From contig CAZWXQ010000002.1 of the NCBI GenBank assembly GCA_964637955.1, positions 71,782 to 135,781 on the forward strand: 64,000 nucleotides of DNA. Reading direction: 5' to 3'. Origin of the DNA: an uncultured Gammaproteobacteria bacterium (lineage in GTDB: Bacteria > Patescibacteriota > Microgenomatia > Levybacterales > UBA12049). The position numbers were made by a program, and so were the translations under genes. The notes below the pieces were generated by a model. That model saw only the letters and a list, made by a program, of their open reading frames with translations. It did not search any database and was not told where the DNA came from. This document shows, one piece after another, positions 1 to 64,000 of this stretch; the stretch's first letter is position 1, and each line of letters opens with the position of its first letter.

Positions 1-11
1 AAAGCCGCGAG

Positions 12-2423
12 ATGAGTAGTTTGGTTTTGCCATACATGAATCAGGATCTTCACAGTACTGGAGAAGCAGATATATATGGAGATAGTTTTGCTGCTGTAAT
101 TCTTGGACGGGAGCTAAGATATGTGGCAGACACTCTTTTAATGAATGATATTCCAGATTCGGATCTACGATATTTAGCTGAATTTTTACAGACTCATTAC
201 CCGGGACAAGAAAGAGATTTACTTATAAAATTTATAAATAAGAAATACTTGGCTTCGCCAAATGTTTCCTTGGAAGAAAAGGTGGATTACCTTGCATATA
301 ATATCGAAAATTTGGGAGTTGAGGGTCTTATTCAAGTTGCAGAGCAAGTAGATAATGTAGCTGATTTTAGAAATTTTAAGAATAAGACAAGACATGAAAT
401 TGAAAAATATCTAAACGGATCTGGAAAGGAAATGGAAATTGACGCAGCTGATTTCATGACCTCGTATTTCTTAAAACATTTTGGGCATCTTTTTGATACG
501 GCCATAGATACAGATCAAAATAAAATAGATGTTTCAACTGATCTTGCAGGAAAGTGGTTTCAGTATTATTTCGGAAAACACAAACGGTTTTATCCTCCTG
601 AGTATCGCGAAGATGAAAAAAGATTTGAAATAAATGGAGGATATTATCGAGATTTATTCATGTCAGTTCGTGATCACTTCGGTTCGCAAAAAGATTCTAT
701 TAATTCAAAACGGGCAGTTTTGGCTTTGAAGCTTTTAATCGATGAGGGTGGTGGACTTACAACACCTGAAAATAGAGATCAAGTTGCGGAATATATTACA
801 AAAGCGCTTAGTATTGATGATGCCTTTTTAAGAGAAGTGGTAAATGCCGCAGCTCTAGAATCCGATGCAAAATTGGTTTCTTTTCCAGCAGCCCAGATTT
901 TGGCGCCTCTTATCTTCAGAGCTTTAGATGTGGGCAGTATAGATCCTGAAAAAGTAGCTGATGTAGATATTCCAATAAATATAGATGATTTTACAGGAGA
1001 GATATATTACAGTAAAAAGCTTAAAGATATATTTCCAGAGAGAGATATCGCTCACATTACAAGCTCAATCACTCGTGATATTAAAATATTTGGCCCCAAT
1101 TATGCAGGCCACACACAGTCTGCGATTTTCTCACTCGCACAAGAAAGTGATCTTTTATATGAGCAGTTTAGAGCTAAATTAAAAGAAATATTTGGCGATT
1201 TAGAAGAAGCACCTATTTCAGTTGAGCCTGGAATTGAATTGCCACTTGCCACTGAAGCATTAATTAGAGCGGTAGAAGTAAGTGGAGCAATCGGAGTAAG
1301 AGCGCTTCAGCTAACATCTCAGTTTGAAGATTTACCGCCAGTTTTAGAGAGGAGACTTGCTCAGTCATTTGATTCAAATCATGGTATGGAAAAACTGAGA
1401 TTCTGGATAAATCTCGATAAGTTGGCATCTGAAAATCCTGAAATTGAAGAATTTGTTAAGAGAATTAGTCTGGGAAATTATTTAGGGGGAGGAAGTCTTC
1501 AAACCACTTATCAAGCAAGACATGTTTCCGAAGATGGTATTGAGAGCGATGTAGTTCTGAAGCTAAAAAATCCGAATGTAGAACATTTCGTAGATGAGGT
1601 TTATGAATCATCTAGAAAAACCCTTGAAAGAGTTATTTCTGATTCGATTGATCCAAGATCTGTAAAATACGCAAAAACTGGTCTTATGCTTCTTGATCTC
1701 TCAAGAGCTTGGTGTAAAGCGGACATACGAACTACAAATTACGAGGAGCTTGATGATAGATTTAGATCTACAATTGAATCTTTTAGCGCGAATGATTATC
1801 AAGTTTATGCACCAGAAAGAGTTCTAACTCATCCAAAATTAAAAGTAGAAGCATTGGGAGAAGGACCAACTGCTAACAAGTACCTGCAAGATGAAGCAGT
1901 AGCTTCTGATGATAAACGCGAAGTAGTCGCTAGACTTGCAAGATTCTTCCTTCATCAACTAGAAGATCCAGCGTTTGTAAATGAAAATGGTGAAGATGTT
2001 TATCTTTTGGGATCAGATCCTCATGTTGGAAATTTCTTAGTTGGGGAAAATGGTGAGATTGGAGTAATCGATAGAGATTATTATCTAGAATTCTCAAAAC
2101 CTGACATAGATCTATTTAATAAATTGATTTATGGGTCTAGCTCAGCAGATTTTGCACAAGCATTTGTGGATAGACTTTTGGATATAAACAAAGTTCGAGG
2201 AATAAGTAAGCAAGTTCAAAAAACAAAAATACTTGGAAAATTAGGTATTCAAAAAGCAAAAGGAGAGAGTGACAATATGCAGCTCCTAAGAACAATCTTA
2301 TCTGAATTCATTAGTGCAGACATGGAAGTTCCAGTGGAAATAAGAGTTATGGTTAGAAATATTGAAGCCTTTAAGAAGCTGTGTAAAAAATATAGTCTAG
2401 ATCTTAGCGGATTGAGAAATTAA
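12..2423 (+). CDS. ABC1/UbiB-family atypical kinase domain protein (803 aa; N-terminal ~480 aa of unknown function). May be 5'-partial: no in-frame stop between window edge and the ATG at 12.
   Basis: Motifs LGGGSLQTTYQARH...VVLKLKNP (ABC1 glycine-rich/Lys region) and GSDPHVGNFLVGENGEIGVIDRDYY (ABC1 catalytic HADxHPGN-like loop and DFG-like IDxD). The ORF continues uninterrupted to the stop at 2421-2423. Confidence 0.6.
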   Translation: MSSLVLPYMNQDLHSTGEADIYGDSFAAVILGRELRYVADTLLMNDIPDSDLRYLAEFLQTHYPGQERDLLIKFINKKYLASPNVSLEEKVDYLAYNIENLGVEGLIQVAEQVDNVADFRNFKNKTRHEIEKYLNGSGKEMEIDAADFMTSYFLKHFGHLFDTAIDTDQNKIDVSTDLAGKWFQYYFGKHKRFYPPEYREDEKRFEINGGYYRDLFMSVRDHFGSQKDSINSKRAVLALKLLIDEGGGLTTPENRDQVAEYITKALSIDDAFLREVVNAAALESDAKLVSFPAAQILAPLIFRALDVGSIDPEKVADVDIPINIDDFTGEIYYSKKLKDIFPERDIAHITSSITRDIKIFGPNYAGHTQSAIFSLAQESDLLYEQFRAKLKEIFGDLEEAPISVEPGIELPLATEALIRAVEVSGAIGVRALQLTSQFEDLPPVLERRLAQSFDSNHGMEKLRFWINLDKLASENPEIEEFVKRISLGNYLGGGSLQTTYQARHVSEDGIESDVVLKLKNPNVEHFVDEVYESSRKTLERVISDSIDPRSVKYAKTGLMLLDLSRAWCKADIRTTNYEELDDRFRSTIESFSANDYQVYAPERVLTHPKLKVEALGEGPTANKYLQDEAVASDDKREVVARLARFFLHQLEDPAFVNENGEDVYLLGSDPHVGNFLVGENGEIGVIDRDYYLEFSKPDIDLFNKLIYGSSSADFAQAFVDRLLDINKVRGISKQVQKTKILGKLGIQKAKGESDNMQLLRTILSEFISADMEVPVEIRVMVRNIEAFKKLCKKYSLDLSGLRN

Positions 2424-2737
2424 ATTTTTCCCTCGCCGCTTGTATTTGGCTGTGAAGGTCCGTTAACTTGTCCTTCAGATTGTACAGCTGCTTGTGGAGC
2501 TTGAGCTTCTGCTGTTGGATATAGTGGTCTCGTTGTCGGATCATTTCCTTCATTTTTTGTGTACCAATCAGGATCCTTAAGTGTGTGATTCGCCACGATT
2601 TCATCAGTTGTTGCTGGGCGGGAAGGGGTATGTACATTTGCTTCCATTACGGTCTGGTCAGCTCTTAGGGCTTGATCCGGAGTCATTAAGTGTCTGTGTT
2701 TTCCGACGAAGTCTTTGAATGATTGAATACCACTCAT
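2420..2737 (-). CDS. hypothetical small protein (105 aa) with a Q/P/T-rich C-terminus
   Basis: It is the only sizeable ORF in this gap, though the overlapping 2404..2637 minus-strand frame is an alternative reading. No recognisable domain and no obvious RBS. Confidence 0.3.
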   Translation of the reverse strand: MSGIQSFKDFVGKHRHLMTPDQALRADQTVMEANVHTPSRPATTDEIVANHTLKDPDWYTKNEGNDPTTRPLYPTAEAQAPQAAVQSEGQVNGPSQPNTSGEGKI

Positions 2738-2805
2738 AATCTATTTTTAACTTATCACAGTTTGGGATTCTTGACAATATTCTGACAAACTAGTACGCTA
2801 ATTAT

Positions 2806-3585
2806 ATGAGCAAGTTTTTAAAGCTTAGTATATTTTTTGGTTTTTTTATCTTCGTATTTTCTTTGGCTACAGCTACTTACGCTAGGGAAGATGAATCAGA
2901 AAACGAAACAAACGTTACGGCTACAATAACTCCTACAAAGGTTAAAGAAAATCAGCGAAATAATCAATTTAAATCAAAATTAGCAAAAGAAAAAGAAGAT
3001 GAATCTGAAATAGAAGATGATCTAATTTCTGTTTCTCCAGGAAAAAATAGAGAGAAAAAAGAAGCTAAGATTTCCAAAGCTATGGAAAGAAAAGCAAGTA
3101 AATTATCTGAAACAAGACTCAAAAAATGCGAAATAGTAGAAAAACATATAGATAACAGATTCAAAACACTTCTATCGCTCGGAGTAAATACTCATAAAGG
3201 AAAAGAGAAAATCGTAGAAAGAGTGGATAATTTTTATGCAAATAAATTGGCTCCTGCTGGTTATACGCTTTCAAATTATGCTGCTCTTAAAGCTGATATC
3301 GAAACTAAAGAGGCAGCTGTTCAGGCAATTCTTGATGAGGCTCAAACAAATGGAGAAAGTTTCAGTTGTGATTCAGAAGATCCAAAAGCTCAAGCTGATG
3401 AATTTAAAACAAATATCCAGGCTTTAATCGCTGCAAATAAGGCATATAAAACTTCTGTAAAAATATTTGTAGTAGCAGTAAGAGATTTGGCTAAGAAGGC
3501 AAAAGCTGATAAGATGGTTCCAAGTCCAGTAGTTTCGCCAGTTACGTCACCAGCAGTAAGTAATGAAGTGACTGAGACACCTTAA
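2806..3585 (+). CDS. hypothetical secreted Lys/Glu-rich protein with an N-terminal signal peptide
   Basis: N-terminus MSKFLKLSIFFGFFIFVFSLATATYA|RE is a classic signal peptide. The rest is charged with coiled-coil-like character. A TTGACA hexamer lies at 2771-2776 upstream. Confidence 0.55.
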   Translation: MSKFLKLSIFFGFFIFVFSLATATYAREDESENETNVTATITPTKVKENQRNNQFKSKLAKEKEDESEIEDDLISVSPGKNREKKEAKISKAMERKASKLSETRLKKCEIVEKHIDNRFKTLLSLGVNTHKGKEKIVERVDNFYANKLAPAGYTLSNYAALKADIETKEAAVQAILDEAQTNGESFSCDSEDPKAQADEFKTNIQALIAANKAYKTSVKIFVVAVRDLAKKAKADKMVPSPVVSPVTSPAVSNEVTETP

Positions 3586-3588
3586 AAT

Positions 3589-4005
3589 ATGGATCAAAAT
3601 AACACAACAACACCAACTACATCAGCTCCAGCTACTACACCAACACCGGTAGTGCCTGCTGCTCCTGCAGTGACTCCGACGCCTTTAACTGGCCCAGTGG
3701 TCTCTTCTCCTAAAAAATCTGGAATGGGAAAGAAGCTTTTGATTATTGTTTTGGTTCTGATTATTGTTCTGGTAATTCTTGGTGGAGCAGGTTATTATTA
3801 CTATGCGAATATGATGAGTAAGCCTCAGGAGGCAAAAGCACTTCCTACACTTGCTCCAGTCATGACAGCAACTCCTACGCAGGATCCAGAAGCTATAAAA
3901 GACGAAAATGACCTTGAAAAGACTGTAAGTGAGCTTGAAAATGCGAGCGATGAGGCAGAAATGACAACTGAATCAAAATCCTTGGAAACTGATTCTAACT
4001 TCTAG
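3589..4005 (+). CDS. hypothetical single-pass membrane protein with a Thr/Pro-rich N-terminus
   Basis: Low-complexity TTPTTSAPATTPTPVVP region followed by a TM helix LLIIVLVLIIVLVILGGAGYYYY. The start is 4 nt after the upstream stop. Confidence 0.5.
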   Translation: MDQNNTTTPTTSAPATTPTPVVPAAPAVTPTPLTGPVVSSPKKSGMGKKLLIIVLVLIIVLVILGGAGYYYYANMMSKPQEAKALPTLAPVMTATPTQDPEAIKDENDLEKTVSELENASDEAEMTTESKSLETDSNF

Positions 4006-4325
4006 GTTTCTCGTGTAATTAATATTACGCCTTCGTCAAATCCTCCAAGCCTTTCTAATTTTTCTTTTCTTGCAGTATTAATTTCATTTTCCGAAACTCC
4101 TTTTAAAGCAGCGAGTGAAATAATAACTTGCATTAAGTCTCCAGCTTCTACAGCAATCTTTTTACCTTCGCCATCAAATATTGCTTCAATTAATTCACGA
4201 GCCTCTTCATCCAATTTTTCTATATGTGAGTCAACTAAATCTTCTTCGGATTCGACAGTCGTGATCTTCGTGCCAGGTAAAGGAGGCAAATGCTTATATC
4301 CATCTCTGACTAATTTTCTTTCCAT
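4002..4325 (-). CDS. MazG-like nucleotide pyrophosphohydrolase (108 aa). The track ORF extends to 4517, but the internal Met at 4325 is the likely start.
   Basis: The protein begins MERKLVRDGY... The KLVRD motif, the EEARELIEA...DLMQVIISLAALKGVSENEI helix pair and the C-terminal ...EKLERLGGF are typical of the small all-alpha MazG/NTP-PPase family. The 64 upstream codons of the track ORF are hydrophobic junk and would overlap the divergent giant gene's promoter region. Confidence 0.55.
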   Translation of the reverse strand: MERKLVRDGYKHLPPLPGTKITTVESEEDLVDSHIEKLDEEARELIEAIFDGEGKKIAVEAGDLMQVIISLAALKGVSENEINTARKEKLERLGGFDEGVILITRET

Positions 4326-4379
4326 GGAGGAGATTATAATAAATAGAATTTTGGCAGTCAATTTTGCTATGCTTAAAAT

Positions 4380-7300
4380 ATGACAGAAACACTGCCTATT
4401 CCTATTGCTGCTGTAAATCTCCAGCCAAATCTGTCTGAAAGTCCTTACTATACACCAGAACAAAGAGCTCAGATATTTGAGGTTTGGGCTGCAGAAGAGG
4501 CGAAGATTCAATTGCAAGCTGCAAGTGATATGCAGTGGGAAAATGGGATGCGGATGGAAGCGACTTTTCCATCTTCTGATCTTGATCTATTGTTTTTCAA
4601 ACATGAATCAAGCGATGGAAAGTGGATAGGAGCAGAAATTAATAGAAAGTCTCTTCAGCACTTAATCAGACAGGAAATAGAAGGTTTATTATCATCAGGA
4701 AAACTTACTTCTGTGCCGGAGATAACTGAGCAGCAACTAAAATCTACGCGCCTTTATGGGTTAATGTTAAAATTATATCCGACTTGGCAAGAAGCGATTG
4801 CATCATCATATAGAGGTGCTATAAAACCTTACACTTTCTCAGCTGATTTGCCTCAAAAATATTGGAAAGGTGAGAAAGGCAAGGAACGAATCAGTGAAGC
4901 AGTTAAATTTATTATTGAGTCCCGTTTATTTATCAAAAAAAAGGATCCTGAAGAATTTAGAAAAGCGCTTCTTTCACTTTCTCCCAATTTATTGCCATAT
5001 ATTGGAAATTCTATTAGAAAATTAAATCCGATTAGATCTGAACAAGTTATTATAGATGCGTATCCAGAGTTAGGGTTAAAATTAGAAGATTTTGAAGTAG
5101 GAAATTATTGGCATAGATTGCATAATCTAGACGAGTTCTTGTCTGGTCCAGATGCAGCTACGGAAACAAGGCAGAGATTATTTCATCATCTTAGAAATCT
5201 TACAGATAAAACTTTATTGCTTCATGAGGAAGCTATGCGAAAAAAAATAAGTTCAAGTAATGGAAATGGATCACACGAATACTTGCAAGATGATGAATCT
5301 GTAGCTCAAGCCCTAGAAGGTGATCCTGAAGCCAGTCATTATTCAGAAAGTGAAAAAGAAGAAATACTTCAGATTTGGGAAAGATTACAAAAGAAAAGAG
5401 TGCAGGAAGAATTGAAGCTTGATGAATATGTAGCAGAAGATAAAGGTTATATTTATGCACATCAAGACAGGCTTGCAGATTTAGTACTAATGATTGAATC
5501 CGGGCAAGAAGTAGCTAATTTAGTAAAAAATAAAACAGAAGCAGGCATTTTAGTTAGCAGTATGATTGGACATGCCCAGAAAAGTTTGGGGTTCGCGTTA
5601 AAAACTGATGAATTTGATGAAAAAGTATTGAACCAGTTAGGAGTATTAAATATCATAAAGAAGTTTTATCCTCATTATCAGGTAGGTCTTTCAAGATCTT
5701 TACCATTAACCAGACCTTATCTATTTAAAGAGCCTCTACCCATAGATTATTGGAAAGGAAATGAAGGAAGGAAAAGATTAGGAGAAGCTATCAGGACTGT
5801 ATTGGAAGATCAAATCTGTCTAGAAAAAGTAGATCCTGAAACTTTCCGGAAGATTATTCTTTCTATTTCAGCTGAAACTATGCCATTTCTAGGACCAACT
5901 TTAAAAGAATTAAATCCAACCAATCCTGAAGATGCGCTTATTGCAGCATACCCTGAACTTAAGCTTCGAAGAGTGGATTTTTTACCCAGTACATTCTGGT
6001 CGGAGCATGTAAATGTACAAATAAATCCCGTTTCTGAATCTGAAAAAAATATGTTAAGAGCAGAACCTTCTATGCGTCCAAATGCATTAAAGACCAGGAG
6101 AACATTAATAGAAAAAATGAAAGAGTCTCAAGAAGATTTAATTCAGCGTCGTATTTTAGAACTTCGAGAAGTATTAGATTCTGAGGGTAAGGTATCTGAC
6201 GCTATTCATGTTGGAAATATTGTAGACGGCGTAACTTCTGAAGAAGGAAGAGATGAGCAAATTCAGCTAGAAAGCTTGGATTCAGGTTTGGTATCTGCTG
6301 ATCCAGAGGCTGAAGATAGCGCTGAGCAGGTTGACTCAGTCGCTTCTGAAGAGGTCCGGTATTATTCAGAAAGAGAGCTTACAGATATATATAAACATTG
6401 GGGGATATTGACTGATAAAAAAGTATTGGAATTAGAGCATAAGGAACAACAATATCTTAAAGATAGCCAGTATATTTCTAAAAATAAAGAAAGAATTGGA
6501 AGACTTATAAATGCTTTAATTGATGGTCAAGATATCACAGAAGAAGTTACCTCAGAAGTCGAGGCTCGCATTTTGGTTGGTGGTAGATTGGCAGATTTAA
6601 GAGATACTTTGGGGATTGCGTATGGTTCTTCAGATATTGATGCAAAAGCACTTGAGAATTTAGGACTTTTAAGTATTCTAAATAAATTTTATCCTAATTA
6701 TCAGGTAGGGCTTTCGCATGTAATGCGTAATTCAGCACCGCCTTACGCTTTTAAGGAGCCATTGCCAATAGGATATTGGAAAGGTAAAGGTGGCCAAGAA
6801 AGGCTAAATGAAGCGGTTAGGAGTACAGTAGAGCAAGTAATTGCTATTGAAAAGTTAGATCCTGAAGTTTTCAGGCAAGCTGTATTGTCTTTGTCTGCAG
6901 TTGATATTCCATTTATAGGTGCTGCAATAAAAGAATTGCATCCAGATTTTCCCCAAGATGCGATAATTGAAGCTTATCCTGAGCTTAAATTAAAAAGAAA
7001 TGATTTTAGTCCGGGAATTTTTTGGCATGATCATCTTATAACTGGATATGATCCATCACTGGATATAGATACAAAGTCAACAAAAGGACAATTTTTGAGA
7101 AAAAAAATATTAAATGATCTTGTTATTGTTCATCAGAGATTAGCTCAGGAGAAAGCGGGAAGAAGTCTGGAAGTTGGGGGCTTGACTGCAGGTTTGGCTA
7201 TATCAGAAACATCTATGCCAGAAGCTGTTCAGACAGAACAATTGGATTTAAGCTTAGTAAATTCCGAGCATTTGTCAACTGAGCTTGTAACTGCTGAGGT

Positions 7301-10300
7301 GCAGCTTAATCCAGAACTGGAAGCGATAATTCAAGAAGCACTTGATGGTAGAGGTGATGATTTTGAATTAGATTATGCAAAAAGTTACGATTTTCAAACC
7401 AAATTTAAAATTGCTGAAGCTTTGATAAGAGATGGAAGATTTCCTCATCCTGATTTTCTTATCGAAAACCTGGGTCCAAGTGAAAATGTTGTTGTTACCG
7501 AACTTAAAAATCAGCTTATAGCACTTAAGATAGAATCTAGACTTGAAAATAGTCCTGACTTAAAAGCTCTAATAGATAGCGGAGTTCCAATAGAAGTTGT
7601 TACTCAAATTGCAGTTGTGGAATTTTTCACAGATATAACTGATGAAGAAAAACTCGAAGAGCTTAGGTCAAGAATTACGCAGCCTGTTCTAAGAGAATAC
7701 CTTGGAATTTTAAAAGGACAAAAACAAGTTAAAGATTTAACCACTGAAGAAAAAATGGATATGATTCCGGATGAAGTTTTCTCAAATCCTCATATTGTTA
7801 AGTTTGGACTTCTTGAGAGATATTTTGAAGGTCAATTAATGCGCATGCTTACGGATAAAGGCATTTCTGAGGGAATGGCAGAGTTTGATAAATTGGTTCA
7901 GGAATCTCCTGCTGGAAGACAAGAATTTCTTGCTACGATCCGTGATAGGTTTTTGGAAATTGCTACAGCCCCAGCTCCACCAGGATTTCGATCTAAAATT
8001 TCGGTAAACGGGGAGTTAAGGCCATTTCCATCATTTGAACAAAATGCATTTTTGTATGATTTTATAAATAATAATTGTAGGTTTCTTACTGCTGAAACAG
8101 GATTAGGAAAATCTGCTACATCATTTATGGCAATGGAAAGTACAGACGCTAGGAAAGTTATGATTATTGCTCCAGCAATAGCCCGAGAAACCTGGAGAAT
8201 AGAAGAAGAGAAAATATTCACAAATCCTGGTCAAGTATTTATCGTAGAAAAAGCTGAGCATTTGTTTGATCCACAGATTTCTGAAAAAAAATACATTGTG
8301 ATTAGTCAAAATCTTCTAGGTACACTGGAAGGAAAACCGGAAGTGGCTACCAGAATTAAAGAATTAATAACAGAACAGGGTATAGAAGGTGCCATAATCG
8401 ATGAAATAGATAGTTTATCAAATCCAAGAGCAATTTCAGTAAAATCCACATTTCAAATACTTGATTTAATAAGAGCAAACTATGCTTTAGCTCATGACGG
8501 GAAAGAGGCACCAGTCTTAGGTCTTTCTGCAACTCCTATCAGAAAAAGTATCTCTGACTTAGATGCTCCCATGAGTATGCTTTACCCTGATTTGTATGCA
8601 AGATCTTTTGCAGCATCAAGTTCATCAAAAAGAACATTTAGTCAAAAGACTTTAAGTAACCCCGAAGTTGTTTTTGCTACCCTTATAGGCGAGAGAAGAA
8701 TGTTTCGATGGGAGAATGCAAATGGTGTTCAAGAGTTCAATTACGCCTCAATTCCAATTGATCTATCTCCATTTGAGAGAGAACTTTATGAATATGTTTT
8801 GGAAAGAGTACCAACGCAGTCGCTAGATAAAATCAGAATTCTAGAAGATTTACTGCTAAATCCAAATCTAATAAAAGCTGAAGTTAGACGCATCCAGAAA
8901 GATGGCATTGGAGAAGTTGATTTTATCGAGACTCTAGGAATTTTAAAAGGAGTAGCTAAAAAATGGAAAGACCATCATGGGGTTGATGCTCCACTTTCGG
9001 AAGATCAAATGCTAAGCATAGACAGGTTGGTAGAAATGGGATATACAGATTTGGCTATAAAATCATTTTTTACCCAAACGTATGATAATGGTTTGGACTA
9101 TTTAGTGGAATTATTCACAAGAGATACTGATGATCCGGATTTACAAACTTTAGGTAGATTCTGGAAGCCAAGAGAAATATCAACAAAATATGATGAACTA
9201 AGGCAAATGGTTCTTGATGGTCTAAGTCCAAGAACAGAAGATGGTCAGGTGGTCAGAGAAAAAGTTTTTATTGTGTCTCCTTCCAGAAAACAAGGAAGAA
9301 CAAAAGGTGTGCAGCAGAGAACAATTGCTTCTGAGAACGGAAGAGAAAAACTATATACAGAATCAGAACTTGATTACATTAATGATACAACTCTAATAAA
9401 AAGAATTAACGGATGGCTGGGAACTAATTATGGAAAAGACGCGGTAATGCTTCTTGATGGATCTATTCCTGTAAAAGCAAGAAATGCAATTATTCAAAGA
9501 TGGAAGTCAGATCCAAATGCGCAGGTTTTACTTGTAACTTTAGAATCTACTTACCAGAGTAGAGACTTTACCATTCAAGAAACTGTAAATGAATATGGTA
9601 TAAAAACTAAAGGTGTCACGAAAGTTTTCCTTGGATGGCCATGGTATCATCAGCAATTTAAGCAGATGGTTGGAAGAAGTCAGAGACAAGGACAAATAGT
9701 TCCGGTTAGAAATGTAGTCCTGGAAGCTAGTGGAACTATTGATCAAGGAAAAAGAGACCAGGTTATGTATACAGCGCTACTGACCAGACTTGCTCTTGGT
9801 GGAGCAAGGCTCACGCCTGAAGAACAAGAATTTTTCGACGAGAGAAAATCTTCAGCAAGATTAATTGATGCCGGATTAGATTCTACATACATGCGAGATT
9901 CTTTGGTAACAGTAAGAGCAAAAGGGGAGGATAGAGCAGTTGAGTTTTACGAAGCGAGAACGATTAGAGATAAAGAGAAAACAAATGAGGTGAAATTTGC
10001 AGAAAAATATTTCGACGAAGGGAATGATCAATATAGAGTTGCCGGTCAAAATTCTCAATTGGTAGCAGCAATCGCGTCTGAAACCCTTCCTAGTAATGCA
10101 AGAACTTTAAGTTTAGGCGCTGGAACACTTCTTTTTCAAAGAAGTCTAAAACGTCCGGTTGTAAACGTAGATATTAATAGCGCGATGATGGATGTAGCTA
10201 AACATCTCGTTGAAGAATACGGAGGAGTAAATGTGGTAGGTAGAGCTTCAAGACTTAATGAATCAGACTTTGTCAGTAATAGCTTTGATTTTGTGGATTC

Positions 10301-11150
10301 ATCTTTTGCGCTTCATTGGTCAAGTCTGGGTACAGATGTCCAGTCTTCAGAGAGAGTAAAAATTATTTCTCAGATAAATAGAGTCCTAACACTTGGTGGG
10401 AAAACTGTAATTACTGTTCCAGACAGTGCTTTTGATGAAGAAACATTTGAGAAATTTGCAGCAACTCTTGAGATAAATTTTGGATTTACGATAGATCAAA
10501 AATTTTCAGGAAAAACATTTGCAATAAGTAAAGCTGGAACAAGAAAGAGACTTGGCTGGGGATTAACCTTAGTAAAAAAAAGTGAAGTTTCACTTCAGGA
10601 CATGAATCTGGGAGATTTAAGTTTTCTTTATGACAGTTTATATTGGATAAGTCACCCGGAAAATGGAAAGAAAAAACCGGAAAAGAAAAAAGACAAAATT
10701 GAAATTGAGGCTGCGCAGATAGATCCGGAAAGATTTGAAATTATTAACTTAGATAATGAGAAAGAAACAATAGTTCTTGATGGCAAATCAGTTGAGGAAA
10801 ATGTTGAATTTCCTCAGATTGTTTCCGAAATTCAAGCGCCAACGGTTACTGGTGCTGTCGAAAATGAGTCAGTTTCACCTCAAGCTCCAGTTGTTGATAG
10901 TGCTTCTACTAATGATAAAGTTTCACCTCAAGCGCAAATTGAGGATTATGAATCATTCTTAAAACAAGACTATCCTTCTTTCAGAAGACTTATACGTCAA
11001 ATCCAAGCAGAAACAGAACTTGGTTGGGATGAGTCGATTGAAATGGCAATAGGTGTTTTGCAATCTTTAGATGCTTCTGGTAGACTTGCCTCGCAAGGAA
11101 GTGCTTATGCTAAGGTGATTAGTGAAGTTAAGAGAAGGAGTAAATTATGA
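4380..11150 (+). CDS. giant multidomain protein (2256 aa). Three tandem ~120-aa repeats of an unknown YWKG-motif domain at the N-terminus, then an SNF2-family helicase-like ATPase, then a class-I SAM-dependent methyltransferase domain, then an acidic C-terminal tail.
   Basis: SNF2 motifs: LRPFPSFEQ (Q-motif-like), AETGLGKS (I), MIIAPAIARETW (Ia), AIIDEIDSL (II, DExx), LGLSATPIRKS (III), GRSQRQGQ (VI). Methyltransferase motifs: LSLGAGTL (I), VVNVDIN (post-I acidic), FDFVDSSFALHW (II), LTLGGKTVITVPD (III). N-terminal repeats are three copies of ...KFYP.YQVGLS...PLPI.YWKG..G.ERL.EA......LDPE.FR...LSLSA...PF.G..IKELNP.....AII.AYPELKL.R.DF...FW. Confidence 0.8.
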   Translation: MTETLPIPIAAVNLQPNLSESPYYTPEQRAQIFEVWAAEEAKIQLQAASDMQWENGMRMEATFPSSDLDLLFFKHESSDGKWIGAEINRKSLQHLIRQEIEGLLSSGKLTSVPEITEQQLKSTRLYGLMLKLYPTWQEAIASSYRGAIKPYTFSADLPQKYWKGEKGKERISEAVKFIIESRLFIKKKDPEEFRKALLSLSPNLLPYIGNSIRKLNPIRSEQVIIDAYPELGLKLEDFEVGNYWHRLHNLDEFLSGPDAATETRQRLFHHLRNLTDKTLLLHEEAMRKKISSSNGNGSHEYLQDDESVAQALEGDPEASHYSESEKEEILQIWERLQKKRVQEELKLDEYVAEDKGYIYAHQDRLADLVLMIESGQEVANLVKNKTEAGILVSSMIGHAQKSLGFALKTDEFDEKVLNQLGVLNIIKKFYPHYQVGLSRSLPLTRPYLFKEPLPIDYWKGNEGRKRLGEAIRTVLEDQICLEKVDPETFRKIILSISAETMPFLGPTLKELNPTNPEDALIAAYPELKLRRVDFLPSTFWSEHVNVQINPVSESEKNMLRAEPSMRPNALKTRRTLIEKMKESQEDLIQRRILELREVLDSEGKVSDAIHVGNIVDGVTSEEGRDEQIQLESLDSGLVSADPEAEDSAEQVDSVASEEVRYYSERELTDIYKHWGILTDKKVLELEHKEQQYLKDSQYISKNKERIGRLINALIDGQDITEEVTSEVEARILVGGRLADLRDTLGIAYGSSDIDAKALENLGLLSILNKFYPNYQVGLSHVMRNSAPPYAFKEPLPIGYWKGKGGQERLNEAVRSTVEQVIAIEKLDPEVFRQAVLSLSAVDIPFIGAAIKELHPDFPQDAIIEAYPELKLKRNDFSPGIFWHDHLITGYDPSLDIDTKSTKGQFLRKKILNDLVIVHQRLAQEKAGRSLEVGGLTAGLAISETSMPEAVQTEQLDLSLVNSEHLSTELVTAEVQLNPELEAIIQEALDGRGDDFELDYAKSYDFQTKFKIAEALIRDGRFPHPDFLIENLGPSENVVVTELKNQLIALKIESRLENSPDLKALIDSGVPIEVVTQIAVVEFFTDITDEEKLEELRSRITQPVLREYLGILKGQKQVKDLTTEEKMDMIPDEVFSNPHIVKFGLLERYFEGQLMRMLTDKGISEGMAEFDKLVQESPAGRQEFLATIRDRFLEIATAPAPPGFRSKISVNGELRPFPSFEQNAFLYDFINNNCRFLTAETGLGKSATSFMAMESTDARKVMIIAPAIARETWRIEEEKIFTNPGQVFIVEKAEHLFDPQISEKKYIVISQNLLGTLEGKPEVATRIKELITEQGIEGAIIDEIDSLSNPRAISVKSTFQILDLIRANYALAHDGKEAPVLGLSATPIRKSISDLDAPMSMLYPDLYARSFAASSSSKRTFSQKTLSNPEVVFATLIGERRMFRWENANGVQEFNYASIPIDLSPFERELYEYVLERVPTQSLDKIRILEDLLLNPNLIKAEVRRIQKDGIGEVDFIETLGILKGVAKKWKDHHGVDAPLSEDQMLSIDRLVEMGYTDLAIKSFFTQTYDNGLDYLVELFTRDTDDPDLQTLGRFWKPREISTKYDELRQMVLDGLSPRTEDGQVVREKVFIVSPSRKQGRTKGVQQRTIASENGREKLYTESELDYINDTTLIKRINGWLGTNYGKDAVMLLDGSIPVKARNAIIQRWKSDPNAQVLLVTLESTYQSRDFTIQETVNEYGIKTKGVTKVFLGWPWYHQQFKQMVGRSQRQGQIVPVRNVVLEASGTIDQGKRDQVMYTALLTRLALGGARLTPEEQEFFDERKSSARLIDAGLDSTYMRDSLVTVRAKGEDRAVEFYEARTIRDKEKTNEVKFAEKYFDEGNDQYRVAGQNSQLVAAIASETLPSNARTLSLGAGTLLFQRSLKRPVVNVDINSAMMDVAKHLVEEYGGVNVVGRASRLNESDFVSNSFDFVDSSFALHWSSLGTDVQSSERVKIISQINRVLTLGGKTVITVPDSAFDEETFEKFAATLEINFGFTIDQKFSGKTFAISKAGTRKRLGWGLTLVKKSEVSLQDMNLGDLSFLYDSLYWISHPENGKKKPEKKKDKIEIEAAQIDPERFEIINLDNEKETIVLDGKSVEENVEFPQIVSEIQAPTVTGAVENESVSPQAPVVDSASTNDKVSPQAQIEDYESFLKQDYPSFRRLIRQIQAETELGWDESIEMAIGVLQSLDASGRLASQGSAYAKVISEVKRRSKL
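4752..7026 (+). repeat. three diverged tandem copies of a ~360-nt coding unit (~120-aa domain) inside the giant gene. Units lie at approximately 4752-5111, 5640-6000 and 6660-7026.
   Basis: Protein-level repeats are ~45-55% identical. Conserved nucleotide stretches such as ttttatcct(c/a)attatcaggtagg occur at ~5662 and ~6682. Confidence 0.7.
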
Positions 11151-11704
11151 ATGAGCAAGATAGAGCAGGCTATTTGGAGCAAAGAAACAATGATTTTTTT
11201 GGAATGAGCGTTGTAGCTTTAGCTGAATCATTGCAAGACCGTGTAGTAGTGGATTCAGTTTCTGGAAAAAAATTTAGATTAATGACTCTTCAGCCATGGA
11301 CTAAAGATAGCGTTGGTCCAAGATATAGTGCTATTCAGGGAATGCAAGCAGGAGATTTATATGCTGCGCCATATAAACAAGGTGCTAGGGAAACGACCCA
11401 AGCATTAATTGTAGCGTCTGAAGATGGAAATGTTGGCGCCTGCGTTAGGATAGTTAAAGCTGAGGGTTGGGATGAAATTGCACGTAGATTTGTTCCTATG
11501 AAAACCGAAGGATCTCTGGTTAAATTTTTAGGATTGGAACCTGAAGAAAAAGGAAGTTTACGTTTTACTAATGACTCTGAATATTTAACTTTAATTAGGT
11601 CTCCTAGAGAAAATGCTAGTGTCGAGCCAGCAGTTTCAGTTCCCGATGTTGACGTAGCGCGGGCGGATGCTAGAATGCGAAAATTGGCAGAAGGTTTAAG
11701 CTAG
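11147..11704 (+). CDS. hypothetical protein (185 aa), translationally coupled to the giant gene
   Basis: Its ATG at 11147 overlaps the giant gene's TGA at 11148-11150 (ATGA overlap). No recognisable domain. Confidence 0.55.
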   Translation: MNEQDRAGYLEQRNNDFFGMSVVALAESLQDRVVVDSVSGKKFRLMTLQPWTKDSVGPRYSAIQGMQAGDLYAAPYKQGARETTQALIVASEDGNVGACVRIVKAEGWDEIARRFVPMKTEGSLVKFLGLEPEEKGSLRFTNDSEYLTLIRSPRENASVEPAVSVPDVDVARADARMRKLAEGLS

Positions 11705-11881
11705 CTGCAAATTTGACCTCGTATTTTGCTACAAAATTCTTACTTCTTTTTGATAGCTATCATAAATAATTTTCCTATTGTTTATACATGAATATTTAGA
11801 TGTTTGATCTAAGTATAAGAAACATTAAAGCTCATTACTTTGCAATTCGCTAAGAGATTTCTAAAAGGGGGGTGAAAATAT

Positions 11882-12013
11882 ATGGCAAAAAAAGGAAAAG
11901 GTTGGTTTGGGGATTCAGAAGGACATGCTAAGGCAGGCCGAAAAGGAGGTATTGCCAGAGGCAAAAGGAGTAGAGAAAATAGTTCTTCTTCAAAGCAGAA
12001 CATGAATAGCTAG
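11882..12013 (+). CDS. small KGG-repeat stress-induced-protein-like peptide (43 aa). Not in the ORF track because it is under 60 aa.
   Basis: Translation MAKKGKGWFGDSEGHAKAGRKGGIARGKRSRENSSSSKQNMNS. The GWFGD...AGRKGG...RG motif resembles the YciG/Con-6-type KGG repeat. A perfect extended SD aaaGGGGGGTGAaaa lies 7 nt upstream. A rho-independent terminator follows it. Confidence 0.5.
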   Translation: MAKKGKGWFGDSEGHAKAGRKGGIARGKRSRENSSSSKQNMNS

Positions 12014-12044
12014 TCTCAAAAGTACTAAAGTAAAGCCTAAAATA

Positions 12045-12078
12045 AAACAGCCAGAATATTTGGCTGTTTTATTTTTTC
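12045..12078 (+). terminator. rho-independent terminator after the KGG peptide gene
   Basis: Stem aaacagcca / tggctgttt with loop gaatatt, followed by tattttttc. Confidence 0.5.
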
Positions 12079-12333
12079 TTTGAACATAAATTTCATTGCT
12101 ACCAAATTCTTACTCGCTTTTGCTTTTCTTCTTAACTAAAAACTTTAATATGCTAGTTAATATGAATTTAGAAATTAAAGAGAAAGAGAAAGGGATACAA
12201 GAAGCACTTGCGTTTATTACAAAGCTTATTAGAAGATTTTAGTCCTAACAGCCTTCGGCTTTAGGATAAGTAGCTCTAAATCTCGTACCAATTGGTACTC
12301 AATAAGAGGCTACTAAAAAGGGGGTGAAAAATT

Positions 12334-12471
12334 ATGTTTGAAGATCCAAAAAAGAACCAAAATCAAAATGATAAAGGTAGCGCTGGAGGACAAGCTTCTC
12401 AAGATGCAACTGAAGCTGGGAGCCTTGATTACGGAGGAGCTGAGCAAAGCGACACCGATACAATAGAGTAA
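12334..12471 (+). CDS. small acidic hypothetical peptide (45 aa)
   Basis: Translation MFEDPKKNQNQNDKGSAGGQASQDATEAGSLDYGGAEQSDTDTIE. It is preceded by the same extended SD (aaaaaGGGGGTGAaaaattATG) as the KGG gene. A strong hairpin follows it. Confidence 0.4.
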   Translation: MFEDPKKNQNQNDKGSAGGQASQDATEAGSLDYGGAEQSDTDTIE

Positions 12472-12497
12472 CATTCTGGGCAAAGAATGATTCTATT

Positions 12498-12525
12498 AAA
12501 GCAAACCGCATTCGCGGTTTGCTTT
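12498..12525. terminator. bidirectional terminator hairpin between convergent genes
   Basis: Perfect 12-bp stem aaagcaaaccgc / gcggtttgcttt with loop attc. A T-rich tract tttaatttat follows on the + side. The hairpin overlaps the stop of the minus-strand gene by 2 nt. Confidence 0.55.
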
Positions 12526-13009
12526 AATTTATCACGAAATTGTTTTCATCTAAAATTTTATTTAGAAGCTTAATGCTTTTTTCAAGTGCAATATCTAGGA
12601 ACATAATATCTTTAGGAGTGATATCTATAAAAATATGAAAAGTGCCTTTAGCATCTTTTTTCCAATTCCAGTTGGTAACACCTTTAAAAATTGCTTTTTT
12701 GTATCCATTCTGTATTTTTAGCTCACAAAGATACTCTAGGAGGATATGTTCGAACAGGTGGCCAATTTCTGTATTCTTAACCTCTTCGTTAAAGGGAAGT
12801 CCTGAATCATTAAAGCATTCTGTTTTAAGTACTGTTGGTAAATTGTATCTGAGTATTTGATGCGTGAAAGGGAGGTGAATAGTATGGAAAAAAGAAGTAT
12901 TTAGCGTCATTATTATAGACGTTTGATCTGAAAGATGTTTAATTGCTAAGTTGTATGACTTTTCGTTTACTAATAGGGGATTAATGTTGTGGATAGTTTT
13001 GATGCTCAT
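12524..13009 (-). CDS. hypothetical protein (161 aa)
   Basis: Clean ORF with no recognisable domain. A TTGACA hexamer (+ strand tgtcaa at 13103-13108) lies ~95 nt upstream on the minus strand. Confidence 0.5.
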   Translation of the reverse strand: MSIKTIHNINPLLVNEKSYNLAIKHLSDQTSIIMTLNTSFFHTIHLPFTHQILRYNLPTVLKTECFNDSGLPFNEEVKNTEIGHLFEHILLEYLCELKIQNGYKKAIFKGVTNWNWKKDAKGTFHIFIDITPKDIMFLDIALEKSIKLLNKILDENNFVIN

Positions 13010-13126
13010 TAAATATTAAATTCTTTTTTACGAAATTTAGTAATTATTTTTACCTAACTCTTACATTACATTAGGATTTTGCTAACTGTCAAGCAAAAGT
13101 GTATTGGTATGATTTGATACGCTATA

Positions 13127-14260
13127 TTAAAGCTGACTGGGGTCAATTTGAATTATTCGGTCGTCCTGTGAGACAGGTTTTCCTCGTCCATCGCGATTGC
13201 TGGTGGAAATATAAAGTAAATTATCAGGTCCAAGAGTTACAGCTCTAATTCTGCCAAATTCATTTAAAAGATGTTTCTTGATGATCGCATTACTATTTTC
13301 AACTCTTAACTCGTACAGCGCTTCTCCCTTTAGACCGGCAAAGAAAAAAGAGTCATTAATAAATTCAGCGCTTGCTGGTGCCCAAGTTTCTTGACCACTC
13401 TGAGCAAATGGGGACTCCATGCCACTTTTAGTTTCTGTGCCTTGTATCTCTGGCCAGCCATAGTTTTTACCTTTAACAATTATGTTTACTTCGTCAAATC
13501 CTGATGGAGCAGATCTGCCGTGCTCAGTAGACCATAAGCGTCCTTGTTTATCCCATGAGATACCTTGTGGATTCCTGTGTCCATAGGAATAAACTAGATT
13601 GTTAAATGGATTTCCTGTGGCTGGGGAACCTTCATCTGTTACTCTTAGGATTTTACCTGCGAGAGAATTTGTGTTTTGCGCTAAAGATGGATTAAGAGAA
13701 TCTCCAGTTGTAATGTACAGAAATCCATCAGGTCCGAATTTAATTCTTCCACCATTGTGATAAATAGCGCCAGGAATATTATCAAGAATAACTTTTCTGT
13801 CAGTAAGATTTCCATTTTCATATTTATATCTTACGACTCGATTTTTTGTTTCATTGCCATTTGCTGCATAAGTGTAATATAAATACATATATTTATTTTT
13901 TTGAAAATCTGGATGAATAGTAAGTCCCATAAGTCCGCCTTCGCCATAAATTTTTACATCTGGGATTTTTGCAACAGTAGTGACTTGTCCATTTGCAATT
14001 AGTTTTAATTTACCCGTTCTTTCTGTAAAGAGGATTTTTTTTGGCTCGTTTTTTTTGGATTCAGGTAAAAAAGCAATTTCCCAAGGAATTTCAACACCGG
14101 TAGTAATAACTGTAACTATTTCCGGATTTTTTGTGCCATTTTCAGATTTGGTGGAACTGGTAGGAAGAATTGAAATCGGACCTGATTTTTTTTGATAAAA
14201 ATTTAAAGCTAAGGCACCTATTATAATTATAGAAATTACTATTATTAAAATCTTTGACAT
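13127..14260 (-). CDS. soluble PQQ-type glucose/sorbosone dehydrogenase family beta-propeller protein (YliI-like aldose sugar dehydrogenase) with an N-terminal membrane anchor
   Basis: Motifs GLMGLTIHPDF, GGRIKFGPDGFLYITTGD, HRNPQGISWD, EHGRSAPSGFDEVNII and GKNYGWPE match the sGDH/sorbosone dehydrogenase family. N-terminus MSKILIIVISIIIIGALALNF is an anchor. Confidence 0.8.
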   Translation of the reverse strand: MSKILIIVISIIIIGALALNFYQKKSGPISILPTSSTKSENGTKNPEIVTVITTGVEIPWEIAFLPESKKNEPKKILFTERTGKLKLIANGQVTTVAKIPDVKIYGEGGLMGLTIHPDFQKNKYMYLYYTYAANGNETKNRVVRYKYENGNLTDRKVILDNIPGAIYHNGGRIKFGPDGFLYITTGDSLNPSLAQNTNSLAGKILRVTDEGSPATGNPFNNLVYSYGHRNPQGISWDKQGRLWSTEHGRSAPSGFDEVNIIVKGKNYGWPEIQGTETKSGMESPFAQSGQETWAPASAEFINDSFFFAGLKGEALYELRVENSNAIIKKHLLNEFGRIRAVTLGPDNLLYISTSNRDGRGKPVSQDDRIIQIDPSQL

Positions 14261-14309
14261 GGAATTTATTATACACTTTAAAGAGATAAAATTATCCGAA
14301 CGTTTATAA

Positions 14310-14456
14310 TTAAAATCTTAAAATTCCGAGACCCAAAAGTCCTGAAATAATTAAAAATATTGCAATTAAATAATTTAAAAATTTTGGAAATATCAAAATT
14401 AAAATTCCAAACAATATAGCCATTATTGGTGTTAATAAATCAATTGTTAAGGTCAA
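14310..14456 (-). CDS. small hydrophobic membrane peptide (48 aa, TTG start). Not in the ORF track.
   Basis: GGAGGTGA at 14463-14470 on the minus strand sits 6 nt before TTG. Translation (M)TLTIDLLTPIMAILFGILILIFPKFLNYLIAIFLIISGLLGLGILRF gives two TM helices. Confidence 0.35.
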   Translation of the reverse strand: MTLTIDLLTPIMAILFGILILIFPKFLNYLIAIFLIISGLLGLGILRF

Positions 14457-14563
14457 ATTAAATCACCTCCAGACATATAACTTGAATTATGCTCATTAAT
14501 TGCTTGAAGCAAATAAAAATAATGTAAGAATTTGAAAAAGATTAAAATTTGAAGCTTTGATTA

Positions 14564-15577
14564 TTAAAAAGATTCTTTTCGAGGACATCCTTCTGGGGCT
14601 GTATTTCTTTTTATTGCCTCACGTCTACTTGTGCCATCAAGTAAAGCGCGCACATTTTGATCAAGCATTTCTTTTCTATGATCGGAGAGAGACCTGAACC
14701 ATTCTCCTACATTTGCTTCATAGACTTCATCTAAATATTTAGAAAAATCTTCAAGCATTGGTCGAGGTTTATACCCGGGGATAGATTCTCTTAAAAAGGT
14801 TTGAGTTTTTTCTGAAGGCATATTTGAAGAAGGACAGCCAATAGCTTTACCCAGTCCTAGGCTTCTAAGCATTTCGAGATTCAGTCCCACTCTAGAATTA
14901 TCAAGAAGTTGGTATCTTTCATGATCTTTTTGATGCGGAAAGCCAGAGCTATCTGTGCTTAACTGGCGACTTGTTTCATCAATTTTATCCAAGCTAGTTT
15001 TTGCAATTCTCTTTGTTAATACTGGTCTAAATTCATCTCCAAATAAGCCTTTTAGTAGTACTCCGAATTCCGCTCCGGTTCTTATGCCTTGTTTGATAAC
15101 GTTATCTGTGTGGTTATAAGTTAAAAGTGTAGATTGTGCCTCATTTCTTATAGCTGAAAAATTTCGTTCAGCCGATTTTGCTAAGTCTAATACTAAGTCA
15201 TTTCTAAATATGCTTAGTTCTTTCGGTAGTCTTGCAGCTCTGATTGCGTCATCTATATCTGAGGGCGCTACAGCTTCACCAAAATTAATCCCGTTCATTT
15301 TCAAGAATAGATCCCATGAATTTTCAAGGGTCCAAGATAATGAGTATTCAAAGCTCTTTGGAATATTTATTGTTCCAACTTCAAATTCTGCCTGAGCATT
15401 AAATGGGATATCGCTACAACCATCAAGTAGAATAGGCGGAATATTTCCTGATTCAACTCTAGCTTTATGAAATTCCCAAAATATACTTATCAGATCTGTA
15501 AAATCTTGATACGTATCTCTTTTGGAAGGCAAGTTTGTATGTGAATAATGTGTAGACATAAGGAATAATTTTAGCAC
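14564..15577 (-). CDS. hypothetical protein (337 aa)
   Basis: Long clean ORF with GC slightly above the local background. No recognisable catalytic motif. Confidence 0.5.
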   Translation of the reverse strand: MLKLFLMSTHYSHTNLPSKRDTYQDFTDLISIFWEFHKARVESGNIPPILLDGCSDIPFNAQAEFEVGTINIPKSFEYSLSWTLENSWDLFLKMNGINFGEAVAPSDIDDAIRAARLPKELSIFRNDLVLDLAKSAERNFSAIRNEAQSTLLTYNHTDNVIKQGIRTGAEFGVLLKGLFGDEFRPVLTKRIAKTSLDKIDETSRQLSTDSSGFPHQKDHERYQLLDNSRVGLNLEMLRSLGLGKAIGCPSSNMPSEKTQTFLRESIPGYKPRPMLEDFSKYLDEVYEANVGEWFRSLSDHRKEMLDQNVRALLDGTSRREAIKRNTAPEGCPRKESF

Positions 15578-15636
15578 AAAAGGTCGCCATAATCAAACTA
15601 TAGGATTATATTTTTAAATTTATCACTAATCAGGTG

Positions 15637-15666
15637 TTTGACTTTAGCCTCAATTTTGGGTATAAT
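15637..15666 (+). promoter_or_regulatory. near-consensus sigma70 promoter (TTGACT, 17-nt spacer, TATAAT)
   Basis: ttgact ttagcctcaattttggg tataat. The -10 ends 12 nt before the ATG at 15679, so the 5' UTR is only about 6 nt. Confidence 0.5.
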
Positions 15667-15678
15667 CCACAAACCTCA

Positions 15679-16377
15679 ATGATAGAAGAGCTCCGAAAGG
15701 ATTTACAGAAACTGTCCAACAAGAAAAGAGCTTCTGATATGCAAAAATTCTTCAAAACTGGGGAAGGAGAATATGCATACGGAGACGTCTTTATTGGTTT
15801 AACTGTGCCTCAGTCCAGAAAAGTAGCCGAAAAATATAAAGATATTTCGTTTGAAGATCTTTATAAATTAATTAGATCAGAGATTCATGAAGAAAGATTT
15901 ATAGCACTTCTTGTTTTAGTCAATAATTTTAGAGCAGATGAAATGTTACAGCGTAGGATTTATGAATTTTTTATGAAGAATATTAAGTTTGTGAATAATT
16001 GGGATTTGGTAGATTTGTCCGCTGATAAAATTGTGGGAGGTTATCTTATAGATAAGCCAAAGCATGTCCTATATAAGCTTGCTTCATCGAAAAATATGTG
16101 GGAAAGAAGAATAGCTATGATTGCTACGTACAATTTTATAAAAAATGAAATGTTTGATGATGCTATAGGTATTGCTGAGAAGCTAATTGAAGATGATAAT
16201 GATCTTATTCAAAAAGCTGTTGGTTGGATGCTTCGCGAAGTAGGGAAAAGAAATAAATCTATTGAAGAAGCGTTTCTTAAAAAACACCATAAGGAAATGG
16301 GAAGAACTGCGCTTCGTTACTCTCTTGAGAAATTCCCAGAGGACTCTAGAAAAGAGTACATGTTAGGAATAGTTTAA
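15679..16377 (+). CDS. DNA alkylation repair protein, AlkD/AlkC-like HEAT-repeat DNA glycosylase family (232 aa). The track ORF starts at 15634, but the promoter position argues for the ATG at 15679.
   Basis: Family signature ...NNWDLVDLSADKIVGGYL...SKNMWERRIAMIATYNFIK...LIQKAVGWMLREVGKRN.... The 15634 start would place the consensus promoter inside the coding sequence. Confidence 0.7.
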   Translation: MIEELRKDLQKLSNKKRASDMQKFFKTGEGEYAYGDVFIGLTVPQSRKVAEKYKDISFEDLYKLIRSEIHEERFIALLVLVNNFRADEMLQRRIYEFFMKNIKFVNNWDLVDLSADKIVGGYLIDKPKHVLYKLASSKNMWERRIAMIATYNFIKNEMFDDAIGIAEKLIEDDNDLIQKAVGWMLREVGKRNKSIEEAFLKKHHKEMGRTALRYSLEKFPEDSRKEYMLGIV

Positions 16378-17162
16378 ACTTCGAACTTTAGACATAAAGG
16401 AAGATGGTCGGAAACTACGTCTGACATAACTTTAAAATCATTCACCCAAATCCCCTTAGTTACAATTGCATAGTCTGCGAATAAATCCTCTTTTCTATAT
16501 AAAGGATCATAAAGTTTACTTCTTGTGGTTTTGGCTTTTGATTCTTTTGTTAAATTTCTCATTCCTACTTCTTCAAACATGAGAAGTGCTTTTGTTTCGA
16601 TTCTTAAATTAAAATCCCCAGCTATGATAGATGGTAATTTATTTTCTTTAATAAAGTCTATGATTCTTTGGGACTGAATAAATCTTTCAGGTGTATCAAT
16701 CTTGGGCGCAGGCTGCCAAAAGCCATGCACATTAAGAACTAAAAACTTATTATTTTCAATTTCTATTTCAGAGTAAATAAAATTTCTAGGAAAATTAAGT
16801 CTGCCATCGGGATAATATTCACTGGCATCATTAAATTTTTTATGCATAAAAATTTCTCCTTGGCGGTTAACTTTAACCCCTTTTTTTATAAATGTTGCTT
16901 GCCCAAATTCTAGAGGAAAATCCACTTTGCCTCGTGTATCATGGCCTTTTGCGGTGGGAGAGTAGTAGAAATCGAAATCAGGTAAATGTTTTATTAGATC
17001 ATTTATTATATTTGAATGTGAGGAATGAGTAATTACGTCGCGATCTGATCTAAAAACTTCTTGAAATAAAAATATATCCGCTTTATTTTTATGCTTGTCT
17101 ATAAAATTTAGTAGAGGTTTATAAACTTTTCCACCCCAAATATTAAGAGAAATGAGCAGCAT
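16374..17162 (-). CDS. endonuclease/exonuclease/phosphatase (EEP) family protein. Start moved to the internal Met at 17162.
   Basis: EEP motifs ISLNIWGG, DIFLFQEV, VLNVHGFW, IIAGDFNL and SDHLPLCLKFEV. The track start at 17339 would overlap the divergent gene by 188 nt. Confidence 0.65.
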   Translation of the reverse strand: MLLISLNIWGGKVYKPLLNFIDKHKNKADIFLFQEVFRSDRDVITHSSHSNIINDLIKHLPDFDFYYSPTAKGHDTRGKVDFPLEFGQATFIKKGVKVNRQGEIFMHKKFNDASEYYPDGRLNFPRNFIYSEIEIENNKFLVLNVHGFWQPAPKIDTPERFIQSQRIIDFIKENKLPSIIAGDFNLRIETKALLMFEEVGMRNLTKESKAKTTRSKLYDPLYRKEDLFADYAIVTKGIWVNDFKVMSDVVSDHLPLCLKFEV

Positions 17163-17184
17163 TAATTTATTATACACAGTATTG

Positions 17185-18861
17185 ATGTATAATTTGAATG
17201 TGAAGAAATTGTTCTTTTTAATTATTTTTATTTTCTCATTTTTTAGCTTCAAGGGTAACGTATTCGCTGAAAAAATTAATTCATACGATGTTGATATAGT
17301 TGCCCATAAAGATGGGAAAATGGATGTTACGGAAAACATTAATTATGACTTTGAAGATTTGGATAGGCATGGGATATTTCGAAACATTCCTCTTTATTCA
17401 AAAGTAGGAGATTTATATAGAATTATTAAAATCGAAAATGTAAAAGTCGAACGTGATGGAAAGAAAGAGAAATTTGAAAATTCTAGCACCCCTGAACAAA
17501 TATCTTTTAAAATTGGAGACGGAGATAAAACAATAACTGGTGCTCACGATTACAAGATTTCATATACTGTAGAAAATGCAATTGGGAGTAATTTCCCAGA
17601 GCATGATGAGATTTATTGGAATGCGACAGGAAATGCATGGAAAGTTCCAATTGAAAAAGCCTCGATTTCTATAAATACAGACTTTGGAGTAAAGCCAAAA
17701 AGCGTGGCATGCTACAGCAGAAATGCAAACTTAAATGCACAGTTTTGCAATTCCACTCCAGATGTTTGGAATCCAATTAAAACAACAAATACGATGTATC
17801 AGGGAGATGGTTTAACTGTCGTTTATGTTTATCCAAAAGGGACATTTCCTCCTACTACTCTTGTTCGGCAGCTTCCAAAAAAATTTGGAGAAAAATTTGG
17901 TAATTTTATTCTTAAACACATAACTTTTATCTATCTATTTATAAACATTTTTATTCCTGCACTTTTATTCCTTTGGTATCATAAAAATAAGAATAAAAAA
18001 AGATTTGGTCGTCCGACTGTCAATTTTGAAATTCCCAAAGATGATAATGGTGAAAGGATAGCCCCTGCTTTGGCTGGAACTATTGATAATGCTAAGCTTG
18101 AACGGGAAGATGTAACAGCGACTATTTTTGACTTGGCAATCAGAAAATACATAAAGCTTGAAGAAGAGGAGACGAAAAGAAAACTACTTCCAGATTCCAA
18201 AGAGCAAAAAATTATAAAACTAAAAGAAGATGATGGGAAATTAAATAATTTTGAGCTGAAATTATTTAATAGACTTTTTAAATCAGGAGATGAGGTAAAA
18301 ACATCAGATCTTCGAAAGGATTTTTATAAAACATATCAGGATATGGAAGATGAGGCTTTTCGTCAGCTTGTTGAAAAGAAATATTTTGTAAGAAATCCAA
18401 AAACCAGAAGAGGATTGCTAATTTTTGCTGGTGTAGCAACTTTATTTTTCGGAAACATTTTTCTCTCTGGAATGCTTTTCTTTTTATCTTATAAATTAAT
18501 TGGTAGAACAGCGGCTGGAGACGAGATAGATTATAAAATTGACGGTCTCAAATTATTTTTAAAATCTATGGATAGGAATTACAAATGGCAAGCAGATAAA
18601 TTTTATACAGTAGAGGCCATGATTCCTTATGCGATGAGTTTGGGTTATATAGATAAATTTATGGAGCAACTAAAGATAATAAAGCCTGATTATAATCCAA
18701 CATGGTATAGCGGATATCACGGGAGTTTTTATGCTTCATATGGAGCTTTTTATTCATCGGTAAGTTCAAATGTAACTACTTCAGCTCCATCCTCATCCTC
18801 TGGTTCTTCGGGAGGTTTTTCCGGAGGTGGCGGTGGTGGCGGTGGTGGCGGAAGCTGGTAA
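17185..18861 (+). CDS. DUF2207-like membrane protein. It has a signal peptide, an extracytoplasmic domain, TM helices and a C-terminal Ser/Gly-rich tail ending in a G10 run. The track start at 17152 is alternative.
   Basis: Signal peptide MYNLNVKKLFFLIIFIFSFFSFKGNVFA|EK, internal TM segments, and C-terminus SSSGSSGGFSGGGGGGGGGGSW. This architecture is typical of the DUF2207 family. Confidence 0.55.
   Translation: MYNLNVKKLFFLIIFIFSFFSFKGNVFAEKINSYDVDIVAHKDGKMDVTENINYDFEDLDRHGIFRNIPLYSKVGDLYRIIKIENVKVERDGKKEKFENSSTPEQISFKIGDGDKTITGAHDYKISYTVENAIGSNFPEHDEIYWNATGNAWKVPIEKASISINTDFGVKPKSVACYSRNANLNAQFCNSTPDVWNPIKTTNTMYQGDGLTVVYVYPKGTFPPTTLVRQLPKKFGEKFGNFILKHITFIYLFINIFIPALLFLWYHKNKNKKRFGRPTVNFEIPKDDNGERIAPALAGTIDNAKLEREDVTATIFDLAIRKYIKLEEEETKRKLLPDSKEQKIIKLKEDDGKLNNFELKLFNRLFKSGDEVKTSDLRKDFYKTYQDMEDEAFRQLVEKKYFVRNPKTRRGLLIFAGVATLFFGNIFLSGMLFFLSYKLIGRTAAGDEIDYKIDGLKLFLKSMDRNYKWQADKFYTVEAMIPYAMSLGYIDKFMEQLKIIKPDYNPTWYSGYHGSFYASYGAFYSSVSSNVTTSAPSSSSGSSGGFSGGGGGGGGGGSW
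18823..18852 (+). repeat. (GGT/GGC)n simple-sequence tract encoding the poly-Gly tail
   Basis: ggaggtggcggtggtggcggtggtggcgga. Confidence 0.6.
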
Positions 18862-18904
18862 GTTTTATTTTAATGCTTAGCGGAAAGCATGATATAATTC
18901 CGCA

Positions 18905-19567
18905 ATGGAATTTGAAAATACGAGCTACAGGGTTTTGGACGGTTTTAGTCTAAGTCTGGATCATAATGATATTTATGGAACTGAAAGAGTGGGGGTAATT
19001 TTAACAAATAGATCTCACGATGAAGTAAATTTTCTATTGGGAAATTGGGTGACGCATGAAATCGATGCAAGAATTGGAAAGCACGAGAATCCAGTTAGGG
19101 TTTTGGATTTGGGCGGTGGAATTAAGTCTGAGGCAGCTAAGGGATTTAAAGGTATTTATAAAGATAATATAGATATTACTAACATTGATTTAGCCTTTAT
19201 GGACGAGCCGGTAAGTGAGGTAAATAAGGTTTTGGGAAAAGTAGAAGAGATGCCTTTTTCATCAGATAGTTATGACGTTATTTATTCTTCATTTACTTTT
19301 ATGCATCTTTCCCTTCGTCAGCGACAAGCAGCATTAAAAGAAATAAGTAGAGTGTTGGCCGTTGGTGGAGTAGCTATAATAGATCATGAAGCTACTTATG
19401 ATGGCAAAGACAAGTCCGATCTAGGGCTTGAGGATCTTGCGCTTTTAGACGAGATAGGGATGGATGCATATATCACCCCTATACGCGTTGGGCCTGATTC
19501 TAGGTTAAATAAATATAAGTTGTTATTTATAGAAAAATCGGTTTCATTAGCATTGACAGGAGAATAA
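18905..19567 (+). CDS. class I SAM-dependent methyltransferase (Methyltransf_11-like)
   Basis: Motif I VLDLGGGI, motif II YDVIYSSFTFMHL and motif III LAVGGVAII. Confidence 0.65.
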   Translation: MEFENTSYRVLDGFSLSLDHNDIYGTERVGVILTNRSHDEVNFLLGNWVTHEIDARIGKHENPVRVLDLGGGIKSEAAKGFKGIYKDNIDITNIDLAFMDEPVSEVNKVLGKVEEMPFSSDSYDVIYSSFTFMHLSLRQRQAALKEISRVLAVGGVAIIDHEATYDGKDKSDLGLEDLALLDEIGMDAYITPIRVGPDSRLNKYKLLFIEKSVSLALTGE

Positions 19568-19587
19568 AAGTGGAGTAGATTAAAGTT

Positions 19588-19980
19588 ATGTTTAAAGCAA
19601 GCGGCGCATATACAGGCTTTTCAGTAAAAGATTTAGATGAGGCAAAGAAGTTCTATTCTGAGATTCTAGGTCTAGGAGTAGAAGACGGAGAAATGGGGAT
19701 TACTGTTAAATTGCCAGGTGGCGCAGGAATTTTCGTCTATCCTAAGGAAAATCACGAGCCAGCCACATATACAGTTTTGAATTTTATCGTGGAAGATATA
19801 GATGAGTCTTTAGATGCTCTTGTGGAAAAGGGAGTTAAATTTGAGCAATATAATATGCCTGATTTTGAGCAAGACGAAAAGGGAATTGCCCGCGGACTCG
19901 CAGCAAATATTGGCCCAGACATTGCCTGGTTTAAGGATCCTTCAGGAAATATCTTCTCCATCCTTCAGGAAGAATATTAA
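19588..19980 (+). CDS. VOC/glyoxalase-bleomycin resistance family protein
   Basis: FSVKDLDEAKKFYSEILGL beta-alpha-beta-beta-beta module. Size 130 aa is typical. Confidence 0.65.
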   Translation: MFKASGAYTGFSVKDLDEAKKFYSEILGLGVEDGEMGITVKLPGGAGIFVYPKENHEPATYTVLNFIVEDIDESLDALVEKGVKFEQYNMPDFEQDEKGIARGLAANIGPDIAWFKDPSGNIFSILQEEY

Positions 19981-20057
19981 TAGCCTTGATTCGAACTAAA
20001 AGGGAAGTAATTGGCCATGGCTTTTTCTGAAAAATATAAAATTAAAATTAAAAATGT

Positions 20058-20777
20058 TTATCTTTCTCCTCCAGGACGGTGGGTAGATTCGCCAGACAAG
20101 CGGGGGATGCCCAGAGGAGCGCGGGCTTCAAGAGCTTCCAGAACAGCTTGATTTACCTCAGCTTTAGGGCCATTTCCATCAATTCTTATTACATTTTCTC
20201 CAAAGCTTGCGATAATTGGAGCTGTTTGTTCATCATAAGTCCTAAGTCTTTTAGGTAATGTCTCTAGATTATCATCGGATCTAGGTTCAAGATTATTGGC
20301 TAGTCTTTCTGCAGTTCTTTTAATCATTCTTTCTTCAATTCTTTCAGGATCTACATCCAGAAAGACATAATCCATTTGAAGTGCTTCGCCAGGAAATCTC
20401 ATATCAAAATATTTAAGCATTTCTTCAGCCTGATCAAAATTTCTTGGAAACCCGGTCGAAATTATAGTAGTTGCACCTTTTTCCAGAGCTTGTTCTACCA
20501 TGAAAGGAAATACACTTTGCATAGGATTATTGAGGTTTATAACAGCTTCGGAGGGAAAGAGTTTGCCTTGATCAAGAAGTGATTGATAAGACTCTAAAAC
20601 TTCATGTAATGGATGATAAGGAGATTGCGCAGATCTTATTCCGTCTCCTGTTGAAATAACAGCAGAGTCGGGGATCAGTTTCTGAAGGAATTCGCCGGCG
20701 GTGTCTTTTCCTGCGCATGGCATTCCTGAAATAGTAATTATTCTATGTTTGGGTTGTGGTGTTGCTATATCTGACAT
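20058..20777 (-). CDS. adenylate kinase-like nucleoside monophosphate kinase with a ~40-aa C-terminal extension
   Basis: P-loop ISGMPCAGKDT, LDQGKLFPSEAV (Adk LVPDE-like) and GFPRNFDQAEEM (Adk DGFPRT..QA motif). GC is moderately above the local background. Confidence 0.6.
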   Translation of the reverse strand: MSDIATPQPKHRIITISGMPCAGKDTAGEFLQKLIPDSAVISTGDGIRSAQSPYHPLHEVLESYQSLLDQGKLFPSEAVINLNNPMQSVFPFMVEQALEKGATTIISTGFPRNFDQAEEMLKYFDMRFPGEALQMDYVFLDVDPERIEERMIKRTAERLANNLEPRSDDNLETLPKRLRTYDEQTAPIIASFGENVIRIDGNGPKAEVNQAVLEALEARAPLGIPRLSGESTHRPGGER

Positions 20778-20842
20778 ACAAAAAGCAGATTAGAGAAGAT
20801 TATATACCAAATATTTAAAAAAGCAATTCACCGTATTAAAAG

Positions 20843-20870
20843 TTGATTTTTTTTACTCATTAGGTATAAT
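20843..20870 (+). promoter_or_regulatory. sigma70-like promoter for the GT operon (TTGATT, 16-nt spacer, TATAAT)
   Basis: ttgatt ttttttactcattagg tataat. The -10 ends 14 nt before the ATG at 20885. Confidence 0.45.
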
Positions 20871-20884
20871 AGCAGCGCATCATA

Positions 20885-22072
20885 ATGAGAAAAAAGAAAA
20901 TTCTCATATATACTGTCCCTTTTGGTGGACACCTTTTTATCCTCAGAGATTTCGCAAAAAAATATAAAAATAAATTTGAAATAAAAGTAGTAATTACAGG
21001 TTGGGAAAATATTTCTCCAGATTTAAAAGGAATTGAAAAAGAATCAATTGTTTTGTTTGGATCCAAGCTTATGGTAACTGATCCTGGTATTTGGACTTTT
21101 CCTAGGGTAAATGAGCTTTTAGAGGAGTGTTTGAAAATTGCAAAAGACTTTTCGCCGAATATTATTTTATATGACTTTTTGTCCCTGGAAGGATATTTCG
21201 TTGGCCAGATTCTAGATATTCCGACATTTTCTTCAATTCCAGCAATGATAGGTCCAAACTCCAGAAAGAACTATTTGGATAAAAAATTAAGCTACCCAGA
21301 AAATAAAAAATCAATTAAAGATATTGAAAATAAATTTGGAATTTCCATAGATTTATCAAAGATTGAAATGATTTCTGATGGACTGCATATTCCAGGAAAA
21401 AATAATTTAGTTTGGTCATATGAATTCGTTTTGCCTTCAGACTGGAAAAAGAATAGATCAAAAGATAATTATTACTTCATAGGAAATATAAGAGCAAAGA
21501 AGCATGCGAAGGTGAAAAATAAAATTCCAGTAATTTATTTTTCTTTAGGAACTGTAGTGATGGGAAATCTATGGAATCAACAAGAGAATACTCGTGAAGC
21601 TTTAAGAAAATTTATTTATGAAATCTCTGAAAAATGGAAAAATGAAAAAGTAAAAGTAATATTTGTAAGTCAGGGAAAAGAAATATTAAGTAACTATCCT
21701 GATAATTGGAAAGTCTTTAATTTTCTAGATCAAATAAAAACTCTTCAAGAAGCGGACATATTTATAACTCATGCAGGAGGGAATAGTTTTAATGAGGCTC
21801 TTATTCAAAAAGTGCCTATGATATGTATTCCTTTTTTTGGAGATCAGCTTTTAATAGCGAGGCAAGTCGAGAAGCTAGGAATAGGAGTAAATCTTGTGAA
21901 AGACTCTAGGATTGATACAGATAAATCAAAAGACTTTTTAAATGAAGATTTGGTAATAAAGCTTGATAAAGCAGTTTGGAAAATACTGACCTCAAATAAA
22001 TATCAAAAAAACTTTGATAAAATTTCTACTGATCATGAAAATATTGAATGGGTTTTGAATAATCATATTTAA
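20885..22072 (+). CDS. GT1-family UDP-glycosyltransferase (MGT/OleD-like)
   Basis: C-terminal UDPGT signature HAGGNSFNEALIQKVPMICIPFFGDQLLIARQVEKLGIGV. Confidence 0.8.
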   Translation: MRKKKILIYTVPFGGHLFILRDFAKKYKNKFEIKVVITGWENISPDLKGIEKESIVLFGSKLMVTDPGIWTFPRVNELLEECLKIAKDFSPNIILYDFLSLEGYFVGQILDIPTFSSIPAMIGPNSRKNYLDKKLSYPENKKSIKDIENKFGISIDLSKIEMISDGLHIPGKNNLVWSYEFVLPSDWKKNRSKDNYYFIGNIRAKKHAKVKNKIPVIYFSLGTVVMGNLWNQQENTREALRKFIYEISEKWKNEKVKVIFVSQGKEILSNYPDNWKVFNFLDQIKTLQEADIFITHAGGNSFNEALIQKVPMICIPFFGDQLLIARQVEKLGIGVNLVKDSRIDTDKSKDFLNEDLVIKLDKAVWKILTSNKYQKNFDKISTDHENIEWVLNNHI

Positions 22073-22080
22073 TTATTGGT

Positions 22081-23022
22081 ATGAATAGAGAAATAATAAG
22101 CGGAAATAGGGACGAAAAGAGAGAGGTGTTATCAAATATTCATAGTTTTGGTATTGCTGGGGTATTTGATGCAAAACTTTTAAGTGATAAGCCGATTATG
22201 TTTGATGAAAAAGCAAATCTTTTAGGGCAAGCATATTTGCCTGGTTTTTCATATCAAGGTTCTCTTTCGCAAAATGAAGAAGTTTTTAGAATAATTCACA
22301 AAGAATCTAATGATGGATTTTTTCATCAAAGTGATGGTCAGGTTGAAATTCATGAAAATTGGGAAGGAAATTTGCCTTTGGATTTTTATCACCTTCTTTA
22401 TGGTATGAGTAGAAAGGAATTAGTTAATAAAGAATTGTATCCAGTTCATTCAATTTCGATTGGGAATGATGGAGAGCATTTACTTGTAGTTGGTCACTCT
22501 GGATTTGGGAAGACATCAGTGCTATTAAAGATGGTTGGGGAGCATGGAGCAAAAGTATTTTCTACAAATAAAACAGTTGTTTCATTCCAAGACGATGGAC
22601 TTAATGCAGTTTCTGGAACTAAAGCAGTTACGGCAAGAGATATAGTTTTCCAAAGATATTTACCAAATTTTGATGCTGCAAGATATCAAGACAGAGCGGC
22701 TGTTATTTTAACCGATGAAATGTATGAGGACAGTGAAGCTGTATCAATAAAAGGTGTTGTTATAGCTCGGGAAGATAGTGCTGTTTCTGAATTTGATCAG
22801 ATTTCAGGTGCCAGCGCAATGCACAAGCTTTATCCATTTTTTATGGATCAAATGAATGCAGATACCATTCTTTTAGATGGTAGTGCAGTTTTAGATGGAT
22901 CCTTGCCGCCTCAGGCAGGTAGAGATTTAGCTCAAAAATTGTCAAATGTCACAAAAAATATTCCAACATTTGCTATAACTGGATCCGTAGATTTTATAGC
23001 ACAAGCATTATCAAGACTATGA
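22081..23022 (+). CDS. P-loop protein with an HPr-kinase/phosphorylase C-terminal-like domain
   Basis: PVHSISIGNDGEHLLVVGHSGFGKTSVLLKMVGEHGAKVFSTNKTVV resembles the HprK Walker-A region G-x-S-G-x-GKS followed by the ...G..L.sDD segment. It sits between two glycosyltransferase genes and overlaps the downstream start (ATGA). Confidence 0.45.
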   Translation: MNREIISGNRDEKREVLSNIHSFGIAGVFDAKLLSDKPIMFDEKANLLGQAYLPGFSYQGSLSQNEEVFRIIHKESNDGFFHQSDGQVEIHENWEGNLPLDFYHLLYGMSRKELVNKELYPVHSISIGNDGEHLLVVGHSGFGKTSVLLKMVGEHGAKVFSTNKTVVSFQDDGLNAVSGTKAVTARDIVFQRYLPNFDAARYQDRAAVILTDEMYEDSEAVSIKGVVIAREDSAVSEFDQISGASAMHKLYPFFMDQMNADTILLDGSAVLDGSLPPQAGRDLAQKLSNVTKNIPTFAITGSVDFIAQALSRL

Positions 23023-24143
23023 AAACACAAAAAATATTATTTGGCGTAACAGGAATCGGACTAGGACACTCGTGTAGACAAATGCCGCTAATTGATTATT
23101 TTTCAAAAAATTCAACTGTTGTTATTTTTGCGTATGAAAGTAGCTTTGATTTCCTAGCTTTAAGATTTGGAAAAAATAAAAATATTAAAATAAAAAAAGT
23201 GGCAGTGCCTTTTTATGTAGGGAATAAAGATGGATTGGATTTTAAAGCAACAATGATTCATCCAGCAAACAAAAATATAAATTTTCTAGATATTAATTCA
23301 AGAACTATTTCTGAAACAGTTAATTTGATTGGATCCCCAGATTTAGTAATATCTGATTATGAACCAATAAGCGCACAGTATGCGTATATGAAAAATTCTC
23401 CTTTTGTAACCATTGATCAGCAAAGTAAATATTTTGTAGCAAATTTTCCTAAATCTTTAAACGTATTTACTTACAAAGATGAAATTGAAAGATTAAGTAT
23501 GTTTTTCCCAAAAGCGGATCTTAGAATTGCATGTTCATTTTTTAATATTAAGAAGAAGAAATCAAGATTTGACGTTCAAATAGTTCCGCCAGTTATGCGT
23601 GAATCGATTATTAATATGAAAAAAATAAAAGAGAAAGATCGAAAAAATATTCTTGTTTATATCTCTTCTGCCAGGGATTTTCCATTATCAACCCATAAAA
23701 TATTAACGACTTTAGGTGCCATTTTTGATATTAATTTTTATATTTTTCTTTCAAGATCTGATAGAAAAATAAAGTATAAAAGTTGTCCTGAAAATATTTC
23801 CCTTATTAATTTTGGAGAAGAGGGTTTTGAAGAAGTTCTCAAAAAAGCGAATGGAATAATCACTAGCGCAGGACACTCGCTTTTATCAGAAGCGATGTTT
23901 CTTGGAATTCCAGTTTATGTAATCCCTGTTTCTCCGTATGAACAGCATATGAATGCTAAAGTTATAGATGAAAATGAATTTGGAGTTAGTGAAAAAACAA
24001 TTTCAGAAAGCAAAGTTAATTATTTTATAAATAATCTAGATAAGTTTGAAGAAAATATTCTTAAAGATAAAAAACAATTGTTAAAGGGAATAGGTCAAGA
24101 TAAAATTTTAGCTCTTTTGAGGGAAAATTTCGGAATAAAATAA
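23019..24143 (+). CDS. MurG-like/GT28-type glycosyltransferase
   Basis: N-terminal FGVTGIGLGHSCRQ (GGTGGH-like). C-terminal SAGHSLLSEAMFLGIPVYVIPVSPYEQHMNA (Glyco_tran_28_C-like). Confidence 0.65.
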   Translation: MKTQKILFGVTGIGLGHSCRQMPLIDYFSKNSTVVIFAYESSFDFLALRFGKNKNIKIKKVAVPFYVGNKDGLDFKATMIHPANKNINFLDINSRTISETVNLIGSPDLVISDYEPISAQYAYMKNSPFVTIDQQSKYFVANFPKSLNVFTYKDEIERLSMFFPKADLRIACSFFNIKKKKSRFDVQIVPPVMRESIINMKKIKEKDRKNILVYISSARDFPLSTHKILTTLGAIFDINFYIFLSRSDRKIKYKSCPENISLINFGEEGFEEVLKKANGIITSAGHSLLSEAMFLGIPVYVIPVSPYEQHMNAKVIDENEFGVSEKTISESKVNYFINNLDKFEENILKDKKQLLKGIGQDKILALLRENFGIK

Positions 24144-24279
24144 TTACATTTATTTGTTAGTTAGGTATTTTTAGCGGTGATTATTTATGTTGGTCTGAAA
24201 TTCCTGCCGCGTCTGCTGGAGCAAGGGAAAATGGTTTCCTTCAGTGATTTAGGATTTGATTTTAAAAAATGCCATTAAT

Positions 24280-24525
24280 TTAAATTAAAATTTCGAAAAC
24301 TTTAATTTTTGATTTTTGGCCATTCAAAAGAATTATATTTGATCTCGATGTTTTAAAATATTTAGCTAACGAATTTATGATAGCTGCATTTGCACGACCA
24401 TCTATAGGTGGCTCATTTACATAGATATGTAAGGTGTCTAATAGATCTTTTTCAATTCTTATTTTCTTTGCATTAGGATGGGCAATTACATTAATCTTCA
24501 TAATGTGATTGTAGTAGTATAGCAA
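24280..24525 (-). CDS. DUF167/YggU (UPF0235) family protein
   Basis: INVIAHPNAKK..., VNEPPIDGRANAAIINSLAKYF and ILLNGQKSKIKVFEI match the family pattern. Confidence 0.7.
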   Translation of the reverse strand: MLYYYNHIMKINVIAHPNAKKIRIEKDLLDTLHIYVNEPPIDGRANAAIINSLAKYFKTSRSNIILLNGQKSKIKVFEILI

Positions 24526-24553
24526 TTTAAATAAACTTTGTTATAATTGCCGA

Positions 24554-26236
24554 ATGGCTTTACCAGAAATAACTACTGATAATCGTAGGCATAATGTAGA
24601 TAAAATTGCGGCTGGAAATTTTGGCGAACTTCATTCAGCTCCACAACATTGGAATGAATTTCTCGACATTGGAGTGATGCCAGCAAGAGAAAGTTATGAT
24701 CAAATTAAAAAACTCCCAACTTCTGAGTTTTTAACACACATAAATGATATTGCATTTCGTACAGTTGCTTCTCCTGATTATCGAGATCCAGAAACGGGTT
24801 ACATTTCAAGAGATGCATGGAAAAGACTTATTGATGGGGGAATTTTAGCATCAGGATTTGAAGATAGAGATCCCTCTAATAGGCTAGAAGAGATGATGCA
24901 GACTGCAAAAATTCTTTCTTATTATGACATTAATTTAGGATTATCTGCAGGAATTACAGTTGCACTTGCAATCCTTCCAATTAAAAGATTTGGTTCAGTT
25001 GAGCAAAAAGAAAAGTATTTAAATCAGATTAGAGACGGAAAAATGATTGGTCTTGGAATTACAGAGCTTTATAGATCAGGTTCATCAGCTTTGGATATGG
25101 ATTCAAAATACACTATAAATGGAAAAGTGCAGCAGGTTAAGTCTTCAGATGAATTGCAGGACGGAGAAGTAATACTTCTTGAAGAGGGCAAGGAATTAGT
25201 TGAAGTTGAAGGGCAAACTGTAGATTTAAAATTTTCTAAACATCTCCAGGGTTTGTCAGGTCAGGATGGTCTTATAATAGCTGCTGTTCATGATGGCCCA
25301 AGCAAGAAGATAGGGCTATTTATTGTTGATCAGGAAAATATTGACACACAGTTAACCCAAATGGTGGGACTTCATGGAATTCCATATGGCATAAATACTG
25401 GAGATGTGACTTTAAGTGTTAAAGATCATCTAATGCAAGAGCTTCCTAGAAAAAGAATAGTTGATGAATTTGCTGATATGTTTACGAAAAGCCGAATTTT
25501 ATTTCCCAGTATGGTACTTGGCCATTTACTAAGGACAGAAGCTGAGGTTGAAAGTTTTGCTAGCGAGAGGATGATAGGTGAAAATCTTCAAAAAGATATG
25601 GAGGTCCCAAGAGATCAATTGGATTTAATAAGGTCCCGAAGAATAGTATCTGAAGCCATTTTTGATAGACTTGTGAATTTCCGAACAGAAGAGGGGGAAT
25701 CATTATTAACAGCTGATACAACTAAATATATGATGGAAGCAGGTATAGTTAAGGTACTTACTACTGAATATGCAGTCGCCTCTGCAGCTGATAGAGCTGA
25801 GTTAATGGGAGCAGCAGCTTTTTATAAAGGAAGTGGTCTTCAAGATTATAATAATATTTGGCCATTTCAGATTTTTGAGGGTTCGAGGAAGATGCTCAAT
25901 ACTGATATAGGAAGAGACTTTGCAAAAGGCATAAGATTTAGAGATGTAAGAGGAGATTTTTTTGGACAACTAAGTAGTGGAGTAAATATGGAAGAGGGGA
26001 TATTTGAAAGCGTATTGGAGATGAGAAAACGCACTGGCAAATCTGCTCGACATCAACAAGTTCTAGGTCAAATTGCTCAAAGAGCCTTTGCGCTTGAGTG
26101 TCTTGATCCAGAAAAAATAAGTTCTGAGGATTTTCAAAGAGCAAGTAAAATGCTTAATCTTGAAATTCGACATCTTACTCTAGATTTTGATTCGCTTCCT
26201 TTTTCTAATGCTCACGAAAAAGAGCAAGTTTTATAA
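24554..26236 (+). CDS. divergent acyl-CoA dehydrogenase-family protein (560 aa, longer than canonical ACADs)
   Basis: Middle-domain-like MIGLGITELYRSGSSALDMDSKYTINGKV and C-terminal FQIFEGSRKMLNTDIGRDF (cf. RIYEGTxEIQ). The weak match makes this a family-level call only. A TATAAT box lies at 24541-24546, 7 nt before the ATG. Confidence 0.45.
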   Translation: MALPEITTDNRRHNVDKIAAGNFGELHSAPQHWNEFLDIGVMPARESYDQIKKLPTSEFLTHINDIAFRTVASPDYRDPETGYISRDAWKRLIDGGILASGFEDRDPSNRLEEMMQTAKILSYYDINLGLSAGITVALAILPIKRFGSVEQKEKYLNQIRDGKMIGLGITELYRSGSSALDMDSKYTINGKVQQVKSSDELQDGEVILLEEGKELVEVEGQTVDLKFSKHLQGLSGQDGLIIAAVHDGPSKKIGLFIVDQENIDTQLTQMVGLHGIPYGINTGDVTLSVKDHLMQELPRKRIVDEFADMFTKSRILFPSMVLGHLLRTEAEVESFASERMIGENLQKDMEVPRDQLDLIRSRRIVSEAIFDRLVNFRTEEGESLLTADTTKYMMEAGIVKVLTTEYAVASAADRAELMGAAAFYKGSGLQDYNNIWPFQIFEGSRKMLNTDIGRDFAKGIRFRDVRGDFFGQLSSGVNMEEGIFESVLEMRKRTGKSARHQQVLGQIAQRAFALECLDPEKISSEDFQRASKMLNLEIRHLTLDFDSLPFSNAHEKEQVL

Positions 26237-26254
26237 AAGCAAAAATATTAGTTG

Positions 26255-26283
26255 TTGCAAACGTTGTCATGGCAGTCTATATT
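26255..26283 (+). promoter_or_regulatory. candidate sigma70 promoter of the pur operon (TTGCAA, 17-nt spacer, TATATT)
   Basis: ttgcaa acgttgtcatggcagtc tatatt. It lies ~90 nt upstream of the purL ATG. Confidence 0.4.
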
Positions 26284-26374
26284 TAGTTTATTAAATGGCA
26301 TCAGTCATTAGATTTCAATATAAAAACTTTCCATTAAGAAAAATTAAATCCTCTTATTTAGAGAAAGAAAATTC

Positions 26375-29194
26375 ATGATTCAAATAATTAGAGTATTTTC
26401 AAAAAATGAAAGTGATGATTTAAAAGGGAAAGAAATTTTAAATCAATTTAAAGATCCGAATATAAAAAAGTTAAGGACTGCCAGAATTTATAGACTTGAG
26501 GGAGTAGATAGGAAAACTGCAAAATTTTTGGCAGAAAAGTTATTCTCCGAGTCAATAAGCCAAGATTATTCTATTGATAAACCCATATTTGTTGTTAAAT
26601 CAAAAGTTGAAATAGCATATAAACCCGGAGTCATGAATCCTGAAGTTGCTTCTATCTTAAAAGCAGCGAAAGATTTGAAGATAAAATTACTCGCAGCGGA
26701 TTCATCAACTGAATTTTATTTTTTTGGAAAAATTGAAAATGCAAAAGCACTAGAATTAATTAATAAGCACCAAATATATAATCCACTTATAGAATACATT
26801 GTAGAAAAATCTCCCAAAACACTTTTTATTAAAGGAAAAATTGGATCAACAAGAATAATTGGAATTCGAATAATGTCAAATGAGGAAATGATGTTTTTGT
26901 CAAAAGACAAATTGTTTTTAAATCTCGAAGAAATGAAAGTTATTCAAAGTTACTTTCAAAAAATTAAAAGAGATCCAACGGATTTAGAGTTAGAAACACT
27001 GGCTCAAACTTGGAGCGAGCACTGCGCCCATAAAACGTTTAAAGCAGATTTAATAATCGATGGTAAAAAGAAAAAGCCTTTAATTGATCGAATTCGAGAT
27101 GAGGCTTTGAAGCATGACGAGAATATCGTTTCAGCATTTGGCGATAATTCTGGAGTAATGAGATTTTATGATGGGTTTTCTATTTGTGGGAAAGTAGAGA
27201 CCCATAACAGCCCCTCTGCAATTGAGCCTTACGGTGGAGCAATGACCGGATCTGGTGGGGTATTTCGAGATATTCTCGGTACTGGGCAAGGAGCAAAAAC
27301 TATCGCATCAACTGATATTTTTTGTTTTGCAAATCCAGATTTAAGCAAAAATGATTTACCACCAGGATGTCTTAGACCGGAATATCTTTTAAAAAGAGTA
27401 GTGATGGGAGTAAGAGATTATGGAAATAGAATGGGAATTCCAACAAATAATGGTTCCGTACATTTTCATAATGATTTTCGTGCAAAACCCACAGTTATAG
27501 TCGGTGCATATGGAATTATTCCTACAAAAAAAGCTAAAAAAGGAAAGCCTGCAAATGGAGATTTAATTATTGCTGTTGGTGGAAGGACAGGGAGAGATGG
27601 AGTTCATGGTGCTACTTTTTCCTCTGCAGAAATGACTGATAAGACAATTTCTATCAATTCATCTGCAGTTCAAATTGGAAATGCGATTGAAGAAAAAAGA
27701 ATGTTCGATGCAATAATTGAAGCCCGTGATCAGGATTTAATACGAGCAATCACAGATTGTGGAGCTGGAGGATTTTCTTCAGCAATTGGTGAAATAGGAT
27801 CAGAAACTGGAGTTAAAGTAGATTTGTCTCTTGCACCTCTTAAATATCACGGACTTTCTCCTTGGGAAATTTGGGTATCAGAATCTCAAGAAAGAATGAT
27901 ACTCGCAGTATCGAAAAAGAGCAGTAAAAAAGTTTTAGAAATTTGTAAAAAGTTTAATGTGGAGGCAACAGTGCTTGGTAAATTCACAAATACAAAAAAA
28001 CTAGAAATATTTTATGGAAAAAAACGAATTGGTAATTTGTCGATGGAGTTTCTGCATCACGGATTGCCTCAAAGAACTATGGTTGGAAAAAAACCAAGAG
28101 TTAAGATTGTGTCTAAAAAAGAACAAAGTGTTCCAAATAATGAAAAAGAATGGATCGACGTTTTTAAGAAAGTTCTAGCGAATGGAAATGTAAATTCTAA
28201 AGAGCCAATTGTAAGAATGTACGATCATAGTGTTCAAGGAACAAATGATTTACAGCCGTACGGAGGAGTAGATCTAGATGCGCCAAACAACAGTGCAGTT
28301 CTTAGGCCGATTCTAAACAAAAAATATGGAATGGTTTTGTCTCACGGCTTAAATCCTGTTTTAAATAATATCGATCCATATGGTGGAGGTATTTGGGCTG
28401 GAGTCGAAGCTCTAAGTAATTATGTCTCAGTCGGAGGAGATATAGAAAATGCATCTTTAATAAATAATTATATTTGGCCATTTCCAGATGAAGAGTCTTT
28501 ATGGTCACTTGATAAATCAGTTGACGCAGTAATCGATTTAATGAAAGGTTTAAAAATACCAGTTATATCTGGAAAAGATAGCTTATCTTCCACATACAGA
28601 AAAGGAGACATGGTTATTAAAATTCCTCCGGTTTTATGCATTTCTGCTTTTGGGAGAATTCCTGATACAACAAAAACTATAAGTTCGGATTTAAAAAAGG
28701 ACAGCTCACTAATTTGCTTGATAGGTAATTTGGACACTGATTCTATGGGAGGATCTGTATATTTTGATGTGAACAATTTGATTGGAGATAGTGTTCCAAA
28801 AATAAACTTAAAAGAATTCGGAAAGCTTGCTAAGCAAATAAATAAAGGGATTGTAAGCGGAGATATTTTATCTTGTCATGATATTTCAGAAGGTGGAATT
28901 CTAACTTCTGCTTTTGAAATGTGCATAGGAGGAAATATTGGCATGAGTTTGAAAATTTCAAAAAATAAAAGGCCAGATTATTTCTTATTTAATGAAACGG
29001 CAGGAACTTTTTTAATAGAAGTAGAAAATAAAAAAATAGCAGAAAAAATATTTGGAAAAAATAATTTTATAGTTCTAGGAAAAACACAAAAAGAAAAATC
29101 AGTTGATGTAATAAATGGTGAAAAAATATTTAGTGCAGATTTGTTCGAATTAAAAAAAGCTTGGCAAAAACCAATGAAGAGAATATTTTCATAA
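26375..29194 (+). CDS. purL: phosphoribosylformylglycinamidine synthase subunit PurL with two PurS-like domains fused at the N-terminus (PurS-PurS-PurL, 939 aa)
   Basis: PurL core WSEHCAHKTF...GGAMTGSGGVFRD...TDCGAGGFSSAIGE. It is preceded by ~200 aa containing two ~85-aa modules (MIQIIRVFSKNE... and VKSKVEIAYKPGVMNPE...) with PurS-like beta-alpha topology. Confidence 0.85.
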   Translation: MIQIIRVFSKNESDDLKGKEILNQFKDPNIKKLRTARIYRLEGVDRKTAKFLAEKLFSESISQDYSIDKPIFVVKSKVEIAYKPGVMNPEVASILKAAKDLKIKLLAADSSTEFYFFGKIENAKALELINKHQIYNPLIEYIVEKSPKTLFIKGKIGSTRIIGIRIMSNEEMMFLSKDKLFLNLEEMKVIQSYFQKIKRDPTDLELETLAQTWSEHCAHKTFKADLIIDGKKKKPLIDRIRDEALKHDENIVSAFGDNSGVMRFYDGFSICGKVETHNSPSAIEPYGGAMTGSGGVFRDILGTGQGAKTIASTDIFCFANPDLSKNDLPPGCLRPEYLLKRVVMGVRDYGNRMGIPTNNGSVHFHNDFRAKPTVIVGAYGIIPTKKAKKGKPANGDLIIAVGGRTGRDGVHGATFSSAEMTDKTISINSSAVQIGNAIEEKRMFDAIIEARDQDLIRAITDCGAGGFSSAIGEIGSETGVKVDLSLAPLKYHGLSPWEIWVSESQERMILAVSKKSSKKVLEICKKFNVEATVLGKFTNTKKLEIFYGKKRIGNLSMEFLHHGLPQRTMVGKKPRVKIVSKKEQSVPNNEKEWIDVFKKVLANGNVNSKEPIVRMYDHSVQGTNDLQPYGGVDLDAPNNSAVLRPILNKKYGMVLSHGLNPVLNNIDPYGGGIWAGVEALSNYVSVGGDIENASLINNYIWPFPDEESLWSLDKSVDAVIDLMKGLKIPVISGKDSLSSTYRKGDMVIKIPPVLCISAFGRIPDTTKTISSDLKKDSSLICLIGNLDTDSMGGSVYFDVNNLIGDSVPKINLKEFGKLAKQINKGIVSGDILSCHDISEGGILTSAFEMCIGGNIGMSLKISKNKRPDYFLFNETAGTFLIEVENKKIAEKIFGKNNFIVLGKTQKEKSVDVINGEKIFSADLFELKKAWQKPMKRIFS

Positions 29195-29196
29195 AA

Positions 29197-29982
29197 ATGA
29201 AAAAACCAAAAGCAATAATTATAAAAGCGGACGGAATTAATAGGGATTATGAAATGATGTTTGCGTTTAATCTTGCAGGAGCAGATGCAAAGGTCGTGCA
29301 TATTAACGACTTAAGATCAAAAAAAGAAATATTAAGTGACTATCAGATTTTGGGAATTCCAGGAGGATTTGCTTATGGAGATGATATAGTTTCAGGAAAA
29401 ATATTGGCAACGGAAATGATCGCATATCTTGGAGATGAAATTAGAAAGTTTGTAAAACGCTCAAATACAGCAGTGATTGGGGTTTGTAATGGATTTCAGG
29501 TTCTTGTGAGAACGGGACTTGTACCATTTGGAAATCTTGGGGAGATGGATGTGACTTTAGTAAATAATGATTCAGGACATTTTGAATGCAGATGGGTAAG
29601 AGTGAAAGTGGAGAATAATTCTAAATCAAAGTTTTTAAAAAATATCGAGGACGAAATATTTTGGTATCCGGTAGCGCATGGTGAAGGAAAATTCATTGCA
29701 GATCCAAAAATTATCTCACGAGTTGAAAAAGAAAATTTAGTTACGTTTAGATATGTCGATGAATCTGGATTACCAACTCAAAACTATCCAGAAAACCCAA
29801 ATGGTTCAATTAATGCAATCGTTGGGATAAGCGATGAATCTGGAAGAGTAATTGGGCTTATGCCTCATCCTGAATGTTTTGTTAGAATCGAGCAGCATCC
29901 CAACTGGAGAAGGGGAGGTGTAAAATCTCCTGACGGATTACCTTTATTTAAAAATATTGTTGATTTTGTAAAAAAGGTATGA
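29197..29982 (+). CDS. purQ: phosphoribosylformylglycinamidine synthase glutamine amidotransferase subunit PurQ. Start at the ATG at 29197; the track start at 29161 is an in-frame TTG inside purL.
   Basis: MKKPKAIIIKADGINRDYEMMFAFNLAGADAKVV..., GIPGGFAYGDD, the nucleophile in IGVCNGFQVL, and the HPE motif in GLMPHPECF. Confidence 0.85.
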   Translation: MKKPKAIIIKADGINRDYEMMFAFNLAGADAKVVHINDLRSKKEILSDYQILGIPGGFAYGDDIVSGKILATEMIAYLGDEIRKFVKRSNTAVIGVCNGFQVLVRTGLVPFGNLGEMDVTLVNNDSGHFECRWVRVKVENNSKSKFLKNIEDEIFWYPVAHGEGKFIADPKIISRVEKENLVTFRYVDESGLPTQNYPENPNGSINAIVGISDESGRVIGLMPHPECFVRIEQHPNWRRGGVKSPDGLPLFKNIVDFVKKV

Positions 29983-30836
29983 AGATTGGATTATTCTCAA
30001 CATTTGCAGATAAGGAAGCATATGATTTAGTTAACGCTGTGCAAGACAGTGTTTCAACGGGAAAAATACCAGATTCAGAGATTTCATTCGTTTTTTCTAA
30101 TCGAGATATTGGCGAGAATCCTACCACTGATAGAATTTTAGGAGATTTGATACATCGAAGGTTCCCCTTGATTAAATCTTCTGCATATAAGTTTGATACA
30201 CGTGGTAGAGTTTTGGCAAGAATAGCTGAATCCGGTGGAGATGAAAGGTTAATCAAAGATTGGCGAAATAGATATGGGGAAGAGATTCAGAGGAAATTAC
30301 CCGACACGGATATTGATTTGCTATTAGGAGACATGTGGATATGGGGAGACAGAATGGTAAATGAACGCACTGCATATAATCTGCATCCAGCACTTCCAGG
30401 GGGCCCCAAAGGTGAATGGTATAAAGTAATTTGGGATTTAATAGAGCAAAACGAGGAAAAGGCAGGAGTGATGATGCATAAATTAACTCCTGAGCTCGAT
30501 GAAGGGCCACCAGTTTCATTTGCAGAATATTCAATAAGAGGACCAGAGTTTGATTACTTATGGCCATTATTGCCACCTGATCCCGAGCATAGGCAAATGG
30601 TTATTGATCATGAACGATCACTTCGAGGAAAAACTAGACATCCACTCCATAAAGAAATAAGGGAAAAGGGTTTTGCGCGAGAAATACCATTGGTAATTCA
30701 AACGACAAAAGCTCTGGCTGAGGGTAGGATTGAGATTGAAGGAGGAGCGCCAGTAGATCTCACTTGGGAAGTTGATCAGGCATTAAATTTGCGATTGCAA
30801 GGAATAGAAGGACAATCAAGAAAGGAGGTGAATTAA
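29979..30836 (+). CDS. PurN-like formyltransferase (GAR transformylase family) with a ~80-aa C-terminal extension
   Basis: YNLHPALPGGPKG (PurN NLHPSLLP), LDEGPPVSF (PurN DAGPII catalytic Asp region) and ISFVFSNR. ATGA start overlap with purQ. GC is clearly elevated. Confidence 0.6.
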   Translation: MKIGLFSTFADKEAYDLVNAVQDSVSTGKIPDSEISFVFSNRDIGENPTTDRILGDLIHRRFPLIKSSAYKFDTRGRVLARIAESGGDERLIKDWRNRYGEEIQRKLPDTDIDLLLGDMWIWGDRMVNERTAYNLHPALPGGPKGEWYKVIWDLIEQNEEKAGVMMHKLTPELDEGPPVSFAEYSIRGPEFDYLWPLLPPDPEHRQMVIDHERSLRGKTRHPLHKEIREKGFAREIPLVIQTTKALAEGRIEIEGGAPVDLTWEVDQALNLRLQGIEGQSRKEVN

Positions 30837-30838
30837 TT

Positions 30839-31954
30839 ATGGATTTAAAACCAAAAGTTTTATTTACAGACGGAGAAGGGCCATTGGTAAAACTTGATTT
30901 AGCACAAGAAATAATGGGAAGAATTACCTTTGAACATCAAGGAGAAGAAATTAATGGAAAAGATTTTTTTGGTATCTTAAGTTTCTATGATGATTATCTT
31001 GCAGAAGTTGGGACAGAGGGCTATCAGGCAGGGGATACTCTGGCGCTTATTGGGCCTCATCTTATAGCGCATGGAATTACCGATGAGGATGTTTTGGAAG
31101 AAGCAAGAAGAGCTGAGGTTTCTCCAGGAGCTGAAGCATATATTTCAGGATTAAAAGGAGATGGATGGGACGTAAGAGTTATTTCAACAGCATACAGACC
31201 CATGTGGGATTTGGTTGGAAATTATCTCGGGATTCCTAAGGAGGATATTGCTTGTACTGATCTTTCTTTATCTAGTTTAAGACAAAGATATGGAAATGAT
31301 GATTTCAATTCTTTCGTTCAAATGAGAGAACAAAGCATTCTTGGTTTAATGAGTCTTGCAAAAGAAGCGATGGAAACTCCTGGGAGCGTGGTGGATGTGT
31401 TTAACAATCTTAAATTCCACGAACTTCGAGACACATTGAATGAATTTTATTTTAAAGATTTACGTCAGTGGTTTGGCTATGAAACTCTTGAAGCGATCAG
31501 GGTCATGGGAGGCAGGAGAAAGGTTGAAGCAGCACAAAGATTCGCAAATGATTTGGGAGTAGATATGGGGAGCATTGCTTATGTGGGAGATAGTATTACG
31601 GATAAAGCAATGATGTTTGAGTTGAGAGAAAGAGGCGGACTTCCAATCGCTATAAATGGAAATGATTTTGCTCTTGAAGGAGCAGTTGCATCTGTTGCAA
31701 CTAAAGATAATGTGGGAGCGGTTCGTCCTCTTCTTGATGCATGGCAAGGGGGCGGTATTGACGAGGTTTCAAGATTTGTAAGACAATCACATGAGCCTAT
31801 TTCATTTGGTCGAGAAAGAGAAGCGGGACATGAAAGACCTGATGGGGCACAGTACTGGATTAGGTTAAATGGAGAAGCATTTTTGCCAAATGAAAAAGCT
31901 GCTCATAAAGCAGCTAGAAAAGAAATAAGAGGAATAGCAGCTGATCTTGGGTAG
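30839..31954 (+). CDS. hypothetical protein with HAD-like motifs (371 aa)
   Basis: VGDSITDKAMM (HAD motif IV-like GDxxxD) and N-terminal FTDGEGPL (degenerate motif I). Assignment is weak. GC is elevated. Confidence 0.4.
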   Translation: MDLKPKVLFTDGEGPLVKLDLAQEIMGRITFEHQGEEINGKDFFGILSFYDDYLAEVGTEGYQAGDTLALIGPHLIAHGITDEDVLEEARRAEVSPGAEAYISGLKGDGWDVRVISTAYRPMWDLVGNYLGIPKEDIACTDLSLSSLRQRYGNDDFNSFVQMREQSILGLMSLAKEAMETPGSVVDVFNNLKFHELRDTLNEFYFKDLRQWFGYETLEAIRVMGGRRKVEAAQRFANDLGVDMGSIAYVGDSITDKAMMFELRERGGLPIAINGNDFALEGAVASVATKDNVGAVRPLLDAWQGGGIDEVSRFVRQSHEPISFGREREAGHERPDGAQYWIRLNGEAFLPNEKAAHKAARKEIRGIAADLG

Positions 31955-31962
31955 ATTTAATT

Positions 31963-32496
31963 ATGGGAAAAAGCATAAATAACTGGTATGTGGTGACCGG
32001 CGGGCCTTCTAGTGGTAAGACAACGATTTTAGAATATCTTGGGAAAATGAGATATAAAGTTTATTACGAATGGGCAAGAATTCTTATCGATCAAGAATTG
32101 GCTAAGGGTTTAAAAATAGAAGAGATCAGAAAAGATGAAATGAAATTTCAGGAAAAAGTTCTTGATTTGAAAATTAATTTTGAAAAGAAATTAGATCCAA
32201 AAGATCAAATATTCATGGAAAGGGGAATTCCTGATACGCAGGCATATTTAAATTTTACAAAAGCTAAAATTAAACCTTCATGGAATAAAGCAATTAAAAA
32301 ATCTAATTATAAAAAAGTATTTATTATGGAGATTGGAGAATTTAAAAAGGATTATGCGAGAACGGAAAGTGCAGAAGAGGCGATGGAGATTGACAGATTA
32401 CTTTCGAGAAGTTATAAAAGTTTAGATATTCCTGTCGTTCGAGTTCCTTTTATGACAGTTTCCAAAAGGGCAAAATTTATTTTAGATAATTTATGA
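31963..32496 (+). CDS. AAA_28/NadR-type P-loop ATPase (predicted small-molecule kinase)
   Basis: WYVVTGGPSSGKTTILEYL Walker A in a ~175-aa protein, typical of the AAA_28 family. Confidence 0.55.
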   Translation: MGKSINNWYVVTGGPSSGKTTILEYLGKMRYKVYYEWARILIDQELAKGLKIEEIRKDEMKFQEKVLDLKINFEKKLDPKDQIFMERGIPDTQAYLNFTKAKIKPSWNKAIKKSNYKKVFIMEIGEFKKDYARTESAEEAMEIDRLLSRSYKSLDIPVVRVPFMTVSKRAKFILDNL

Positions 32497-33434
32497 AGAG
32501 ACATTTAGTTTTAGCAGATTATGATGGGACGCTCGCGAATACTTCTCAGAAATCACCGCGAGGAAAGAATGTGGAAAGCGCATCAATGCTTGCTGTTCAT
32601 TCTGTGTTTGGAGAAGTAGGGGTGCGTGCTTTTCATAAGCTTGGGGGAGTTAAGAGTCGTGAGCCTGGAGAGTTAGTAGAAAAAATAAGAATAGTGACGG
32701 GAAAGACTGATGTCCCGCAAAATGAAGCAACTGAAATGTTTGTTGCTTCAAAGTTAAGATATCTCTTAAGAGAAGTTGGTTCAAACTGGCCACGATTTTA
32801 CCCAGGAGCAATTGATTTTTTAAAAAAGGCTACTACGGATGGATATTTTGCAGATGTCGGAATTATCTCGTCGGGACATGATGCATTCATTAATCGTTCT
32901 CTTGAAAAAAATGGAATTGATTCTTCAAGACTAATCATCGTAACAAGTGACCTTATTCGTCAGAAGCCAATGCCAGAAAGACCAAGATATAAGCCACATT
33001 CTTCTCAATTTGCAGAGGCTCATAAAAGATGGCTTGATATGCACGGTGGTCTTCCTAAATCTAATGATAGATATGGCAAAGAGTTGTATTTAGGGAGGGG
33101 CTTAGGAAAGCCAAACATTTTATATATAGGAGATAGTGTTGAGAAAGATGGGGGCTTGGCAAAAGAAGCAAGAGTTCCATTTATTTTTGTGCCAAATACT
33201 GAGCAGGGAATTGATCTACAGGGAAATGCTCAAATCAGAGCTGACGCGGGATTTTTAGAAATTAATGAAATGCTTGATCTAATGAATGGAAATGAAGCGC
33301 TCCGAGAGCAATCATTTGCTCAAGTGCTTTTTAGCGTAGAAGATTCTGAATTATTTCCTCCGCCTATGGAAAGCGATAGGCCTTGGCCAAGAATTATGAG
33401 AGAAGGAGCCGGAAGGATGATGGAAAGAAGATGA
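32493..33434 (+). CDS. HAD-superfamily hydrolase
   Basis: Motif I LADYDGTL and motif IV ILYIGDSVEKDGGLAKEARVPFIFV. Confidence 0.6.
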   Translation: MKRHLVLADYDGTLANTSQKSPRGKNVESASMLAVHSVFGEVGVRAFHKLGGVKSREPGELVEKIRIVTGKTDVPQNEATEMFVASKLRYLLREVGSNWPRFYPGAIDFLKKATTDGYFADVGIISSGHDAFINRSLEKNGIDSSRLIIVTSDLIRQKPMPERPRYKPHSSQFAEAHKRWLDMHGGLPKSNDRYGKELYLGRGLGKPNILYIGDSVEKDGGLAKEARVPFIFVPNTEQGIDLQGNAQIRADAGFLEINEMLDLMNGNEALREQSFAQVLFSVEDSELFPPPMESDRPWPRIMREGAGRMMERR

Positions 33435-34531
33435 AAAGAATTACTTACTCTCAAGTCGGGGATAATTATGATACCAAAGATCCGATAAAGAAATTATTTC
33501 AAAATTCTGCAAACTCAACAGGTATTAATTTAAGATCTCATGGATTTAGTGAAGTAACAGATTCCAGAGGAGAATCTGCTTATGTTTGGAAGCAAGGTAA
33601 TATTTATATGGCATCAGTTATAGAAGGGTTGGGAACTAAAAATTTAATAGCTGATGACACTAGAAAATTTGCTAAGAGAACATACTACGACGTAATAGCG
33701 CATGATACAGTTGCTACGATTATTAATGATTTAGTTTCAGTTGGGGCAACGCCTCTCACTTTAAATGCATACTGGGCAATTGAAAATAACGACTGGTTAC
33801 AAGATCGCGAGAGAATGACAGATTTAATAACAGGTTGGAAGAAGGCATGTGATATTGCTGGAGTTTCTTGGGGAGGCGGAGAAACACCAACTCTTAAGCA
33901 AATTGTAGTTCCTGGAGTTGCAGAATTTGGAGGTTCAGCTGTTGGGATTATAAAAAATCAAAAAAATCTTGTAACAGATAAAAAATTAAAAGCTGGAGAT
34001 AAAATAATTTTTATAAAAAGTAATGGGGTTAATGCAAATGGAATTTCATTAACGCGTGCTATCGCTAAAAAATTACCTAAAGGATACGGCACACTTCTTG
34101 ATAATAATAAAACATATGGAGAAAGTTTGCTTACAAAGTCCAACATTTATGCAAAAGTCATTCAAGACTTACAAAAAGAAAAAATTGATATTCATTATAT
34201 TTCCAATATCACAGGACATGGAATGCGAAAAATAATGCGAGGAAAACCAAGTTTCACATATGTAATTGAAAAAGTATTTAAACCTCAACCAGTGTTTGAT
34301 TTTATTGCAAAACATGCAGGACTTGATGACAATGAAATGTATCAAACTTATAACATGGGTCAAGATTATGCTTTGTTTATTCCCGAAAAAGATGCTAAAA
34401 AAACTTTAAAAATAATTGAGAAAAATAAATTCAAGGCGATAGATGCAGGATATGTGGAAAAAGGAGAGAAGCAGGTTGTGATAAGGCCAAAAAACTTAAT
34501 TTTTAAAGGCGAGACGTTGGATCTAAGATAA
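33431..34531 (+). CDS. purM: phosphoribosylformylglycinamidine cyclo-ligase (AIR synthetase, PurM), long form. Start at the ATG at 33431, an ATGA overlap with the upstream stop.
   Basis: EGLGTKNLIADD (PurM GVGTK motif), NDLVSVGATPL and NITGHGMRK. The track start at 33383 would overlap the upstream gene by 52 nt. Confidence 0.75.
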   Translation: MKRITYSQVGDNYDTKDPIKKLFQNSANSTGINLRSHGFSEVTDSRGESAYVWKQGNIYMASVIEGLGTKNLIADDTRKFAKRTYYDVIAHDTVATIINDLVSVGATPLTLNAYWAIENNDWLQDRERMTDLITGWKKACDIAGVSWGGGETPTLKQIVVPGVAEFGGSAVGIIKNQKNLVTDKKLKAGDKIIFIKSNGVNANGISLTRAIAKKLPKGYGTLLDNNKTYGESLLTKSNIYAKVIQDLQKEKIDIHYISNITGHGMRKIMRGKPSFTYVIEKVFKPQPVFDFIAKHAGLDDNEMYQTYNMGQDYALFIPEKDAKKTLKIIEKNKFKAIDAGYVEKGEKQVVIRPKNLIFKGETLDLR

Positions 34532-34537
34532 GCGAAA

Positions 34538-35710
34538 TTATTTATTTAATTCTATAGCCTCTTTGAGATTTTGATTATAGAATAAAGCTTTTTCAAATTC
34601 TGATTTAGCTGCTAGAGAATTTCCTTGTTTTTCATATATTTTTCCTCGCAGAATATAAAGTTCAGAAAAAGCTCTGTTTTGATTATTTAGGATTTGTTCT
34701 GAAATTTCCAAAACTCTGGCGTCGTTTCCTAGTTCGTAGTAAGATTTGATTGGTTCTGTTTGATACCAAAGAGTGCGAAAGGGAAGCTGACTTTCTACTT
34801 TTTCAAATTCTTCAACTGATTTTTGAAATTCACCCAAATGGTAATAGGCAACAGATAAGTTAAATCTGTCATCGATATTGTTTGGAGTTGTTTCAAGTTC
34901 TTTTAAAGAATTATTTTTGGCTTTTTCCCAAGCTATTTTTTCATCAATATCCTCGTCAATGATTTGTTTAGCAATATCTTCTTTTTCTTTTGGTACCAAA
35001 ACCAAATACTCATAGTTAAATTTTTTCCAAAGTTCATTAAAGTCTTCATAAGAGTACTGAAGATCATGTCCCTGAAGTGAATCGTCCTGAATAAATACTT
35101 TTTGATTATCGTCATAACCCTTAACGACTCTAAAATGTCCTATGTCCTCAGTGGTTTTGGTCCAGGTACGTGCAATTATGGGCATTCCATTTGCGATAAA
35201 TTGTTTTAGAATTTGATCATTTCCCATTGGGCGAAGAAATGGAACTAAATCATACTCTTTAGATTTCTGCGCAACTTCCTCAAAGGTCACTGATTTATCA
35301 TCATTGTCGCCGCCCGGGATTTGATAAGGCCTGAGCGATTGACCTAAAATTTCCTGACTTACATTAATACCATAAAATCTTAAAGCCATTGATAACGCCG
35401 CAGGTCCGCAGTTGTTAAAGCTTTGGAAAATGTGATATGAGCCATTTGAAAGAATTGTTGATGAGGGAATGGGAGGTAGGGCATAGGGAGTAGAAGTGGG
35501 AGGGAGAGACGATTTATCATTTATGATTGATGATTTATTAATTAAGTCTGAAGTATTATTGATCGGAGTTTTATCTAAAGGAATAATTATTTCTTTAAAA
35601 ATAAATGAAAGAATTATAGACGAAATTAATATGATGATAAAGATAAGTAAGACATTTAGTTTTCCAGATTTTATTTCAGATTCATTTGTATTTTTGATAG
35701 AATTCTTCAT
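34538..35710 (-). CDS. membrane-anchored peptidase C39-like domain protein with C-terminal TPR repeats
   Basis: NCGPAALSMALRFYGINVS, a Cys-containing motif of the Peptidase_C39_2 type, with a His in GHFRVVKGYDD. An N-terminal TM helix and C-terminal TPR-like helices (AYYHLGEFQKSVEEFEK...) complete the protein. Confidence 0.6.
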   Translation of the reverse strand: MKNSIKNTNESEIKSGKLNVLLIFIIILISSIILSFIFKEIIIPLDKTPINNTSDLINKSSIINDKSSLPPTSTPYALPPIPSSTILSNGSYHIFQSFNNCGPAALSMALRFYGINVSQEILGQSLRPYQIPGGDNDDKSVTFEEVAQKSKEYDLVPFLRPMGNDQILKQFIANGMPIIARTWTKTTEDIGHFRVVKGYDDNQKVFIQDDSLQGHDLQYSYEDFNELWKKFNYEYLVLVPKEKEDIAKQIIDEDIDEKIAWEKAKNNSLKELETTPNNIDDRFNLSVAYYHLGEFQKSVEEFEKVESQLPFRTLWYQTEPIKSYYELGNDARVLEISEQILNNQNRAFSELYILRGKIYEKQGNSLAAKSEFEKALFYNQNLKEAIELNK

Positions 35711-36316
35711 ATGAAAAGTTTAATTGTTCTTGTTTCAATTATATTTATATCCGCAGTTTTGGCTGGTCTTACATTTTACTCTAAAAATGATTTAAAAGAT
35801 AATAAATTTGATGTTTCTCAAAAAAAATATTGGTTTGTTTTAAATAGAAAATCAGGCACCGAAAATTTATATCTAGGAACTCCTGGCGAGGCTAACAATA
35901 GTAAATTAGTAAGATCTTTTCAAGTAAAGACAGGAGCTGCTTGGTCTCCAACTCCTCATCCTAAGCTCGTCGGAAGAGATTATTGGAAAATAATAAAAAA
36001 AGAATCTTCTGCATATAATCCTGATACTGCTCCTTACTTTCTGCAGCTGGATATTCCTACAAGTAATGAGTGGCCATATGGCCCCGTTCCATATACTGAA
36101 TGTAAAGATGTTAATTCTGGGGAGAGTATTCAGTGCGATTGGGTTCTGCCAGGATATTTTGGGCTCCACGGCGTAGGTGGAAATCCAGCCAAACTTTCTA
36201 AAGAAGATTATGGAAGTTCGGGATGTATTAGGCACAGGGATGAAGATATTAGTTATTTATTTAACCTCTTAAATCCAGAAAAAGAAGAAATTAGATATTA
36301 CGTTGAAGATAACTAG
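35711..36316 (+). CDS. L,D-transpeptidase (YkuD domain)
   Basis: GLHGVGGNPAKLSKEDYGSSGCIRHRDEDISYLFNLL carries the catalytic His and the SxGCIR Cys motif. N-terminal signal/anchor. Confidence 0.75.
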   Translation: MKSLIVLVSIIFISAVLAGLTFYSKNDLKDNKFDVSQKKYWFVLNRKSGTENLYLGTPGEANNSKLVRSFQVKTGAAWSPTPHPKLVGRDYWKIIKKESSAYNPDTAPYFLQLDIPTSNEWPYGPVPYTECKDVNSGESIQCDWVLPGYFGLHGVGGNPAKLSKEDYGSSGCIRHRDEDISYLFNLLNPEKEEIRYYVEDN

Positions 36317-36340
36317 GTAGCTTTGGTATAATTTTAACTC

Positions 36341-37468
36341 ATGGCAGCTAAGACTACGATACCTCCACAAATTCCAGAAAAACCATACGCACCTTTAACT
36401 AAATCGGAGAAGAGGAGAAAGATTATTTTTTTAGTTTCAGCACTTATTGTTATAAATCTTTTTGTTTGGGGTGCTTTTTATTTTACTTTTTATAAAGCCG
36501 ACCAAATGAATAAAATAGCAGCAGTTGTAGGAAATTCAAAAAATGTAAATGTTTCACCTACGCCTTTTCCATTTCAAGAGATGACTATTCCTGCACTTCG
36601 TGCACGTGAATATAAAAGTAATTTGGGAGAAAGAGAAGTTTATTCAAATGGCTCAAATTATACAAGCTATTTAACAAGTTATGATTCTGATGGTAATAAA
36701 ATTAATGGTCTTTTAACAATTCCAAATGGGGAGGCGCCAAAAGGAGGATGGCCAGCGATCGTATTTGTACATGGATATATACCTCCCTCTATATATACAA
36801 CTACGGGAAATTATGTCGATTATGTAGATTATCTTGCTCGAAATGGATATGTAGTCTTTAAAATTGACTTACGTGGACACGCAGGCAGTGAGGGAGAAGC
36901 AGGCGGTGGATATTACGGATCGGATTATATAGTAGATGCCTTAAATGCCCGAGCAGCGCTTGGTGCATCTGATTTTGTAAATAAAGATAAGATTGGCCTG
37001 TGGGGACATTCGATGGCTGGAAATGTGGTCACTCGTTCTTTGGCAGCTCGACCTGAAATTCCCGCAGTTGCTATCTGGGGCGGGGCAGTTTACACATATG
37101 CAGATATGCAAAAATATGGAATTGATGATAATTCTTACAGACCACCGGTTGATGCAAATAGAAATAGTAACAGAAGACAACAATTAAATAAAACTTACGG
37201 CGCATTTGATCCGAAAAGTGAATTTTGGAAGCAAGTTCCTTTTACAAATTACCTTGGTGATATAAAAGGAGCAATTTCCCTAAATCATGCTGTAGATGAT
37301 ACTGTAGTAAATATTGGTTATTCACGTGATTTGAATACTTTGCTTAATAAAACAAATATTCCTCACGAATTAAATGAATATCCAAGTGGTGGTCATAATA
37401 TAAATGGCGCTTCTTTTGTCCCAGCAATGCAAAAAACCGTTGATTTTTACGACAAATATCTTAAGTAA
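36341..37468 (+). CDS. alpha/beta hydrolase (S9/dienelactone-hydrolase-like) with an N-terminal TM anchor
   Basis: GLWGHSMAG nucleophile elbow (GxSxG), IVFVHGY and a C-terminal HxxxD region. Confidence 0.7.
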   Translation: MAAKTTIPPQIPEKPYAPLTKSEKRRKIIFLVSALIVINLFVWGAFYFTFYKADQMNKIAAVVGNSKNVNVSPTPFPFQEMTIPALRAREYKSNLGEREVYSNGSNYTSYLTSYDSDGNKINGLLTIPNGEAPKGGWPAIVFVHGYIPPSIYTTTGNYVDYVDYLARNGYVVFKIDLRGHAGSEGEAGGGYYGSDYIVDALNARAALGASDFVNKDKIGLWGHSMAGNVVTRSLAARPEIPAVAIWGGAVYTYADMQKYGIDDNSYRPPVDANRNSNRRQQLNKTYGAFDPKSEFWKQVPFTNYLGDIKGAISLNHAVDDTVVNIGYSRDLNTLLNKTNIPHELNEYPSGGHNINGASFVPAMQKTVDFYDKYLK

Positions 37469-37477
37469 TTGAAAGCG

Positions 37478-38791
37478 ATGGAGAGAAGAACAGGGAATAG
37501 TGTTCTAATCGTAGATGGTGGTGGAAGAGCAGCCGCACTGGCGCATGCATATTCAAGAAGTCCCCATGTCGATAGAATTTTGGTGGCTCCTGGGAATGAT
37601 TTTATTTACTCGTCTACGCTCGGAAAGCCTGTTGAGATTTTTCCAAACATTAAAACCACAGATGTTAAAAATATATCTAAATTAGCTCGTGAGAGAAGCG
37701 TTTCTTTGGTTGATGTTGCACAGGATAACGCAGTGGAAGTTGGACTAGTAAATAAGCTTCAATCTTTGGGAATTGACGTTGTAGGCCCTACAAAGGAAGC
37801 AGGACAGATCGAGTGGGATAAATCATGGGCGAGAAATTTTGGTGAAGAAATTGATCTTCCTCAGCCTGAATTTAAAACATTTAATTCTGCAAGGCAAGGA
37901 CTCGAGTATCTCGGAAATCAACCTGAAAGAAGATGGTTTGTGAAAGCTTCAGGGCTTGTTGGTGGAAAGGGGGCGTTTCCAGCCGAGAATAATATTGAGG
38001 CTAGAATAAGAATTGAAGAAGTTTTCAAAATTGACTCGGGTTGTGTATTAGAAGAGTGGCTTATGAATGATGATGGAACACCTGGTAGGGAATTTTCAGC
38101 ATTTATAGTTAGTGATGGGGAAAATTTTTTATCACTTGGAAATGGACGGGATCATAAAAGACTTTTAGATGGAGATCTTGGGCCAAATACTGGGGGAATG
38201 GGAGTTATTGCTCCAGTTGAAGATTTGTCCGCCAGTGTTTTAGAGCAAGCTGATTCAATTTTTCAAAAAACTATAAATGGATTAAAAGATATGAAAAGGC
38301 CTTATAAAGGAGTTTTATATCTTGGTGGAATGGTGGTAATTCAAAATGGTGTGGAAAAAGTTTATGTGATCGAGTTTAATGCTCGTCATGGTGATCCTGA
38401 GGCAGAAGCAATACTTCCAGGCATAACATCTGATTTTTATGAGCTTGGTAAAGCTGTGGCAAGTGATGATTTAGGGACGCTTCAGATAGTCAGGGACAGT
38501 TTGTATAGAGTTAGTGTTGCTGGTGTAGCGCGTGAATATCCAGGTGAAACGCTAGTTGAAAGGGAAATATTTGGGCTTGAAGATGCCAGGAAAATAGCTA
38601 AGCTTTATGGTGCAGGAATCAGAATAGTAGGGAATAGACATTACGCAAAAGGAGGAAGACTTTTTTATCTTGTCGGAGAAGGTATAGATTTAAAGTCAGC
38701 ATCACATCAAGCATACGAAGCAATGAGCAGGGTTTCTATCAATGATGACGGTCTTCATTTCAGGACTGACATCGGTTTTAAATCTGCCTAG
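37478..38791 (+). CDS. purD: phosphoribosylamine--glycine ligase (PurD). The track start at 37469 is a TTG; the ATG at 37478 is preferred.
   Basis: N-terminal MERRTGNSVLIVDGGGRAAALAHAY matches the PurD N-terminal domain. ATP-grasp body with C-terminal ...GGRLFYLVGEG. Confidence 0.85.
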   Translation: MERRTGNSVLIVDGGGRAAALAHAYSRSPHVDRILVAPGNDFIYSSTLGKPVEIFPNIKTTDVKNISKLARERSVSLVDVAQDNAVEVGLVNKLQSLGIDVVGPTKEAGQIEWDKSWARNFGEEIDLPQPEFKTFNSARQGLEYLGNQPERRWFVKASGLVGGKGAFPAENNIEARIRIEEVFKIDSGCVLEEWLMNDDGTPGREFSAFIVSDGENFLSLGNGRDHKRLLDGDLGPNTGGMGVIAPVEDLSASVLEQADSIFQKTINGLKDMKRPYKGVLYLGGMVVIQNGVEKVYVIEFNARHGDPEAEAILPGITSDFYELGKAVASDDLGTLQIVRDSLYRVSVAGVAREYPGETLVEREIFGLEDARKIAKLYGAGIRIVGNRHYAKGGRLFYLVGEGIDLKSASHQAYEAMSRVSINDDGLHFRTDIGFKSA

Positions 38792-38932
38792 GATTGAATG
38801 TATAAATTGCAGATTTTTGCATCTTGAATTATATCGTTTAGCCCGATAAGATAATATTCATCGAATTCTCAGTTTTATCTGATAATTTTGATTATCTAGC
38901 AAAAATATATGATAATAGAGGTTGTTAAATGC

Positions 38933-38954
38933 TCATTAATTTAAAAATTAATGA
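38933..38954 (+). promoter_or_regulatory. 8-bp inverted repeat with a 6-nt spacer upstream of the flavinylation cassette (candidate operator)
   Basis: tcattaat ttaaaa attaatga lies 60 nt upstream of the ATG at 39015. A 9-bp stem (38963-38971 with 38992-39000) ends directly before the SD aagggggtga. Confidence 0.3.
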
Positions 38955-39014
38955 TGCATATAACTAACTCTAGAAACTCGCAAGCTCGTTAAGAGTTAGT
39001 AAGGGGGTGATTTA

Positions 39015-39548
39015 ATGGAAGAAAATAACACATCAGCAAGTTCAAGTAACGGCGGAAGTAAAAAGGGATTAATTATTGCAGTAGTTGCTGTAATAGTTAT
39101 TCTAGCTGTTGCAGCTGGAGGTTTTGCGTTTTTAAATAAAGATAAGCTAATGGAGGAAGCAAATGAAAGCGCTGCTGTTGAAAATGCTGAATCTCAAGTT
39201 CAAGCTCAAGTTACTCCTGAAGCTATGCAGCAAGCAAGTCCTTCAGCAAATGTATATAAAGATGGAACTTATGAGGCTACAGGAACCTATTCGTATCATT
39301 CTGGAACTGAATCTGTAAAGGTATCGGTTACTTTGAAAGATAATATGGTTGAAGAAGTTGATGTAACCACATTGGCAAAAAATCCTACATCAAAACAGAT
39401 GCAGGCAGATTTTGCTGCTAACTATAAAACTATGGTAGTGGGCAAAAACATTAACGAAGTTAAGCTTGGAAAAGTTTCAGGTTCAAGTCTTACTCCAATT
39501 GGATTTAATGCAGCAATTGAAGACATAAAGTCTCAAGCAAAATCTTAA
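39015..39548 (+). CDS. membrane-anchored FMN-binding domain protein (NqrC/RnfG-like FMN_bind)
   Basis: TM anchor LIIAVVAVIVILAVAAGGFAFL. Domain YKDGTYEATGTY...VKVSVTL...VSGSSLTPIGFNAAIEDI carries an S-G-[AS]-S/T flavinylation-type motif. Strong SD aagggggtga. Confidence 0.6.
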   Translation: MEENNTSASSSNGGSKKGLIIAVVAVIVILAVAAGGFAFLNKDKLMEEANESAAVENAESQVQAQVTPEAMQQASPSANVYKDGTYEATGTYSYHSGTESVKVSVTLKDNMVEEVDVTTLAKNPTSKQMQADFAANYKTMVVGKNINEVKLGKVSGSSLTPIGFNAAIEDIKSQAKS

Positions 39549-40417
39549 TGAACAATTTTCAGATCAGTTTTGAAGCAATTGGAACCCATTGGGTAATCGA
39601 TTGCTTCAATTCTGTTAATGACAAAAAAATTATCGAAAAAATAATTTATGAAAGAATTGAAGATTTTGATAGAACATACTCAAGATTCCGTCATGATTCT
39701 ATAGTCTGGCAAATGTCAGAAAATGCGGGAGAATACACTCTTCCTTCTGACTCAAAAAGATTTATGGACTACTACGAATCTTTTGAGCGCGCAACAAATG
39801 GTAAATTTACTCTTCTGATTGGAAACACATTAACTGAAGCCGGATATGATTCTTCTTATGGTTTAAAGCCTGGAAAAATTAATAAAGTACCACAGTCGTC
39901 ATCTATTTATGTTTGGGATTATCCAATTCTTACTATAAAAAAACCTTATATTTTGGATTTTGGAGGACTAGGGAAAGGATATCTGATTGAAATTATTGCG
40001 GATCTATTAATTCAAAACCAAATTCAATCTTTTTGTATCGACGCAGGAGGAGACATATTTTGTAAAAATTTGGCAATACCAATTCGTGTGGGCTTAGAAA
40101 ATCCACGTGATTTTAATCAGGTGATTGGAGTAGTGGAATTGAATAACAAAAGTATATGTGCTTCATCGGGTAGTAGGAGAAGGTGGGATAAATATCATCA
40201 TATAATGGATCCTGTAACTTTAGATTCACCGGAAAATATATTGGCATCATGGGTGATTGCCGACGAGCCAATATTGGCTGATGGACTTTCAACATCTTTA
40301 TTTTTTACATCGGCCGAAAAATTATTAAAATATTTTAATTTTGAATATCTTATTCTTTATCCTGATTTTTCTATGCACAAATCACAGAATTTTTCCTCAG
40401 AATTGTTTACAAATTAA
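39548..40417 (+). CDS. apbE: FAD:protein FMN transferase (ApbE family)
   Basis: ILDFGGLGKGYLIEIIADLL (ApbE iDlGGIAKGYAvD motif) and SGSRRRW...HIMDP. Confidence 0.8.
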   Translation: MNNFQISFEAIGTHWVIDCFNSVNDKKIIEKIIYERIEDFDRTYSRFRHDSIVWQMSENAGEYTLPSDSKRFMDYYESFERATNGKFTLLIGNTLTEAGYDSSYGLKPGKINKVPQSSSIYVWDYPILTIKKPYILDFGGLGKGYLIEIIADLLIQNQIQSFCIDAGGDIFCKNLAIPIRVGLENPRDFNQVIGVVELNNKSICASSGSRRRWDKYHHIMDPVTLDSPENILASWVIADEPILADGLSTSLFFTSAEKLLKYFNFEYLILYPDFSMHKSQNFSSELFTN

Positions 40418-40450
40418 TTAGCTTAAGATAATTTTCAGTCTATTTTAAGA

Positions 40451-40972
40451 ATGGACCTCTATTATAAGTTTATGAAGAAATATTTACAGATCAGTGTAGT
40501 AGGAATTATTTTCGTTGGACTTTTACTCATAAGAAATTTTTCAGGTGGCGATGAAGATGAAATAAATGTTGGAGAAGCAAGCTCACAAGTGATAAATTCT
40601 ACCCAAGTAACTAAAACTCAGAATTCATCATCAAATCAAAATAATTCTTCAACTTTTGCTGCAAATACTCCGGCAGATACAACCGGAAAATATAAAGATG
40701 GAACATATTTAGGAACTGTAGAGGATGCGTATTATGGGAATGTTCAAGTAAAAGTAGTGATAAGTGATGGAAAAATAGTTGATGCCACTTTAGCTCAGTA
40801 CCCAAATGATAATCACACCTCAATTAGAATAAACAGTTTAGCGGAAGGATACTTGAAAGCAGAGGCAATTGATGCTCAAAGTGCAAATATAAATAATATT
40901 TCAGGGGCTTCGCTCACCAGCGCAGCATTTAAAACTTCACTTGCTTCAGCGTTATCTCAGGCGCAAAATTAA
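40451..40972 (+). CDS. membrane-anchored FMN-binding domain protein, a paralog of the 39015 gene
   Basis: GKYKDGTYLGTVEDAYYGNVQVKVVISDGKIVDATL...ISGASLTSAAFKTSLASAL has the FMN_bind fold pattern with an SGAS-L-T acceptor motif. Confidence 0.7.
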   Translation: MDLYYKFMKKYLQISVVGIIFVGLLLIRNFSGGDEDEINVGEASSQVINSTQVTKTQNSSSNQNNSSTFAANTPADTTGKYKDGTYLGTVEDAYYGNVQVKVVISDGKIVDATLAQYPNDNHTSIRINSLAEGYLKAEAIDAQSANINNISGASLTSAAFKTSLASALSQAQN

Positions 40973-42499
40973 ATGAAAATACCTATAGTTGATGATGTTT
41001 TAAATAAAATTACAATGTATAGGATTACATTGTATTACCTTATTTTTTTGACAATAGTTGCCGGAATTTTAGGATTTTTTAACCTTATTAATGTAAATCC
41101 ATTAACCCTAATTATTACAGGAATTTATATTTTAACTTTGTGTTATCTGTCAAATTATATTTTTGCTTATTTTTTTAAAGCAAGCAGAAATATAGAGTCT
41201 GTATTTATAACCGCATTAATTTTACTTTTAATAATTCCAACAAATTTTCCAAACAATTTAATTTTTATTTCTCTCGCTTCAATTGTTTCGATTGGAATAA
41301 AGTATTTGCCAACAATAGATAAAAGGCATATTTTTAACCCTGCGGCCGGAGCTCTTGCTGCCATAACTCTTCTTATACCTGAATATGCTGCTACTTGGTG
41401 GGTAGGGACGCCTATGCTTCTTCCATTTGTTTTTCTGGGAGGACTTTTGGTCGTTAGGAAAGTTAGAAGGGAAGAGATGGTTGGACTGTTTGTAATTACC
41501 TATCTAATTCTTATTTCAATTACATCAATTTTTCATAATTTAAGTTTTACATATTTGATAAATAGTCTGCGAATGAGTGTTTTTGATACAGCATTATTCT
41601 TTTTTGCTTTTGTAATGTTTACAGAGCCAATTACATCTCCACCAACTAAAAAACTTCAAGGATACTTTGCGCTATTAACCGCATTTCTATATGCAACGCC
41701 TCAATTAAAGTTTTTTGGATTTGTTTTAACCCCAGAAGAAGCTTTAAGTATTTCAAATATTTTTAGTTACATTGTCAGTCCAAAATACAGACTTACTTTA
41801 AAACTTAAAGAAAAAATTGCAGTTGCCCAGAATACATTGGTTTTTAATTTTGGAAAAGTGAATAATTTTAATTTTACTCCGGGACAGTATATGGAGTGGA
41901 CGCTACCACATCCAAATGCTGATAACAGAGGAAATAGAAGATATTTTAGTTTATCATCAAGTCCTGCTGAGGATGTGCAAATTGCCGTAAGGTTTCACGA
42001 AAAAAGGAGTAGTTATAAAAAAGCAATGCTAGCAATGCAGTCAGGGTCTGTAATAACTGCAAATGCACTCGCCGGAGATTTTACTGTTCCAATTTCTAAA
42101 TTAAATAATACTGTATTTATTGCTGGAGGCATTGGGATTGCTCCATTTAGAAGTATTATTCAGGATTTAGTTGACAAAAACATAAAAGTGGATTTGTATT
42201 TATTCTATTCAAATAGAAGCTGGAACGAGGTTGCGTTTTTAGAATTATTTCAAAAAGCATTTAATAATGGCGTTAAAACTGTGTATACACTTACCGATAA
42301 AAATAACTTACCTGAGAATTGGCAAGGAGAAGTGGGACATTTTACCCCCGAGTTCATCAAAAAGTATATTAGTGATTGGAAGAGTAAGACTTTTTATATT
42401 TCAGGTCCCCAAAATATGGTTTCTTCAACGCAAGAAATGTTACTTAAGGCTGGAATTAAAAGAAAAAATATAATGACTGATTTTTTCCCCGGATTCTAG
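40973..42499 (+). CDS. fusion protein: polytopic RnfD/NqrB-like membrane domain plus C-terminal FNR-like FAD/NAD(P)H-binding reductase domain (508 aa)
   Basis: Membrane domain with HIFNPAAGALAAITLL (RnfD NPFNPAM-like) and FAFVMFTEPITSPP (RnfD GAFFILTDPVTAS-like). C-terminal domain with RRYFSLSSSP (RxYS FAD motif), GGIGIAPFRS (NAD(P)-binding GGxGxxP) and a terminal ...DFFPGF. Confidence 0.65.
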   Translation: MKIPIVDDVLNKITMYRITLYYLIFLTIVAGILGFFNLINVNPLTLIITGIYILTLCYLSNYIFAYFFKASRNIESVFITALILLLIIPTNFPNNLIFISLASIVSIGIKYLPTIDKRHIFNPAAGALAAITLLIPEYAATWWVGTPMLLPFVFLGGLLVVRKVRREEMVGLFVITYLILISITSIFHNLSFTYLINSLRMSVFDTALFFFAFVMFTEPITSPPTKKLQGYFALLTAFLYATPQLKFFGFVLTPEEALSISNIFSYIVSPKYRLTLKLKEKIAVAQNTLVFNFGKVNNFNFTPGQYMEWTLPHPNADNRGNRRYFSLSSSPAEDVQIAVRFHEKRSSYKKAMLAMQSGSVITANALAGDFTVPISKLNNTVFIAGGIGIAPFRSIIQDLVDKNIKVDLYLFYSNRSWNEVAFLELFQKAFNNGVKTVYTLTDKNNLPENWQGEVGHFTPEFIKKYISDWKSKTFYISGPQNMVSSTQEMLLKAGIKRKNIMTDFFPGF

Positions 42500-42536
42500 A
42501 ATAGCAAGAAAGAAAAAAAATTAGTAAAATAAAATC

Positions 42537-44036
42537 ATGAAATATTTTGACATATTCCTGAATAAATTTTCAATGTATAAGGTAGTTTTGTTTAGCTTGT
42601 CTGCTATATTTTTAGTTTCTCTGATTTATTCGTTTATGGGTGTAATTTTTTATAAACCCCTAAACATTATTTCAAGTTTGGCAATACTTACTGCTGTTTG
42701 TTTTTTAGCAAATTACATAATTAGTACTATTTTAAAAATTCCATATAATTTTGAATCTCCATTTATTACGGCTTTAATAATGACTTTTGTAATGGTGCCA
42801 ATTTCTAAAATCTCAGATTTATATATTTATGTTCTCGCAGGTGCATTGGCTATGTTAAGTAAATATATTTTAGCTTTAAATAAAAAGCATATTTTTAATC
42901 CTGCAGCTTTTGGATTGGTGGTAATCGGTTTAGCTGGTTTTCCTCAGATCAATTGGTGGGTGGGGAATTCGCATTTATTTCCATTCGTTTTGGTATTTGG
43001 ATTATTAGTGGTTAGAAAATTAAGGAAATTTTCAATGTTTTCCACTTATTTTATTTTCTCCTTAATGTCAATTTCTTTTTTCGCTGTTCAAAATCAGAGA
43101 GATTTATTTACTACACTAATAGAAGCTATTACTTCATATCCGCTGTTATTTTTGGGGGCATTTATGCTTATTGAGCCGTTAACAACTCCACCAAGAAAAA
43201 AAGAGCAGTTAATTTATGGTGGAATTGTGGGAGTTTTATCAGGCGCTCAATATCATATTGGTCCTATTTATTCTACGCCTGAATTCGGACTTCTTATAGG
43301 AAATGTTTATTCTTTCATAGTAAGTTTTCGAAGAAGACTTGCTTTGACTTTTGACCACAAGAAAGAATTAGCTCCTGGAATTTTTGAGTTTTCATTTCTA
43401 AAGAATTCAAATTTTGATTTTCATCCGGGAGAATATCTGGAGTGGACTTTGGGAAATGTTAAATACGACTTTAGAGGACAGAGAAGATTTTTTTCTATTG
43501 CTTCAGCTCCAACTGAAAACGATATAAAAATAGGTATTAAAACTTTTGAAAAAGGCAGTAATTTTAAAAATAAATTATTAGCACTTAAAAGAGGAGATAA
43601 GATTTATGCAAGTAATTTAATGGGCGATTTTCTTCTATCTAAAAAACATGGGAAATATGTCTTTATTGCGGGAGGAATAGGGATTACACCATTTAGAAGT
43701 ATGATAAAAAATGCACTTGATAAAAATGAAAAAATTGACGCCGTCTTATTTTATTCGTGCTCGGAAGAGAGCGATTTCATTTATCGAGATGTTTTTGAAT
43801 CTGCAAGTAAAATTGGATTAAAAACTATTTATATTTGTTCACATCCATCAGAGCAATTCAAAGGAGTAAGGGAAAGAATTAATTCAGAAATTTTAATAAA
43901 AGAAGTACCTGATTATAAATCGCGAACATTTTATCTTTCTGGACCAAATGTAATGGTTAATGGATATAAAAAACTATTAAAAGGATTGGGAATAAGGTTT
44001 GATAAGATTATTACTGACTATTTCTCCGGATATTAA
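42537..44036 (+). CDS. tandem paralog of the preceding RnfD/NqrB-like-FNR fusion (499 aa)
   Basis: Same architecture: HIFNPAAFGLVVIGL, LGAFMLIEPLTTPP, RRFFSIASAP, GGIGITPFRS and a C-terminal ...DYFSGY. Confidence 0.65.
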   Translation: MKYFDIFLNKFSMYKVVLFSLSAIFLVSLIYSFMGVIFYKPLNIISSLAILTAVCFLANYIISTILKIPYNFESPFITALIMTFVMVPISKISDLYIYVLAGALAMLSKYILALNKKHIFNPAAFGLVVIGLAGFPQINWWVGNSHLFPFVLVFGLLVVRKLRKFSMFSTYFIFSLMSISFFAVQNQRDLFTTLIEAITSYPLLFLGAFMLIEPLTTPPRKKEQLIYGGIVGVLSGAQYHIGPIYSTPEFGLLIGNVYSFIVSFRRRLALTFDHKKELAPGIFEFSFLKNSNFDFHPGEYLEWTLGNVKYDFRGQRRFFSIASAPTENDIKIGIKTFEKGSNFKNKLLALKRGDKIYASNLMGDFLLSKKHGKYVFIAGGIGITPFRSMIKNALDKNEKIDAVLFYSCSEESDFIYRDVFESASKIGLKTIYICSHPSEQFKGVRERINSEILIKEVPDYKSRTFYLSGPNVMVNGYKKLLKGLGIRFDKIITDYFSGY

Positions 44037-44106
44037 ATTGTGACTCTGCTATGTATAGAAGCCAATTAATTTGTTATAATTTGCCTCAGACTGTAATTAA
44101 TTATAA

Positions 44107-45102
44107 ATGTTTGAGAAATTATCTAAAATTGATTTTCAATGGAATCACGCGATAAAAGCTGCGGTTTGCATGTTTCCGATGCTTGTTGCATACATAACTG
44201 GTCATGATTCTCTTTTGGTCCCTTTTGGTCAAGGAGGATTTTTTTATAGCACTTTACCTCTTCCTGAAAAAAAATTGGAAAGAATAATGTATATGTTTTT
44301 GATGGTAGGGGTAGGACTTGGTTTTTATATACTCGGAGGAACTGCGGCGCAAAGCCCAATGCTTTCTATTTTTATTACATTTGTAGTAATGGTAACAATA
44401 GCGTTAATCAGCGGAGGAAAAATGTTAGCTCCAATATCTTTTTCATTAGTTTCAGTATATACAGCTGGTCTTAATGTAAGTGATCCAGCGAAATTATCAG
44501 CTAATTTTGAAGGATTTGCATTTATTTTTATACTTTGTGGTTTTATTTCACTTTTTTCATTTTGGAAGCCATCAGATCTTACAAAATATAGAATTTTTAA
44601 ACCTGCTGAAAATTTAGTCGCAGGAGTAAAGCTGGGTATTGGAACTTCAATTGCTCTTGCGCTCGGAAATTATTTTGATTTTGCAAAACTTGGTTGGCCA
44701 GTAAGTGCTGTTGGAACTATTGTTAGGTTTAATGAGGTGGAAAGTAAAAAAAGAGCTGTTAGTAGAGTTATTGGAACCGTAGGGGGTTCTGTTATGGCAA
44801 TTATTTTATTTTTAGTATTTTCTGTTCCTACTGTATTTATGATATTGGCTTATGTTTTCGGAATTCTGCATTCCTTAATGAGTAAAACCTTGCTTGGGAA
44901 AACTGTATTTTTTTACACAGTTACAATTCTCATTCTCTATTCAATGAATGATTTATCTACGGGTCCTTTAATAGCAGCCCAAAGGATTTTTTATAATTTA
45001 ATAGGAGTTCTTATTGCAGTATTTGTAGTTTTCTATCCGTTCCCAAAGCTTATGAAGAGACTTGAGAAAACAATTTCCGATTACGAAAGCTCGCTGCATT
45101 AA
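44107..45102 (+). CDS. hypothetical polytopic membrane protein (possibly FUSC/ArAE-like)
   Basis: Eight or more hydrophobic helices. The family assignment is weak. Confidence 0.45.
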   Translation: MFEKLSKIDFQWNHAIKAAVCMFPMLVAYITGHDSLLVPFGQGGFFYSTLPLPEKKLERIMYMFLMVGVGLGFYILGGTAAQSPMLSIFITFVVMVTIALISGGKMLAPISFSLVSVYTAGLNVSDPAKLSANFEGFAFIFILCGFISLFSFWKPSDLTKYRIFKPAENLVAGVKLGIGTSIALALGNYFDFAKLGWPVSAVGTIVRFNEVESKKRAVSRVIGTVGGSVMAIILFLVFSVPTVFMILAYVFGILHSLMSKTLLGKTVFFYTVTILILYSMNDLSTGPLIAAQRIFYNLIGVLIAVFVVFYPFPKLMKRLEKTISDYESSLH

Positions 45103-45157
45103 TAGTTAAAATTTGATCATTGTTTTTGAAATTTTAATATATTAAAATCAAAAAGCT

Positions 45158-45703
45158 ATGCCAGAAAAAAAAGAAAAATCAACAAAAGAAGTAAGTGATC
45201 CAAAAAACAAACAAAAAAATCTACTTGTTCTTTTCGCAGTAGCAGTTTTAATCGGAGCAGGAGCATATTATTTTATAAATCAAAAAAATATAAACACTTC
45301 AACGCCACCTGATGTGAATAAAGTCACAATGGCTCCAGATAATTCAAATTCAGGTTCAAATAATTCATCAGAATTAACATCTAAGAAATGGACATGGGTA
45401 AATACAAAAATGTCCGATGGAGCGGTAACTTCTCCAAGTAAAGATGGAGCTTTTACTGCCACTTTTCAGGATGATGGTAGATTAGTTGCTACAACAGATT
45501 GTAATAATGGAAACGGATCTTATGAAGTTGGAGCAGATAACACGCTTACAATTGGACCTATGGCCACTACAATGATGTTTTGCGAGGGTTCAAGTCAAGA
45601 CGCTTATTTTCAGCAATTGGGAAATGTAGGAAGTTATAAGGTAAATAATGGTCAGCTTTGGTTGATGATTAAATTTGATAGTGGAACAATGATCTTCGAG
45701 TAA
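45158..45703 (+). CDS. META/HslJ-domain (DUF306) secreted protein
   Basis: N-terminal anchor. TDCNNGNGSYEVGADNTLTIGPMATTMMFCEGSSQDAYFQQLGNVGSYKVNNGQLWL matches the META domain pattern (GCN...G.y......l.i..a.T.M.C). Confidence 0.7.
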   Translation: MPEKKEKSTKEVSDPKNKQKNLLVLFAVAVLIGAGAYYFINQKNINTSTPPDVNKVTMAPDNSNSGSNNSSELTSKKWTWVNTKMSDGAVTSPSKDGAFTATFQDDGRLVATTDCNNGNGSYEVGADNTLTIGPMATTMMFCEGSSQDAYFQQLGNVGSYKVNNGQLWLMIKFDSGTMIFE

Positions 45704-45740
45704 TCTTCTTTTTATTCAATTCCTGTTATACTGTTTTAGT

Positions 45741-46775
45741 ATGGAAACTGTCCAAAACCCACATGAATATTTTCTTGATCTTTTAAAAGAAATAAAAACA
45801 GCAAAAAAAAGAATATATCTTCAAAGTATGCTTTTTGAATCAGGAGGAAGAATTGATGAGCTTGGTAGTGAATTAATAAAAGCAAGCGAAAGAGGTGTTG
45901 ACGTAAGGGTGAATTATGATTGGGTTGCTGATAAATATGTTGGTGGTGCATTGCCAAAACTTCCCGTAATTGAAAAGGGAAAAAGAGAGCTTTTGAATAA
46001 AATTAAGAGAAAAAATAAAAAAATGCATAAAAATTTGGAATATGCAGGAGTAAAGCTTTCAAAGACAAATGATCCTTCATTTCTAATAAGCGCATTTCCT
46101 TATCTTGGTAGAAGTCATATTAAATTTACGGTAATCGATGATAAGATTTGCTGGGTTGGTGGAGTTAATTTAACTAGTGAATCATTTGAGAATGTAGATA
46201 TAATGGTCAAATCAAGTAAGGAAAAAATGATATCTGCGTTAACAAAATTATTTTATGAAATTAATGAAAACAAGAATGAAGAGGACTACAGTATAAAAAT
46301 TGACGATAAAGAAACGTTGTATGTAGACGTAGGAAATAAAAATAAATCCATAATTTATGAGAAGGCAAAAGAAGTTATTAACTCTGCCAAAAAAAATATA
46401 GTGTTTATGTCTCAATTTGTTCCAGACTCAAAGCTTCTTCGTGAAATTGAAAAAATTTCTGAGAAAGGAATAGGCGTAAAAATTATAACTTCTAATGAAG
46501 ACGATCCGCTATTCACAAAGTATCCTGAAAAACTTACATATGTAATGCTTAAAAAAACAATTGAGGATAGAAATAATATTGAGCTAATTCATTTGTCTCG
46601 AAAAGTTCATGCAAAGCTAATACTAGCTGATAATGAAGTAGCTCTTTATGGTTCACATAATTATATTTATTCAGGAGTGTTATTTGGAACAGCCGAGATA
46701 ATGATAGAGAATTCTGAGGAGAGGTTGATTCATCAATTAAATAAATACTTAGAAGATTCTATTTTAAAAAATTAA
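45741..46775 (+). CDS. phospholipase D/cardiolipin-synthase-like protein (two HKD motifs)
   Basis: HIKFTVIDD and HAKLILADNEVALYGSHN (HxK(x)4D twice). Confidence 0.75.
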   Translation: METVQNPHEYFLDLLKEIKTAKKRIYLQSMLFESGGRIDELGSELIKASERGVDVRVNYDWVADKYVGGALPKLPVIEKGKRELLNKIKRKNKKMHKNLEYAGVKLSKTNDPSFLISAFPYLGRSHIKFTVIDDKICWVGGVNLTSESFENVDIMVKSSKEKMISALTKLFYEINENKNEEDYSIKIDDKETLYVDVGNKNKSIIYEKAKEVINSAKKNIVFMSQFVPDSKLLREIEKISEKGIGVKIITSNEDDPLFTKYPEKLTYVMLKKTIEDRNNIELIHLSRKVHAKLILADNEVALYGSHNYIYSGVLFGTAEIMIENSEERLIHQLNKYLEDSILKN

Positions 46776-46817
46776 ATCTTTGTAGGTTTGAGGAATGATC
46801 TTCAAATATACAATCTT

Positions 46818-47423
46818 TTAATTTTTCTTCACAAGAAATTTATAAGTTTGCATTCCTATAATTGCACCGATGATGGGGGATAAAAGTGTTATTAATGATA
46901 ATGATTTAGATGCTAATGCTACTGCAGGATTTAGAAAGCCAGGTGCTCCCATCAAGCCTGCGATAAAAGCACCAAGAGCAAGCGACCCACCGATTACTGC
47001 ACCTGCAGCTCCATCTGATATTTTTCCAAAAACTACTGAAGCAATTCCAAAAGTAAGAATTGCAGTTCCTATTATCTCCCCTGGAATAATGGTTAGTTCT
47101 CCAATAAGATCCGTAGACCCCGTTATTTGAAAACCAATAACTATAGCTGTAATTAGTGCAAGAACAGCCCCAATTGTTTGTCCGACTATATATTTAGAAG
47201 CTACAGTAGGTTCAATTTTTCGAAGACTTAAAAGTCCAAGCGTTACTGCAGGATTTAAGTGGCAACCAGAAATAGCGCCAATAGTATAAACAAATACTCC
47301 AACAGTTAAGCCTGCAATTACAGGGATGGGAACAGGGAAGTTAATAGTGTTTGCGGAGAGAAGAACAGCAAGACAGAGAGTGAATGTTCCGAGTGTTTCA
47401 GCGATTATCTTTTTTACGTCCAC
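46818..47423 (-). CDS. aquaporin/MIP-family channel
   Basis: Two NPA boxes: HLNPAVTLG and GFLNPAVALA. Confidence 0.85.
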   Translation of the reverse strand: MDVKKIIAETLGTFTLCLAVLLSANTINFPVPIPVIAGLTVGVFVYTIGAISGCHLNPAVTLGLLSLRKIEPTVASKYIVGQTIGAVLALITAIVIGFQITGSTDLIGELTIIPGEIIGTAILTFGIASVVFGKISDGAAGAVIGGSLALGAFIAGLMGAPGFLNPAVALASKSLSLITLLSPIIGAIIGMQTYKFLVKKN

Positions 47424-47473
47424 TTATTTAATAATACTACTTTACTATCATTTGGCAATAAGCAATTAAATTT

Positions 47474-48277
47474 CTATGGTGTTGTAGTTGGAGCAGGTGA
47501 GGATTGAGCGCTTGAAGCAGGTGCTGGGTTTGACGCTTTTGCTAGAGTTGGACCTTTCACTACCTGGAATGTAAGTGGTTCGTTTGCTTTACTGGTAACT
47601 TTTACAGTTACATTAACTTCTTTATTCAGCATTGAGTTTTTTATAGTTTCAGAATTTGTTTCGTTGAAAACTAAATAATATACATATCCAGTTTCTGAAT
47701 CAGTTAATGTAAAAACACTTCCTCCAAGAGCTGGGTCATCTTCTACAAAAGCAATTGTACCCGTAAGATTTACAACTTCATTTTGAGTGTAAAGTTCTTT
47801 GTCAATTTTTTGCATAGTAGCTATTCCGGCAATCTTCAAATTTCTAGCTCTTGTTTTAAGATTGTTTATTGCTAAAACTACGTCTTTTGGGAGTGTAGGA
47901 TTTTTAGTTACCAAGACTTTTGGATTTCCATTTACATAAACAAGAATTGTATCTAGATCTTTTTGACTAGTGCTAGTAAGAAGCGGTCTGAGAGTTTCGG
48001 CGTAAGCTTTGATGAGAGCAAGTCTTACTTGTGGATTTTGGACGTCTTTAATAGCATCTGCAGTTGATCTCATGCCTTCCATTGCAGTCATTGCAGTTTC
48101 TTTTTTCGCCTCATCGGATTCTTTTTTGACATCCATAACTTGTTGTTTTGTTTCATTTAGTGCACGAGTAAGTTGATCAATTTTTGATTGAGAGAAGAAG
48201 AAATAAAAAACCAAAGCTCCTATCGCAAGAACTGCGACGATTGCTAATATAATTGAGAGTAAGCCTGATTTACCCAT
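47474..48277 (-). CDS. hypothetical membrane-anchored protein with a coiled-coil region and a Pro/Ser-rich C-terminus. The ATG at 48277 is preferred; the track uses the GTG at 48301.
   Basis: Anchor MGKSGLLSIILAIVAVLAIGALVFYFF, then a charged helical region. C-terminus ...ASNPAPASSAQSSPAPTTTP. Confidence 0.45.
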   Translation of the reverse strand: MGKSGLLSIILAIVAVLAIGALVFYFFFSQSKIDQLTRALNETKQQVMDVKKESDEAKKETAMTAMEGMRSTADAIKDVQNPQVRLALIKAYAETLRPLLTSTSQKDLDTILVYVNGNPKVLVTKNPTLPKDVVLAINNLKTRARNLKIAGIATMQKIDKELYTQNEVVNLTGTIAFVEDDPALGGSVFTLTDSETGYVYYLVFNETNSETIKNSMLNKEVNVTVKVTSKANEPLTFQVVKGPTLAKASNPAPASSAQSSPAPTTTP

Positions 48278-48446
48278 ATTAATTTGGGCATAGCGTAGCA
48301 CTTAGGAATAGAGTTGTCAACAATTTAGAATACCAAACCAATTAACTAATCTAAATTACTGATATTAATTTGGTATATAATTAATTTAGCAAAACTTTTT
48401 TAATTGATGTTAGTGAAAAACTATTTCGTGAATTTAAATTTATAAA

Positions 48447-50075
48447 GTGAAGATTTTAAAGACTGAAATTATTGCTTTATTTATCCTCTCAATATTTATT
48501 TTAATAAGTTCTTTTGCGCTTTTAAAATCGGGTTTTTTCAGAACCATCGATGATACTACTACAGTTAGAATAATGTATCTTGAAAAAGAAATCGTAAGAG
48601 GTGATATTCAAAATATTCCCGTCAGGTGGTCTGCAGAATTATCCAATAATTATGGCTACCCGATTTATATGTTCTATGCGCCTCTTTCATATTACGGCGG
48701 TGCAATATTAATGCTTCTGGGTTTCCATCAAATAATAGCTACTAAATATGTTTATATTTTCCCGTTAATAGTAGGACCATTTTTATTTTATCTTGCTGCA
48801 AGACAAAAAGCATCTTGGATTCCAGCGCTTTCTGGAAGTATTTTATTTACACTTTTTCCATTCAGAGGTTTTGACACTTATATAAAAGGTGGAGCTGGAG
48901 AGGCATGGGCAATAGGTTTTATTCCCGGGGTATTTTTGGGAATATTTCTTTTGGAGAAAAATAAGAGGATAGGTATTCCAATTGTTGCATTATTTATATT
49001 TTTGACGATTATTTCGCACCAGCTTGTAGGATATTTATTATTAATTTTAGTAGTAATATATGGATTAATTTTTATAAGAAAAAATAAAGATTTTTGGTTA
49101 TCTTTTTTCCTTGGATTGGGTCTTAGTGCATTTTATTTGATTCCTCTAGTTAAATACTTGCCGCTAATAAAGGTAAGAGATTTGTCAGAAAATAGAACGG
49201 GAATTCTTAGTTCACTAGTCAGTATAAAATCCATTTTACTTACGCATATAGATTTAGATCCTGTCAGAAGATTTTCTAGCAATATTTTGTTTTTCATTTT
49301 TTCAGGTGCGTTTATTTTCAGTATTTTTATTTTTCTTAAGCAAAAAACTGCAAGCAATAAGCAGATTTTATTTTTTGGAGTAATTTCATTTATCTCATTG
49401 TTCTTAATCTCGGATTTATCATATTTTGCTTGGAAAATTGTTTTACCAGTTACAGGTTTTCTTCAATTTTCATGGCGACTTTTTGCGATCTTAGCATTTA
49501 CGCTATCAATCTTTTTAGTGTTAGTTTTAGATTCACTTAAAAACAAAAAGCAAAAGTACATATTTAGCATTGGTATAATTTTTATCTCGATTTTATTTAT
49601 TCCATTTTTTAAACCTGTAGAATATACGACCTTTTATGAATACAGAGTAGAAGGTGAATGTGCTACTACAACTTGGCAGAATGAATATTTGCCAAAATGG
49701 GTAAAGGATTGTCCGAACCTTGATGAAGAGATTAGGTTAACTGATAAAAATGGAAAATTAACAAAAATCAGTTCAAATTTGTTAACCGTGAGCGCAATTT
49801 CTGAAGTTAATAAAAAAAGCGAACTTATTATTAATAAATATTATTTTCCAGGATGGAATGTAGAAGTAAATGGCGATAATTCTCAAATAAATTATACTTT
49901 TTCAAATTCTGGAATAATGAAGGTAAATCTTCCAGAGGGGAAGAGTGATATTAGAATTTATTTTTCTAAAACAAATACTATGCTAATTTCTGATTTAATC
50001 TCAATAATTTCAATTATATTTCTTATTTTTATAACATGTAAAATTATTTTTTTAGAGCATAAAAAGAATAAGTAA
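48447..50075 (+). CDS. large polytopic membrane protein (GTG start), possibly a GT-C-type glycosyltransferase or YfhO-like protein
   Basis: About 12 hydrophobic segments with an extracytoplasmic C-terminal domain. The family call is tentative. Confidence 0.5.
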   Translation: MKILKTEIIALFILSIFILISSFALLKSGFFRTIDDTTTVRIMYLEKEIVRGDIQNIPVRWSAELSNNYGYPIYMFYAPLSYYGGAILMLLGFHQIIATKYVYIFPLIVGPFLFYLAARQKASWIPALSGSILFTLFPFRGFDTYIKGGAGEAWAIGFIPGVFLGIFLLEKNKRIGIPIVALFIFLTIISHQLVGYLLLILVVIYGLIFIRKNKDFWLSFFLGLGLSAFYLIPLVKYLPLIKVRDLSENRTGILSSLVSIKSILLTHIDLDPVRRFSSNILFFIFSGAFIFSIFIFLKQKTASNKQILFFGVISFISLFLISDLSYFAWKIVLPVTGFLQFSWRLFAILAFTLSIFLVLVLDSLKNKKQKYIFSIGIIFISILFIPFFKPVEYTTFYEYRVEGECATTTWQNEYLPKWVKDCPNLDEEIRLTDKNGKLTKISSNLLTVSAISEVNKKSELIINKYYFPGWNVEVNGDNSQINYTFSNSGIMKVNLPEGKSDIRIYFSKTNTMLISDLISIISIIFLIFITCKIIFLEHKKNK

Positions 50076-50138
50076 ATACTAATTATAACTTTATTTTTAT
50101 AGTCAAAATAGTGATACTATAATATTAGGTATTATTTC

Positions 50139-51017
50139 ATGAAAAAACTGCCAATTATTATTCTGGTGCTTATTGTAATTGGAATTATATTCTGGTTTTC
50201 TTTTCTAATCTCACAATCAAATATTCAGGTTTTTAATCCAAAAGGTGATATAGCTTCACAGCAAAGAGATCTTATTTATATTGCTATGGGAGTTATGCTT
50301 TCGATAGCTATTCCTGTTGTTTTAACTGCATTTTTTATAATGTGGAGGTATCGAGATGGAGGCAAAGGAAAACATGAACCTGAAAAAACAGGGGGAAGAT
50401 TAACTTTATTTATTTTTTGGCTCTTTTTCCTGGAGCTAGTTTTATTTTTCTTTTATCTTGTAATAAGAGGATCATATTCTCTGGATCCACATAAAGAAAT
50501 CATTGCTGATGTTCCTCCAAAGACAATTCAAGTGGTGGCTTTAGATTGGAAATGGCTATTTATTTATCCCGAGGAAAATATAGCAGTTGTAAATTTTCTC
50601 CAAGTTCCAGCAAAAACTCCTATCAGTTTTAAATTAACTGCAGATGGACCTATGAATTCTTTTTGGATTCCTCAGCTTGGAGGTCAAATTTATTCTATGG
50701 CTTCGATGGAAACTAGTATTCATTTGATGGCAGATGAAATTGGTGATTTTCAAGGAGGAGCAGCGGAGATAAATGGGCGAGGATTTGCAGGTATGAGATT
50801 TATTACACGTTCTAGTACCGAGGATGATTTTGAGGATTGGGTAAAGTGGGTTAAGCTTTCAGGAGAGCCACTTACAAAAAGTAAATATGAAGAGTTAGCT
50901 AAGCCATCCGAAGATAGTCCAATAATTTACTATTCAGAAGTTGAGGAAGGACTATATAATAATATTATGATGAAGTATATGGCTCCTGGTGAGTCTCATG
51001 GGGGGGGAGATGAATGA
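50139..51017 (+). CDS. cyoA: cytochrome o (bo3-type) ubiquinol oxidase subunit II
   Basis: WKWLFIYPEENIAVVNFLQVPAKTPISFKLTADGPMNSFWIPQLGGQIYSMASMET is the quinol-oxidase subunit II signature. It lacks CuA ligands. Confidence 0.85.
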   Translation: MKKLPIIILVLIVIGIIFWFSFLISQSNIQVFNPKGDIASQQRDLIYIAMGVMLSIAIPVVLTAFFIMWRYRDGGKGKHEPEKTGGRLTLFIFWLFFLELVLFFFYLVIRGSYSLDPHKEIIADVPPKTIQVVALDWKWLFIYPEENIAVVNFLQVPAKTPISFKLTADGPMNSFWIPQLGGQIYSMASMETSIHLMADEIGDFQGGAAEINGRGFAGMRFITRSSTEDDFEDWVKWVKLSGEPLTKSKYEELAKPSEDSPIIYYSEVEEGLYNNIMMKYMAPGESHGGGDE

Positions 51018-52984
51018 GCAATAATTTATATTATTTAATTTTTGGAAAATTAACTATTGAAGCTTTGCCGCATCAATGGTTTACAATCGCAGGAACAGTA
51101 TTTATTTCACTTTCAGGTATTTTTGTAATTGTATTAATCACGTATTTTAAAAAGTGGAAATTTTTATGGAGTTATTTAACCTCAACTGATCCTAAGAAGA
51201 TTGGAGTAATGTACATAGTTTTTGCCACTCTTATGTTGATTCGAGGTGGACTTGATGCTGTTATGATTTGGCTCCAGCAAGCTATGGCATTGGGGCCAAA
51301 TCAGGGATATCTGGATGGTCAACATTTTCAGGAAATTTTTACAGCACATGGAGACATAATGGTTTTCTTTGTGGCCATGGGATTCCTTATTGGATTAATT
51401 AATATAATTGTTCCGCTCCAAATTGGAGCACGAGATTTGGCTTCACCATTTTTAAATACTCTTGGTTTTTGGCTTTATGTTGCAGGGGGAGTTCTTATAA
51501 ATGTATTTTTTGTTTTTGGTGGTACGTTTGCTTCAGCAGGTTGGCTGTCAGTAGCTCCACTATCAGAATTGCAATATAGTCCAGGAATTGGAATTGATTA
51601 TTGGATGTGGGCTATTCAAATTTCAGGATTGGGAACACTTTTGGGTGGAATAAATTTCGTGATGACAATTCTTAAAATGCGTGCTCCGGGAATGACCTTA
51701 ATGCGAATGCCACTTTTTACATGGACGTCTCTTTGCAGCATGGTTTTGGTAATTTGCATTTTTCCAATTCTTACAGCAACTTTGGCGCTTTTAAATCTTG
51801 ATCGACTTCTAGGAATGCACTTCTTTACAAATAGTAATGGGGGAGATCCAATGCTTTACACTAATCTTATTTGGATGTGGGGGCATCCCGAAGTTTATGT
51901 TTTAGTTTTGCCTTTGTTTGGAGTTTTTTCAGAGATTGTCTCAACATTTTCTCAGAAAAGAGTATTTAGTTATAAAACTCTTGTAACTTCTGCGATTATA
52001 ATTACAGCTTTCTCAATGCTCGTATGGTTGCATCATTTCTTCACTATGGGAGCGGGAGCAAGTGTTAATGCTTTCTTTGGAATGATGACTGTAATAATAG
52101 CTCTTCCTACAAGTATTCAGGTTTTCTGCTGGATAGCCACTATGCATAAAGGGAAAATTCAATTTAAAACTCCAATGCTCTGGTTTATGGGTTTTCTTTT
52201 AACGTTTACATTCGGTGGGCTGACAGGGGTATTAATGGCTATTCCTCCTGCGGATTTTCAAATACATAATAGTTTATTTTTAGTTGCACATTTTCATACG
52301 ATGGCAGTGGGAGGAGCACTTTTTGGAATATTTGCAGCAATTACTTACTGGTTTCCTAAGATTGCAGGTTTTAGGCTCGATGAAAGACTGGGAAGATACG
52401 CATTTTTTGCCTGGATTATAGGATTTTTTGTAGCTTTTACGCCTCTTTATATCTTAGGTCTTATGGGAGCGACAAGAAGACTAAATCATTATGTGGATGC
52501 AAGTTGGCAACCACTCTTTATAACTGCTCTTATTGGCTCTCTTATTATCGGGTTAGGGTTTTGTCTTCAAGTTTTGCAAATAGGTGTAAGTATTAAAAAT
52601 AGGAAGAAATTAGCAGTTGATGGTGATCCTTGGAATGGGCGAACTCTTGAATGGGCAACAAAATCTCCAACTCCTTTTTATAACTTTGCAGTGCTTCCGG
52701 AAGTTAAATCAATTGATGCTTTTTGGGAAATGAAGAAGAGTGGGGAATTCGGAGAGAAATTAAAATATGAAGCAATTCATGTTCCTAAAAATACAGCCAC
52801 TGGGATGTTTGCAGCTGCATTTTGTTTCCTAATTGGATTTTCTATGGTTTGGCATATTTTCTGGTTGGCAGGCTTAAGTCTAGTTGGTGCAATTGCTGTA
52901 GTAATCTATCGTTCACTTGATGAGCATACGGAATATGAAATTTCCGCAAATGAACTTGAGAGATTAGATTTGGGAAAAATATGA
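51014..52984 (+). CDS. cyoB: cytochrome o ubiquinol oxidase subunit I
   Basis: Heme-copper oxidase subunit I motifs WFMGFLLTFTFGGLTGVLMA and HFHTMAVGG. Its start overlaps the cyoA stop (ATGA). Confidence 0.9.
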   Translation: MSNNLYYLIFGKLTIEALPHQWFTIAGTVFISLSGIFVIVLITYFKKWKFLWSYLTSTDPKKIGVMYIVFATLMLIRGGLDAVMIWLQQAMALGPNQGYLDGQHFQEIFTAHGDIMVFFVAMGFLIGLINIIVPLQIGARDLASPFLNTLGFWLYVAGGVLINVFFVFGGTFASAGWLSVAPLSELQYSPGIGIDYWMWAIQISGLGTLLGGINFVMTILKMRAPGMTLMRMPLFTWTSLCSMVLVICIFPILTATLALLNLDRLLGMHFFTNSNGGDPMLYTNLIWMWGHPEVYVLVLPLFGVFSEIVSTFSQKRVFSYKTLVTSAIIITAFSMLVWLHHFFTMGAGASVNAFFGMMTVIIALPTSIQVFCWIATMHKGKIQFKTPMLWFMGFLLTFTFGGLTGVLMAIPPADFQIHNSLFLVAHFHTMAVGGALFGIFAAITYWFPKIAGFRLDERLGRYAFFAWIIGFFVAFTPLYILGLMGATRRLNHYVDASWQPLFITALIGSLIIGLGFCLQVLQIGVSIKNRKKLAVDGDPWNGRTLEWATKSPTPFYNFAVLPEVKSIDAFWEMKKSGEFGEKLKYEAIHVPKNTATGMFAAAFCFLIGFSMVWHIFWLAGLSLVGAIAVVIYRSLDEHTEYEISANELERLDLGKI

Positions 52985-53565
52985 CAGAAGAAAAAGAATT
53001 TCAAGAAAAACAAGAGATAGCAGTTTTTGGGTTCTGGGTTTATCTGATGACAGATTTACTTATGTTTGCTGTGTTATTTGCTTGTTTTGCAGTGCTTAGA
53101 GGAAACACTTTCGGTGGACCACCAGAGAGTGAATTAATAAGTCTTCCTTTCGTGTTGGTAGAAACACTCCTTCTTTTAACCAGTAGTTTTACAGTGGGGC
53201 TAGCTGTAATTTCTGCAAGAAATAAAAATCTTAAAGCCACAATTATTTCTCTCGTAATAACTTTTATTTTGGGAGCATCATTTTTAGGAATGGAAATTTA
53301 TGAATTTAGTAATTTAATTTCTGAAGGACTTTCATGGAGAGCAAGCGCATCGCTTTCATCATTTTTTGCATTAGTAGGACTTCATGGACTTCATATTTTT
53401 GCTGGGCTTATCTGGCTTTTTATTATTATTCTTTATATTTTGAAAAGGGGACTTATTCCGCTTTCCATCAGAAAACTTGCGCTTTTTAGTCTTTTTTGGC
53501 ATTTCTTAGATATTGTTTGGATTTTTATCTTTACTTTTGTTTATCTGATAGGAGTCATACTATGA
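52981..53565 (+). CDS. cyoC: cytochrome o ubiquinol oxidase subunit III
   Basis: Five-helix subunit III pattern. Its start overlaps the cyoB stop (ATGA). Confidence 0.8.
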   Translation: MTEEKEFQEKQEIAVFGFWVYLMTDLLMFAVLFACFAVLRGNTFGGPPESELISLPFVLVETLLLLTSSFTVGLAVISARNKNLKATIISLVITFILGASFLGMEIYEFSNLISEGLSWRASASLSSFFALVGLHGLHIFAGLIWLFIIILYILKRGLIPLSIRKLALFSLFWHFLDIVWIFIFTFVYLIGVIL

Positions 53566-53966
53566 TAGAAAATAAGCATGTGCCTACAATAAAATCTTAT
53601 ATTATTGGTTTTGGATTATCACTTATTTTAACATTCATAGCATTTGGTGCGACATATTTTCATATTAACTCAGGACATTATTTTATTGATCACAATATTA
53701 TCATTCCATTAGTTCTTGTTTTGGCGATGATGCAGCTTGTGGTTCAGCTCGTTTTTTTCCTTCATATTCTTCAAGAGGATAAGCCTCGTTGGAATCTTAT
53801 GTTTTTTATTGGAACTTTTGGATTGGTTCTAATGGTTGTTATAGCATCTCTTTGGATAATGACTCACTTAAATTACAATATGACTCCGCAAGCTTCTACA
53901 GATTATATACTTCATGATGAAGGCATAAATCATCACCATGGAGAGGATGATCATGGAGAAGATTAG
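53562..53966 (+). CDS. cyoD: cytochrome o ubiquinol oxidase subunit IV. The ATG at 53562 overlaps the cyoC stop; the track ORF from 53496 is rejected.
   Basis: MIENKHVPTIKSYIIGFGLSLILTFIAF... with three TM helices. GGAG lies 7 nt upstream. C-terminal His/Asp-rich tail. Confidence 0.65.
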   Translation: MIENKHVPTIKSYIIGFGLSLILTFIAFGATYFHINSGHYFIDHNIIIPLVLVLAMMQLVVQLVFFLHILQEDKPRWNLMFFIGTFGLVLMVVIASLWIMTHLNYNMTPQASTDYILHDEGINHHHGEDDHGED

Positions 53967-54813
53967 AAATTATTACCGCCTCACAAAGCCTGGAATTATC
54001 TACGGAAATATGCTTTCGACCATCGCTGGATTTCTTCTCGCAGCAGGATTAAATATTGACGTACTTTTATTCTTCTCAACTATTCTTGGAACAGCTTTAG
54101 TTATTGCTTCATCCTGTGTCATAAATAACTATACAGACCGAGAAATTGATAAGAAAATGAAAAGGACTAAGAATCGTGCGCTTGCTCAAGGCTTGATTCC
54201 TCGTAATAACGTATTTGTTTTCGCCGCGATATTAGGAGTTCTCGGATTTGGAATACTAATTCTTTTTACCAATTCCTTGGTAGTATTTTCAGGAATAATT
54301 GCTATGATTTCTTATACAGTTTTTTATGGTATCGCGAAAAGAAAAAGTCCTGTCGGAACTTTAGTTGGAACAGTCCCAGGTGCAATGCCACTAGTCGCAG
54401 GATATCTAGCAGTTACGAATTCAATTAATCTTGGAGCAATTCTTTTATTCTTTATAATGGTTTTCTGGCAACTTCCACATTTTTATGCTATTGGAATTTT
54501 TAGGCTGAATGATTATAGAGAGGCAGGTCTTCCAATTTTGCCAGTCAAGAGGGGAGTAAGAATCACGAAAATCCATATGTTAATTTGCATGGTTTTATTT
54601 GTTATTTGCTGCTTTTTATTAACGCATTTTGGATATACGGGAAATATATTTGCTTGGGTGATGCTACTTCTGGGACTGAGATGGATTTATATGGGTATTA
54701 AAGGTTTGAAAATCACTGACGATATAAAGTGGGCGAGAAAGGTTTTCTTTTTCTCAATAGTAATTCTAATGAGCATGAGCGCTCTTATGGCATTTAATGT
54801 TGTATTGCCATAA
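53938..54813 (+). CDS. cyoE: protoheme IX farnesyltransferase (heme O synthase). Possible alternative starts at 53947 and 53953.
   Basis: YYRLTKPGIIYGNMLSTIAGFLLAA and the UbiA-family Asp-rich motif NNYTDREIDKKMKRTKNR. Confidence 0.85.
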   Translation: MERMIMEKIRNYYRLTKPGIIYGNMLSTIAGFLLAAGLNIDVLLFFSTILGTALVIASSCVINNYTDREIDKKMKRTKNRALAQGLIPRNNVFVFAAILGVLGFGILILFTNSLVVFSGIIAMISYTVFYGIAKRKSPVGTLVGTVPGAMPLVAGYLAVTNSINLGAILLFFIMVFWQLPHFYAIGIFRLNDYREAGLPILPVKRGVRITKIHMLICMVLFVICCFLLTHFGYTGNIFAWVMLLLGLRWIYMGIKGLKITDDIKWARKVFFFSIVILMSMSALMAFNVVLP

Positions 54814-54819
54814 GTTTTC

Positions 54820-55098
54820 ATGTATATTTATTTTATGAGCGCACTTTTGATCAGTCATATAATTATTGCTTTAACAGGAATTGGAATAACGACTATATTA
54901 CTCCTCAAACCAAGCGAAAAAAAGCTAAATACTTCATTTTTATTCCTCGTGGGAACTTTGACGACTGGAACTATTCTGGTTCTTTCAACGCCAGGACACA
55001 TGCTTCAAAGTTGTGTTATGGGTATAATCTACACAGCGTTCGTAGTAGGTGGTATCTCTATCGCCAAAAGACGCCTCGCAAAAAAACACGCCTCGTAA
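54820..55098 (+). CDS. small hydrophobic membrane protein (92 aa) at the end of the cyo operon
   Basis: Three TM helices with no known domain. Confidence 0.4.
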   Translation: MYIYFMSALLISHIIIALTGIGITTILLLKPSEKKLNTSFLFLVGTLTTGTILVLSTPGHMLQSCVMGIIYTAFVVGGISIAKRRLAKKHAS

Positions 55099-55397
55099 CT
55101 TTTAAGATATTATTTAAAATTGCCTGAAATAATTAAATATTTAGAAAAATTAAATTGTACTAGGTGATGTAATTGGGCCGGGAGGAGGTTGAGATCCAGT
55201 ATATATTGGCAAATTACTTGAAGGTGGTTGTTACATCTCTGGATCAAAGATTATTATTAGTTTTTAAAATGCTGAGTGCTGAAGATTTGGCACAATTTAA
55301 TTACCACTTAGGTTGGAATCGTCAGTTGGGCCTTTTTCTGACGCTATTTTATCAGTAATAGGGCTTTTAAGACTGCTAAGCTTATCAGGGTTTTGAG

Positions 55398-56192
55398 CTA
55401 ATCTAATCTATCTGGATTCGGATTCTCACTTAAATCAGCGTATTTATCTAGATCTATCATATCGCTTGGTCCTGAGGTGGGAATTGGTTTTTCTTTTCTT
55501 AAGCCGGCATATGGATCCAGGTCTTTAAAATCACTTTCTGAAGGGTATCCTGGTTCGCTTCTTCTCTTAAGTTCGAAAAGTGCTGCAAGATTAAGTGCTT
55601 GAGTTGTATCTACGTCGTGTTCTATTGCAGTTTTAATTAAAAAACCAGTAGCTGTTTCTCTGACTACAATATCATCTAATCCTTCATATGCTTCTCTTAG
55701 TCTATCTGAAAGTGGTTGACCAAGCGCATCTGTCCTATTTCTACCCAGGTATTCCGTGGCAGATCTCACTGCTTCTTGATAATCAGGGGATTTTAAAAGA
55801 TCACTAAGACTATCAGGATCAATTCCATATTGCTCAAAAAGTTTTCTAGTTAAGCCCTCCGAGTCAAATTTATTTTTAGCTGTAGGATCTTTATGTGTGC
55901 CTGATAATGTATCAGGATCTAGCTCGGTTCTAGCTTTAGAACCATCAGGTGTGCCAGTTAAAGTATCTATTTTTGCTATAATTTCTGAATTTGGGTCTTT
56001 TATTAATTCTGAAGAAGGAGTAAATCCAATTGGGGTACCTGTAAAAATTTTGGGATTTGGATTTTGATAAGTTGGGGGTCTTAATGGTTCTTTAGTAATT
56101 TGTTCTGTAGGGTCAGCATTTGCATCAGGTGTAGAAGATTCAATTGGTTCTGGAGTTGGTGCGCCTGCTTCTGATCCTGTATCTCCATTCAT
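55398..56192 (-). CDS. hypothetical Pro/Thr/Asp-rich protein
   Basis: Clean ORF with a low-complexity N-terminal half (TPEPIESSTPDANADPTEQ...). Confidence 0.45.
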   Translation of the reverse strand: MNGDTGSEAGAPTPEPIESSTPDANADPTEQITKEPLRPPTYQNPNPKIFTGTPIGFTPSSELIKDPNSEIIAKIDTLTGTPDGSKARTELDPDTLSGTHKDPTAKNKFDSEGLTRKLFEQYGIDPDSLSDLLKSPDYQEAVRSATEYLGRNRTDALGQPLSDRLREAYEGLDDIVVRETATGFLIKTAIEHDVDTTQALNLAALFELKRRSEPGYPSESDFKDLDPYAGLRKEKPIPTSGPSDMIDLDKYADLSENPNPDRLD

Positions 56193-56231
56193 ATATTTAA
56201 ATTTTAATCATTATAGAATATATTTGTCAAC

Positions 56232-57884
56232 TTACCAATTAGTCCTGATGTGGTCCATGGCGTAAGAGAGGGAAGAGTGGACTTTTTTTCTAGGGTTAAA
56301 GATATTTTCAGGGTCGAAAATCTTTTTTGTTTCTTCAAATAACTCTACTATTTTTTTGCCATACATTACTTCTAGATAAGGGCTTCTGATTAGGCCATCG
56401 TTATGTTCTCCAGTTATCGAGCCATTGTATTTTGAAATGATTGCATAAACTTGGTCTGAAATTTCTGGAATAGCCTTTCTAACTTTTGGATCTTTGATAT
56501 CAACTAAGGGAATGATATGGAAATTTCCATCTCCCACATGACCTGCTACAGTGAATCTAAACTCAGGATGTTTTTTAAGAATATCTGTAACTTGAGGAAT
56601 TACTTCTTTTATATCTCTCGGATTTATTACAAAGTCATCTATAAATGGAGCTGTGTGTTTGTTTCTGATTTTTTTTCGCAGAAGATTAAAGCTTTCGCGT
56701 CTAACCAGCCAATACTTTTTCTCTGCATCATCAATTGCGATGTAGGTCTCAGGATGTAATGGTTTTAGTTTTTCACGAAGTTGGGCTATTTTTTTATTAT
56801 TTTCTTCTGGGTCATTGCTTGCAAAATCTACTTGGAGAATGAGCTTTGGAAGACGACCAAATCCCATTTCTATGAAAGCCGGTAAAAATGCAACTGTGGC
56901 TTGGAGCATTCCAGAAATTCCAAGTTGCTTTGCGAATTCAGGGAAATATTTTAGTGCAAGTTTAAGAGTGTTATCATCATAGCTTTCGAAACTCTCAGGC
57001 TTGAGAGGAAGCACTGCATCAATTATTTCTCCCAAGTGATCTAGGTTATGCATGTAAATAATTTCCATTTCATGATGTTTCATTACAGGTACTAGTTCTA
57101 GTTCTGCTTCAAGCATAAGGCCAAGCGTTCCTTGAGCTCCAGTCCAAAGCTTGGTCAAGTCAAAAGTTTTTGTTTCTGGATCCCAAACATTCCACAAGAA
57201 ATATCCTGCTGAGTTTTTGCTAACTGGAGGCTTAGCTTTGGCAATTATCTCCCAATTATCTTTAATGAGTTTTTCCATTTTTCTATAGATTTCGCCTTCA
57301 AAATCTTTTTGGTCTTTTTTCTTTTCAAGCTGTTCTTCGCTTAGAGGCTTTAGTTCATAAGTATTTCCGTCAGATAGAACTACTTTTATTTTCTTTACAA
57401 AGTTTTCTGTTTTTCCATACAGAAGGGATTTTTCTCCACCTGAGTTATTATTAACAATTCCTCCCATAGCACAAAGACCTCGAGAAGCAGGGTAGGAAGC
57501 AAAGATAAGATCTTTCTTTAGAGTTTCTACTTCAAAGTCCCTATAGAAAACTCCAGGTTCTGTCGAGACAACATTGTCTTTTATTTCTCCCATGTGGGTA
57601 AAATATTTTCCAAAAGCTACTGAAATACTGTCATTAATACTTCCGCCGCCCATGTCAGTTCCTGCAGCGCGTCCAGTAAGAGAAAGATCTTTGTGGTCTT
57701 TTTTATGTTTGTTTACGAATTTAACTAATTCTTCTATGTCTTTCGCGCCTTTTGGAAAAACAACGACTTGAGGTTTTACTTCAAATAGACTTGCGTCATG
57801 GGAATAGGTGGTAAGCGTTTCGTCTGTGGTATCTATATCTCCATCCAGAGATTTCTTTAATTCCTCGAGCAGATTTTGATCCAT
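56232..57884 (-). CDS. FAD-linked oxidase (GlcD/D-lactate dehydrogenase-like, PCMH-type FAD-binding). The internal Met at 57884 is preferred; the track start at 58004 would overlap the upstream gene by 100 nt.
   Basis: FAD-binding region VVFPKGAKDIEELVKFVNKHK and GRAAGTDMGGGS. C-terminal GSITGEHNDGLIRSPYLEVMYGKKIVELFEETKKIFDPENIFNPRK. Confidence 0.7.
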   Translation of the reverse strand: MDQNLLEELKKSLDGDIDTTDETLTTYSHDASLFEVKPQVVVFPKGAKDIEELVKFVNKHKKDHKDLSLTGRAAGTDMGGGSINDSISVAFGKYFTHMGEIKDNVVSTEPGVFYRDFEVETLKKDLIFASYPASRGLCAMGGIVNNNSGGEKSLLYGKTENFVKKIKVVLSDGNTYELKPLSEEQLEKKKDQKDFEGEIYRKMEKLIKDNWEIIAKAKPPVSKNSAGYFLWNVWDPETKTFDLTKLWTGAQGTLGLMLEAELELVPVMKHHEMEIIYMHNLDHLGEIIDAVLPLKPESFESYDDNTLKLALKYFPEFAKQLGISGMLQATVAFLPAFIEMGFGRLPKLILQVDFASNDPEENNKKIAQLREKLKPLHPETYIAIDDAEKKYWLVRRESFNLLRKKIRNKHTAPFIDDFVINPRDIKEVIPQVTDILKKHPEFRFTVAGHVGDGNFHIIPLVDIKDPKVRKAIPEISDQVYAIISKYNGSITGEHNDGLIRSPYLEVMYGKKIVELFEETKKIFDPENIFNPRKKVHSSLSYAMDHIRTNW

Positions 57885-57903
57885 ATAAACATTGTAACCG
57901 GAA

Positions 57904-58896
57904 TTACGATTTTCTCGCAATGACCTTTTTGACAGCGTCCTTGATCGCGTCTTTACCCATGTTATATTTTTCAAGAAGCTCCAAAGTAGTTCCTGACTCT
58001 GCAAAAGTATTTTGGAGTCCTATAAATTCCATAGGAAGGGGAGTAGTTTTAGCAAGTTCTTCGGAGATAGCGCTCCCAAGACCACCAGCTACTTGATGAT
58101 CTTCGACTGTTACAACGGCTTTTGAATCTTTGGTGAAATTTCTGATTCCTTCAGAATCCAGAGGTTTTATCGTAGGAGTATTCACGACAATTACATTTAT
58201 CCCTTCGTTTTCAAGATCTTTTGAAGCGAGTAGAGCATAATAAGTCATGTAGCCCATTGAGAAAATTGTCGCCTGGGGATTTTCACTTACCCAAAAATCA
58301 TACATTTTTCCAACCTCAAACGGAGTTTCATTGGTAGTTATAATAGGAGACTTATCTCTGGTGTATCGAAGGTAAACTGGGCCATCGATCCCGGCTGAAG
58401 CTATCGTTGCTTTTTTAGATTCAACGCTGTCGCATGGCACCATAATTTGAATTATTGGCCAACAGCGGGTGATAGCGATGTCTTCTGTGGCTTGATGAGT
58501 AGCCCCGTCTGGGCCTGTCATAACTCCTGCATGATGGCCTGCGATTTTTACATTTGCATTATTATAAACACAAGTAGTTCTGATAGTTTCCCAGTTTTTT
58601 CCGGGAGAAAATGTAGCATAGGAGGAGATAAATGCTATTTTTCCAGTTACAGCTAAGCCTGCAGCAACTGCTGCCATGTTTTGTTCGCCAATTCCTATCT
58701 CAAAAAACCTTTCAGGATATTTTTCTGCAAATTTATGAGCGTGTGTAGACTCGGTAAGATCTGCAGAAAGAGCTACTACGTTTGGATTTGTCTCTCCCAG
58801 CTCCAGAAGTCCACTTCCATATCCTGCACGAGTTGGTGAGGCCTCAACGTCTTCATCAAATATTTTTTCGTTAAGTTTGAGATTAGGATTTAACAT
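57904..58896 (-). CDS. transketolase, C-terminal (pyrimidine-binding) subunit of a split transketolase
   Basis: ...EIGIGEQNMAAVAAGLAVTGKIAF..., HAGVMTGPDGATHQATEDIA and the C-terminal domain. Confidence 0.85.
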   Translation of the reverse strand: MLNPNLKLNEKIFDEDVEASPTRAGYGSGLLELGETNPNVVALSADLTESTHAHKFAEKYPERFFEIGIGEQNMAAVAAGLAVTGKIAFISSYATFSPGKNWETIRTTCVYNNANVKIAGHHAGVMTGPDGATHQATEDIAITRCWPIIQIMVPCDSVESKKATIASAGIDGPVYLRYTRDKSPIITTNETPFEVGKMYDFWVSENPQATIFSMGYMTYYALLASKDLENEGINVIVVNTPTIKPLDSEGIRNFTKDSKAVVTVEDHQVAGGLGSAISEELAKTTPLPMEFIGLQNTFAESGTTLELLEKYNMGKDAIKDAVKKVIARKS

Positions 58897-58910
58897 AGTT
58901 AATATTTACC

Positions 58911-58977
58911 AATTATCATTTATCATGCTCGTTTGATCAATTCTAAATGATAATTAATATATGGTAAATGATAAATT
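58911..58977. promoter_or_regulatory. 12-bp perfect inverted repeat plus a third direct copy of the same motif in the 82-nt spacer between the two transketolase genes
   Basis: aattatcattta (58911-58922) and taaatgataatt (58944-58955) are exact reverse complements. taaatgataaatt repeats at 58965-58977. Confidence 0.4.
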
Positions 58978-58978
58978 T

Positions 58979-59869
58979 TCATGCCTGGTGCTCACTTTCT
59001 ATTTTTCCTTGAAGTGTTCGAAGCTCATCCATGGCGACTTTTGCTTGCTGTCCTTTTGGCGGCGCACCCTCGACATCTGAAATGTCAGGTGGCATACCAT
59101 GCCAATGGAAATCATTTTCCATAAAATCTACTCCTTTTCCTGGGATAGTATGAGCTATTATTACTGTCGGTTTTTCGTAAACTGCCTTTGCTTGTCCTAT
59201 GCTATCTATAAACGCTCTTATGTTATTTCCATCGACATCTATTGCATGCCAATTAAACGCTTCAAACTTATTTTTTAATGGTTCAAGAGGTAAAACATCT
59301 TCCGTAAATCCGTCTATCTGAATATTGTTGCGATCAATTACTACAGTTAAGTTGTTGAGTTTAATTTTTCCAGCAAACATAACAGCTTCCCAAATATTTC
59401 CTTCATCCAGTTCACCATCTCCAGTTACGACATAGGTTCTGTATTCCTTTTTGTCAATTTTCCCAGCAAGAGCAATTCCTATTCCTTGAGAAAGGCCTTC
59501 ACCAAGAGGGCCTGATGTAGTTTCCAATCCTGGAAGAGTTCCTCTATGAGGATGACCTTGAAGTCTGGAGTTGATCTTTCTTAAAGTTTGTAATTCTTCC
59601 TTTGGAAAATATCCTGCCTGAGCCATAGAGACGTAGCGAATAGGGCAGATGTGGCCATTTGATAAAACTAGTCTGTCGCGATCAGCCCAGTCAGGATCTT
59701 CTGGCTTATGGTTTAGTATATGAAAATAAAATGCAGTAAAAATATCTGCCATACCAAGAGGGCCTGCAGAATGACCCGATTTAGCTTCAAGAAGCATATT
59801 AATAAGAAGCTCTCTTGCTTCGACTGCTTTTTCTTCAAGTTGGAAAAGTTTTTCTTCGTGAAGATCCAT
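58979..59869 (-). CDS. transketolase, N-terminal (TPP-binding) subunit
   Basis: GHSAGPLGMADIFTAFYFHILNHKPEDPDWADRDRLVLSNGH and GDGELDEGNIWEA (TPP-binding GDG...N). Confidence 0.85.
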   Translation of the reverse strand: MDLHEEKLFQLEEKAVEARELLINMLLEAKSGHSAGPLGMADIFTAFYFHILNHKPEDPDWADRDRLVLSNGHICPIRYVSMAQAGYFPKEELQTLRKINSRLQGHPHRGTLPGLETTSGPLGEGLSQGIGIALAGKIDKKEYRTYVVTGDGELDEGNIWEAVMFAGKIKLNNLTVVIDRNNIQIDGFTEDVLPLEPLKNKFEAFNWHAIDVDGNNIRAFIDSIGQAKAVYEKPTVIIAHTIPGKGVDFMENDFHWHGMPPDISDVEGAPPKGQQAKVAMDELRTLQGKIESEHQA

Positions 59870-59870
59870 G

Positions 59871-61145
59871 TTAATTTTTTATAACTATATATAAATCAGC
59901 AACATTTGATTCAAGTTTTCCTGTGAGAATTCCATCCCCAGTAGTTTGAAAAAAACCATAGCTATTATCATCAGACAAATATTCGTTAATATCCATATTT
60001 TTCTCCTGAATTTTGTTTTTAGTCTCTTTATCCACTAAAGCACCAGCGAGTTCATAAAAATCCCAACCATCTGAGTCGAATGATACAAGCAGGGCATTGT
60101 CATCAATGTGAGGAAGAGCGCAAATCGCTAAAGCTTGATTTCGTCCACCTTTGCCATTTCCAGTAATTTTAATTGTACTTTCTCCGCCTGCAAGAAGAAC
60201 TTCGCCAGGTTGGCATTCGTTAATTAGCTTTTTTCCAAGCTCTCTAGCATCTCCTTGAAGATGATCCGTAAATACTCTTGCTGTTTTTCCAAGTTCCTGC
60301 GCTTTTTTCTCCATCGCATTAATTGCAGTTAAATTACTAAGCATCAAGACGTTGTGGACTTTTTCAAAATAAATATCTTCTCGAGGTGTTTCTTCCATGT
60401 CGCTATCCGATGCGTCTTGTGTGAGATTATATTTTCTTAGAATCTCTTTGGCTTCATCTAGACTATGATTATCTTTTGTCGTTGGACCTGAAGCGATTGT
60501 AGCTAAGTCATTTCCTGGAACATCTGAAAATATCAAGCTAGCTACGGTCGCAGGATGAAGATGTTTAGCCAGTTTTCCGCCTTTAACTTTACTAACGTGT
60601 TTGCGAACGATATTCATTTCTGTGATATCAGAACCACTTTTAAGCATGTCTTTAAAAAGTTTAACTAAATTATCAAAACTTAAATTGATCGGATTTTCAA
60701 ACATAGCAGATCCGCCACCGCAAATTACTACTAGAACCAAATCTTTGTCCGTTAAATTGGAGGTCGCCTCAAGAACTTTTTTTGTGTAATCGATGTTAAT
60801 TTGGGAGGGGAGAGGATGTGTGCCTTTCGTGTACTGTACCTTTGAAAAATCTGGGCTTTCTACTACATCTATATCAAATCCTTGAGTAAGCTTTTCCCCA
60901 AGATGCTCTTCGATGATTTTGCACATTTGCGCAGATCCTTTACCAAGTCCTATCAGATGAACGCGTTCGAATTGGTTAAGGTCAAAAGCTTGATCATTTA
61001 GCCTTAGAATATTATTTTCAAAAGAGAAATTAGTTTTAAAGATTTCGTCTGGAGTGATAGAAGCAAATGCAGCTTCTACTAGCTCAAGTGCTACTTTTCT
61101 ATTATCATTTAAATTTAGTGAATCGTAATTTTTAATTACACCCAT
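59871..61145 (-). CDS. glycerate kinase, MOFRL family (GckA/TtuD-like glycerate 2-kinase)
   Basis: LLAGGESTIKITGNGKGGRNQALAICAL and the N-terminal DUF4147-like region. Confidence 0.75.
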   Translation of the reverse strand: MGVIKNYDSLNLNDNRKVALELVEAAFASITPDEIFKTNFSFENNILRLNDQAFDLNQFERVHLIGLGKGSAQMCKIIEEHLGEKLTQGFDIDVVESPDFSKVQYTKGTHPLPSQINIDYTKKVLEATSNLTDKDLVLVVICGGGSAMFENPINLSFDNLVKLFKDMLKSGSDITEMNIVRKHVSKVKGGKLAKHLHPATVASLIFSDVPGNDLATIASGPTTKDNHSLDEAKEILRKYNLTQDASDSDMEETPREDIYFEKVHNVLMLSNLTAINAMEKKAQELGKTARVFTDHLQGDARELGKKLINECQPGEVLLAGGESTIKITGNGKGGRNQALAICALPHIDDNALLVSFDSDGWDFYELAGALVDKETKNKIQEKNMDINEYLSDDNSYGFFQTTGDGILTGKLESNVADLYIVIKN

Positions 61146-61255
61146 ATTAGGTTCAGCATAACACAGAAATTAAGATGTGTAAAATTTTTTAAAGATGAGC
61201 GAAGTCGAATAATTGGATTTGAAATCTTCGTGGCTAAAAGAGTATAATTCCGCCT

Positions 61256-63325
61256 ATGGAAATAGAAGATGGAGCTTTTCAGGGTGAACCAGACCAACCA
61301 GTAGATATTGGAAATATCGCTGACATGCAGACACTTTTGCAGCAGTTACATCTAGCTTTAGAAAGTTCTACTCTTGAGAGTGAAGGACAAAGGGACTGGG
61401 CATTAGGACTTAAGAATTTTTATCTACAAATGAATGACCCTTCGATTGAAGCGCTTGAGGAAGTAGCGAGTTCTTTCATAACAATGCCTTTTGACGAAAT
61501 TAAAGAATTCCAATCAGCAGATTACATTGCTCTTGATAATCCTCAAAGATACTTTAATAGTCGTGGAGTTGAACTAGAAGATGAAGAAAGAGTGGTATCT
61601 GGAATACTTAATTCAAGCCCATTAATTCAGCGTCTTGCGAGAAGATTTAATCGTGAGACTGGAGGAATTGAATGGGATGAGGATTTAGATCCAAAAACTT
61701 TAGCGCAGGAGACGCATTTAGATATTCAAATTTCAAGAAGCGAAAGAGAAATAAAAAAAGTGGCTGATGCTGTTCGACAGGAGACTGATCTGTCGAAGCG
61801 ACACGAAAAAGCTTTAGTTTTAAAGCAGCAGATTATGGATCACGTGACTGGGTTTCCATATAAGTTTTATAAAGGGGATGACCCAAGACCTATTGAACCA
61901 ACATGGGATAATTTTTTGATTGGATCAAGGTCATTATTTTTCAAGGTTAATAATGGTGGGGGTAGTTTTCATTTTCAAGAAGAAGTGGATGTAGCAGAGG
62001 CATCAATTTTAAGATATTCATTTGAAAGAAGACTTGAGGATTTACCAAAAAGAGATAGGCAAAGCTTTGATGAATTACGTTTACAGTTTGGTGCAAAAGG
62101 CGCAAATTTAATAATACTTTCGGAGATGGTTAATGGCATCAACGACTTAAGAAGGGTAAATATTTTTGATTCAACGAGAATCAAAGTTCCAGAATTTCAA
62201 ACAGTTCCCGTAGACGCTTACAGAGCATGGAATCAAGGAAAACTTGATGATAGTCAGCTTAGATCATATTTTGAGTGGGCAAATAATCTGAAGACTGGAG
62301 ATGAATGGAGTTCTAAAAGGAGCCCAGCGGATTACATAGTAAGGAGTAGCGCTGTTTTTTCAGAAGATGGTGAAAATGTTACAGGTGCAGGAATTTATGA
62401 TTCAGTACAAGTTCCAGCAGGAGCCACTTTTCAGGAATTTAAAGAAGCCGTAGAAAGGGTTTATAGGTCTACGGAATCTGATGAGGCAAAAATGTATAGA
62501 CAGCAGAACGGAATTGAGGGGGAAGAAATGGGGTTAGTTATCCAAAGATTTATTCATCCTGAGTATATTATACCTTCGGGAGAACAAGTCGGATATATTA
62601 ATTCAAGGCTTACTGGCGTTCCTGGTCTAATGGAGGTCGTAACGAGAAATAGCAGAAATTTTGTGAAAAGACAGGAGCTCGATTTTGTTCTTGCGATGGA
62701 AGCTAATTTAGAAAAAAGTTCTGTTCGAAGTGCTCAGCAGTTTCTTCCTGATATAAATAAGATAGTACCAGACCTGCCAATCAAGCTTGCTCAGTTAGTA
62801 TATGTTATCGAAAGAATATGGGGCAGTGATGTTCAGGCTGAATTTGTGGCAAACTGGGGTTCAATAAATTTTGTCCAGGTTAGAGATTTGCCCAAAGCAG
62901 ACTCAGGTCAAGAAATAGAAGTGCAGTTTCCAGATGAAGATCCGATTCATTCAGGAGCATCTATTGGCGTTGGCGATGTGGAGCTCGAAGTTTTAGACAA
63001 CGATGTGATTAATGCTGATAAAAATGGAATTGTGATTTTTGAAGGCAATAGAGAGTGGACGCTTAGGCCTAAGCCTTATTCATTTCCTAGAGAAGGTGTC
63101 GTCGTCGTTGCAAATGAAGACGGATTAAACGGGCATATTCAAACTCTTGCAGCAGAAAGGGGACTTATTTGCGTATTTCCTGATAGATCAGATGAAAGGG
63201 GAGCTTGGCTTAGGTACGATGATTTACTAAAGCTGCGAAGAGTCAGGGTAGTCTCAAATGGAATTGAAGCAAGATTGTATCCTGTAAATGGTGAAAAAGA
63301 TCCTTTAAAGCTAGGTTCAAATTAG
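61256..63325 (+). CDS. PEP-utilizing-enzyme family protein: an ATP-grasp (PPDK_N-like) domain plus a phosphohistidine mobile domain, lacking the C-terminal PEP-binding TIM barrel (PEP synthase/rifampicin phosphotransferase-like)
   Basis: FGAKGANLIILSEMVN...IKVPEFQTVPVDAY (ATP-grasp nucleotide-binding start). C-terminal GIVIFEGNREWTLRPKPYSFPREGVVVVANEDGLNGHIQTLAAERGLICVF (mobile His domain). A TATAAT box lies 13 nt upstream. Confidence 0.6.
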   Translation: MEIEDGAFQGEPDQPVDIGNIADMQTLLQQLHLALESSTLESEGQRDWALGLKNFYLQMNDPSIEALEEVASSFITMPFDEIKEFQSADYIALDNPQRYFNSRGVELEDEERVVSGILNSSPLIQRLARRFNRETGGIEWDEDLDPKTLAQETHLDIQISRSEREIKKVADAVRQETDLSKRHEKALVLKQQIMDHVTGFPYKFYKGDDPRPIEPTWDNFLIGSRSLFFKVNNGGGSFHFQEEVDVAEASILRYSFERRLEDLPKRDRQSFDELRLQFGAKGANLIILSEMVNGINDLRRVNIFDSTRIKVPEFQTVPVDAYRAWNQGKLDDSQLRSYFEWANNLKTGDEWSSKRSPADYIVRSSAVFSEDGENVTGAGIYDSVQVPAGATFQEFKEAVERVYRSTESDEAKMYRQQNGIEGEEMGLVIQRFIHPEYIIPSGEQVGYINSRLTGVPGLMEVVTRNSRNFVKRQELDFVLAMEANLEKSSVRSAQQFLPDINKIVPDLPIKLAQLVYVIERIWGSDVQAEFVANWGSINFVQVRDLPKADSGQEIEVQFPDEDPIHSGASIGVGDVELEVLDNDVINADKNGIVIFEGNREWTLRPKPYSFPREGVVVVANEDGLNGHIQTLAAERGLICVFPDRSDERGAWLRYDDLLKLRRVRVVSNGIEARLYPVNGEKDPLKLGSN

Positions 63326-63338
63326 TTTAGTAGACCAC

Positions 63339-63848
63339 TCAATTTTTTTCCACAGCTCCGATAAGAATGTCTATATTTGAAATATTTGATTTGTCGTCTT
63401 CATATTCTTTTGCTTTTTGTAGAACCACTATCCCTTTTTCAGTTTCACCAATTTCTAAAAATCTTTTTCCAATATCTTGAAGGTATTTCGATCTGTTTGA
63501 AAAATCTGAGATTTGCATCGCTACTGCTACTGCTTCATCTAATAATTCGTCGTGTTTAATTAGTTTTAATGTTTGGAACTGAAAGCCCCAGTCATCTGGA
63601 CGAGTATGTTCTTCAGATTCTTTAACTTTATTTTCAAAAGCTAATTTTCTAAGTTCTCTAGCTTTTTCTTTTTCACCGACTCTGTAAAGTGCGTCGGCAA
63701 GAATTGCAAAATTATTAAAATTTATTTTTTCAGAAACATTTTTTAATCTGACATATTCTAGAAGCAATTCTTCACGGCAATCTAGGTTTGCAAGTACTTC
63801 AACTGCTCTGGCATAATTTGCTTCAGAAAAATGTTGCCCTATTTCCAT
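63339..63848 (-). CDS. hypothetical TPR-like helical protein. The reading frame stays open upstream to the window edge at 64000, so the true start may lie outside the window.
   Basis: No in-frame stop between 63849 and 64000 on the minus strand. Helical repeat-like ...ANYARAVEVLANLD..., ...DALYRVGEKEKARELRKLAF. Confidence 0.4.
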   Translation of the reverse strand: MEIGQHFSEANYARAVEVLANLDCREELLLEYVRLKNVSEKINFNNFAILADALYRVGEKEKARELRKLAFENKVKESEEHTRPDDWGFQFQTLKLIKHDELLDEAVAVAMQISDFSNRSKYLQDIGKRFLEIGETEKGIVVLQKAKEYEDDKSNISNIDILIGAVEKN

Positions 63849-64000
63849 GGTTTTAGGTAGTTTGGCAGCAATACTTTTTCCATTCTGTTTATCGCCGTTT
63901 ATTTCTATCCTTGCTAAAAATATTCCAGTTGAAGCAGCTTCATCTGGGAAATATTTTGCAGAGTTTAGGTTTACGAAGTCACTAAGTGTACTTAAGAGTT

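Follow-up and report, generated by a model that had tools for sequence, protein, structure and literature searches.

What kind of system is encoded by a single bacterial polypeptide of 2256 residues that joins three copies of a repeat domain to a SWI2/SNF2-type ATPase and a SAM methyltransferase, and does it act alone? The gene lies in the window, by which we mean the whole 64,000-nucleotide stretch of DNA analysed here, and a preliminary description had read it as a possible new single-polypeptide system. We favour a different answer, to which we give an even chance: the giant gene would be a Rosetta-stone fusion of two components, A (repeat proteins) and B (a hub enzyme), of a rare conserved cassette that also includes a small protein C, working by an adaptor–motor–methyltransferase mechanism.

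Layout of the giant gene and its repeat modules

Both open reading frames of the preliminary description were found, the second one (185 aa, 11147..11704, +) overlapping the end of the first. The exact sequence of the giant protein forms a singleton cluster in the protein collection. The gene and its N-terminal portion divide as follows.

4380..11150, + strand: giant gene with A and B parts fused, 2256 aa plus stop (ORF list, translation)
4380..5279, + strand: adaptor module 1, residues 1-300; core 114-250 at 4719..5129 (self-comparison, module alignment)
5280..6299, + strand: adaptor module 2, residues 301-640; core 411-546 at 5610..6017 (self-comparison, module alignment)
6300..7184, + strand: adaptor module 3, residues 641-935; core 752-890 at 6633..7049 (self-comparison, module alignment)
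7185..7334, + strand: A-like/B-like junction or linker, residues 936-985, aligning with neither family (B-family alignment, PSSM scan)

The three N-terminal copies carry YWKG at residues 161, 457 and 799 and AYPEL at residues 227, 523 and 865, and pairwise BLASTP among the modules gave E = 3e-30, 8e-38 and 2e-70. The reported triplication is therefore real, but the domain is larger than the ~120 aa first proposed: each module spans about 280-330 aa, with a conserved core of ~135 aa. The copies are 24-38% identical, repeats at the DNA level are short and weak, and by their sequences the modules appear to be old.

The repeat had been called unrecognised, which no longer holds: it is related to Pfam DUF4046 (PF13255), itself a domain without known function. 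Both are built on a helical unit of ~65-70 aa that carries YW.G..G and AYPEL motifs; DUF4046 proteins are long arrays, whereas each window module consists of an N-terminal segment and about 1.5 units. In stand-alone DUF4046-type A proteins, the modules correspond to the first ~240 aa. PF13255 is present in the precomputed domain annotation of the giant protein, and 11 of the 46 proteins matched in a repeat-profile search also match it (best E 1.2e-15); hmmscan of the three window modules at E <= 5 returned no PF13255 match. An AF2 model of the repeat fold, built from three sequences, reached a pLDDT of 58, and no Foldseek match to it had an E-value below 0.97. Elsewhere, DUF4046-like repeats co-occur with transposase-type HTH, sigma-70 region 2 or homing-endonuclease repeats, and these associations point to DNA-related roles for the repeats.

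Homology of the giant protein to stand-alone B proteins starts near residue 985 in the alignment. Evidence for the A-B junction of the window comes from one assembly; two Logan contigs cover only the 3' end of the giant gene and the partner gene.

A rare cassette in which A, B and C are separate genes

The C-terminal ~1270 aa of the giant protein belong to a rare family of ~1320-aa B proteins. Residues 1151-2256 as query recovered 27 homologs among 5.8 billion clusters (84-100% query coverage, 37-45% identity), none of which carries the N-terminal extension. A scan of species genomes found six loci among 185,579 genomes. Distribution is patchy and extends across distant phyla, with most relatives in hosts of the candidate phyla radiation (CPR). 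The gene content of the host of the window includes cyoB and purD/L/M, which suggests that this bacterium respires and so differs from the CPR hosts.

At P0067, P0056, P0060, P0064, P0071 and in the genome and metagenome loci, one to six separate same-strand genes stand ahead of B, and a C homolog comes directly after it. For the Roizmanbacteria loci and L013, the gene upstream of B encodes a DUF4046-type repeat protein homologous to the window modules. The repeat proteins are thus normally separate genes of a conserved multi-gene cassette, and the idea of a self-contained single-polypeptide system gives way to that of a fused version of the cassette. Because adaptor and enzyme are naturally fused in the window, they probably act as one unit. 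A second single polypeptide with repeats, SNF2 ATPase and methyltransferase is P0076, which we have classed as unrelated and also as a distant relative. The A genes are hypervariable, fast-evolving and multi-copy, and the hub B is constant.

The A and C proteins share a C-terminal tail. Of 45 cassette A/C proteins, 31 have the pattern A[ND]..[LIMF]...[LIVMFA] within their last 22 residues, compared with 1 of 116 neighbours (Fisher p = 3e-21). The tail consensus, about SP-E-E-A-N-x-x-L-x-x-x-L, is amphipathic, and proteins of the same locus share its variants. Judged from this sequence pattern, the tail most likely docks A and C proteins onto B, for which the N-terminal helical domain of B is a candidate receptor. 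The window partner ends in ...ARADARMRKLAEGLS, which has the minimal tail pattern only and scores a non-significant 0.4 bits in the PSSM. Tail remnants in the modules or the A-B junction were sought with a PSSM of 40 tails and rejected, the top score being 1.0 against a shuffle mean of 3.1.

The downstream end of the window operon is formed by two features.

11147..11704, + strand: partner gene C, 185 aa, translationally coupled (ORF call, ATGA overlap)
12039..12075, no strand assigned: hairpin with a 17-bp stem and a T-run (pattern match only)

The two reading frames overlap by ATGA at 11147..11150, and an AAGGAG Shine-Dalgarno-like site precedes the overlap at 11135..11140. The tight coupling proposed for the 185-aa partner extends well beyond the window: a homolog (hmmsearch E from 1e-42 to 1e-110) comes next after the enzyme gene in all related loci with downstream DNA except L025, where the ORF after B is truncated and no C homolog was detected. 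C itself had no match in Pfam, NCBIfam, PHROG, PADLOC or PDB profiles, the best being non-significant ones to SH3-like and DUF2169 profiles. By its sequence pattern, the hairpin is a likely terminator of the two-gene operon, facing a convergent gene at 12524..13009.

On the other side of the operon, a MazG-like gene does lie upstream and divergent as reported, with a different extent: the realistic MazG/PRA-PH-like gene is 4002..4325 (-), 107 aa, and not a 171-aa TTG ORF. Its adjacency had been considered meaningful; since no other locus has the gene, we place it outside the system and reject it as a cassette member.

The enzyme: a predicted SNF2 motor and a nucleomethylin/Rrp8-like methyltransferase

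The B part contains the following features.

7335..7994, + strand: B-family N-terminal helical domain, residues 986-1205 (kept in the 27 B homologs; all-helical in the AF2 model)
7995..9749, + strand: SWI2/SNF2-type ATPase, residues 1206-1790, with helical inserts between two RecA lobes (motifs, predicted structure)
8091..8114, + strand: ATPase motif I, AETGLGKS, residue 1238
8394..8417, + strand: ATPase motif II, DEID, residue 1341
8523..8543, + strand: ATPase motif III, SATPIR, residue 1383
9549..9572, + strand: ATPase motif V
9663..9695, + strand: ATPase motif VI, QMVGRSQRQGQ, residue 1762
9750..10094, + strand: helical bridge between ATPase and methyltransferase, residues 1791-1905 (AF2 secondary structure, conserved in the B alignment)
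10095..10589, + strand: class-I SAM methyltransferase, nucleomethylin/Rrp8-like, residues 1906-2070
10107..10127, + strand: SAM motif I, LSLGAGT
10158..10178, + strand: VDIN, inside a VVNVDIN match
10290..10319, + strand: FVDSSFALHW
10590..11147, + strand: B-family C-terminal region, residues 2071-2256, comprising a short beta segment, low-complexity sequence and a helical end that is conserved (B alignment; AF2 confidence low)

The domain order of repeats, SNF2 ATPase and methyltransferase is as originally described, and the catalytic motifs of both enzyme domains are intact in sequence. ATPase motifs I, II, III and VI are present in their SNF2 forms (GxGKT/S, DExx, (S/T)(A/G)TP and Q..GR..R.GQ, on two RecA-like lobes) and are conserved in the 27 homologs. 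In the predicted structure, helical inserts occur in both lobes and the closest known structures are SNF2 enzymes: SWI2/SNF2 remodelers alone make up the top 50 Foldseek matches, and the structural matches include Mot1 and CSB. For the window protein, Pfam gave only sub-threshold DEAD, Helicase_C and ResIII matches and none to PF00176 (SNF2-rel_dom). PF00176 is matched by 11 of the 27 family members at E < 0.1 (best 6.3e-6), and two distant relatives, P0076 and the enzyme of L013, match it clearly; the ATPase also matches phrog_62, 'DNA helicase', at E 7e-21. SWI2/SNF2 enzymes are double-stranded-DNA translocases, not RNA helicases, and Mot1 and CSB act on protein-DNA complexes.

The methyltransferase is of class I, with Methyltransf_11 matching residues 1910-2011 at 34.3 bits against a Pfam gathering threshold of 21.2; LSLGAGT provides its Gly-rich SAM loop and VDIN the acidic residue after strand 2. 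It has no DPPY/NPPY motif and, as first noted, is not of the DNA-amino-methyltransferase type. The best structural match of its predicted fold, by a clear margin, is nucleomethylin/Rrp8 (PDB 2zfu), a eukaryotic, nucleolar RNA base methyltransferase that makes m1A in large-subunit rRNA (PMC6085284). Rrp8, unlike the window enzyme, has no ATPase fused to it, and profile searches detect no sequence similarity between the two: PF05148 (Methyltransf_8) did not match the window protein and appeared only as a weak precomputed match on the L013 relative. Further likeness is to cap or 18S guanine-N7 enzymes and to Trm-type enzymes. The fold is compatible with more than one class of substrate; many of its close structural neighbours use small molecules.

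The ranking of these structural matches bears on two alternatives. The first, which we consider rather improbable, is a protein-methylating machine, in which the methyltransferase would modify a docked A or C protein or another DNA-bound protein, the tail would serve as a tether, and the SNF2 motor would then remove or reposition the modified protein in the manner of Mot1 or RapA. Tethering of this kind has a parallel in CheR, which is held by a chemoreceptor pentapeptide. A common C-terminal peptide on client proteins fits a tether or substrate signal, and the missing DNA amino-methyltransferase motif and the Mot1 and CSB matches are compatible with such a machine; against it, the top match, well ahead of the others, is an RNA base methyltransferase, and no protein methyltransferase ranks high (PRMT1 at E 0.8).

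The second alternative takes the Rrp8, guanine-N7 and Trm-type likeness at face value: an rRNA or tRNA base methyltransferase with a housekeeping role, in which an SF2 ATPase would remodel RNA or RNPs and the repeats would be RNA-binding adaptors. Several loci do lie amid housekeeping genes, the cassette of L015 between ftsI and a Mur ligase gene and that of L007 directly upstream of Mur ligase-like genes. The ATPase, however, matches dsDNA translocases rather than RNA helicases, and a core RNA-modification role is disfavoured because the family is very rare and patchy and its A genes are hypervariable and multi-copy. We regard this alternative as distinctly unlikely.

Gene neighbourhoods and comparison with known systems

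Cassette neighbourhoods are mixed: some loci are surrounded by housekeeping genes, the dcw cluster among them, and others by mobile or defence genes. Cross-locus comparison found no neighbour gene common to different loci. The distant relative at L013 adjoins type IV secretion genes, a serine recombinase, Shedu and a type I R-M system in a conjugative-element-like region, and KilA-N and an integrase are found at one further locus. Some cassette copies have AbiEii, antitoxin, Mrr, type I R-M or Shedu genes nearby. Annotation of ~4 kb upstream and ~8 kb downstream showed no mobility genes, either for the window or for most of the loci. In the window, an AlkD-like gene for alkylpurine repair is found 4 kb downstream, and P0076 has a methylpurine glycosylase (MPG) gene nearby; neither recurs at a second locus, and we rejected alkylation repair as a conserved link and kept it as a weak hint.

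SNF2-methyltransferase pairs recur in restriction, anti-restriction and eukaryotic chromatin biology, and to our knowledge all described bacterial pairs use DNA amino-methyltransferases. The preliminary description had pointed to two such precedents, DarB and DISARM. The DNA adenine methylase-SWI2/SNF2 dyad of phage P1 DarB and of polyvalent proteins of phages and conjugative elements (Iyer et al. 2017, PMC5512222) resembles the window system in its very large polypeptide, its pairing of a SWI2/SNF2 ATPase with a SAM methyltransferase and the idea of motor-assisted methylation. In DarB-type proteins, which occur on phages, plasmids and conjugative elements, an N6-adenine DNA amino-methyltransferase lies N-terminal to the ATPase; in the window, a Rrp8/nucleomethylin-like methyltransferase without DPPY lies C-terminal of it, and the system adds tail-bearing adaptor genes and the conserved 185-aa partner. 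No (D/N/S)PP(Y/F/W) motif is present, and the only profile and fold matches are to enzymes of Methyltransf_11/Rrp8 type. By tblastn, 50,697 phage records gave just two weak SNF2-only matches; 72,556 plasmids (tblastn) and IMG/VR contigs gave no relatives.

These comparisons weigh on a further alternative, that of an anti-restriction protein of a mobile element, DarB-like or polyvalent, which, as the element enters a cell, would shield its DNA from restriction by methylating it. The giant SNF2-methyltransferase dyad itself, the L013 surroundings, the KilA-N and integrase genes and the phrog_62 match all speak for it. The methyltransferase is nevertheless not an N6-adenine DNA enzyme, the domain order is reversed, relatives in phages (beyond the weak SNF2 matches), plasmids and IMG/VR are missing, and the cassette is chromosomal in the window and at most loci, where the annotated flanks are devoid of mobility genes. 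We consider this alternative highly improbable, and DarB-like or phage origin was rejected because of the absent relatives and the methyltransferase type.

Nor does a catalogued defence system fit. Among PADLOC models, the giant protein matched only mad2 (E 7e-9, confined to the methyltransferase domain), and the partner and flanking genes matched none significantly, the best on the flanks being PDC-M35B (E 0.0034) on a 259-aa upstream gene. Bacterial defence systems that contain SNF2 proteins include DISARM (DrmD with DrmMI/MII), BREX type 3 (BrxHII) and Zorya (ZorD), and type I/III restriction-modification was compared as well; the window, by comparison, is without DrmA/B/C, PglZ, BrxC, ZorA/B, an HsdS/HsdR nuclease or any conserved nuclease. 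DISARM, BREX, Zorya, MADS and others were rejected, their signature proteins being absent apart from the weak mad2 match. With no PADLOC fit beyond the weak mad2 match, no DNA amino-methyltransferase motif, the opposite domain order and no phage, plasmid or viral relatives, the DarB-like or DISARM-like reading was abandoned. RapA/HepA and Mot1, SNF2 enzymes whose targets are DNA-bound proteins, likewise combine an SNF2 motor with accessory N-terminal domains, and Mot1 is a structural match, but neither has a methyltransferase or adaptors, and the one link by sequence, to RapA, is non-significant (E 0.51). As had been anticipated, no described family accounts for the whole giant protein. A literature search on DUF4046, the homing-endonuclease repeat and SNF2 plus methyltransferase in CPR found no description of the cassette.

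An uncatalogued anti-phage or anti-plasmid defence is another matter. Here the variable A proteins would sense the DNA or proteins of invaders and the methyltransferase would be the effector, marking or damaging foreign DNA with replication-blocking N-methylpurines. The patchy distribution across distant phyla fits such a role, as do the fast-evolving multi-copy A genes around a constant hub, the defence genes near some copies and the two alkylpurine repair genes. Set against these are A and C proteins that match no PADLOC family, a B protein with only the weak mad2 match, neighbours that differ between loci, the lack of a conserved nuclease or obvious effector and several purely housekeeping loci. 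We think this unlikely, but worth keeping in view; overall, a role in inter-genomic conflict is weakly favoured.

A model for the cassette and what it would mean

Our preferred reading of the giant gene, an A-B fusion in a conserved cassette, starts from what is established (the architecture, the ATPase family membership, the predicted fold of the methyltransferase, the conserved operon and the tail common to most A and C proteins) and adds, conjecturally, docking, a nucleic-acid substrate and a biological role. One to six A proteins, small helical repeat arrays that here are of DUF4046 type, would work with a small C protein and the hub enzyme B, which would combine the N-terminal helical domain, a SWI2/SNF2 dsDNA translocase, a nucleomethylin/Rrp8-like methyltransferase and a C-terminal tail domain. 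Elsewhere, A and C would dock on B via the tail; in the window, three A-type modules would be joined to B covalently. The repeat arrays would first choose the target, DNA or a DNA-bound factor. The ATP-driven SNF2 motor would then travel along or distort the duplex and expose bases, and methyl transfer would follow, most plausibly onto a purine ring nitrogen, as in the closest structural relatives. C would be a conserved accessory or regulator. A bolder version, which we hold only tentatively and consider unlikely, has fast-evolving repeat adaptors, attached by one common C-terminal helix or, as in the window, by fusion, and an SNF2 translocase guiding a nucleomethylin/Rrp8-like purine N-methyltransferase that writes m1A- or m7G-type DNA methylation, either as a weapon that would mark or damage invader DNA or as a bacterial chromatin-like epigenetic writer.

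What is new here is the joining of an SNF2 motor to a nucleomethylin/Rrp8-like methyltransferase, amid interchangeable repeat-array proteins with a common C-terminal peptide. If the enzyme does write a ring-nitrogen methylpurine on DNA, the cassette would represent a new kind of DNA modification system; if its target is protein or RNA, it would represent a new use for an SNF2 motor. In either case, the cassette supplies testable items: a defined, putative docking peptide, a compact hub enzyme and natural adaptor variants.

Gene organization

We recovered both open reading frames of the preliminary description, a 2256-amino-acid giant protein and a 185-amino-acid partner (C), coupled as described through an ATGA at 11147-11150 in which the two genes overlap. 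An AAGGAG site lies 7 nt 5′ of the partner start.

4002..4325, divergent, upstream of the giant gene: MazG/PRA-PH-like gene, realistic extent 107 aa
4380..11150, + strand: giant gene, 2256 aa (ORF call)
11147..11704, + strand: partner gene C, 185 aa (ORF call)
12039-12075: hairpin, 17-bp stem and T-run

Judged by its sequence, the hairpin probably ends a two-gene operon. The MazG-like gene is separated from the giant gene by a 54-bp intergenic gap. A promoter-like site, TTGGCA-17-TAAAAT (4351-4379), has its last base directly before the giant-gene ATG, at which there is no obvious Shine-Dalgarno site. Residues 20-36 of the first N-terminal module are conserved, which speaks for the annotated start or for one further 5′.

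An SNF2 motor and a methyltransferase in one chain

In the giant protein, Methyltransf_11 matched residues 1910-2011 at 34.3 bits (Pfam cut-off 21.2), and DEAD, Helicase_C and ResIII gave sub-threshold Pfam matches only. Using residues 1151-2256 as query, we found 27 homologs of ~1320 aa (37-45% identity, 84-100% query cover); by alignment, homology to these proteins begins near giant-protein residue 985. This family of SNF2-methyltransferase hub proteins (B) carries the SNF2-style motifs AETGLGK(T/S), DEID, (T/S)ATPIR and QM.GRS.RQGQ, and Pfam SNF2-rel_dom matched 11 of its 27 members. When residues 991-2189 were modelled with AlphaFold2 from the B-family alignment (mean pLDDT 77) and the model was compared with the PDB by Foldseek, the best 50 matches were all SWI2/SNF2 remodelers, including BRG1, Rad5, Chd1, ISWI, INO80, Rad54, Mot1 and CSB. 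The methyltransferase-region profile matched YcgJ, ToxA, phosphoethanolamine and sarcosine methyltransferases and the mRNA cap guanine-N7 enzyme, with no DNA amino-methyltransferase among its PDB matches. These motifs, fold matches and profile results bear out the earlier calls of an SNF2 ATPase and of a class I methyltransferase lacking DPPY: one chain holds an SNF2 motor and a SAM-binding methyltransferase, both intact.

On the modelled structure, the methyltransferase can be described as nucleomethylin/Rrp8-like. Rrp8 produces m1A in large-subunit rRNA (PMC6085284); that the protein studied here is itself an RNA- or ribosome-directed enzyme seems to us very unlikely.

A triplicated N-terminal module

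Residues 1-935 consist of three copies of one module (BLASTP E 3e-30 to 2e-70 against each other), with YWKG at residues 161, 457 and 799 and AYPEL at 227, 523 and 865. The triplication proposed earlier was correct in copy number and not in length, modules spanning ~280-330 aa with a conserved core of ~135 aa rather than ~120 aa. Because the copies are 24-38% identical and only short, weak repeats occur at the DNA level, the triplication is old and no assembly artefact of repeated DNA.

When a profile of the three modules was run exhaustively against 1.84 billion representatives, only 47 proteins matched; the majority are 400-700 aa long and repeat a helical unit of ~65-70 aa in arrays (YW.G..G...A..A.RWL.E ... 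GL.GML ... AYPEL..WEF). The stand-alone proteins match each window module with their N-terminal ~240 aa, made up of a helical leader and ~1.5 units. The repeat, at first called unrecognised, appears related to Pfam DUF4046 (matching 11 of 46 proteins from this search), itself a family without known function; our fold search gave a poor predicted model and no fold match for the repeat. A few of the matched proteins also bear a transposase-type HTH, sigma-70 region 2 or a homing-endonuclease-associated repeat. P0015 (1087 aa) and P0020 (1657 aa), both found with the repeat profile, contain numerous DUF4046-like units together with sigma-70-region-2-like segments; Pfam Sigma70_r2 matched 1 of 46 profile hits, and the remainder was assigned by eye. 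Their sequences suggest that the DUF4046-like repeat may also serve in transcription-related proteins.

An adaptor-hub-partner cassette

The most important result came from the genes surrounding the homologs. Candidatus Roizmanbacteria loci encode a 552-aa DUF4046-type repeat-array adaptor (A), followed by a 1319-aa SNF2-methyltransferase B and a 191-aa C; a 1.1-Mb metagenomic contig keeps the A-B-C order with an unrelated 600-aa repeat protein as A. Linkage to the partner extends beyond the window: across genome and metagenome loci, wherever sequence 3′ of B was available, the gene directly following it matched the C profile, apart from a single locus with a truncated ORF. On the same strand 5′ of B, loci carry between one and six A genes, which belong to several repeat families unrelated to each other (L007 has six, L015 and L025 five each, L008 four). 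The A arrays of these four loci are tandem, paralogous and often overlapping (L007 572-14352, L008 4504-14468, L015 4175-14742, L025 852-12213).

Since homologous loci carry A, B and C separately, the window protein represents cassette genes A and B in one reading frame, and B is linked to repeat-array proteins by this fusion. The single-polypeptide system envisaged earlier does not hold in general, A and B being separate genes in the ~1320-aa-family loci. The junction is supported by one assembly, and the N-terminal extension occurs in no other ~1320-aa family member of the protein collection. Independently, P0076 (L014 8001-13595) is a 1864-aa single polypeptide of N-terminal repeats, SNF2 and Methyltransf_11, with about ten ~110-aa repeats of a family other than the window's. 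A distant pair in L013 (7959-13300) comprises the DUF4046 protein P0004 and then, with stop and start overlapping, a 1110-aa enzyme that has clear SNF2, Helicase_C and methyltransferase matches and aligns with the window protein across both ATPase and methyltransferase. In the window protein, components of an undescribed and rare adaptor/SNF2/Rrp8-like-methyltransferase cassette are naturally fused.

A shared C-terminal tail

Most A and C proteins share one short C-terminal motif of the form AN..L...L (the tail), such as ISPDEANEELMRFLEVKDE, ISPEEANEWLRNLLQEG and EADNYLRDLVFGED, or ISPEDANRELERFLGS or EAANKYLRDLIGR in C proteins, with variants common to A and C of one locus. Among 45 cassette A/C proteins, 31 have a minimal tail pattern within their final 22 residues, compared with 1 among 116 proteins encoded nearby (Fisher p = 3e-21). 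The window partner, ending in ARADARMRKLAEGLS, agrees with this minimal pattern only; no significant tail remnant was found inside the fused giant protein, and the L013 pair has neither C gene nor tail. Every array A gene in L007, L008 and L015 bears one common C-terminal peptide, and the L025 ending has diverged to ML.ELE. From these sequence patterns we infer that the tail is a putative docking peptide for hub enzyme B. Its use as a tether in protein methylation is an alternative that we regard as quite unlikely. Our literature search found no description of the cassette, the tail or DUF4046 function.

Genomic context and known systems

Cassette neighbourhoods span housekeeping to mobile or defence-like regions, and no gene besides A, B and C is common to several loci. 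In L015 (region 696-16000) a cell-division/cell-wall cluster houses the cassette, with mraZ-rsmH-ftsI on one side and a Mur ligase gene on the other; in L007 (region 13765-17243) Mur ligase-like genes follow it directly, and in L016 it adjoins glnA, gatCAB and clpB. Neighbours include KilA-N and integrase in L001-L003 and AbiEii and an antitoxin in L004. Genes for type IV secretion (TrbC, T4SS pilin, VirB4-like), for a serine recombinase and for Shedu SduA_C, together with complete type I R-M, flank the L013 pair, and from gene content the region looks like an integrative conjugative element.

Neighbours seen at a single locus are the MazG-like and AlkD-like genes of the window, the methylpurine glycosylase near P0076, Mrr-like in L017 and type I R-M in L013; the MazG neighbour noted earlier is indeed divergent and upstream in the window, and is absent from other loci. 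The AlkD-like DNA alkylation repair gene (PF08713, E 1.5e-59; 15634..16377), 4 kb 3′ of the operon, lies near no other cassette copy. In L014, 6.5 kb separate P0076 from the methylpurine DNA glycosylase gene 5′ of it.

Among described themes, the closest is the DNA adenine methylase-SWI2/SNF2 dyad known from DarB and polyvalent proteins (PMC5512222); the cassette family departs from it in the type of methyltransferase, the order of domains, where in genomes it is found and which genes accompany it. We rejected membership in this dyad, as the family lacks its defining features, and the methyltransferase profile likewise argues against the routine DarB-like member that the preliminary description had weighed; a DarB-like anti-restriction protein is accordingly a far-fetched reading. 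No catalogued defence system was matched by the family, and no relatives were found in phage collections, plasmid collections or IMG/VR. It appears unlikely that the cassette is a defence system marking or damaging foreign DNA by methylation; this reading overlaps mechanistically with the model that we favour.

Named hosts of relatives are Candidatus Roizmanbacteria, Candidatus Curtissbacteria and MAGs labelled Gammaproteobacteria or Lysobacterales. The window (G+C 36%) also encodes:

12-2423: 803-aa protein, weak ABC1 atypical-kinase-like match only (E 4e-5), in its C-terminal half
18905-19567: stand-alone second Methyltransf_11 protein, 220 aa, 7 kb 3′ of the operon
26375-38791: purine biosynthesis cluster (purL-like with AIRS domains, GATase_5 gene, purM-like, purD)
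40973-44036: two adjacent paralogous ~500-aa proteins, each with a C-terminal ferredoxin-NADP reductase-like module
51014-52984: CyoB, cytochrome bo3 ubiquinol oxidase subunit I (E 1.5e-288)

The CyoB gene suggests a respiring host, in contrast to the CPR hosts of most cassette relatives. Taken with the G+C content and the purine biosynthesis genes, it indicates a host that probably lies outside the CPR. The N-terminal 490 aa of the 803-aa protein gave no match, and its exact sequence from the ATG at 12 is absent from the protein collection. HAD-family hydrolases, an AAA_28 kinase-like gene, an opposite-strand C39 peptidase/TPR gene and an S9/S33 hydrolase interrupt the purine cluster. Each reductase-like paralogue has a ~280-aa N-terminal half without family assignment.

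A model for cassette function

We give roughly even odds to an overall adaptor-motor-methyltransferase picture, and far lower odds to any one specific biological role. Repeat arrays would choose the target and be kept on the enzyme by the tail, or by fusion; the motor, by analogy with SNF2 enzymes, may act on double-stranded DNA, and the methyltransferase would modify a base exposed by the motor, with C a candidate accessory subunit. By analogy with the closest structural relatives, the modified position would most plausibly be a purine ring nitrogen. If the methyltransferase makes N-methylpurines, the alkylation repair neighbour would be suggestive.

Follow-up and report, generated by a model that had tools for sequence, protein, structure and literature searches.

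Related enzymes and pathways

HprK/P (PF07475, TIGR00679), HprK-related kinases A and B, ScmC and lasso-peptide kinases such as PsmK have in common a homologous core of about 50 residues, in which a beta-strand bearing a conserved His, located 15 residues ahead of a GxSGxGK(S/T) Walker A motif, is followed by a helix and a strand. A kinase of this type works alongside hexose addition in the case of the lasso peptide pseudomycoidin, the C-terminal Ser of which bears a phosphate plus a mono- or dihexose, and a recognisable glycosyltransferase (GT) is encoded in one related cluster (PMC6993621). A P-loop of the GxSGxGKT type, with a His about 15–16 residues upstream and an Asp-rich metal motif downstream, also occurs in the ATP-dependent PEP carboxykinase (PEPCK) PckA (PF01293; about 530 aa). 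Among hexopyranosyl and peptidyl nucleoside antibiotics, the early steps for blasticidin S (BlsM/BlsD) and mildiomycin (MilA/MilB/MilC) lead from nucleotide to free base, GT-B N-glycosylation and further tailoring, and in amicetin, two GTs make a disaccharide on cytosine. The base is freed from CMP by MilB (PMC11784345), and cytosylglucuronate (CGA) synthase joins free cytosine with UDP-GlcA (PMC3715490). Vicine is a precedent for making a pyrimidine glucoside from GTP (bioRxiv 10.1101/2020.02.26.966523); in the vicine/convicine pathway, GTP cyclohydrolase II (VC1) precedes a UDP-glucosyltransferase. For PF13528, the GT family of MJ1255 and VC2487 (TIGR00661), a literature search found no member of known function.

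Gene organization and protein families

In the window (the whole stretch of 64,000 nucleotides analysed), a three-gene operon encodes two sugar-transferring enzymes and, between them, a protein related to HPr kinase and PEP carboxykinase, with the following features.

20058-20777, minus strand: ADK-like gene (Pfam/NCBIfam profile match), divergent from gene 1
20843-20870, plus strand: promoter-like TTGATT-16 nt-TATAAT, ending 14 nt 5' of the gene 1 ATG
20885-22072, plus strand: gene 1, GT1/UDPGT glycosyltransferase, 395 aa
22081-23022, plus strand: gene 2, middle P-loop protein, 313 aa
22423-22611, plus strand: HprK-homologous core of gene 2 (aa 115-177), aligned by HMMER with the HprK chains 1ko7 and 1jb1
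23019-24143, plus strand: gene 3, PF13528 GT-B glycosyltransferase, 374 aa
24280-24525, minus strand: DUF167 gene (profile match)

The three ORFs lay where an earlier sequence-only reading had placed them, as did the ATGA overlap of genes 2 and 3 (23019-23022), but gene 1 was separated from gene 2 by 8 nt (22073-22080) rather than 9. The promoter described in that reading as near-consensus was the top-scoring site within 20000-24700, with 10/12 matches, but promoter-like sites were not in excess across this AT-rich region (26 observed versus 20.6 +/- 4.6 in shuffles); a promoter at this position is plausible, not proven. No obvious Shine-Dalgarno sequence precedes gene 1 in the sequence read.

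The identification of gene 1 as a GT1 enzyme was borne out by a PF00201 (UDPGT) match of 47.7 bits, above the cutoff of 19.5. Gene 1 also matched TIGR01426 (MGT) at 1.7e-28, had YjiC and OleD-type GT1 enzymes as its closest solved relatives, and contained an N-terminal PFGGH and a C-terminal THAGGNS...E...GDQ nucleotide-sugar motif. It is a soluble GT-B enzyme of family GT1 (UDPGT/MGT/YjiC-like), MGT-like and without detectable similarity to CGA synthase.

Gene 3 was a bona fide member of PF13528 (1.2e-38, 133.5 bits versus a cutoff of 25), and it matched TIGR00661 at 2.6e-32 (112 bits versus a cutoff of 196). Likeness to MurG was noted in a Gly-rich N-terminal loop with a His at its end (GxxGxGxGH) and in a C-terminal GHxxxSE...P...EQxxNA segment with the E...Q..NA donor motif. 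Because PF13528 dominated, the Glyco_tran_28_C match fell exactly on its cutoff (22.0 bits) and the murG model was far under its own (20.7 bits versus 250), the earlier label of MurG-like GT28 holds only at the motif and superfamily level, whereas identity with MurG was rejected. Unlike MurG, gene 3 has no membrane-association feature, and membrane segments were absent from all three window proteins. Gene 3 is a soluble PF13528 GT-B enzyme (Glyco_trans_1_3; MJ1255/VC2487-like).

Gene 2 alone matched no Pfam model, including PF07475, and matched TIGR04355 (HprK_rel_B) at E=0.0055 with 15.9 bits versus a cutoff of 200. No Pfam or NCBIfam model covers its family, which comprised 444 cluster representatives in 1.84 billion proteins. 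Members of the HprK group were the only specific families matched by its relatives, all below the family cutoffs; among 84 relatives, such matches were noted for HprK_rel_B (50), PF07475 (37), HprK_rel_A (28), hpr-ser (19) and ScmC (17), and 17 relatives weakly matched PEPCK_ATP. The family profile matched HprK chain 1jb1 at 3.2e-4, and gene 2 resembles HprK in its length of about 300 aa and in a P-loop near the middle. Differences from the HprK group were that no HPr gene is present, that the obligatory partner of gene 2 is a GT-B enzyme and that the best whole-chain structural matches of gene 2 were PEPCKs and not HprK. When an AF2 model built from the 84-sequence alignment (pLDDT 95.4, pTM 0.92) was searched with Foldseek, the top 50 matches were all PEP carboxykinases and covered the whole query, the best being an ATP-PEP carboxykinase (E 3.6e-11, probability 1.0, TMq 0.57). 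The likeness to PckA extends over both domains, at 11-14% identity and an rmsd of about 7 A, but gene 2 is much shorter and lacks the Asp-rich metal motif after the P-loop, and the genomic role of the cassette is unrelated to gluconeogenesis.

HprK residue positions were transferred onto gene 2 via the family alignment. The core retained His123 and the Walker A sequence G138-HSGFGKT-S146 (nt 22492-22518), whereas the Asp-Asp pair that follows the P-loop in HprK was replaced by T162-N163. Kinase-type residues were kept by the family; among 154 members, His123 was found in 150, Walker A Lys144 in 153, Arg205 in 154 and Asp256 in 152, and position 163 was Asn in 118 and Asp in 35. Since Asn163 occupies the position of the HprK catalytic Asp, the reaction may be other than simple O-phosphorylation. 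The assignment of gene 2 as a two-domain P-loop protein of the PEPCK/HprK superfamily holds at the level of family and modelled fold, and an ATP-dependent phosphotransferase is predicted. The HprK likeness proposed earlier therefore stood for the superfamily but not for a PF07475 match by the window protein itself.

Related loci and their neighbouring genes

A homologue of the middle gene was directly upstream of a PF13528 GT gene in 18/18 distinct loci examined from several phyla, the gene 3 homologue being the invariable partner; the pair was adjacent in the window, L003, L004-L017 and L019-L027. Fusions of the middle protein with the PF13528 GT were noted in 13 proteins (P0045, P0086, P0087, P0089, P0098, P0114, P0119, P0123, P0137, P0139, P0144, P0145 and P0148), and the fusion types, where X382 denotes a CGA synthase homologue, mid the middle protein and GT13 the PF13528 GT, were X382-mid, X382-mid-GT13, PhyH-X382-mid-GT13, mid-GT13, mid-GT13-X382 and NUDIX-mid, with a permuted domain order in P0144. 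Because the pair was adjacent in every locus and also fused, the pairing goes beyond chance. These observations show strict genetic coupling and single-polypeptide fusion of three enzyme classes, and the triad proposed from the window alone is real and conserved as a functional unit.

The other GT of the cassette was either a GT1 enzyme, as in the window, or X382. GT1-type triads were found in seven independent loci, in the window gene order in the window, L003, L019, L023 and L024 and with GT1 last in L017 and L020. Orthologues of gene 1 in the matching cassettes of L003, L017, L019, L020 and L023 were 45-56% identical; in L024, the final 50 residues of the orthologue, at a contig edge, were 40% identical. 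The X382 proteins (8/8) matched only TIGR04467 (CGA_synthase), over their full length and with a best E of 4.8e-23, at 77 bits versus an equivalog cutoff of 300, while hhalign of X382 against either window GT gave a probability of 2-3%, at which homology is not demonstrable. Carriers of the cassette were scattered uncultivated bacteria (low-GC bacteria, Melainabacteria and Proteobacteria), and no defence-system match or viral copy of the cassette was found.

Recurrent neighbours in the related loci were enzymes of nucleotide processing. In L003 and L023, the closest relatives of the window locus, GCHII-like (GTP-cyclohydrolase-II-like) and LOG-like genes lie upstream in the same operon. The GCHII-like protein retains the RibA Zn motif but is twice the length of RibA and scored 22.7 bits versus a ribA cutoff of 206; the LOG-like protein, of the nucleotide N-glycosidase type, matched TIGR00725 at 4.2e-29. 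In L017 and L025, an ITP/XTPase gene (NTPase_I-T) immediately preceded the middle gene; in L020-22, NUDIX was fused with the middle protein and HIT was close by; and a weakly CobC-like His_Phos_1 gene was downstream in L004-L010 and L015. In L015 the pair is joined by an APH-type kinase and a carbamoyltransferase, and ABC or MFS exporters adjoin some cassettes, the product of which is possibly exported. The ADK-like and DUF167 genes of the window and a 560-aa protein with an ACAD N-domain as its sole match were present as the sequence-only reading had it, but their proposed membership in the module was not upheld, since all were absent from every related locus.

Proposed pathway and alternatives

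Our tentative preference, short of an even chance, is that the operon encodes a self-contained cytoplasmic module in which three enzymes act on one soluble small acceptor, possibly derived from a nucleobase. Two nucleotide-sugar-dependent GT-B enzymes and one ATP-dependent phosphotransferase would act in turn, GT1 adding a first sugar to the aglycone, the middle enzyme phosphorylating the resulting glycoside and the PF13528 GT attaching a second sugar, with the MurG-like glycine-rich loop of gene 3 perhaps holding the phosphorylated acceptor; in many relatives a histidine phosphatase would then strip the phosphate. This sequence of steps is read from the order of the genes and of the fused domains, and one fusion, P0144, is permuted. 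A small substrate would suit the two-domain PEPCK-like cleft better than a protein. The acceptor would be a nucleobase or nucleotide-derived heterocycle, because of the CGA synthase homologue in the sister cassette and the GCHII-like, LOG-like, ITP/XTPase, NUDIX and HIT neighbours. The product would be a disaccharide "pseudo-nucleoside" that is phosphorylated, at least transiently.

The logic of blasticidin S and mildiomycin biosynthesis is shared to the extent that the first GT of the sister cassette is a full-length CGA synthase homologue and that the base could come from the LOG-like, NUDIX and NTPase partners. In contrast with those pathways, the first GT of the window is MGT-like, the cassette lacks radical-SAM decarboxylase, aminotransferase and peptide-ligase genes and its hosts are not actinomycetes, while the known pathways lack an HprK/PEPCK-type kinase and a PF13528 GT. 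The gene order of L003 and L023, with GCHII-like and LOG-like genes ahead of a UDPGT-family GT, fits a vicine-like route from GTP through an aminopyrimidine aglycone to a glucoside, but the plant pathway has no kinase or second GT and both upstream genes are missing at the window locus. The nucleobase argument is weakest for the window locus because its basis lies in the relatives and no base-releasing enzyme adjoins the window cassette.

Phosphorylation by the HprK-type enzyme of a Ser in a protein or ribosomal peptide whose gene lies elsewhere, with the GTs adding one or two hexoses to the phosphate or nearby residues, is unlikely. To our knowledge, every HprK-type kinase characterised so far has a protein or peptide substrate and none a small molecule, which favours this explanation and counts against a small acceptor; the nearest NCBIfam models (HprK_rel_A, HprK_rel_B and ScmC) are those of putative peptide-maturation cassettes. 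The phosphate and hexoses on a single Ser of pseudomycoidin are a precedent (PMC6993621), and peptides are possible substrates of PhyH-type hydroxylases. Against these points, the two intergenic regions beside the cassette held no credible precursor ORF, in agreement with the sequence-only reading, and its suggestion of RiPP tailoring found no support, with no PqqD/RRE, lasso cyclase, leader peptidase or conserved small gene in any locus. The top structural match, two-domain PEPCK, has a cleft between its domains that accommodates a small substrate, and the partners that recur are a nucleobase-GT homologue and enzymes of nucleotide processing.

Equally unlikely is a route of the sugar-phosphate or compatible-solute type, in which the kinase forms a phosphorylated acceptor or sugar-1-phosphate that is glycosylated by a GT before a phosphatase frees a di- or oligosaccharide-like solute. 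Analogous logic in sucrose-, trehalose- and glucosylglycerate-type routes and in maltokinase/GlgE, the His_Phos_1 phosphatase directly downstream in many loci, the solubility of every enzyme and the L015 genes, whose APH-type kinase belongs to the family that includes maltokinase, are consistent with such a route. However, the substrates of GT1/MGT-type enzymes and CGA-synthase homologues are aglycones or bases and not sugar phosphates, the PhyH dioxygenase, GCHII, LOG, NTPase and NUDIX partners are left unexplained, and the distribution is rare and patchy. Inactivation of a macrolide-like or other lipophilic compound by an MGT-like GT, a kinase and a second GT is improbable. The top NCBIfam matches of gene 1 were macrolide-family and macrolide-inactivating GTs, far under cutoff (99.8 versus 260; 51.7 versus 700), and one relative weakly matched Rgt; yet three enzymes that are obligately coupled, occur fused and share operons with GCHII-like, LOG-like and PhyH enzymes are unlike known resistance genes, and no plasmid or resistance-island context was seen in the window. 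Modification of a glycolipid or the cell envelope by a MurG-, YpfP- or teichoic-type step, suggested earlier and hinted at by the MurG-like C-terminal motifs, the borderline GT28_C match and weak matches to diglucosyl-diacylglycerol synthase, is very improbable given the low scores for murG and PRK13609 (17-26 bits versus 500), the lack of hydrophobic segments, conserved neighbours that process nucleotides and not envelope components, and the absence from every locus of flippase, polyprenyl-phosphate transferase, LTA and WTA genes; no annotated function in teichoic-acid or glycolipid synthesis was found.

The gene 2 family thus appears to form a new, so far unclassified branch of the PEPCK/HprK superfamily. 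The cassette to which it belongs probably makes a phosphorylated, sugar-decorated small molecule, and the comparative context points to a soluble product linked to nucleotides or nucleobases.

Operon layout and the two glycosyltransferase genes

All three ORFs described in the sequence-only reading were found on the forward strand of the window, behind a promoter-like site.

20843-20870, + strand: promoter-like site TTGATT-16-TATAAT, 10/12 matches, top site in 20000-24700
20885-22072, + strand: gene 1, ORF of 395 aa
22081-23022, + strand: gene 2 (the middle gene), ORF of 313 aa
23019-24143, + strand: gene 3, ORF of 374 aa

The ATGA overlap reported at the junction of genes 2 and 3 was present, whereas the first gap, given as 9 nt in that reading, measured 8 nt. 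The near-consensus promoter was indeed the best local site, although promoter-like sites in the AT-rich region 20000-24700 were no more frequent than in shuffled sequences (26 found as opposed to 20.6 +/- 4.6). No convincing intrinsic terminator was noted after gene 3, folding of the 136-nt spacer downstream was no better than that of shuffles (z = -0.01) and the next gene, which encodes a DUF167 protein, was convergent; the unit was therefore defined as exactly three genes. The surrounding DNA was chromosomal and of low GC content (about 34%), with purine-biosynthesis genes downstream of the cassette, and an Rfam search of the window returned 0 matches. Two short contigs assembled from separate runs, apparently of the same organism, carried identical copies of the cassette. 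Hydrophobic segments were not seen in any of the three cassette proteins.

Gene 1 is predicted to encode a GT1/UDPGT enzyme, which passed the gathering cutoff of PF00201 UDPGT (47.7 bits, cutoff 19.5) and carried the C-terminal nucleotide-sugar motif (THAGGNSFNEA...PFFGDQ). Its nearest solved relatives were YjiC and related UGTs (6.7e-18), followed by OleD/OleI. Membership in the macrolide glycosyltransferase subfamily was rejected because the scores against both TIGR01426 MGT (1.7e-28, but 99.8 bits against a curated cutoff of 260) and NF033129 (51.7 bits, cutoff 700) fell short.

Gene 3 is, as judged from its profile match, a full-length PF13528 Glyco_trans_1_3 protein (133.5 bits versus 25; residues 5-340 on model positions 2-321 of 322) with likeness to TIGR00661 MJ1255/VC2487. 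The earlier assignment to MurG-like GT28 enzymes held at the level of motif and superfamily, with a Glyco_tran_28_C match exactly at cutoff, but not for MurG proper, given a murG (TIGR01133) score of 20.7 bits against an equivalog cutoff of 250.25 and the lack of mur or fts neighbours and of a membrane segment. No close solved relative was found. The PF13528 family itself is without known function, and literature searches on the functions of PF13528, TIGR00661 and MJ1255 turned up nothing relevant.

Several other genes in the window were also noted. The divergent ADK-like gene (20058-20777, - strand), separated from the operon by a 107-nt spacer, encoded a protein with a Pro/Gly/Arg-rich C-terminal tail that scored below all NCBIfam adk cutoffs (best 79 bits versus 187). 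A 560-aa protein (24554-26236, + strand) matched only the acyl-CoA dehydrogenase N-domain (1.9e-6), with weak likeness to the prolyl-carrier-protein dehydrogenases PigA/RedW and without detectable middle and C-terminal ACAD domains. In the purine operon (26375-31954, + strand), PurL (939 aa) lacked a glutaminase domain and PurQ was encoded separately; a 285-aa ORF without a Pfam match (29979-30836) and a HAD-like ORF of 371 aa followed. Elsewhere, an ORF of 2256 aa (4380-11150, + strand) had Methyltransf_11 at aa 1910-2011 as its sole Pfam match, and a Peptidase_C39-like domain was fused to TPR repeats (34538-35710, - strand) without an adjacent ABC transporter domain.

The middle protein

Searched alone against Pfam, NCBIfam and PDB, the middle ORF gave generic P-loop matches and a sub-threshold match to HprK_rel_B (E=0.0055), and no match to PF07475 at E<=0.1. 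Word-indexed searches for the ORF, which returned only 3 and later 8 relatives, were insufficient, and the family was found because an exhaustive profile search was used, giving 444 cluster representatives among 1.84 billion proteins, 175 of them below 1e-30. The specific families matched by its members were HprK types only, and all such matches were below cutoff. Thus, among 84 relatives, PF07475 was matched by 37 (cutoff 33.3 bits; 25.1 bits for member P0008), TIGR00679 (hpr-ser) by 19 (best E 1.8e-7, cutoff 240 bits), HprK_rel_B by 50, HprK_rel_A by 28 and ScmC by 17. PEPCK_ATP was matched weakly by 17/84, and the family profile matched the HprK chain 1jb1 at 3.2e-4. Membership in HprK-related kinases A/B (TIGR04352 / TIGR04355) was rejected on the basis of sub-cutoff scores (15.9 bits for the window protein against kinase B, cutoff 200; best family member E 6.4e-10) and the lack of a PqqD-family partner, no PqqD gene having been called near the cassette in any locus.

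An AlphaFold2 model built from a 3-sequence alignment (pLDDT 42) was discarded in favor of one built from 84 sequences (pLDDT 95.4, pTM 0.92). The top 50 Foldseek matches of this model in PDB were all PEP carboxykinases and the best of these (E 3.6e-11) spanned the whole query, with TMq values of 0.50-0.58 (about 0.57 for the best), which points to a PEPCK two-domain fold. Membership in the ATP-dependent PEP carboxykinases was rejected, as the protein is 313 aa in length as opposed to approximately 530 aa, is 11-14% identical to PEPCKs and has no PF01293 match.

HMMER alignments to HprK chains 1ko7 and 1jb1 were gap-free from the conserved His through Walker A and into the next strand. The middle protein shares with HprK the Walker A sequence GxSGxGKS/T and a conserved upstream His, which is His123, 15 residues upstream of G138-HSGFGKT-S146 (alignment A3). 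In contrast, the HprK Asp-Asp pair ('LxADD', catalytic or metal-binding) is replaced by Thr162-Asn163. Among 154 family members, position 162 was mostly Gly and position 163 was N in 118 and D in 35, while His123 (150/154), Lys144 (153/154), Arg205 and Asp256 were essentially invariant. HPr, Crh or PTS components were not recognised among the ORFs scanned in the window and related loci. The protein is thus a genuine member of the PEPCK/HprK superfamily and looks capable of catalysis. The HprK-kinase-like nature proposed for it earlier is borne out at superfamily level, but the cutoffs of the HprK families were never reached; the family is distinct, lies outside Pfam and NCBIfam models and is neither HprK/P nor PEPCK.

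Cassette forms in related loci

Related cassettes were identified in 18 distinct loci, on genome contigs from Obscuribacterales/Melainabacteria, Magnetococcales and one alphaproteobacterium and on metagenome and Logan contigs (28-57% GC); the metagenome-contig scan contributed only two. The middle gene was followed directly by the PF13528 glycosyltransferase gene in every one of these loci, the stop codon of the former gene mostly overlapping the start of the latter, and a second GT-B-sized gene was nearly always present. Two cassette forms were distinguished, together with two loci that fitted neither. In Form B, the type of the window, the second glycosyltransferase was a GT1/UDPGT orthologue (45-56% identity over approximately full length, five loci), encoded first in the window, L003, L019, L023 and L024 and last in L017 and L020-22. 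The order in Form A was a PhyH-like dioxygenase, a first glycosyltransferase designated X382 (370-400 aa, without a Pfam match), the middle gene and the PF13528 gene, often with a His_Phos_1 phosphatase gene downstream. The two remaining loci, L015 and L016, lacked the second glycosyltransferase and carried a more HprK-like middle subfamily. The order was APH-type kinase, middle gene and PF13528 gene in L015, with carbamoyltransferase, His_Phos_1 phosphatase and EEP-family genes nearby, and middle gene, PF13528 gene and methyltransferase in L016.

Natural fusion proteins occurred in several arrangements, namely X382-middle, X382-middle-PF13528, PhyH-X382-middle-PF13528 (1412 aa), middle-PF13528, a permuted middle-PF13528-X382 and NUDIX-middle, and argue strongly for joint action of the components on a single substrate. 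The flanking genes that the sequence-only reading had tentatively included in the module were not among these components. Homologues of the ADK-like, DUF167 and ACAD-like genes were not detected by tblastn in L001-L013, except in the same-strain contigs L001 and L002, and none appeared among the tabulated genes or scanned ORFs of later loci.

Genes for Fic, GNAT, a tyrosine integrase and an ORF6N/Rha-like protein flanked the cassette on the metagenome contig L017 (977-2604 and 7399-9131), and Bro-N and PT-HINT genes were noted near the cassette in L020-22; because of these neighbours, some copies may reside on mobile islands. L004 and L015 also have genes of the endonuclease/exonuclease/phosphatase (EEP) family close to the cassette. 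In the window, an EEP-family ORF (16374-17339, - strand) overlaps a DUF2207 ORF (17152-18861, + strand) by 188 nt as listed, but its homology to the L015 gene (37.5% identity, E 6e-46) was limited to 16380-17162, so that its true start is probably near 17165. The proximity of EEP genes to the cassette may reflect an accessory link or coincidence.

The cassette is rare, yet phylogenetically widespread. Its parts come from known superfamilies, and it is classed here as a putative biosynthetic cassette of the small glycoside or nucleoside type that includes a new family of predicted kinases. No description of the middle family, of its obligate pairing and fusion with PF13528 glycosyltransferases or of the complete cassette seems to exist in Pfam, NCBIfam, PADLOC or the searchable literature, where the combination of HPr kinase, glycosyltransferase and phytanoyl-CoA dioxygenase returned nothing relevant.

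Nucleotide-processing partners and candidate products

One indication of a nucleobase-type acceptor came from X382, encoded at L004:8860-10008 and, in homologues from L007-L014 and L026, always between the PhyH-like dioxygenase and the kinase-like gene. For all 8 proteins tested, the sole NCBIfam match was to TIGR04467, cytosylglucuronate (CGA)/hydroxymethylcytosylglucuronate synthase, over the full length (E 1.7e-21 to 4.8e-23), although scores of about 77 bits against an equivalog cutoff of 300 identify these proteins, at the level of sequence, as homologues rather than equivalogs of CGA synthase. The X382 family had no sequence match in PDB or Pfam, and hhalign probabilities against the window glycosyltransferases were 2-3%. 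CGA synthase (BlsD/MilC) joins a free nucleobase to UDP-glucuronate following release of the base by the nucleotide hydrolase MilB (PMC3715490, PMC11784345).

Independent of X382, the recurrent in-operon accessory genes were nucleotide-processing genes. Among the closest relatives of the window cassette (L003, L023, L019 and L024), two contained the following gene pair.

L003:7173-8809: GCHII-like and LOG-like genes, directly upstream of the GT1, middle and PF13528 genes, heading a five-gene cassette
L023:1779-3423: the same gene pair in the same position

The GCHII-like protein (367-369 aa, twice the length of RibA) retained the RibA zinc motif C-x10-C-x-C and gave weak GTP-cyclohydrolase-II matches, and was followed by a LOG-like SLOG protein (LDcluster4/TIGR00725, 4.2e-29); both were 62-64% identical between these independent loci. 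In L017 and L025 the gene immediately preceding the middle gene encoded NTPase_I-T (ITP/XTPase family), L020-22 encoded a HIT protein in addition to the NUDIX-middle fusion, and L014 contained NUDIX and a dCMP-deaminase fragment. The cassette phosphatase showed weak likeness to alpha-ribazole phosphatase, and some cassettes were flanked by exporters. The nucleobase idea is weaker for the window locus itself than for its relatives because gene 1 lacked CGA-synthase likeness (no TIGR04467 match even at E<=10) and no base-supplying gene was adjacent; the ADK-like gene, which diverges from the operon, is not conserved as a cassette partner.

The most serious rival is phospho-glycosylation of a peptide or protein. 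To our knowledge, the substrates of characterised HprK relatives are without exception proteins or peptides. A precedent also exists in pseudomycoidin, in which an HprK-type kinase is combined with hexoses on the phosphate (PMC6993621). Nevertheless, neither the window locus nor any related one yielded a precursor, an RRE, a cyclase or a small ORF that is conserved, and the modelled fold of the middle protein is of the two-domain PEPCK type, suggestive of a small substrate. In agreement with the earlier observation that no precursor gene was evident, scans of 20778-20884 and 24144-24279 for short ORFs gave nothing beyond ORFs that overlap genes and one GTG ORF of 33 aa, and Pfam searches of related loci found no lasso/RiPP core families (B1/B2 or RRE, C). 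RiPP tailoring was downgraded on these grounds. A sugar-phosphate or compatible-solute route would account for the cassette-associated phosphatases but not for the glycosyltransferase types or the nucleotide-processing and PhyH partners. Drug inactivation draws solely on the sub-threshold MGT similarity of gene 1, and a glycolipid or envelope role on distant MurG-like motifs and nothing further. Anti-phage defence was rejected, the only PADLOC match being to the mad8 P-loop (E=0.0064), as was a phage origin (0 relatives on viral contigs in IMG/VR). Of the tailoring module first proposed, a real tailoring-type module with an HprK-like kinase is supported, while its lipid, peptide and envelope readings and its flanks are not.

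The X382 match to CGA synthase, the recurrent nucleotide-processing genes and the precedent of vicine, a pyrimidine glucoside made from GTP, together lead to a working model. The enzyme classes, genetic coupling and conserved residues are observed, whereas the order of steps and the nature of the acceptor are inferred. A base or heterocycle would be freed from a nucleotide, the first glycosyltransferase would place a sugar on it, the PEPCK/HprK-type enzyme would phosphorylate the glycoside and the PF13528 glycosyltransferase would attach a second sugar, after which a phosphatase might finish the product. It is a tentative and rather doubtful proposition that this product represents a new metabolite class, i.e., a (transiently) phosphorylated disaccharide on a nucleobase or GTP-derived heterocycle, with the middle enzyme as a new PEPCK/HprK family.

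Known hexopyranosyl nucleosides, among them blasticidin S, mildiomycin and amicetin, potently inhibit translation. With a length of 3.3 kb, three soluble enzymes and its own putative promoter, the module is compact and experimentally tractable. If the model is true, the middle enzyme, in obligate and often fused partnership with a PF13528 glycosyltransferase, would become the first relative of HprK with a small-molecule glycoside, and not a protein, as its demonstrated substrate, widening the range of HprK-type kinases from proteins and peptides to small-molecule substrates. A first function would likewise be provided for three families, i.e., the HprK/PEPCK-like proteins, the PF13528/TIGR00661 glycosyltransferases and the CGA-synthase-like X382 proteins. 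The producers would be uncultivated bacteria, including Melainabacteria, and their product a natural product or signal of a new, nucleoside-like kind from poorly known lineages.

Follow-up and report, generated by a model that had tools for sequence, protein, structure and literature searches.

The closest described relative of the locus studied here is the "NQR/RNF-like system" of Méheust et al. (2021, eLife; PMC8238504), in which a PF03116+PF00175 fusion adjoins genes for ApbE and for an FMN_bind protein, and which was found mainly in the Actinobacteria and the CPR. That survey recorded 127 clusters, a signal-peptide prediction being required for each of them (PMC8238504). Huang et al. (2024, mSystems; PMC11334425) modelled the system for Ktedonobacter racemifer and reported that the threonine site was missing. 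A one-way flow from NAD(P)H to the outside has been proposed for it (PMC8238504, PMC11334425). Biochemically characterised members of the family are not known from this literature. In RnfD and NqrB, a riboflavin is located toward the cytoplasm and an FMN toward the periplasm, about 8 Å apart (PMC12174285).

The window (the whole stretch of 64,000 nucleotides that was analysed) contains a cluster belonging to this published system. It consists of five open reading frames, O1 to O5, all on the + strand:

O1, 39015..39548, + strand: membrane-anchored divergent FMN_bind protein of 177 aa
O1 acceptor motif S155-G-S-S158, 39477..39488, + strand: FMN predicted to be attached at Ser158
O2, 39548..40417, + strand: flavin transferase ApbE in its long, type-B form, with neither signal peptide nor lipobox
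O3, 40451..40972, + strand: membrane-anchored FMN_bind protein, NqrC/RnfG-like
O3 acceptor motif S151-G-A-S154, 40901..40912, + strand: FMN predicted to be attached at Ser154
O4, 40973..42499, + strand: type-A fusion of an RnfD/NqrB-like membrane domain and an NqrF-like FAD/NAD(P)H reductase domain
Outward loop of O4 (residues 135–149, with WWVG), 41375..41419, + strand: remnant of the loop holding the covalent-FMN threonine in NqrB/RnfD
FAD-binding motif RRYFS of O4 (residues 322–326), 41936..41950, + strand: conservation evaluated in 86 sequences
NAD(P)H-binding motif AGGIGIAP of O4 (residues 384–391), 42122..42145, + strand: aligned with GGAGMAP of NqrF
O5, 42537..44036, + strand: type-B fusion with the same two-domain architecture as O4

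The preliminary description had recognised a same-strand cassette of five genes, and all its domain assignments were upheld. Its view of the RnfD-FNR fusion as a novel architecture did not hold, this architecture being published together with the loss of the threonine (PMC8238504, PMC11334425). The locus shares with the NQR/RNF-like system the PF03116–PF00175 fusion, the adjacent ApbE, the anchored FMN_bind subunit and the threonine loss. O4 carried both Pfam domains in one protein (PF03116 at 31.6 bits for a cutoff of 27.7, PF00175 at 48.8 bits). O5 reached 49.9 bits for PF00175 and 25.0 bits for PF03116, slightly under the same cutoff, and shared 39% identity with O4 along its entire length (E=2e-105). 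The ApbE gene O2 and the FMN_bind gene O3 directly adjoin the fusion on the same strand, the clustering with ApbE and/or FMN_bind genes being the other part of the definition of Méheust et al. The features given by Huang et al. were also found, namely a membrane domain devoid of the flavinylated threonine and an NqrC/RnfG-homologous subunit with a flavinylation motif. The published system has two subunits, whereas two fusions, two partners and one ApbE are present here, and one of the partners, O1, has diverged beyond recognition by Pfam.

The fusion, ApbE and FMN_bind genes were linked in 41–44 of the 44 genome loci and in most metagenome loci of sufficient length. The metagenome loci, 80 in number, were obtained by an alignment-driven scan; no loci were retrieved with O5 as the single query. 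The membrane domain alone retrieved 1,155 clusters at 50% identity, and the family is commoner than one would conclude from the published count. The Rfam scan of the window gave zero matches.

The second half of the fusion (residues 270–508 in O4) is an NqrF-like FAD/NAD(P)H reductase domain. When compared with solved structures, only NqrF was found below 1e-8, and the C-terminal D-x-F-x-G aligned to the end of NqrF. The alignment was limited to the FAD/NAD part (chain residues 244–410 of 7xk3_F, and FAD-domain constructs), and no Fer2 match corresponding to a 2Fe-2S ferredoxin domain was obtained with Pfam. The preliminary description had made its reading depend on the FAD and NAD(P) motifs, and both were present and invariant in 86 homologs at the following positions. 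In RRYFS, which we take to be the RxYS/RPFS-type flavin-binding motif of the FNR superfamily, R322, R323 and F325 were invariant, Y324 and S326 being at least 90% conserved. In AGGIGIAP, the invariant residues were A384, G385, G386, G388 and P391. After beta-strand 2, O4 shows YSNRS, like the NADH-specific NqrF (YGARS), and O5 shows YSCSEE; a differing preference for NADH or NADPH was considered as a possible reason for the retention of two paralogs.

The first half (residues 1–268 in O4) is an RnfD/NqrB-like membrane domain of ten helices. Its profile matched only RnfD (E=1e-4) and NqrB (E=0.016) among the PDB sequences, and the fold superposed on solved RnfD/NqrB. A ferric-reductase heme domain, which the preliminary description had named as the finding that would overturn it, is rejected: there was no match to PF01794, the NOX/ferric-reductase bis-heme domain with its conserved His pairs, and the membrane half matches RnfD/NqrB, not the membrane domains of NOX. 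NOX/FRE enzymes (SpNOX, NOX5, DUOX) possess a bis-heme conduit, whereas the RnfD/NqrB fold present here presumably bears flavin; on the membrane side they are analogues, not relatives.

The segment that separates the FNPA block from the C-terminal one covers about 65 residues in NqrB (209–272, including T236) versus about 17 in the fusions. As judged from the alignment, the covalent-FMN loop of NqrB/RnfD is deleted in the fusions. No [ST]GA[ST] motif was visible in O4 or O5 and the T236 loop is cut, in agreement with the earlier remark that the membrane domains have no acceptor threonine. The SGAQ of O5 was rejected as a flavinylation site: it lies after the EPLTTPP block, outside the FMN loop, a glutamine cannot accept the phosphoester, and the serine is not conserved in the type-B alignment, where the consensus is LFGxQ. 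The remnant of the FMN loop is predicted to be outside because its mean K+R count is only 0.17 (36 sequences). The loop charges place the 110–122 and 158–170 loops and the FNR domain inside, opposite this remnant.

The likeness to Na+-NQR resides in the reductase half matching NqrF, the NqrB-like fold, and the NqrC-like partner predicted to be flavinylated by ApbE. Na+-NQR is made of six subunits, NqrA–F, with a covalent FMN on the T236 loop and N-terminal quinone-pocket helices in NqrB, a 2Fe-2S ferredoxin domain in NqrF, and a lipoprotein ApbE; here NqrA, D and E are missing, as are the ferredoxin domain, the loop, the helices and the lipoprotein form of ApbE. Compared with the RnfC-RnfD-RnfG branch of RNF, RnfA, B, C and E are missing and the covalent-FMN loop of RnfD is deleted; NAD(P)H is handled by RnfC in RNF, and here a fused NqrF-type FNR domain is found. 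The absence of NqrA/D/E and RnfA/C/E in the vicinity had been noticed before, and the Pfam scan of window ORFs agreed with it, showing no NqrA/D/E or RnfA/B/C/E. NqrA, D or E were adjacent in none of 44 related loci, and RnfA, B, C and E were likewise absent from the related loci.

O3 matched PF04205 at 30.6 bits (cutoff 22). O1 had no FMN_bind match in Pfam, which by itself was insufficient to recognise it as an FMN_bind protein; this assignment was upheld by hhalign, the O1 family being aligned with the O3 family at a probability of 98.2% (E=3e-14) over the entire FMN_bind domain. The acceptor motifs were in register, the SGSS of O1 facing the SGA[ST] of the O3 family. Both motifs had been noticed in the preliminary description and are located near the C-terminus (SGSS at 155–158 in O1, SGAS at 151–154 in O3). 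VSG[SA]SLT is kept in five of six O1-like proteins, L033 having VAGSSLT; SGSS is present in 8 partners, and G152 and A153 of the O3 motif are invariant in 30 homologs. More generally, [ST]G[AS][ST] was found within the last 45 residues in 86 of the 92 partners, and an N-terminal anchor in 90. O1 begins with KK followed by a single hydrophobic helix. In O3, KK precedes a hydrophobic helix and an acidic flank, and O3 is therefore predicted to be N-in, C-out. These K-rich and hydrophobic N-termini are consistent with signal anchors; ApbE is devoid of such a segment.

The two fusions had been described as a tandem duplication. A recent event of this kind is ruled out by the deep separation of the clades to which O4 and O5 belong, and by the distinct partner and ApbE types of the two clades. 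O5 clusters with L048b, L036, L033, L034 and L043, outside all type-A sequences. In L033, L043, L053, L054, L056, L062 and L120, an ortholog of O1 is followed by a long ApbE and by a type-B fusion. In most loci, a short ApbE and a type-A fusion come after an O3-like gene. O1 is usually partnered with type-B fusions and O3 with type-A fusions. The cluster is a merger of the old types A (O3 and O4) and B (O1 and O5), sharing a single type-B ApbE, O2. The two-fusion arrangement was observed in 2 of 120 loci. Strict pairing within each type is uncertain because three close relatives keep O1 without O5. With two diverged modules side by side, the locus would be convenient for tests of partner specificity.

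We propose that the cluster is probably an NQR/RNF-like system of two modules carrying NAD(P)H electrons outward via flavins. In this plausible mechanism, the cytoplasmic NqrF-like domain of each fusion would oxidise NAD(P)H on its FAD. The electron would then pass to a non-covalent flavin modelled near the cytoplasmic side of the membrane domain, at the riboflavin site of RnfD/NqrB, and from there to the FMN that ApbE would link covalently to O3 (at Ser154) or to O1 (at Ser158). The anchored FMN_bind domain would dock on the outer face, at the position of the covalent FMN of RnfD/NqrB itself, before the electron reaches an extracytoplasmic acceptor. The whole would resemble an outward-running RnfC-RnfD-RnfG (or NqrB-NqrC) branch in which RnfC has given way to a fused dehydrogenase of the NqrF type; it would also be an analogue of the NOX-type transmembrane NAD(P)H oxidoreductases, with flavins where NOX has hemes. 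The same wire, from NAD(P)H through FAD and a membrane flavin to an extracytoplasmic FMN protein, was outlined in the preliminary description and matches the published proposal for the family (PMC8238504, PMC11334425). No conserved gene for a terminal acceptor was seen beside the module, which was only partially associated with a MacAB-like exporter, with two-component regulators and with FTR1.

The region downstream of the cluster suggested another destination for the electrons. Two genes, given for context only, are located between the cluster and a cyoABCDE operon found 6 kb downstream in the window:

FUSC_2-family membrane protein, 44107..45102, + strand: PF13515, E=9e-14; directly downstream of the cluster
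Anchored META-domain protein, 45158..45703, + strand: PF03724, E=1.4e-15; between the flavin cluster and cyo

L048 and the P0005 contig have the FUSC_2 gene in the same place, but the wider family lacks it; the gene is treated here as a neighbour. The META-domain gene is retained in L048, L049, L050 and the P0005 contig and absent elsewhere. The preliminary description had suggested an NAD(P)H:quinone or extracellular electron-transfer route. In the first case, the fusions could be NAD(P)H:quinone oxidoreductases, reducing scavenged quinone for the neighbouring cytochrome bo-type quinol oxidase; cyoABCD would oxidise the quinol with O2, and small-genome bacteria would have a short respiratory chain in which complex I is dispensed with. 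NqrB is indeed the quinone-reducing subunit of NQR (PMC12174285), and CPR cyo operons without quinone biosynthesis, with an adjacent "oxidoreductase", have been reported (PMC8407418). The FAD-linked oxidase at 56232–58004 is an equally good candidate for this conserved oxidoreductase. Furthermore, the pocket of NqrB is built by two extra N-terminal amphipathic helices that are absent in RnfD (PMC12174285). They are absent from the fusions as well, which have approximately 14 residues ahead of TM1 (residue 135 of NqrB is the counterpart of profile position 51), and for quinone reduction an exported subunit with covalent FMN would be superfluous. A cyo operon was also found 3–7 kb downstream in L048, L049 and L050. 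In L103, an unrelated contig of high GC content, cyo lies 1.8 kb downstream, with a GTPase gene and a gene on the reverse strand between it and the fusion. Overall, cyo was within 10 kb in 5 of 120 loci. Because four of the five came from one sublineage, that of the window, the independent events number about two over the 1.4 Mb of flanking DNA sampled, close to chance for genomes of about 1 Mb, and relatives at 54–55% identity have no nearby cyo. A functional link with cyo is not supported beyond chance, and we consider the quinone route unlikely.

The location of ApbE raised a different question. O2 matched PF02424 (E=1e-38), and its GGD, SG, YHHIMDP and ADGLST blocks aligned to TM1553 and other solved ApbEs; by its predicted fold and its FAD-binding and catalytic blocks, O2 is an ApbE flavin transferase. 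The longest possible O2 reading frame begins at the first beta-strand (MNNFQISFEAIGT), and an upstream extension is impossible because the start overlaps the O1 stop codon. A hydrophobic 17-mer was searched for upstream of the first beta-strand (median of 7 residues upstream), and none of the 77 family ApbEs had such an N-terminal segment. This signal-less ApbE, overlooked in the preliminary description, fits awkwardly with exported FMN_bind domains.

A signal peptide, lipobox or TM segment was likewise seen in none of the 77 ApbEs, and the only characterised signal-less ApbEs act on cytoplasmic substrates (PMC12052999). Both observations would fit a system in which no electron is exported, ApbE and the FMN_bind domains being on the cytoplasmic side, or the partners having another role there, in an inward-facing, membrane-bound NAD(P)H-dependent reductase. 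This arrangement seems quite improbable. The partners carry MKK and a hydrophobic stretch of 18–20 residues, then an acidic or S/T/N/Q-rich linker, which is the common signature of an N-in, C-out anchor, and the FMN_bind domains are thus predicted to be extracytoplasmic, as the preliminary description required. They are homologous to the periplasmic NqrC/RnfG, the remnant of the FMN loop in the membrane domain is turned outward, and a published AlphaFold-multimer model docks the partner extracytosolically (PMC11334425).

With outward transfer retained as the preferred reading, it is possible, although we hold this tentatively, that across the family ApbE acts in the cytoplasm and puts FMN on the C-terminal acceptor motif before the domain crosses the membrane. 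A terminal motif of 7 residues suffices for ApbE in vitro (PMC12052999), which makes an unfolded pre-export chain a chemically plausible substrate. The cytoplasmic ApbE of Klebsiella pneumoniae is likewise without signal peptide, but its substrate is cytoplasmic (the soluble fumarate reductase), whereas the substrates here are membrane-anchored and predicted to be outside.

The conserved residues of the membrane domain bear on a last alternative. N73, S76, K110, H119 and N122, in or near the membrane helices, were invariant in both alignments A1 and A2, and E75 and E218 were invariant in A1 only, with at least 90% conservation in A2. A minimal redox-driven Na+ or H+ pump working through the RnfD/NqrB-like domain, in the way put forward for RnfD/NqrB in RNF and NQR, or an uphill electron flow driven by the gradient, could account for these invariant polar and charged residues and for the conservation of the whole fold (derived from Amt/urea channels and proposed as an ion path), but it is very unlikely, as current coupling models rely on the RnfA/E (NqrD/E) pair and on the switching of mobile subunits, both of them absent here, and flavin binding could explain the same residues.

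If the proposed order of events is true, flavinylation before export would represent an undescribed route to extracytoplasmic flavoproteins, without export of FAD, and the localisation of ApbE bears on how extracellular flavoproteins are made. The CPR/Patescibacteria have almost no electron-transport machinery. In these bacteria, the two-protein wire could be a main outlet for reducing equivalents, or could serve to reduce iron or host-derived acceptors.

The five genes of the flavin cluster lay exactly at the positions given in the preliminary description, all on the forward strand:

39015–39548, forward: O1, anchored FMN_bind partner
39548–40417, forward: O2, flavin transferase ApbE
40451–40972, forward: O3, anchored FMN_bind partner
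40973–42499, forward: O4, RnfD/NqrB-like membrane domain fused to an NqrF-like FNR domain
42537–44036, forward: O5, second fusion of the same kind

The ORFs were separated by short gaps or overlapped, the O1 stop overlapping the O2 start and O3 ending one base before O4. In Pfam, O2 matched ApbE with E = 1e-38, and O3 matched FMN_bind at 30.6 bits (cutoff 22). O4 matched NQR2_RnfD_RnfE (31.6 bits, cutoff 27.7) and NAD_binding_1 (48.8 bits); O5 matched NAD_binding_1 (49.9 bits), with an RnfD score of 25.0 bits, slightly below the cutoff. O4 and O5 were 39% identical from end to end, and NCBIfam showed only a generic FNR-family similarity (NqrF included) and a faint RnfD match. No Pfam FMN_bind match was obtained for O1. 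Its 98 C-terminal residues aligned with O3, and a profile of O1-like sequences (n = 6) matched a profile of O3-like sequences (n = 30) with a probability of 98.2% (E = 3e-14), the O1 motif VSGSSLTP being in register with the O3-family consensus VSGATxTS. Together, the Pfam matches and this alignment confirmed the domain assignments first proposed for the five genes, with the RnfD part of O5 below cutoff.

The fusion of PF03116 and PF00175 within a flavinylation gene cluster was described as “NQR/RNF-like” by Méheust et al. in 2021 (PMC8238504), and the present locus very probably belongs to this family. Huang et al. in 2024 modelled the two-subunit complex of Ktedonobacter racemifer, showed that the membrane domain is without the conserved Thr, and suggested that the covalent flavin of the partner reaches the site at which the membrane subunit holds a non-covalent flavin (PMC11334425). 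The preliminary interpretation matches this proposal independently; it was thus sound and largely right, but the architecture that it took as new is that of these two publications. Thousands of full-length O4 homologs share the same two Pfam domains, those with a name coming from Levybacteria/Levyibacteriota and Patescibacteria, with a top identity of 62–63%. The membrane domain alone retrieved 1,155 clusters at 50% identity (649 at E ≤ 1e-10), and nearly all the full-length ones were 480–530 aa long. Ten of the compared loci (L002, L003, L007, L008, L012, L013, L017, L022, L024, and L033) bear the title “uncultured Gammaproteobacteria” in GTDB records; they show Patescibacteria-type modules and neighbours, and the titles are probably mislabelled.

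The comparison covered loci from 47 genomes of species representatives and from 80 contigs of metagenomes. As a rule, three genes formed a unit, encoding a partner, an ApbE and a fusion, and this unit existed in two kinds. Type A, the majority, associates an O3-like partner, a short ApbE (241–255 aa, starting with MKQTxxIMGMP) and an O4-like fusion. Type B (L033, L034, L036, L043, L053, L054, L056, L062, L089, and L120) associates an O1-like partner, a long O2-like ApbE (288–328 aa, start ...FEAIGT) and an O5-like fusion. In a neighbour-joining tree, O5 and its ortholog in L048, the closest relative, fell within the type-B clade and outside every type-A sequence, and O4 fell within a type-A subclade. 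The two fusions are in separate clades, and the idea that they are tandem paralogs was not supported. With the gene order O1, type-B ApbE, O3, O4, O5, the cluster reads as a type-A pair devoid of its own ApbE and inserted into a type-B module. The identical set of five genes was present in L048. Three other relatives (L049, L050, and the contig P0005) kept O1-ApbE-O3-O4, with an MFS transporter or FUSC_2 gene in the place of O5, and relatives at 54–55% identity had a plain type-A module. This merged arrangement is rare: of the 120 loci in which a full-length fusion was present, a second one occurred in just two, the window and L048.

The GC content of the window is 30–40%, and its source is probably a Patescibacterium of the Microgenomates group. 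Three further genes of the window are the following:

4380–11150: 2,256-aa ORF, with a methyltransferase domain (residues ~1,910–2,011) as sole Pfam match
13127–14260, reverse: soluble glucose/sorbosone dehydrogenase (GSDH; PF07995, E = 7e-82)
45158–45703: anchored protein carrying a META domain and a low-complexity linker, located between the flavin cluster and cyo

GSDH is normally an extracytoplasmic PQQ enzyme. The META-domain protein was kept in L048, L049, L050, and the P0005 contig and was missing from the wider family. With no Rfam match at or above gathering score in the 64 kb, neither tRNAs, rRNAs, nor riboswitches were detected.

The location of ApbE relative to its anchored substrates was puzzling, and it is not discussed in the main texts of Méheust 2021 or Huang 2024. 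The N-terminus of 90 of the 92 partners was K-rich, followed by a hydrophobic helix and an acidic or S/T/N/Q-rich linker, and the last 45 residues contained [ST]G[AS][ST] in 86 of them (SGAT 47, SGAS 18, TGAT 13, SGSS 8). No signal peptide, lipobox, or TM segment was found in any of the 77 module-linked ApbEs (39548–40417 in the window and those of loci L001–L132). Even when the longest possible ORF was taken, none had a hydrophobic segment before the first beta-strand, which was preceded by a median of 7 residues. The ApbEs characterised so far are lipoproteins, and the signal-less ones known act on cytoplasmic substrates (PMC12052999). It is possible that flavinylation precedes export, as a 7-residue terminal motif suffices for ApbE (PMC12052999). 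ApbE may also be exported by an unrecognised route, or the FMN_bind domains may actually be cytoplasmic. Lastly, a second, secreted ApbE could be encoded elsewhere in the source genome; none was found within the 64-kb window.

Searched against all PDB chains, the membrane-domain profile matched only RnfD (E = 1e-4) and NqrB (E = 0.016). The FNR half of each fusion, searched alone, had NqrF as sole match below 1e-8, extending over the terminal D-x-F-x-G aligned with the NqrF C-terminus. These exclusive matches ruled out a ferric-reductase heme domain as the membrane half. In the alignment with NqrB, the FNPA block extends to residue 208 and the C-terminal block begins at 273, an interval in which the fusions have about 17 residues. 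Thr236, which bears the covalent FMN of NqrB, falls in the part that is absent, and the fusions are therefore devoid of the FMN-bearing loop. The remnant loop (O4 residues 135–149) contained nearly no K/R in 36 sequences, and loops 110–122 and 158–170 were K/R-rich; this charge pattern indicates that the fusions share the topology of RnfD/NqrB, the FNR domain lying inside and the remnant loop outside. The SGAQ of O5 was rejected as a flavin acceptor: it sits past the EPLTTPP block and is unconserved.

We propose, with moderate confidence, that electrons would pass from NAD(P)H to FAD in the NqrF-like domain, to a non-covalent flavin of the RnfD/NqrB-like domain, and then to the covalent FMN of O3 or O1 on the outer face. 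From there they would reach an external acceptor. Such a system, whose cofactors, direction of flow, and acceptor we infer, would correspond to the RnfC-RnfD-RnfG branch of RNF run outward with the dehydrogenase fused, and would be functionally analogous to NOX enzymes. No conserved acceptor gene was present beside the module among 44 loci. The partial neighbours were a MacAB-like exporter (11–14 loci), two-component regulators (8), and FTR1 (4). The exporter set, located directly upstream of the module in L002 (4275–8038) and 10–13 other loci, comprises a membrane-fusion protein resembling YknX, a MacB/FtsX permease, an ABC ATPase, and a small Gly/Arg-rich protein of 154 aa; it was also seen in the P0005 contig. 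Metal-homeostasis genes (FTR1 iron permease, Fur, ZnuA/ABC-3, Rrf2) were near the module in L051 (1–5509), the other FTR1 loci being L012, L020, and L028. They echo the association of VIT1 with the system reported by Méheust et al. (PMC8238504).

The preliminary description had also considered an NAD(P)H:quinone route for the cluster, which lies next to a quinol oxidase:

50139–54813, forward: complete cyoABCD operon with cyoE (UbiA-family)
56232–58004, reverse: 590-aa FAD-linked oxidase (FAD_binding_4 and FAD-oxidase_C), beyond cyo

In favour of this route, the cyo operons of CPR bacteria have no obvious electron donor and no quinone biosynthesis (PMC8407418). However, cyo was found within 10 kb in only 5 of the 120 loci: the window, L048, L049, and L050, where it is downstream of the flavin cluster, and L103 (1–9719), a contig of ~59% GC with no relation to the lineage of the window. 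In the latter, a type-A module lies 1.8 kb upstream of cyoABCE, from which it is separated by an ORF on the reverse strand and the gene of a small GTPase. Over the 1.4 Mb of flanking sequence sampled, this amounts to about two independent events, close to the 1–2 expected by chance, assuming one cyo operon per ~1 Mb genome. Moreover, the quinone pocket of NqrB is made of two extra N-terminal amphipathic helices, absent from RnfD (PMC12174285), and is missing in the fusions, which have about 14 residues ahead of TM1 (profile position 51 corresponds to NqrB residue 135). Near-chance linkage and the missing pocket make the quinone route doubtful. The FAD-linked oxidase also flanks cyo in L049 and L050, and may be the “oxidoreductase” of CPR cyo operons (PMC8407418).

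At 12–2423, an 803-aa ORF showed a marginal ABC1/UbiB atypical-kinase match (23.2 bits, cutoff 22.9). The ABC1/UbiB family is linked with quinone biosynthesis or handling, and the match may bear on a cyo-bearing genome said to be without quinone synthesis. The value of the locus is modest, and lies mainly in the puzzle of the ApbE location and in two diverged modules placed side by side for experiments.
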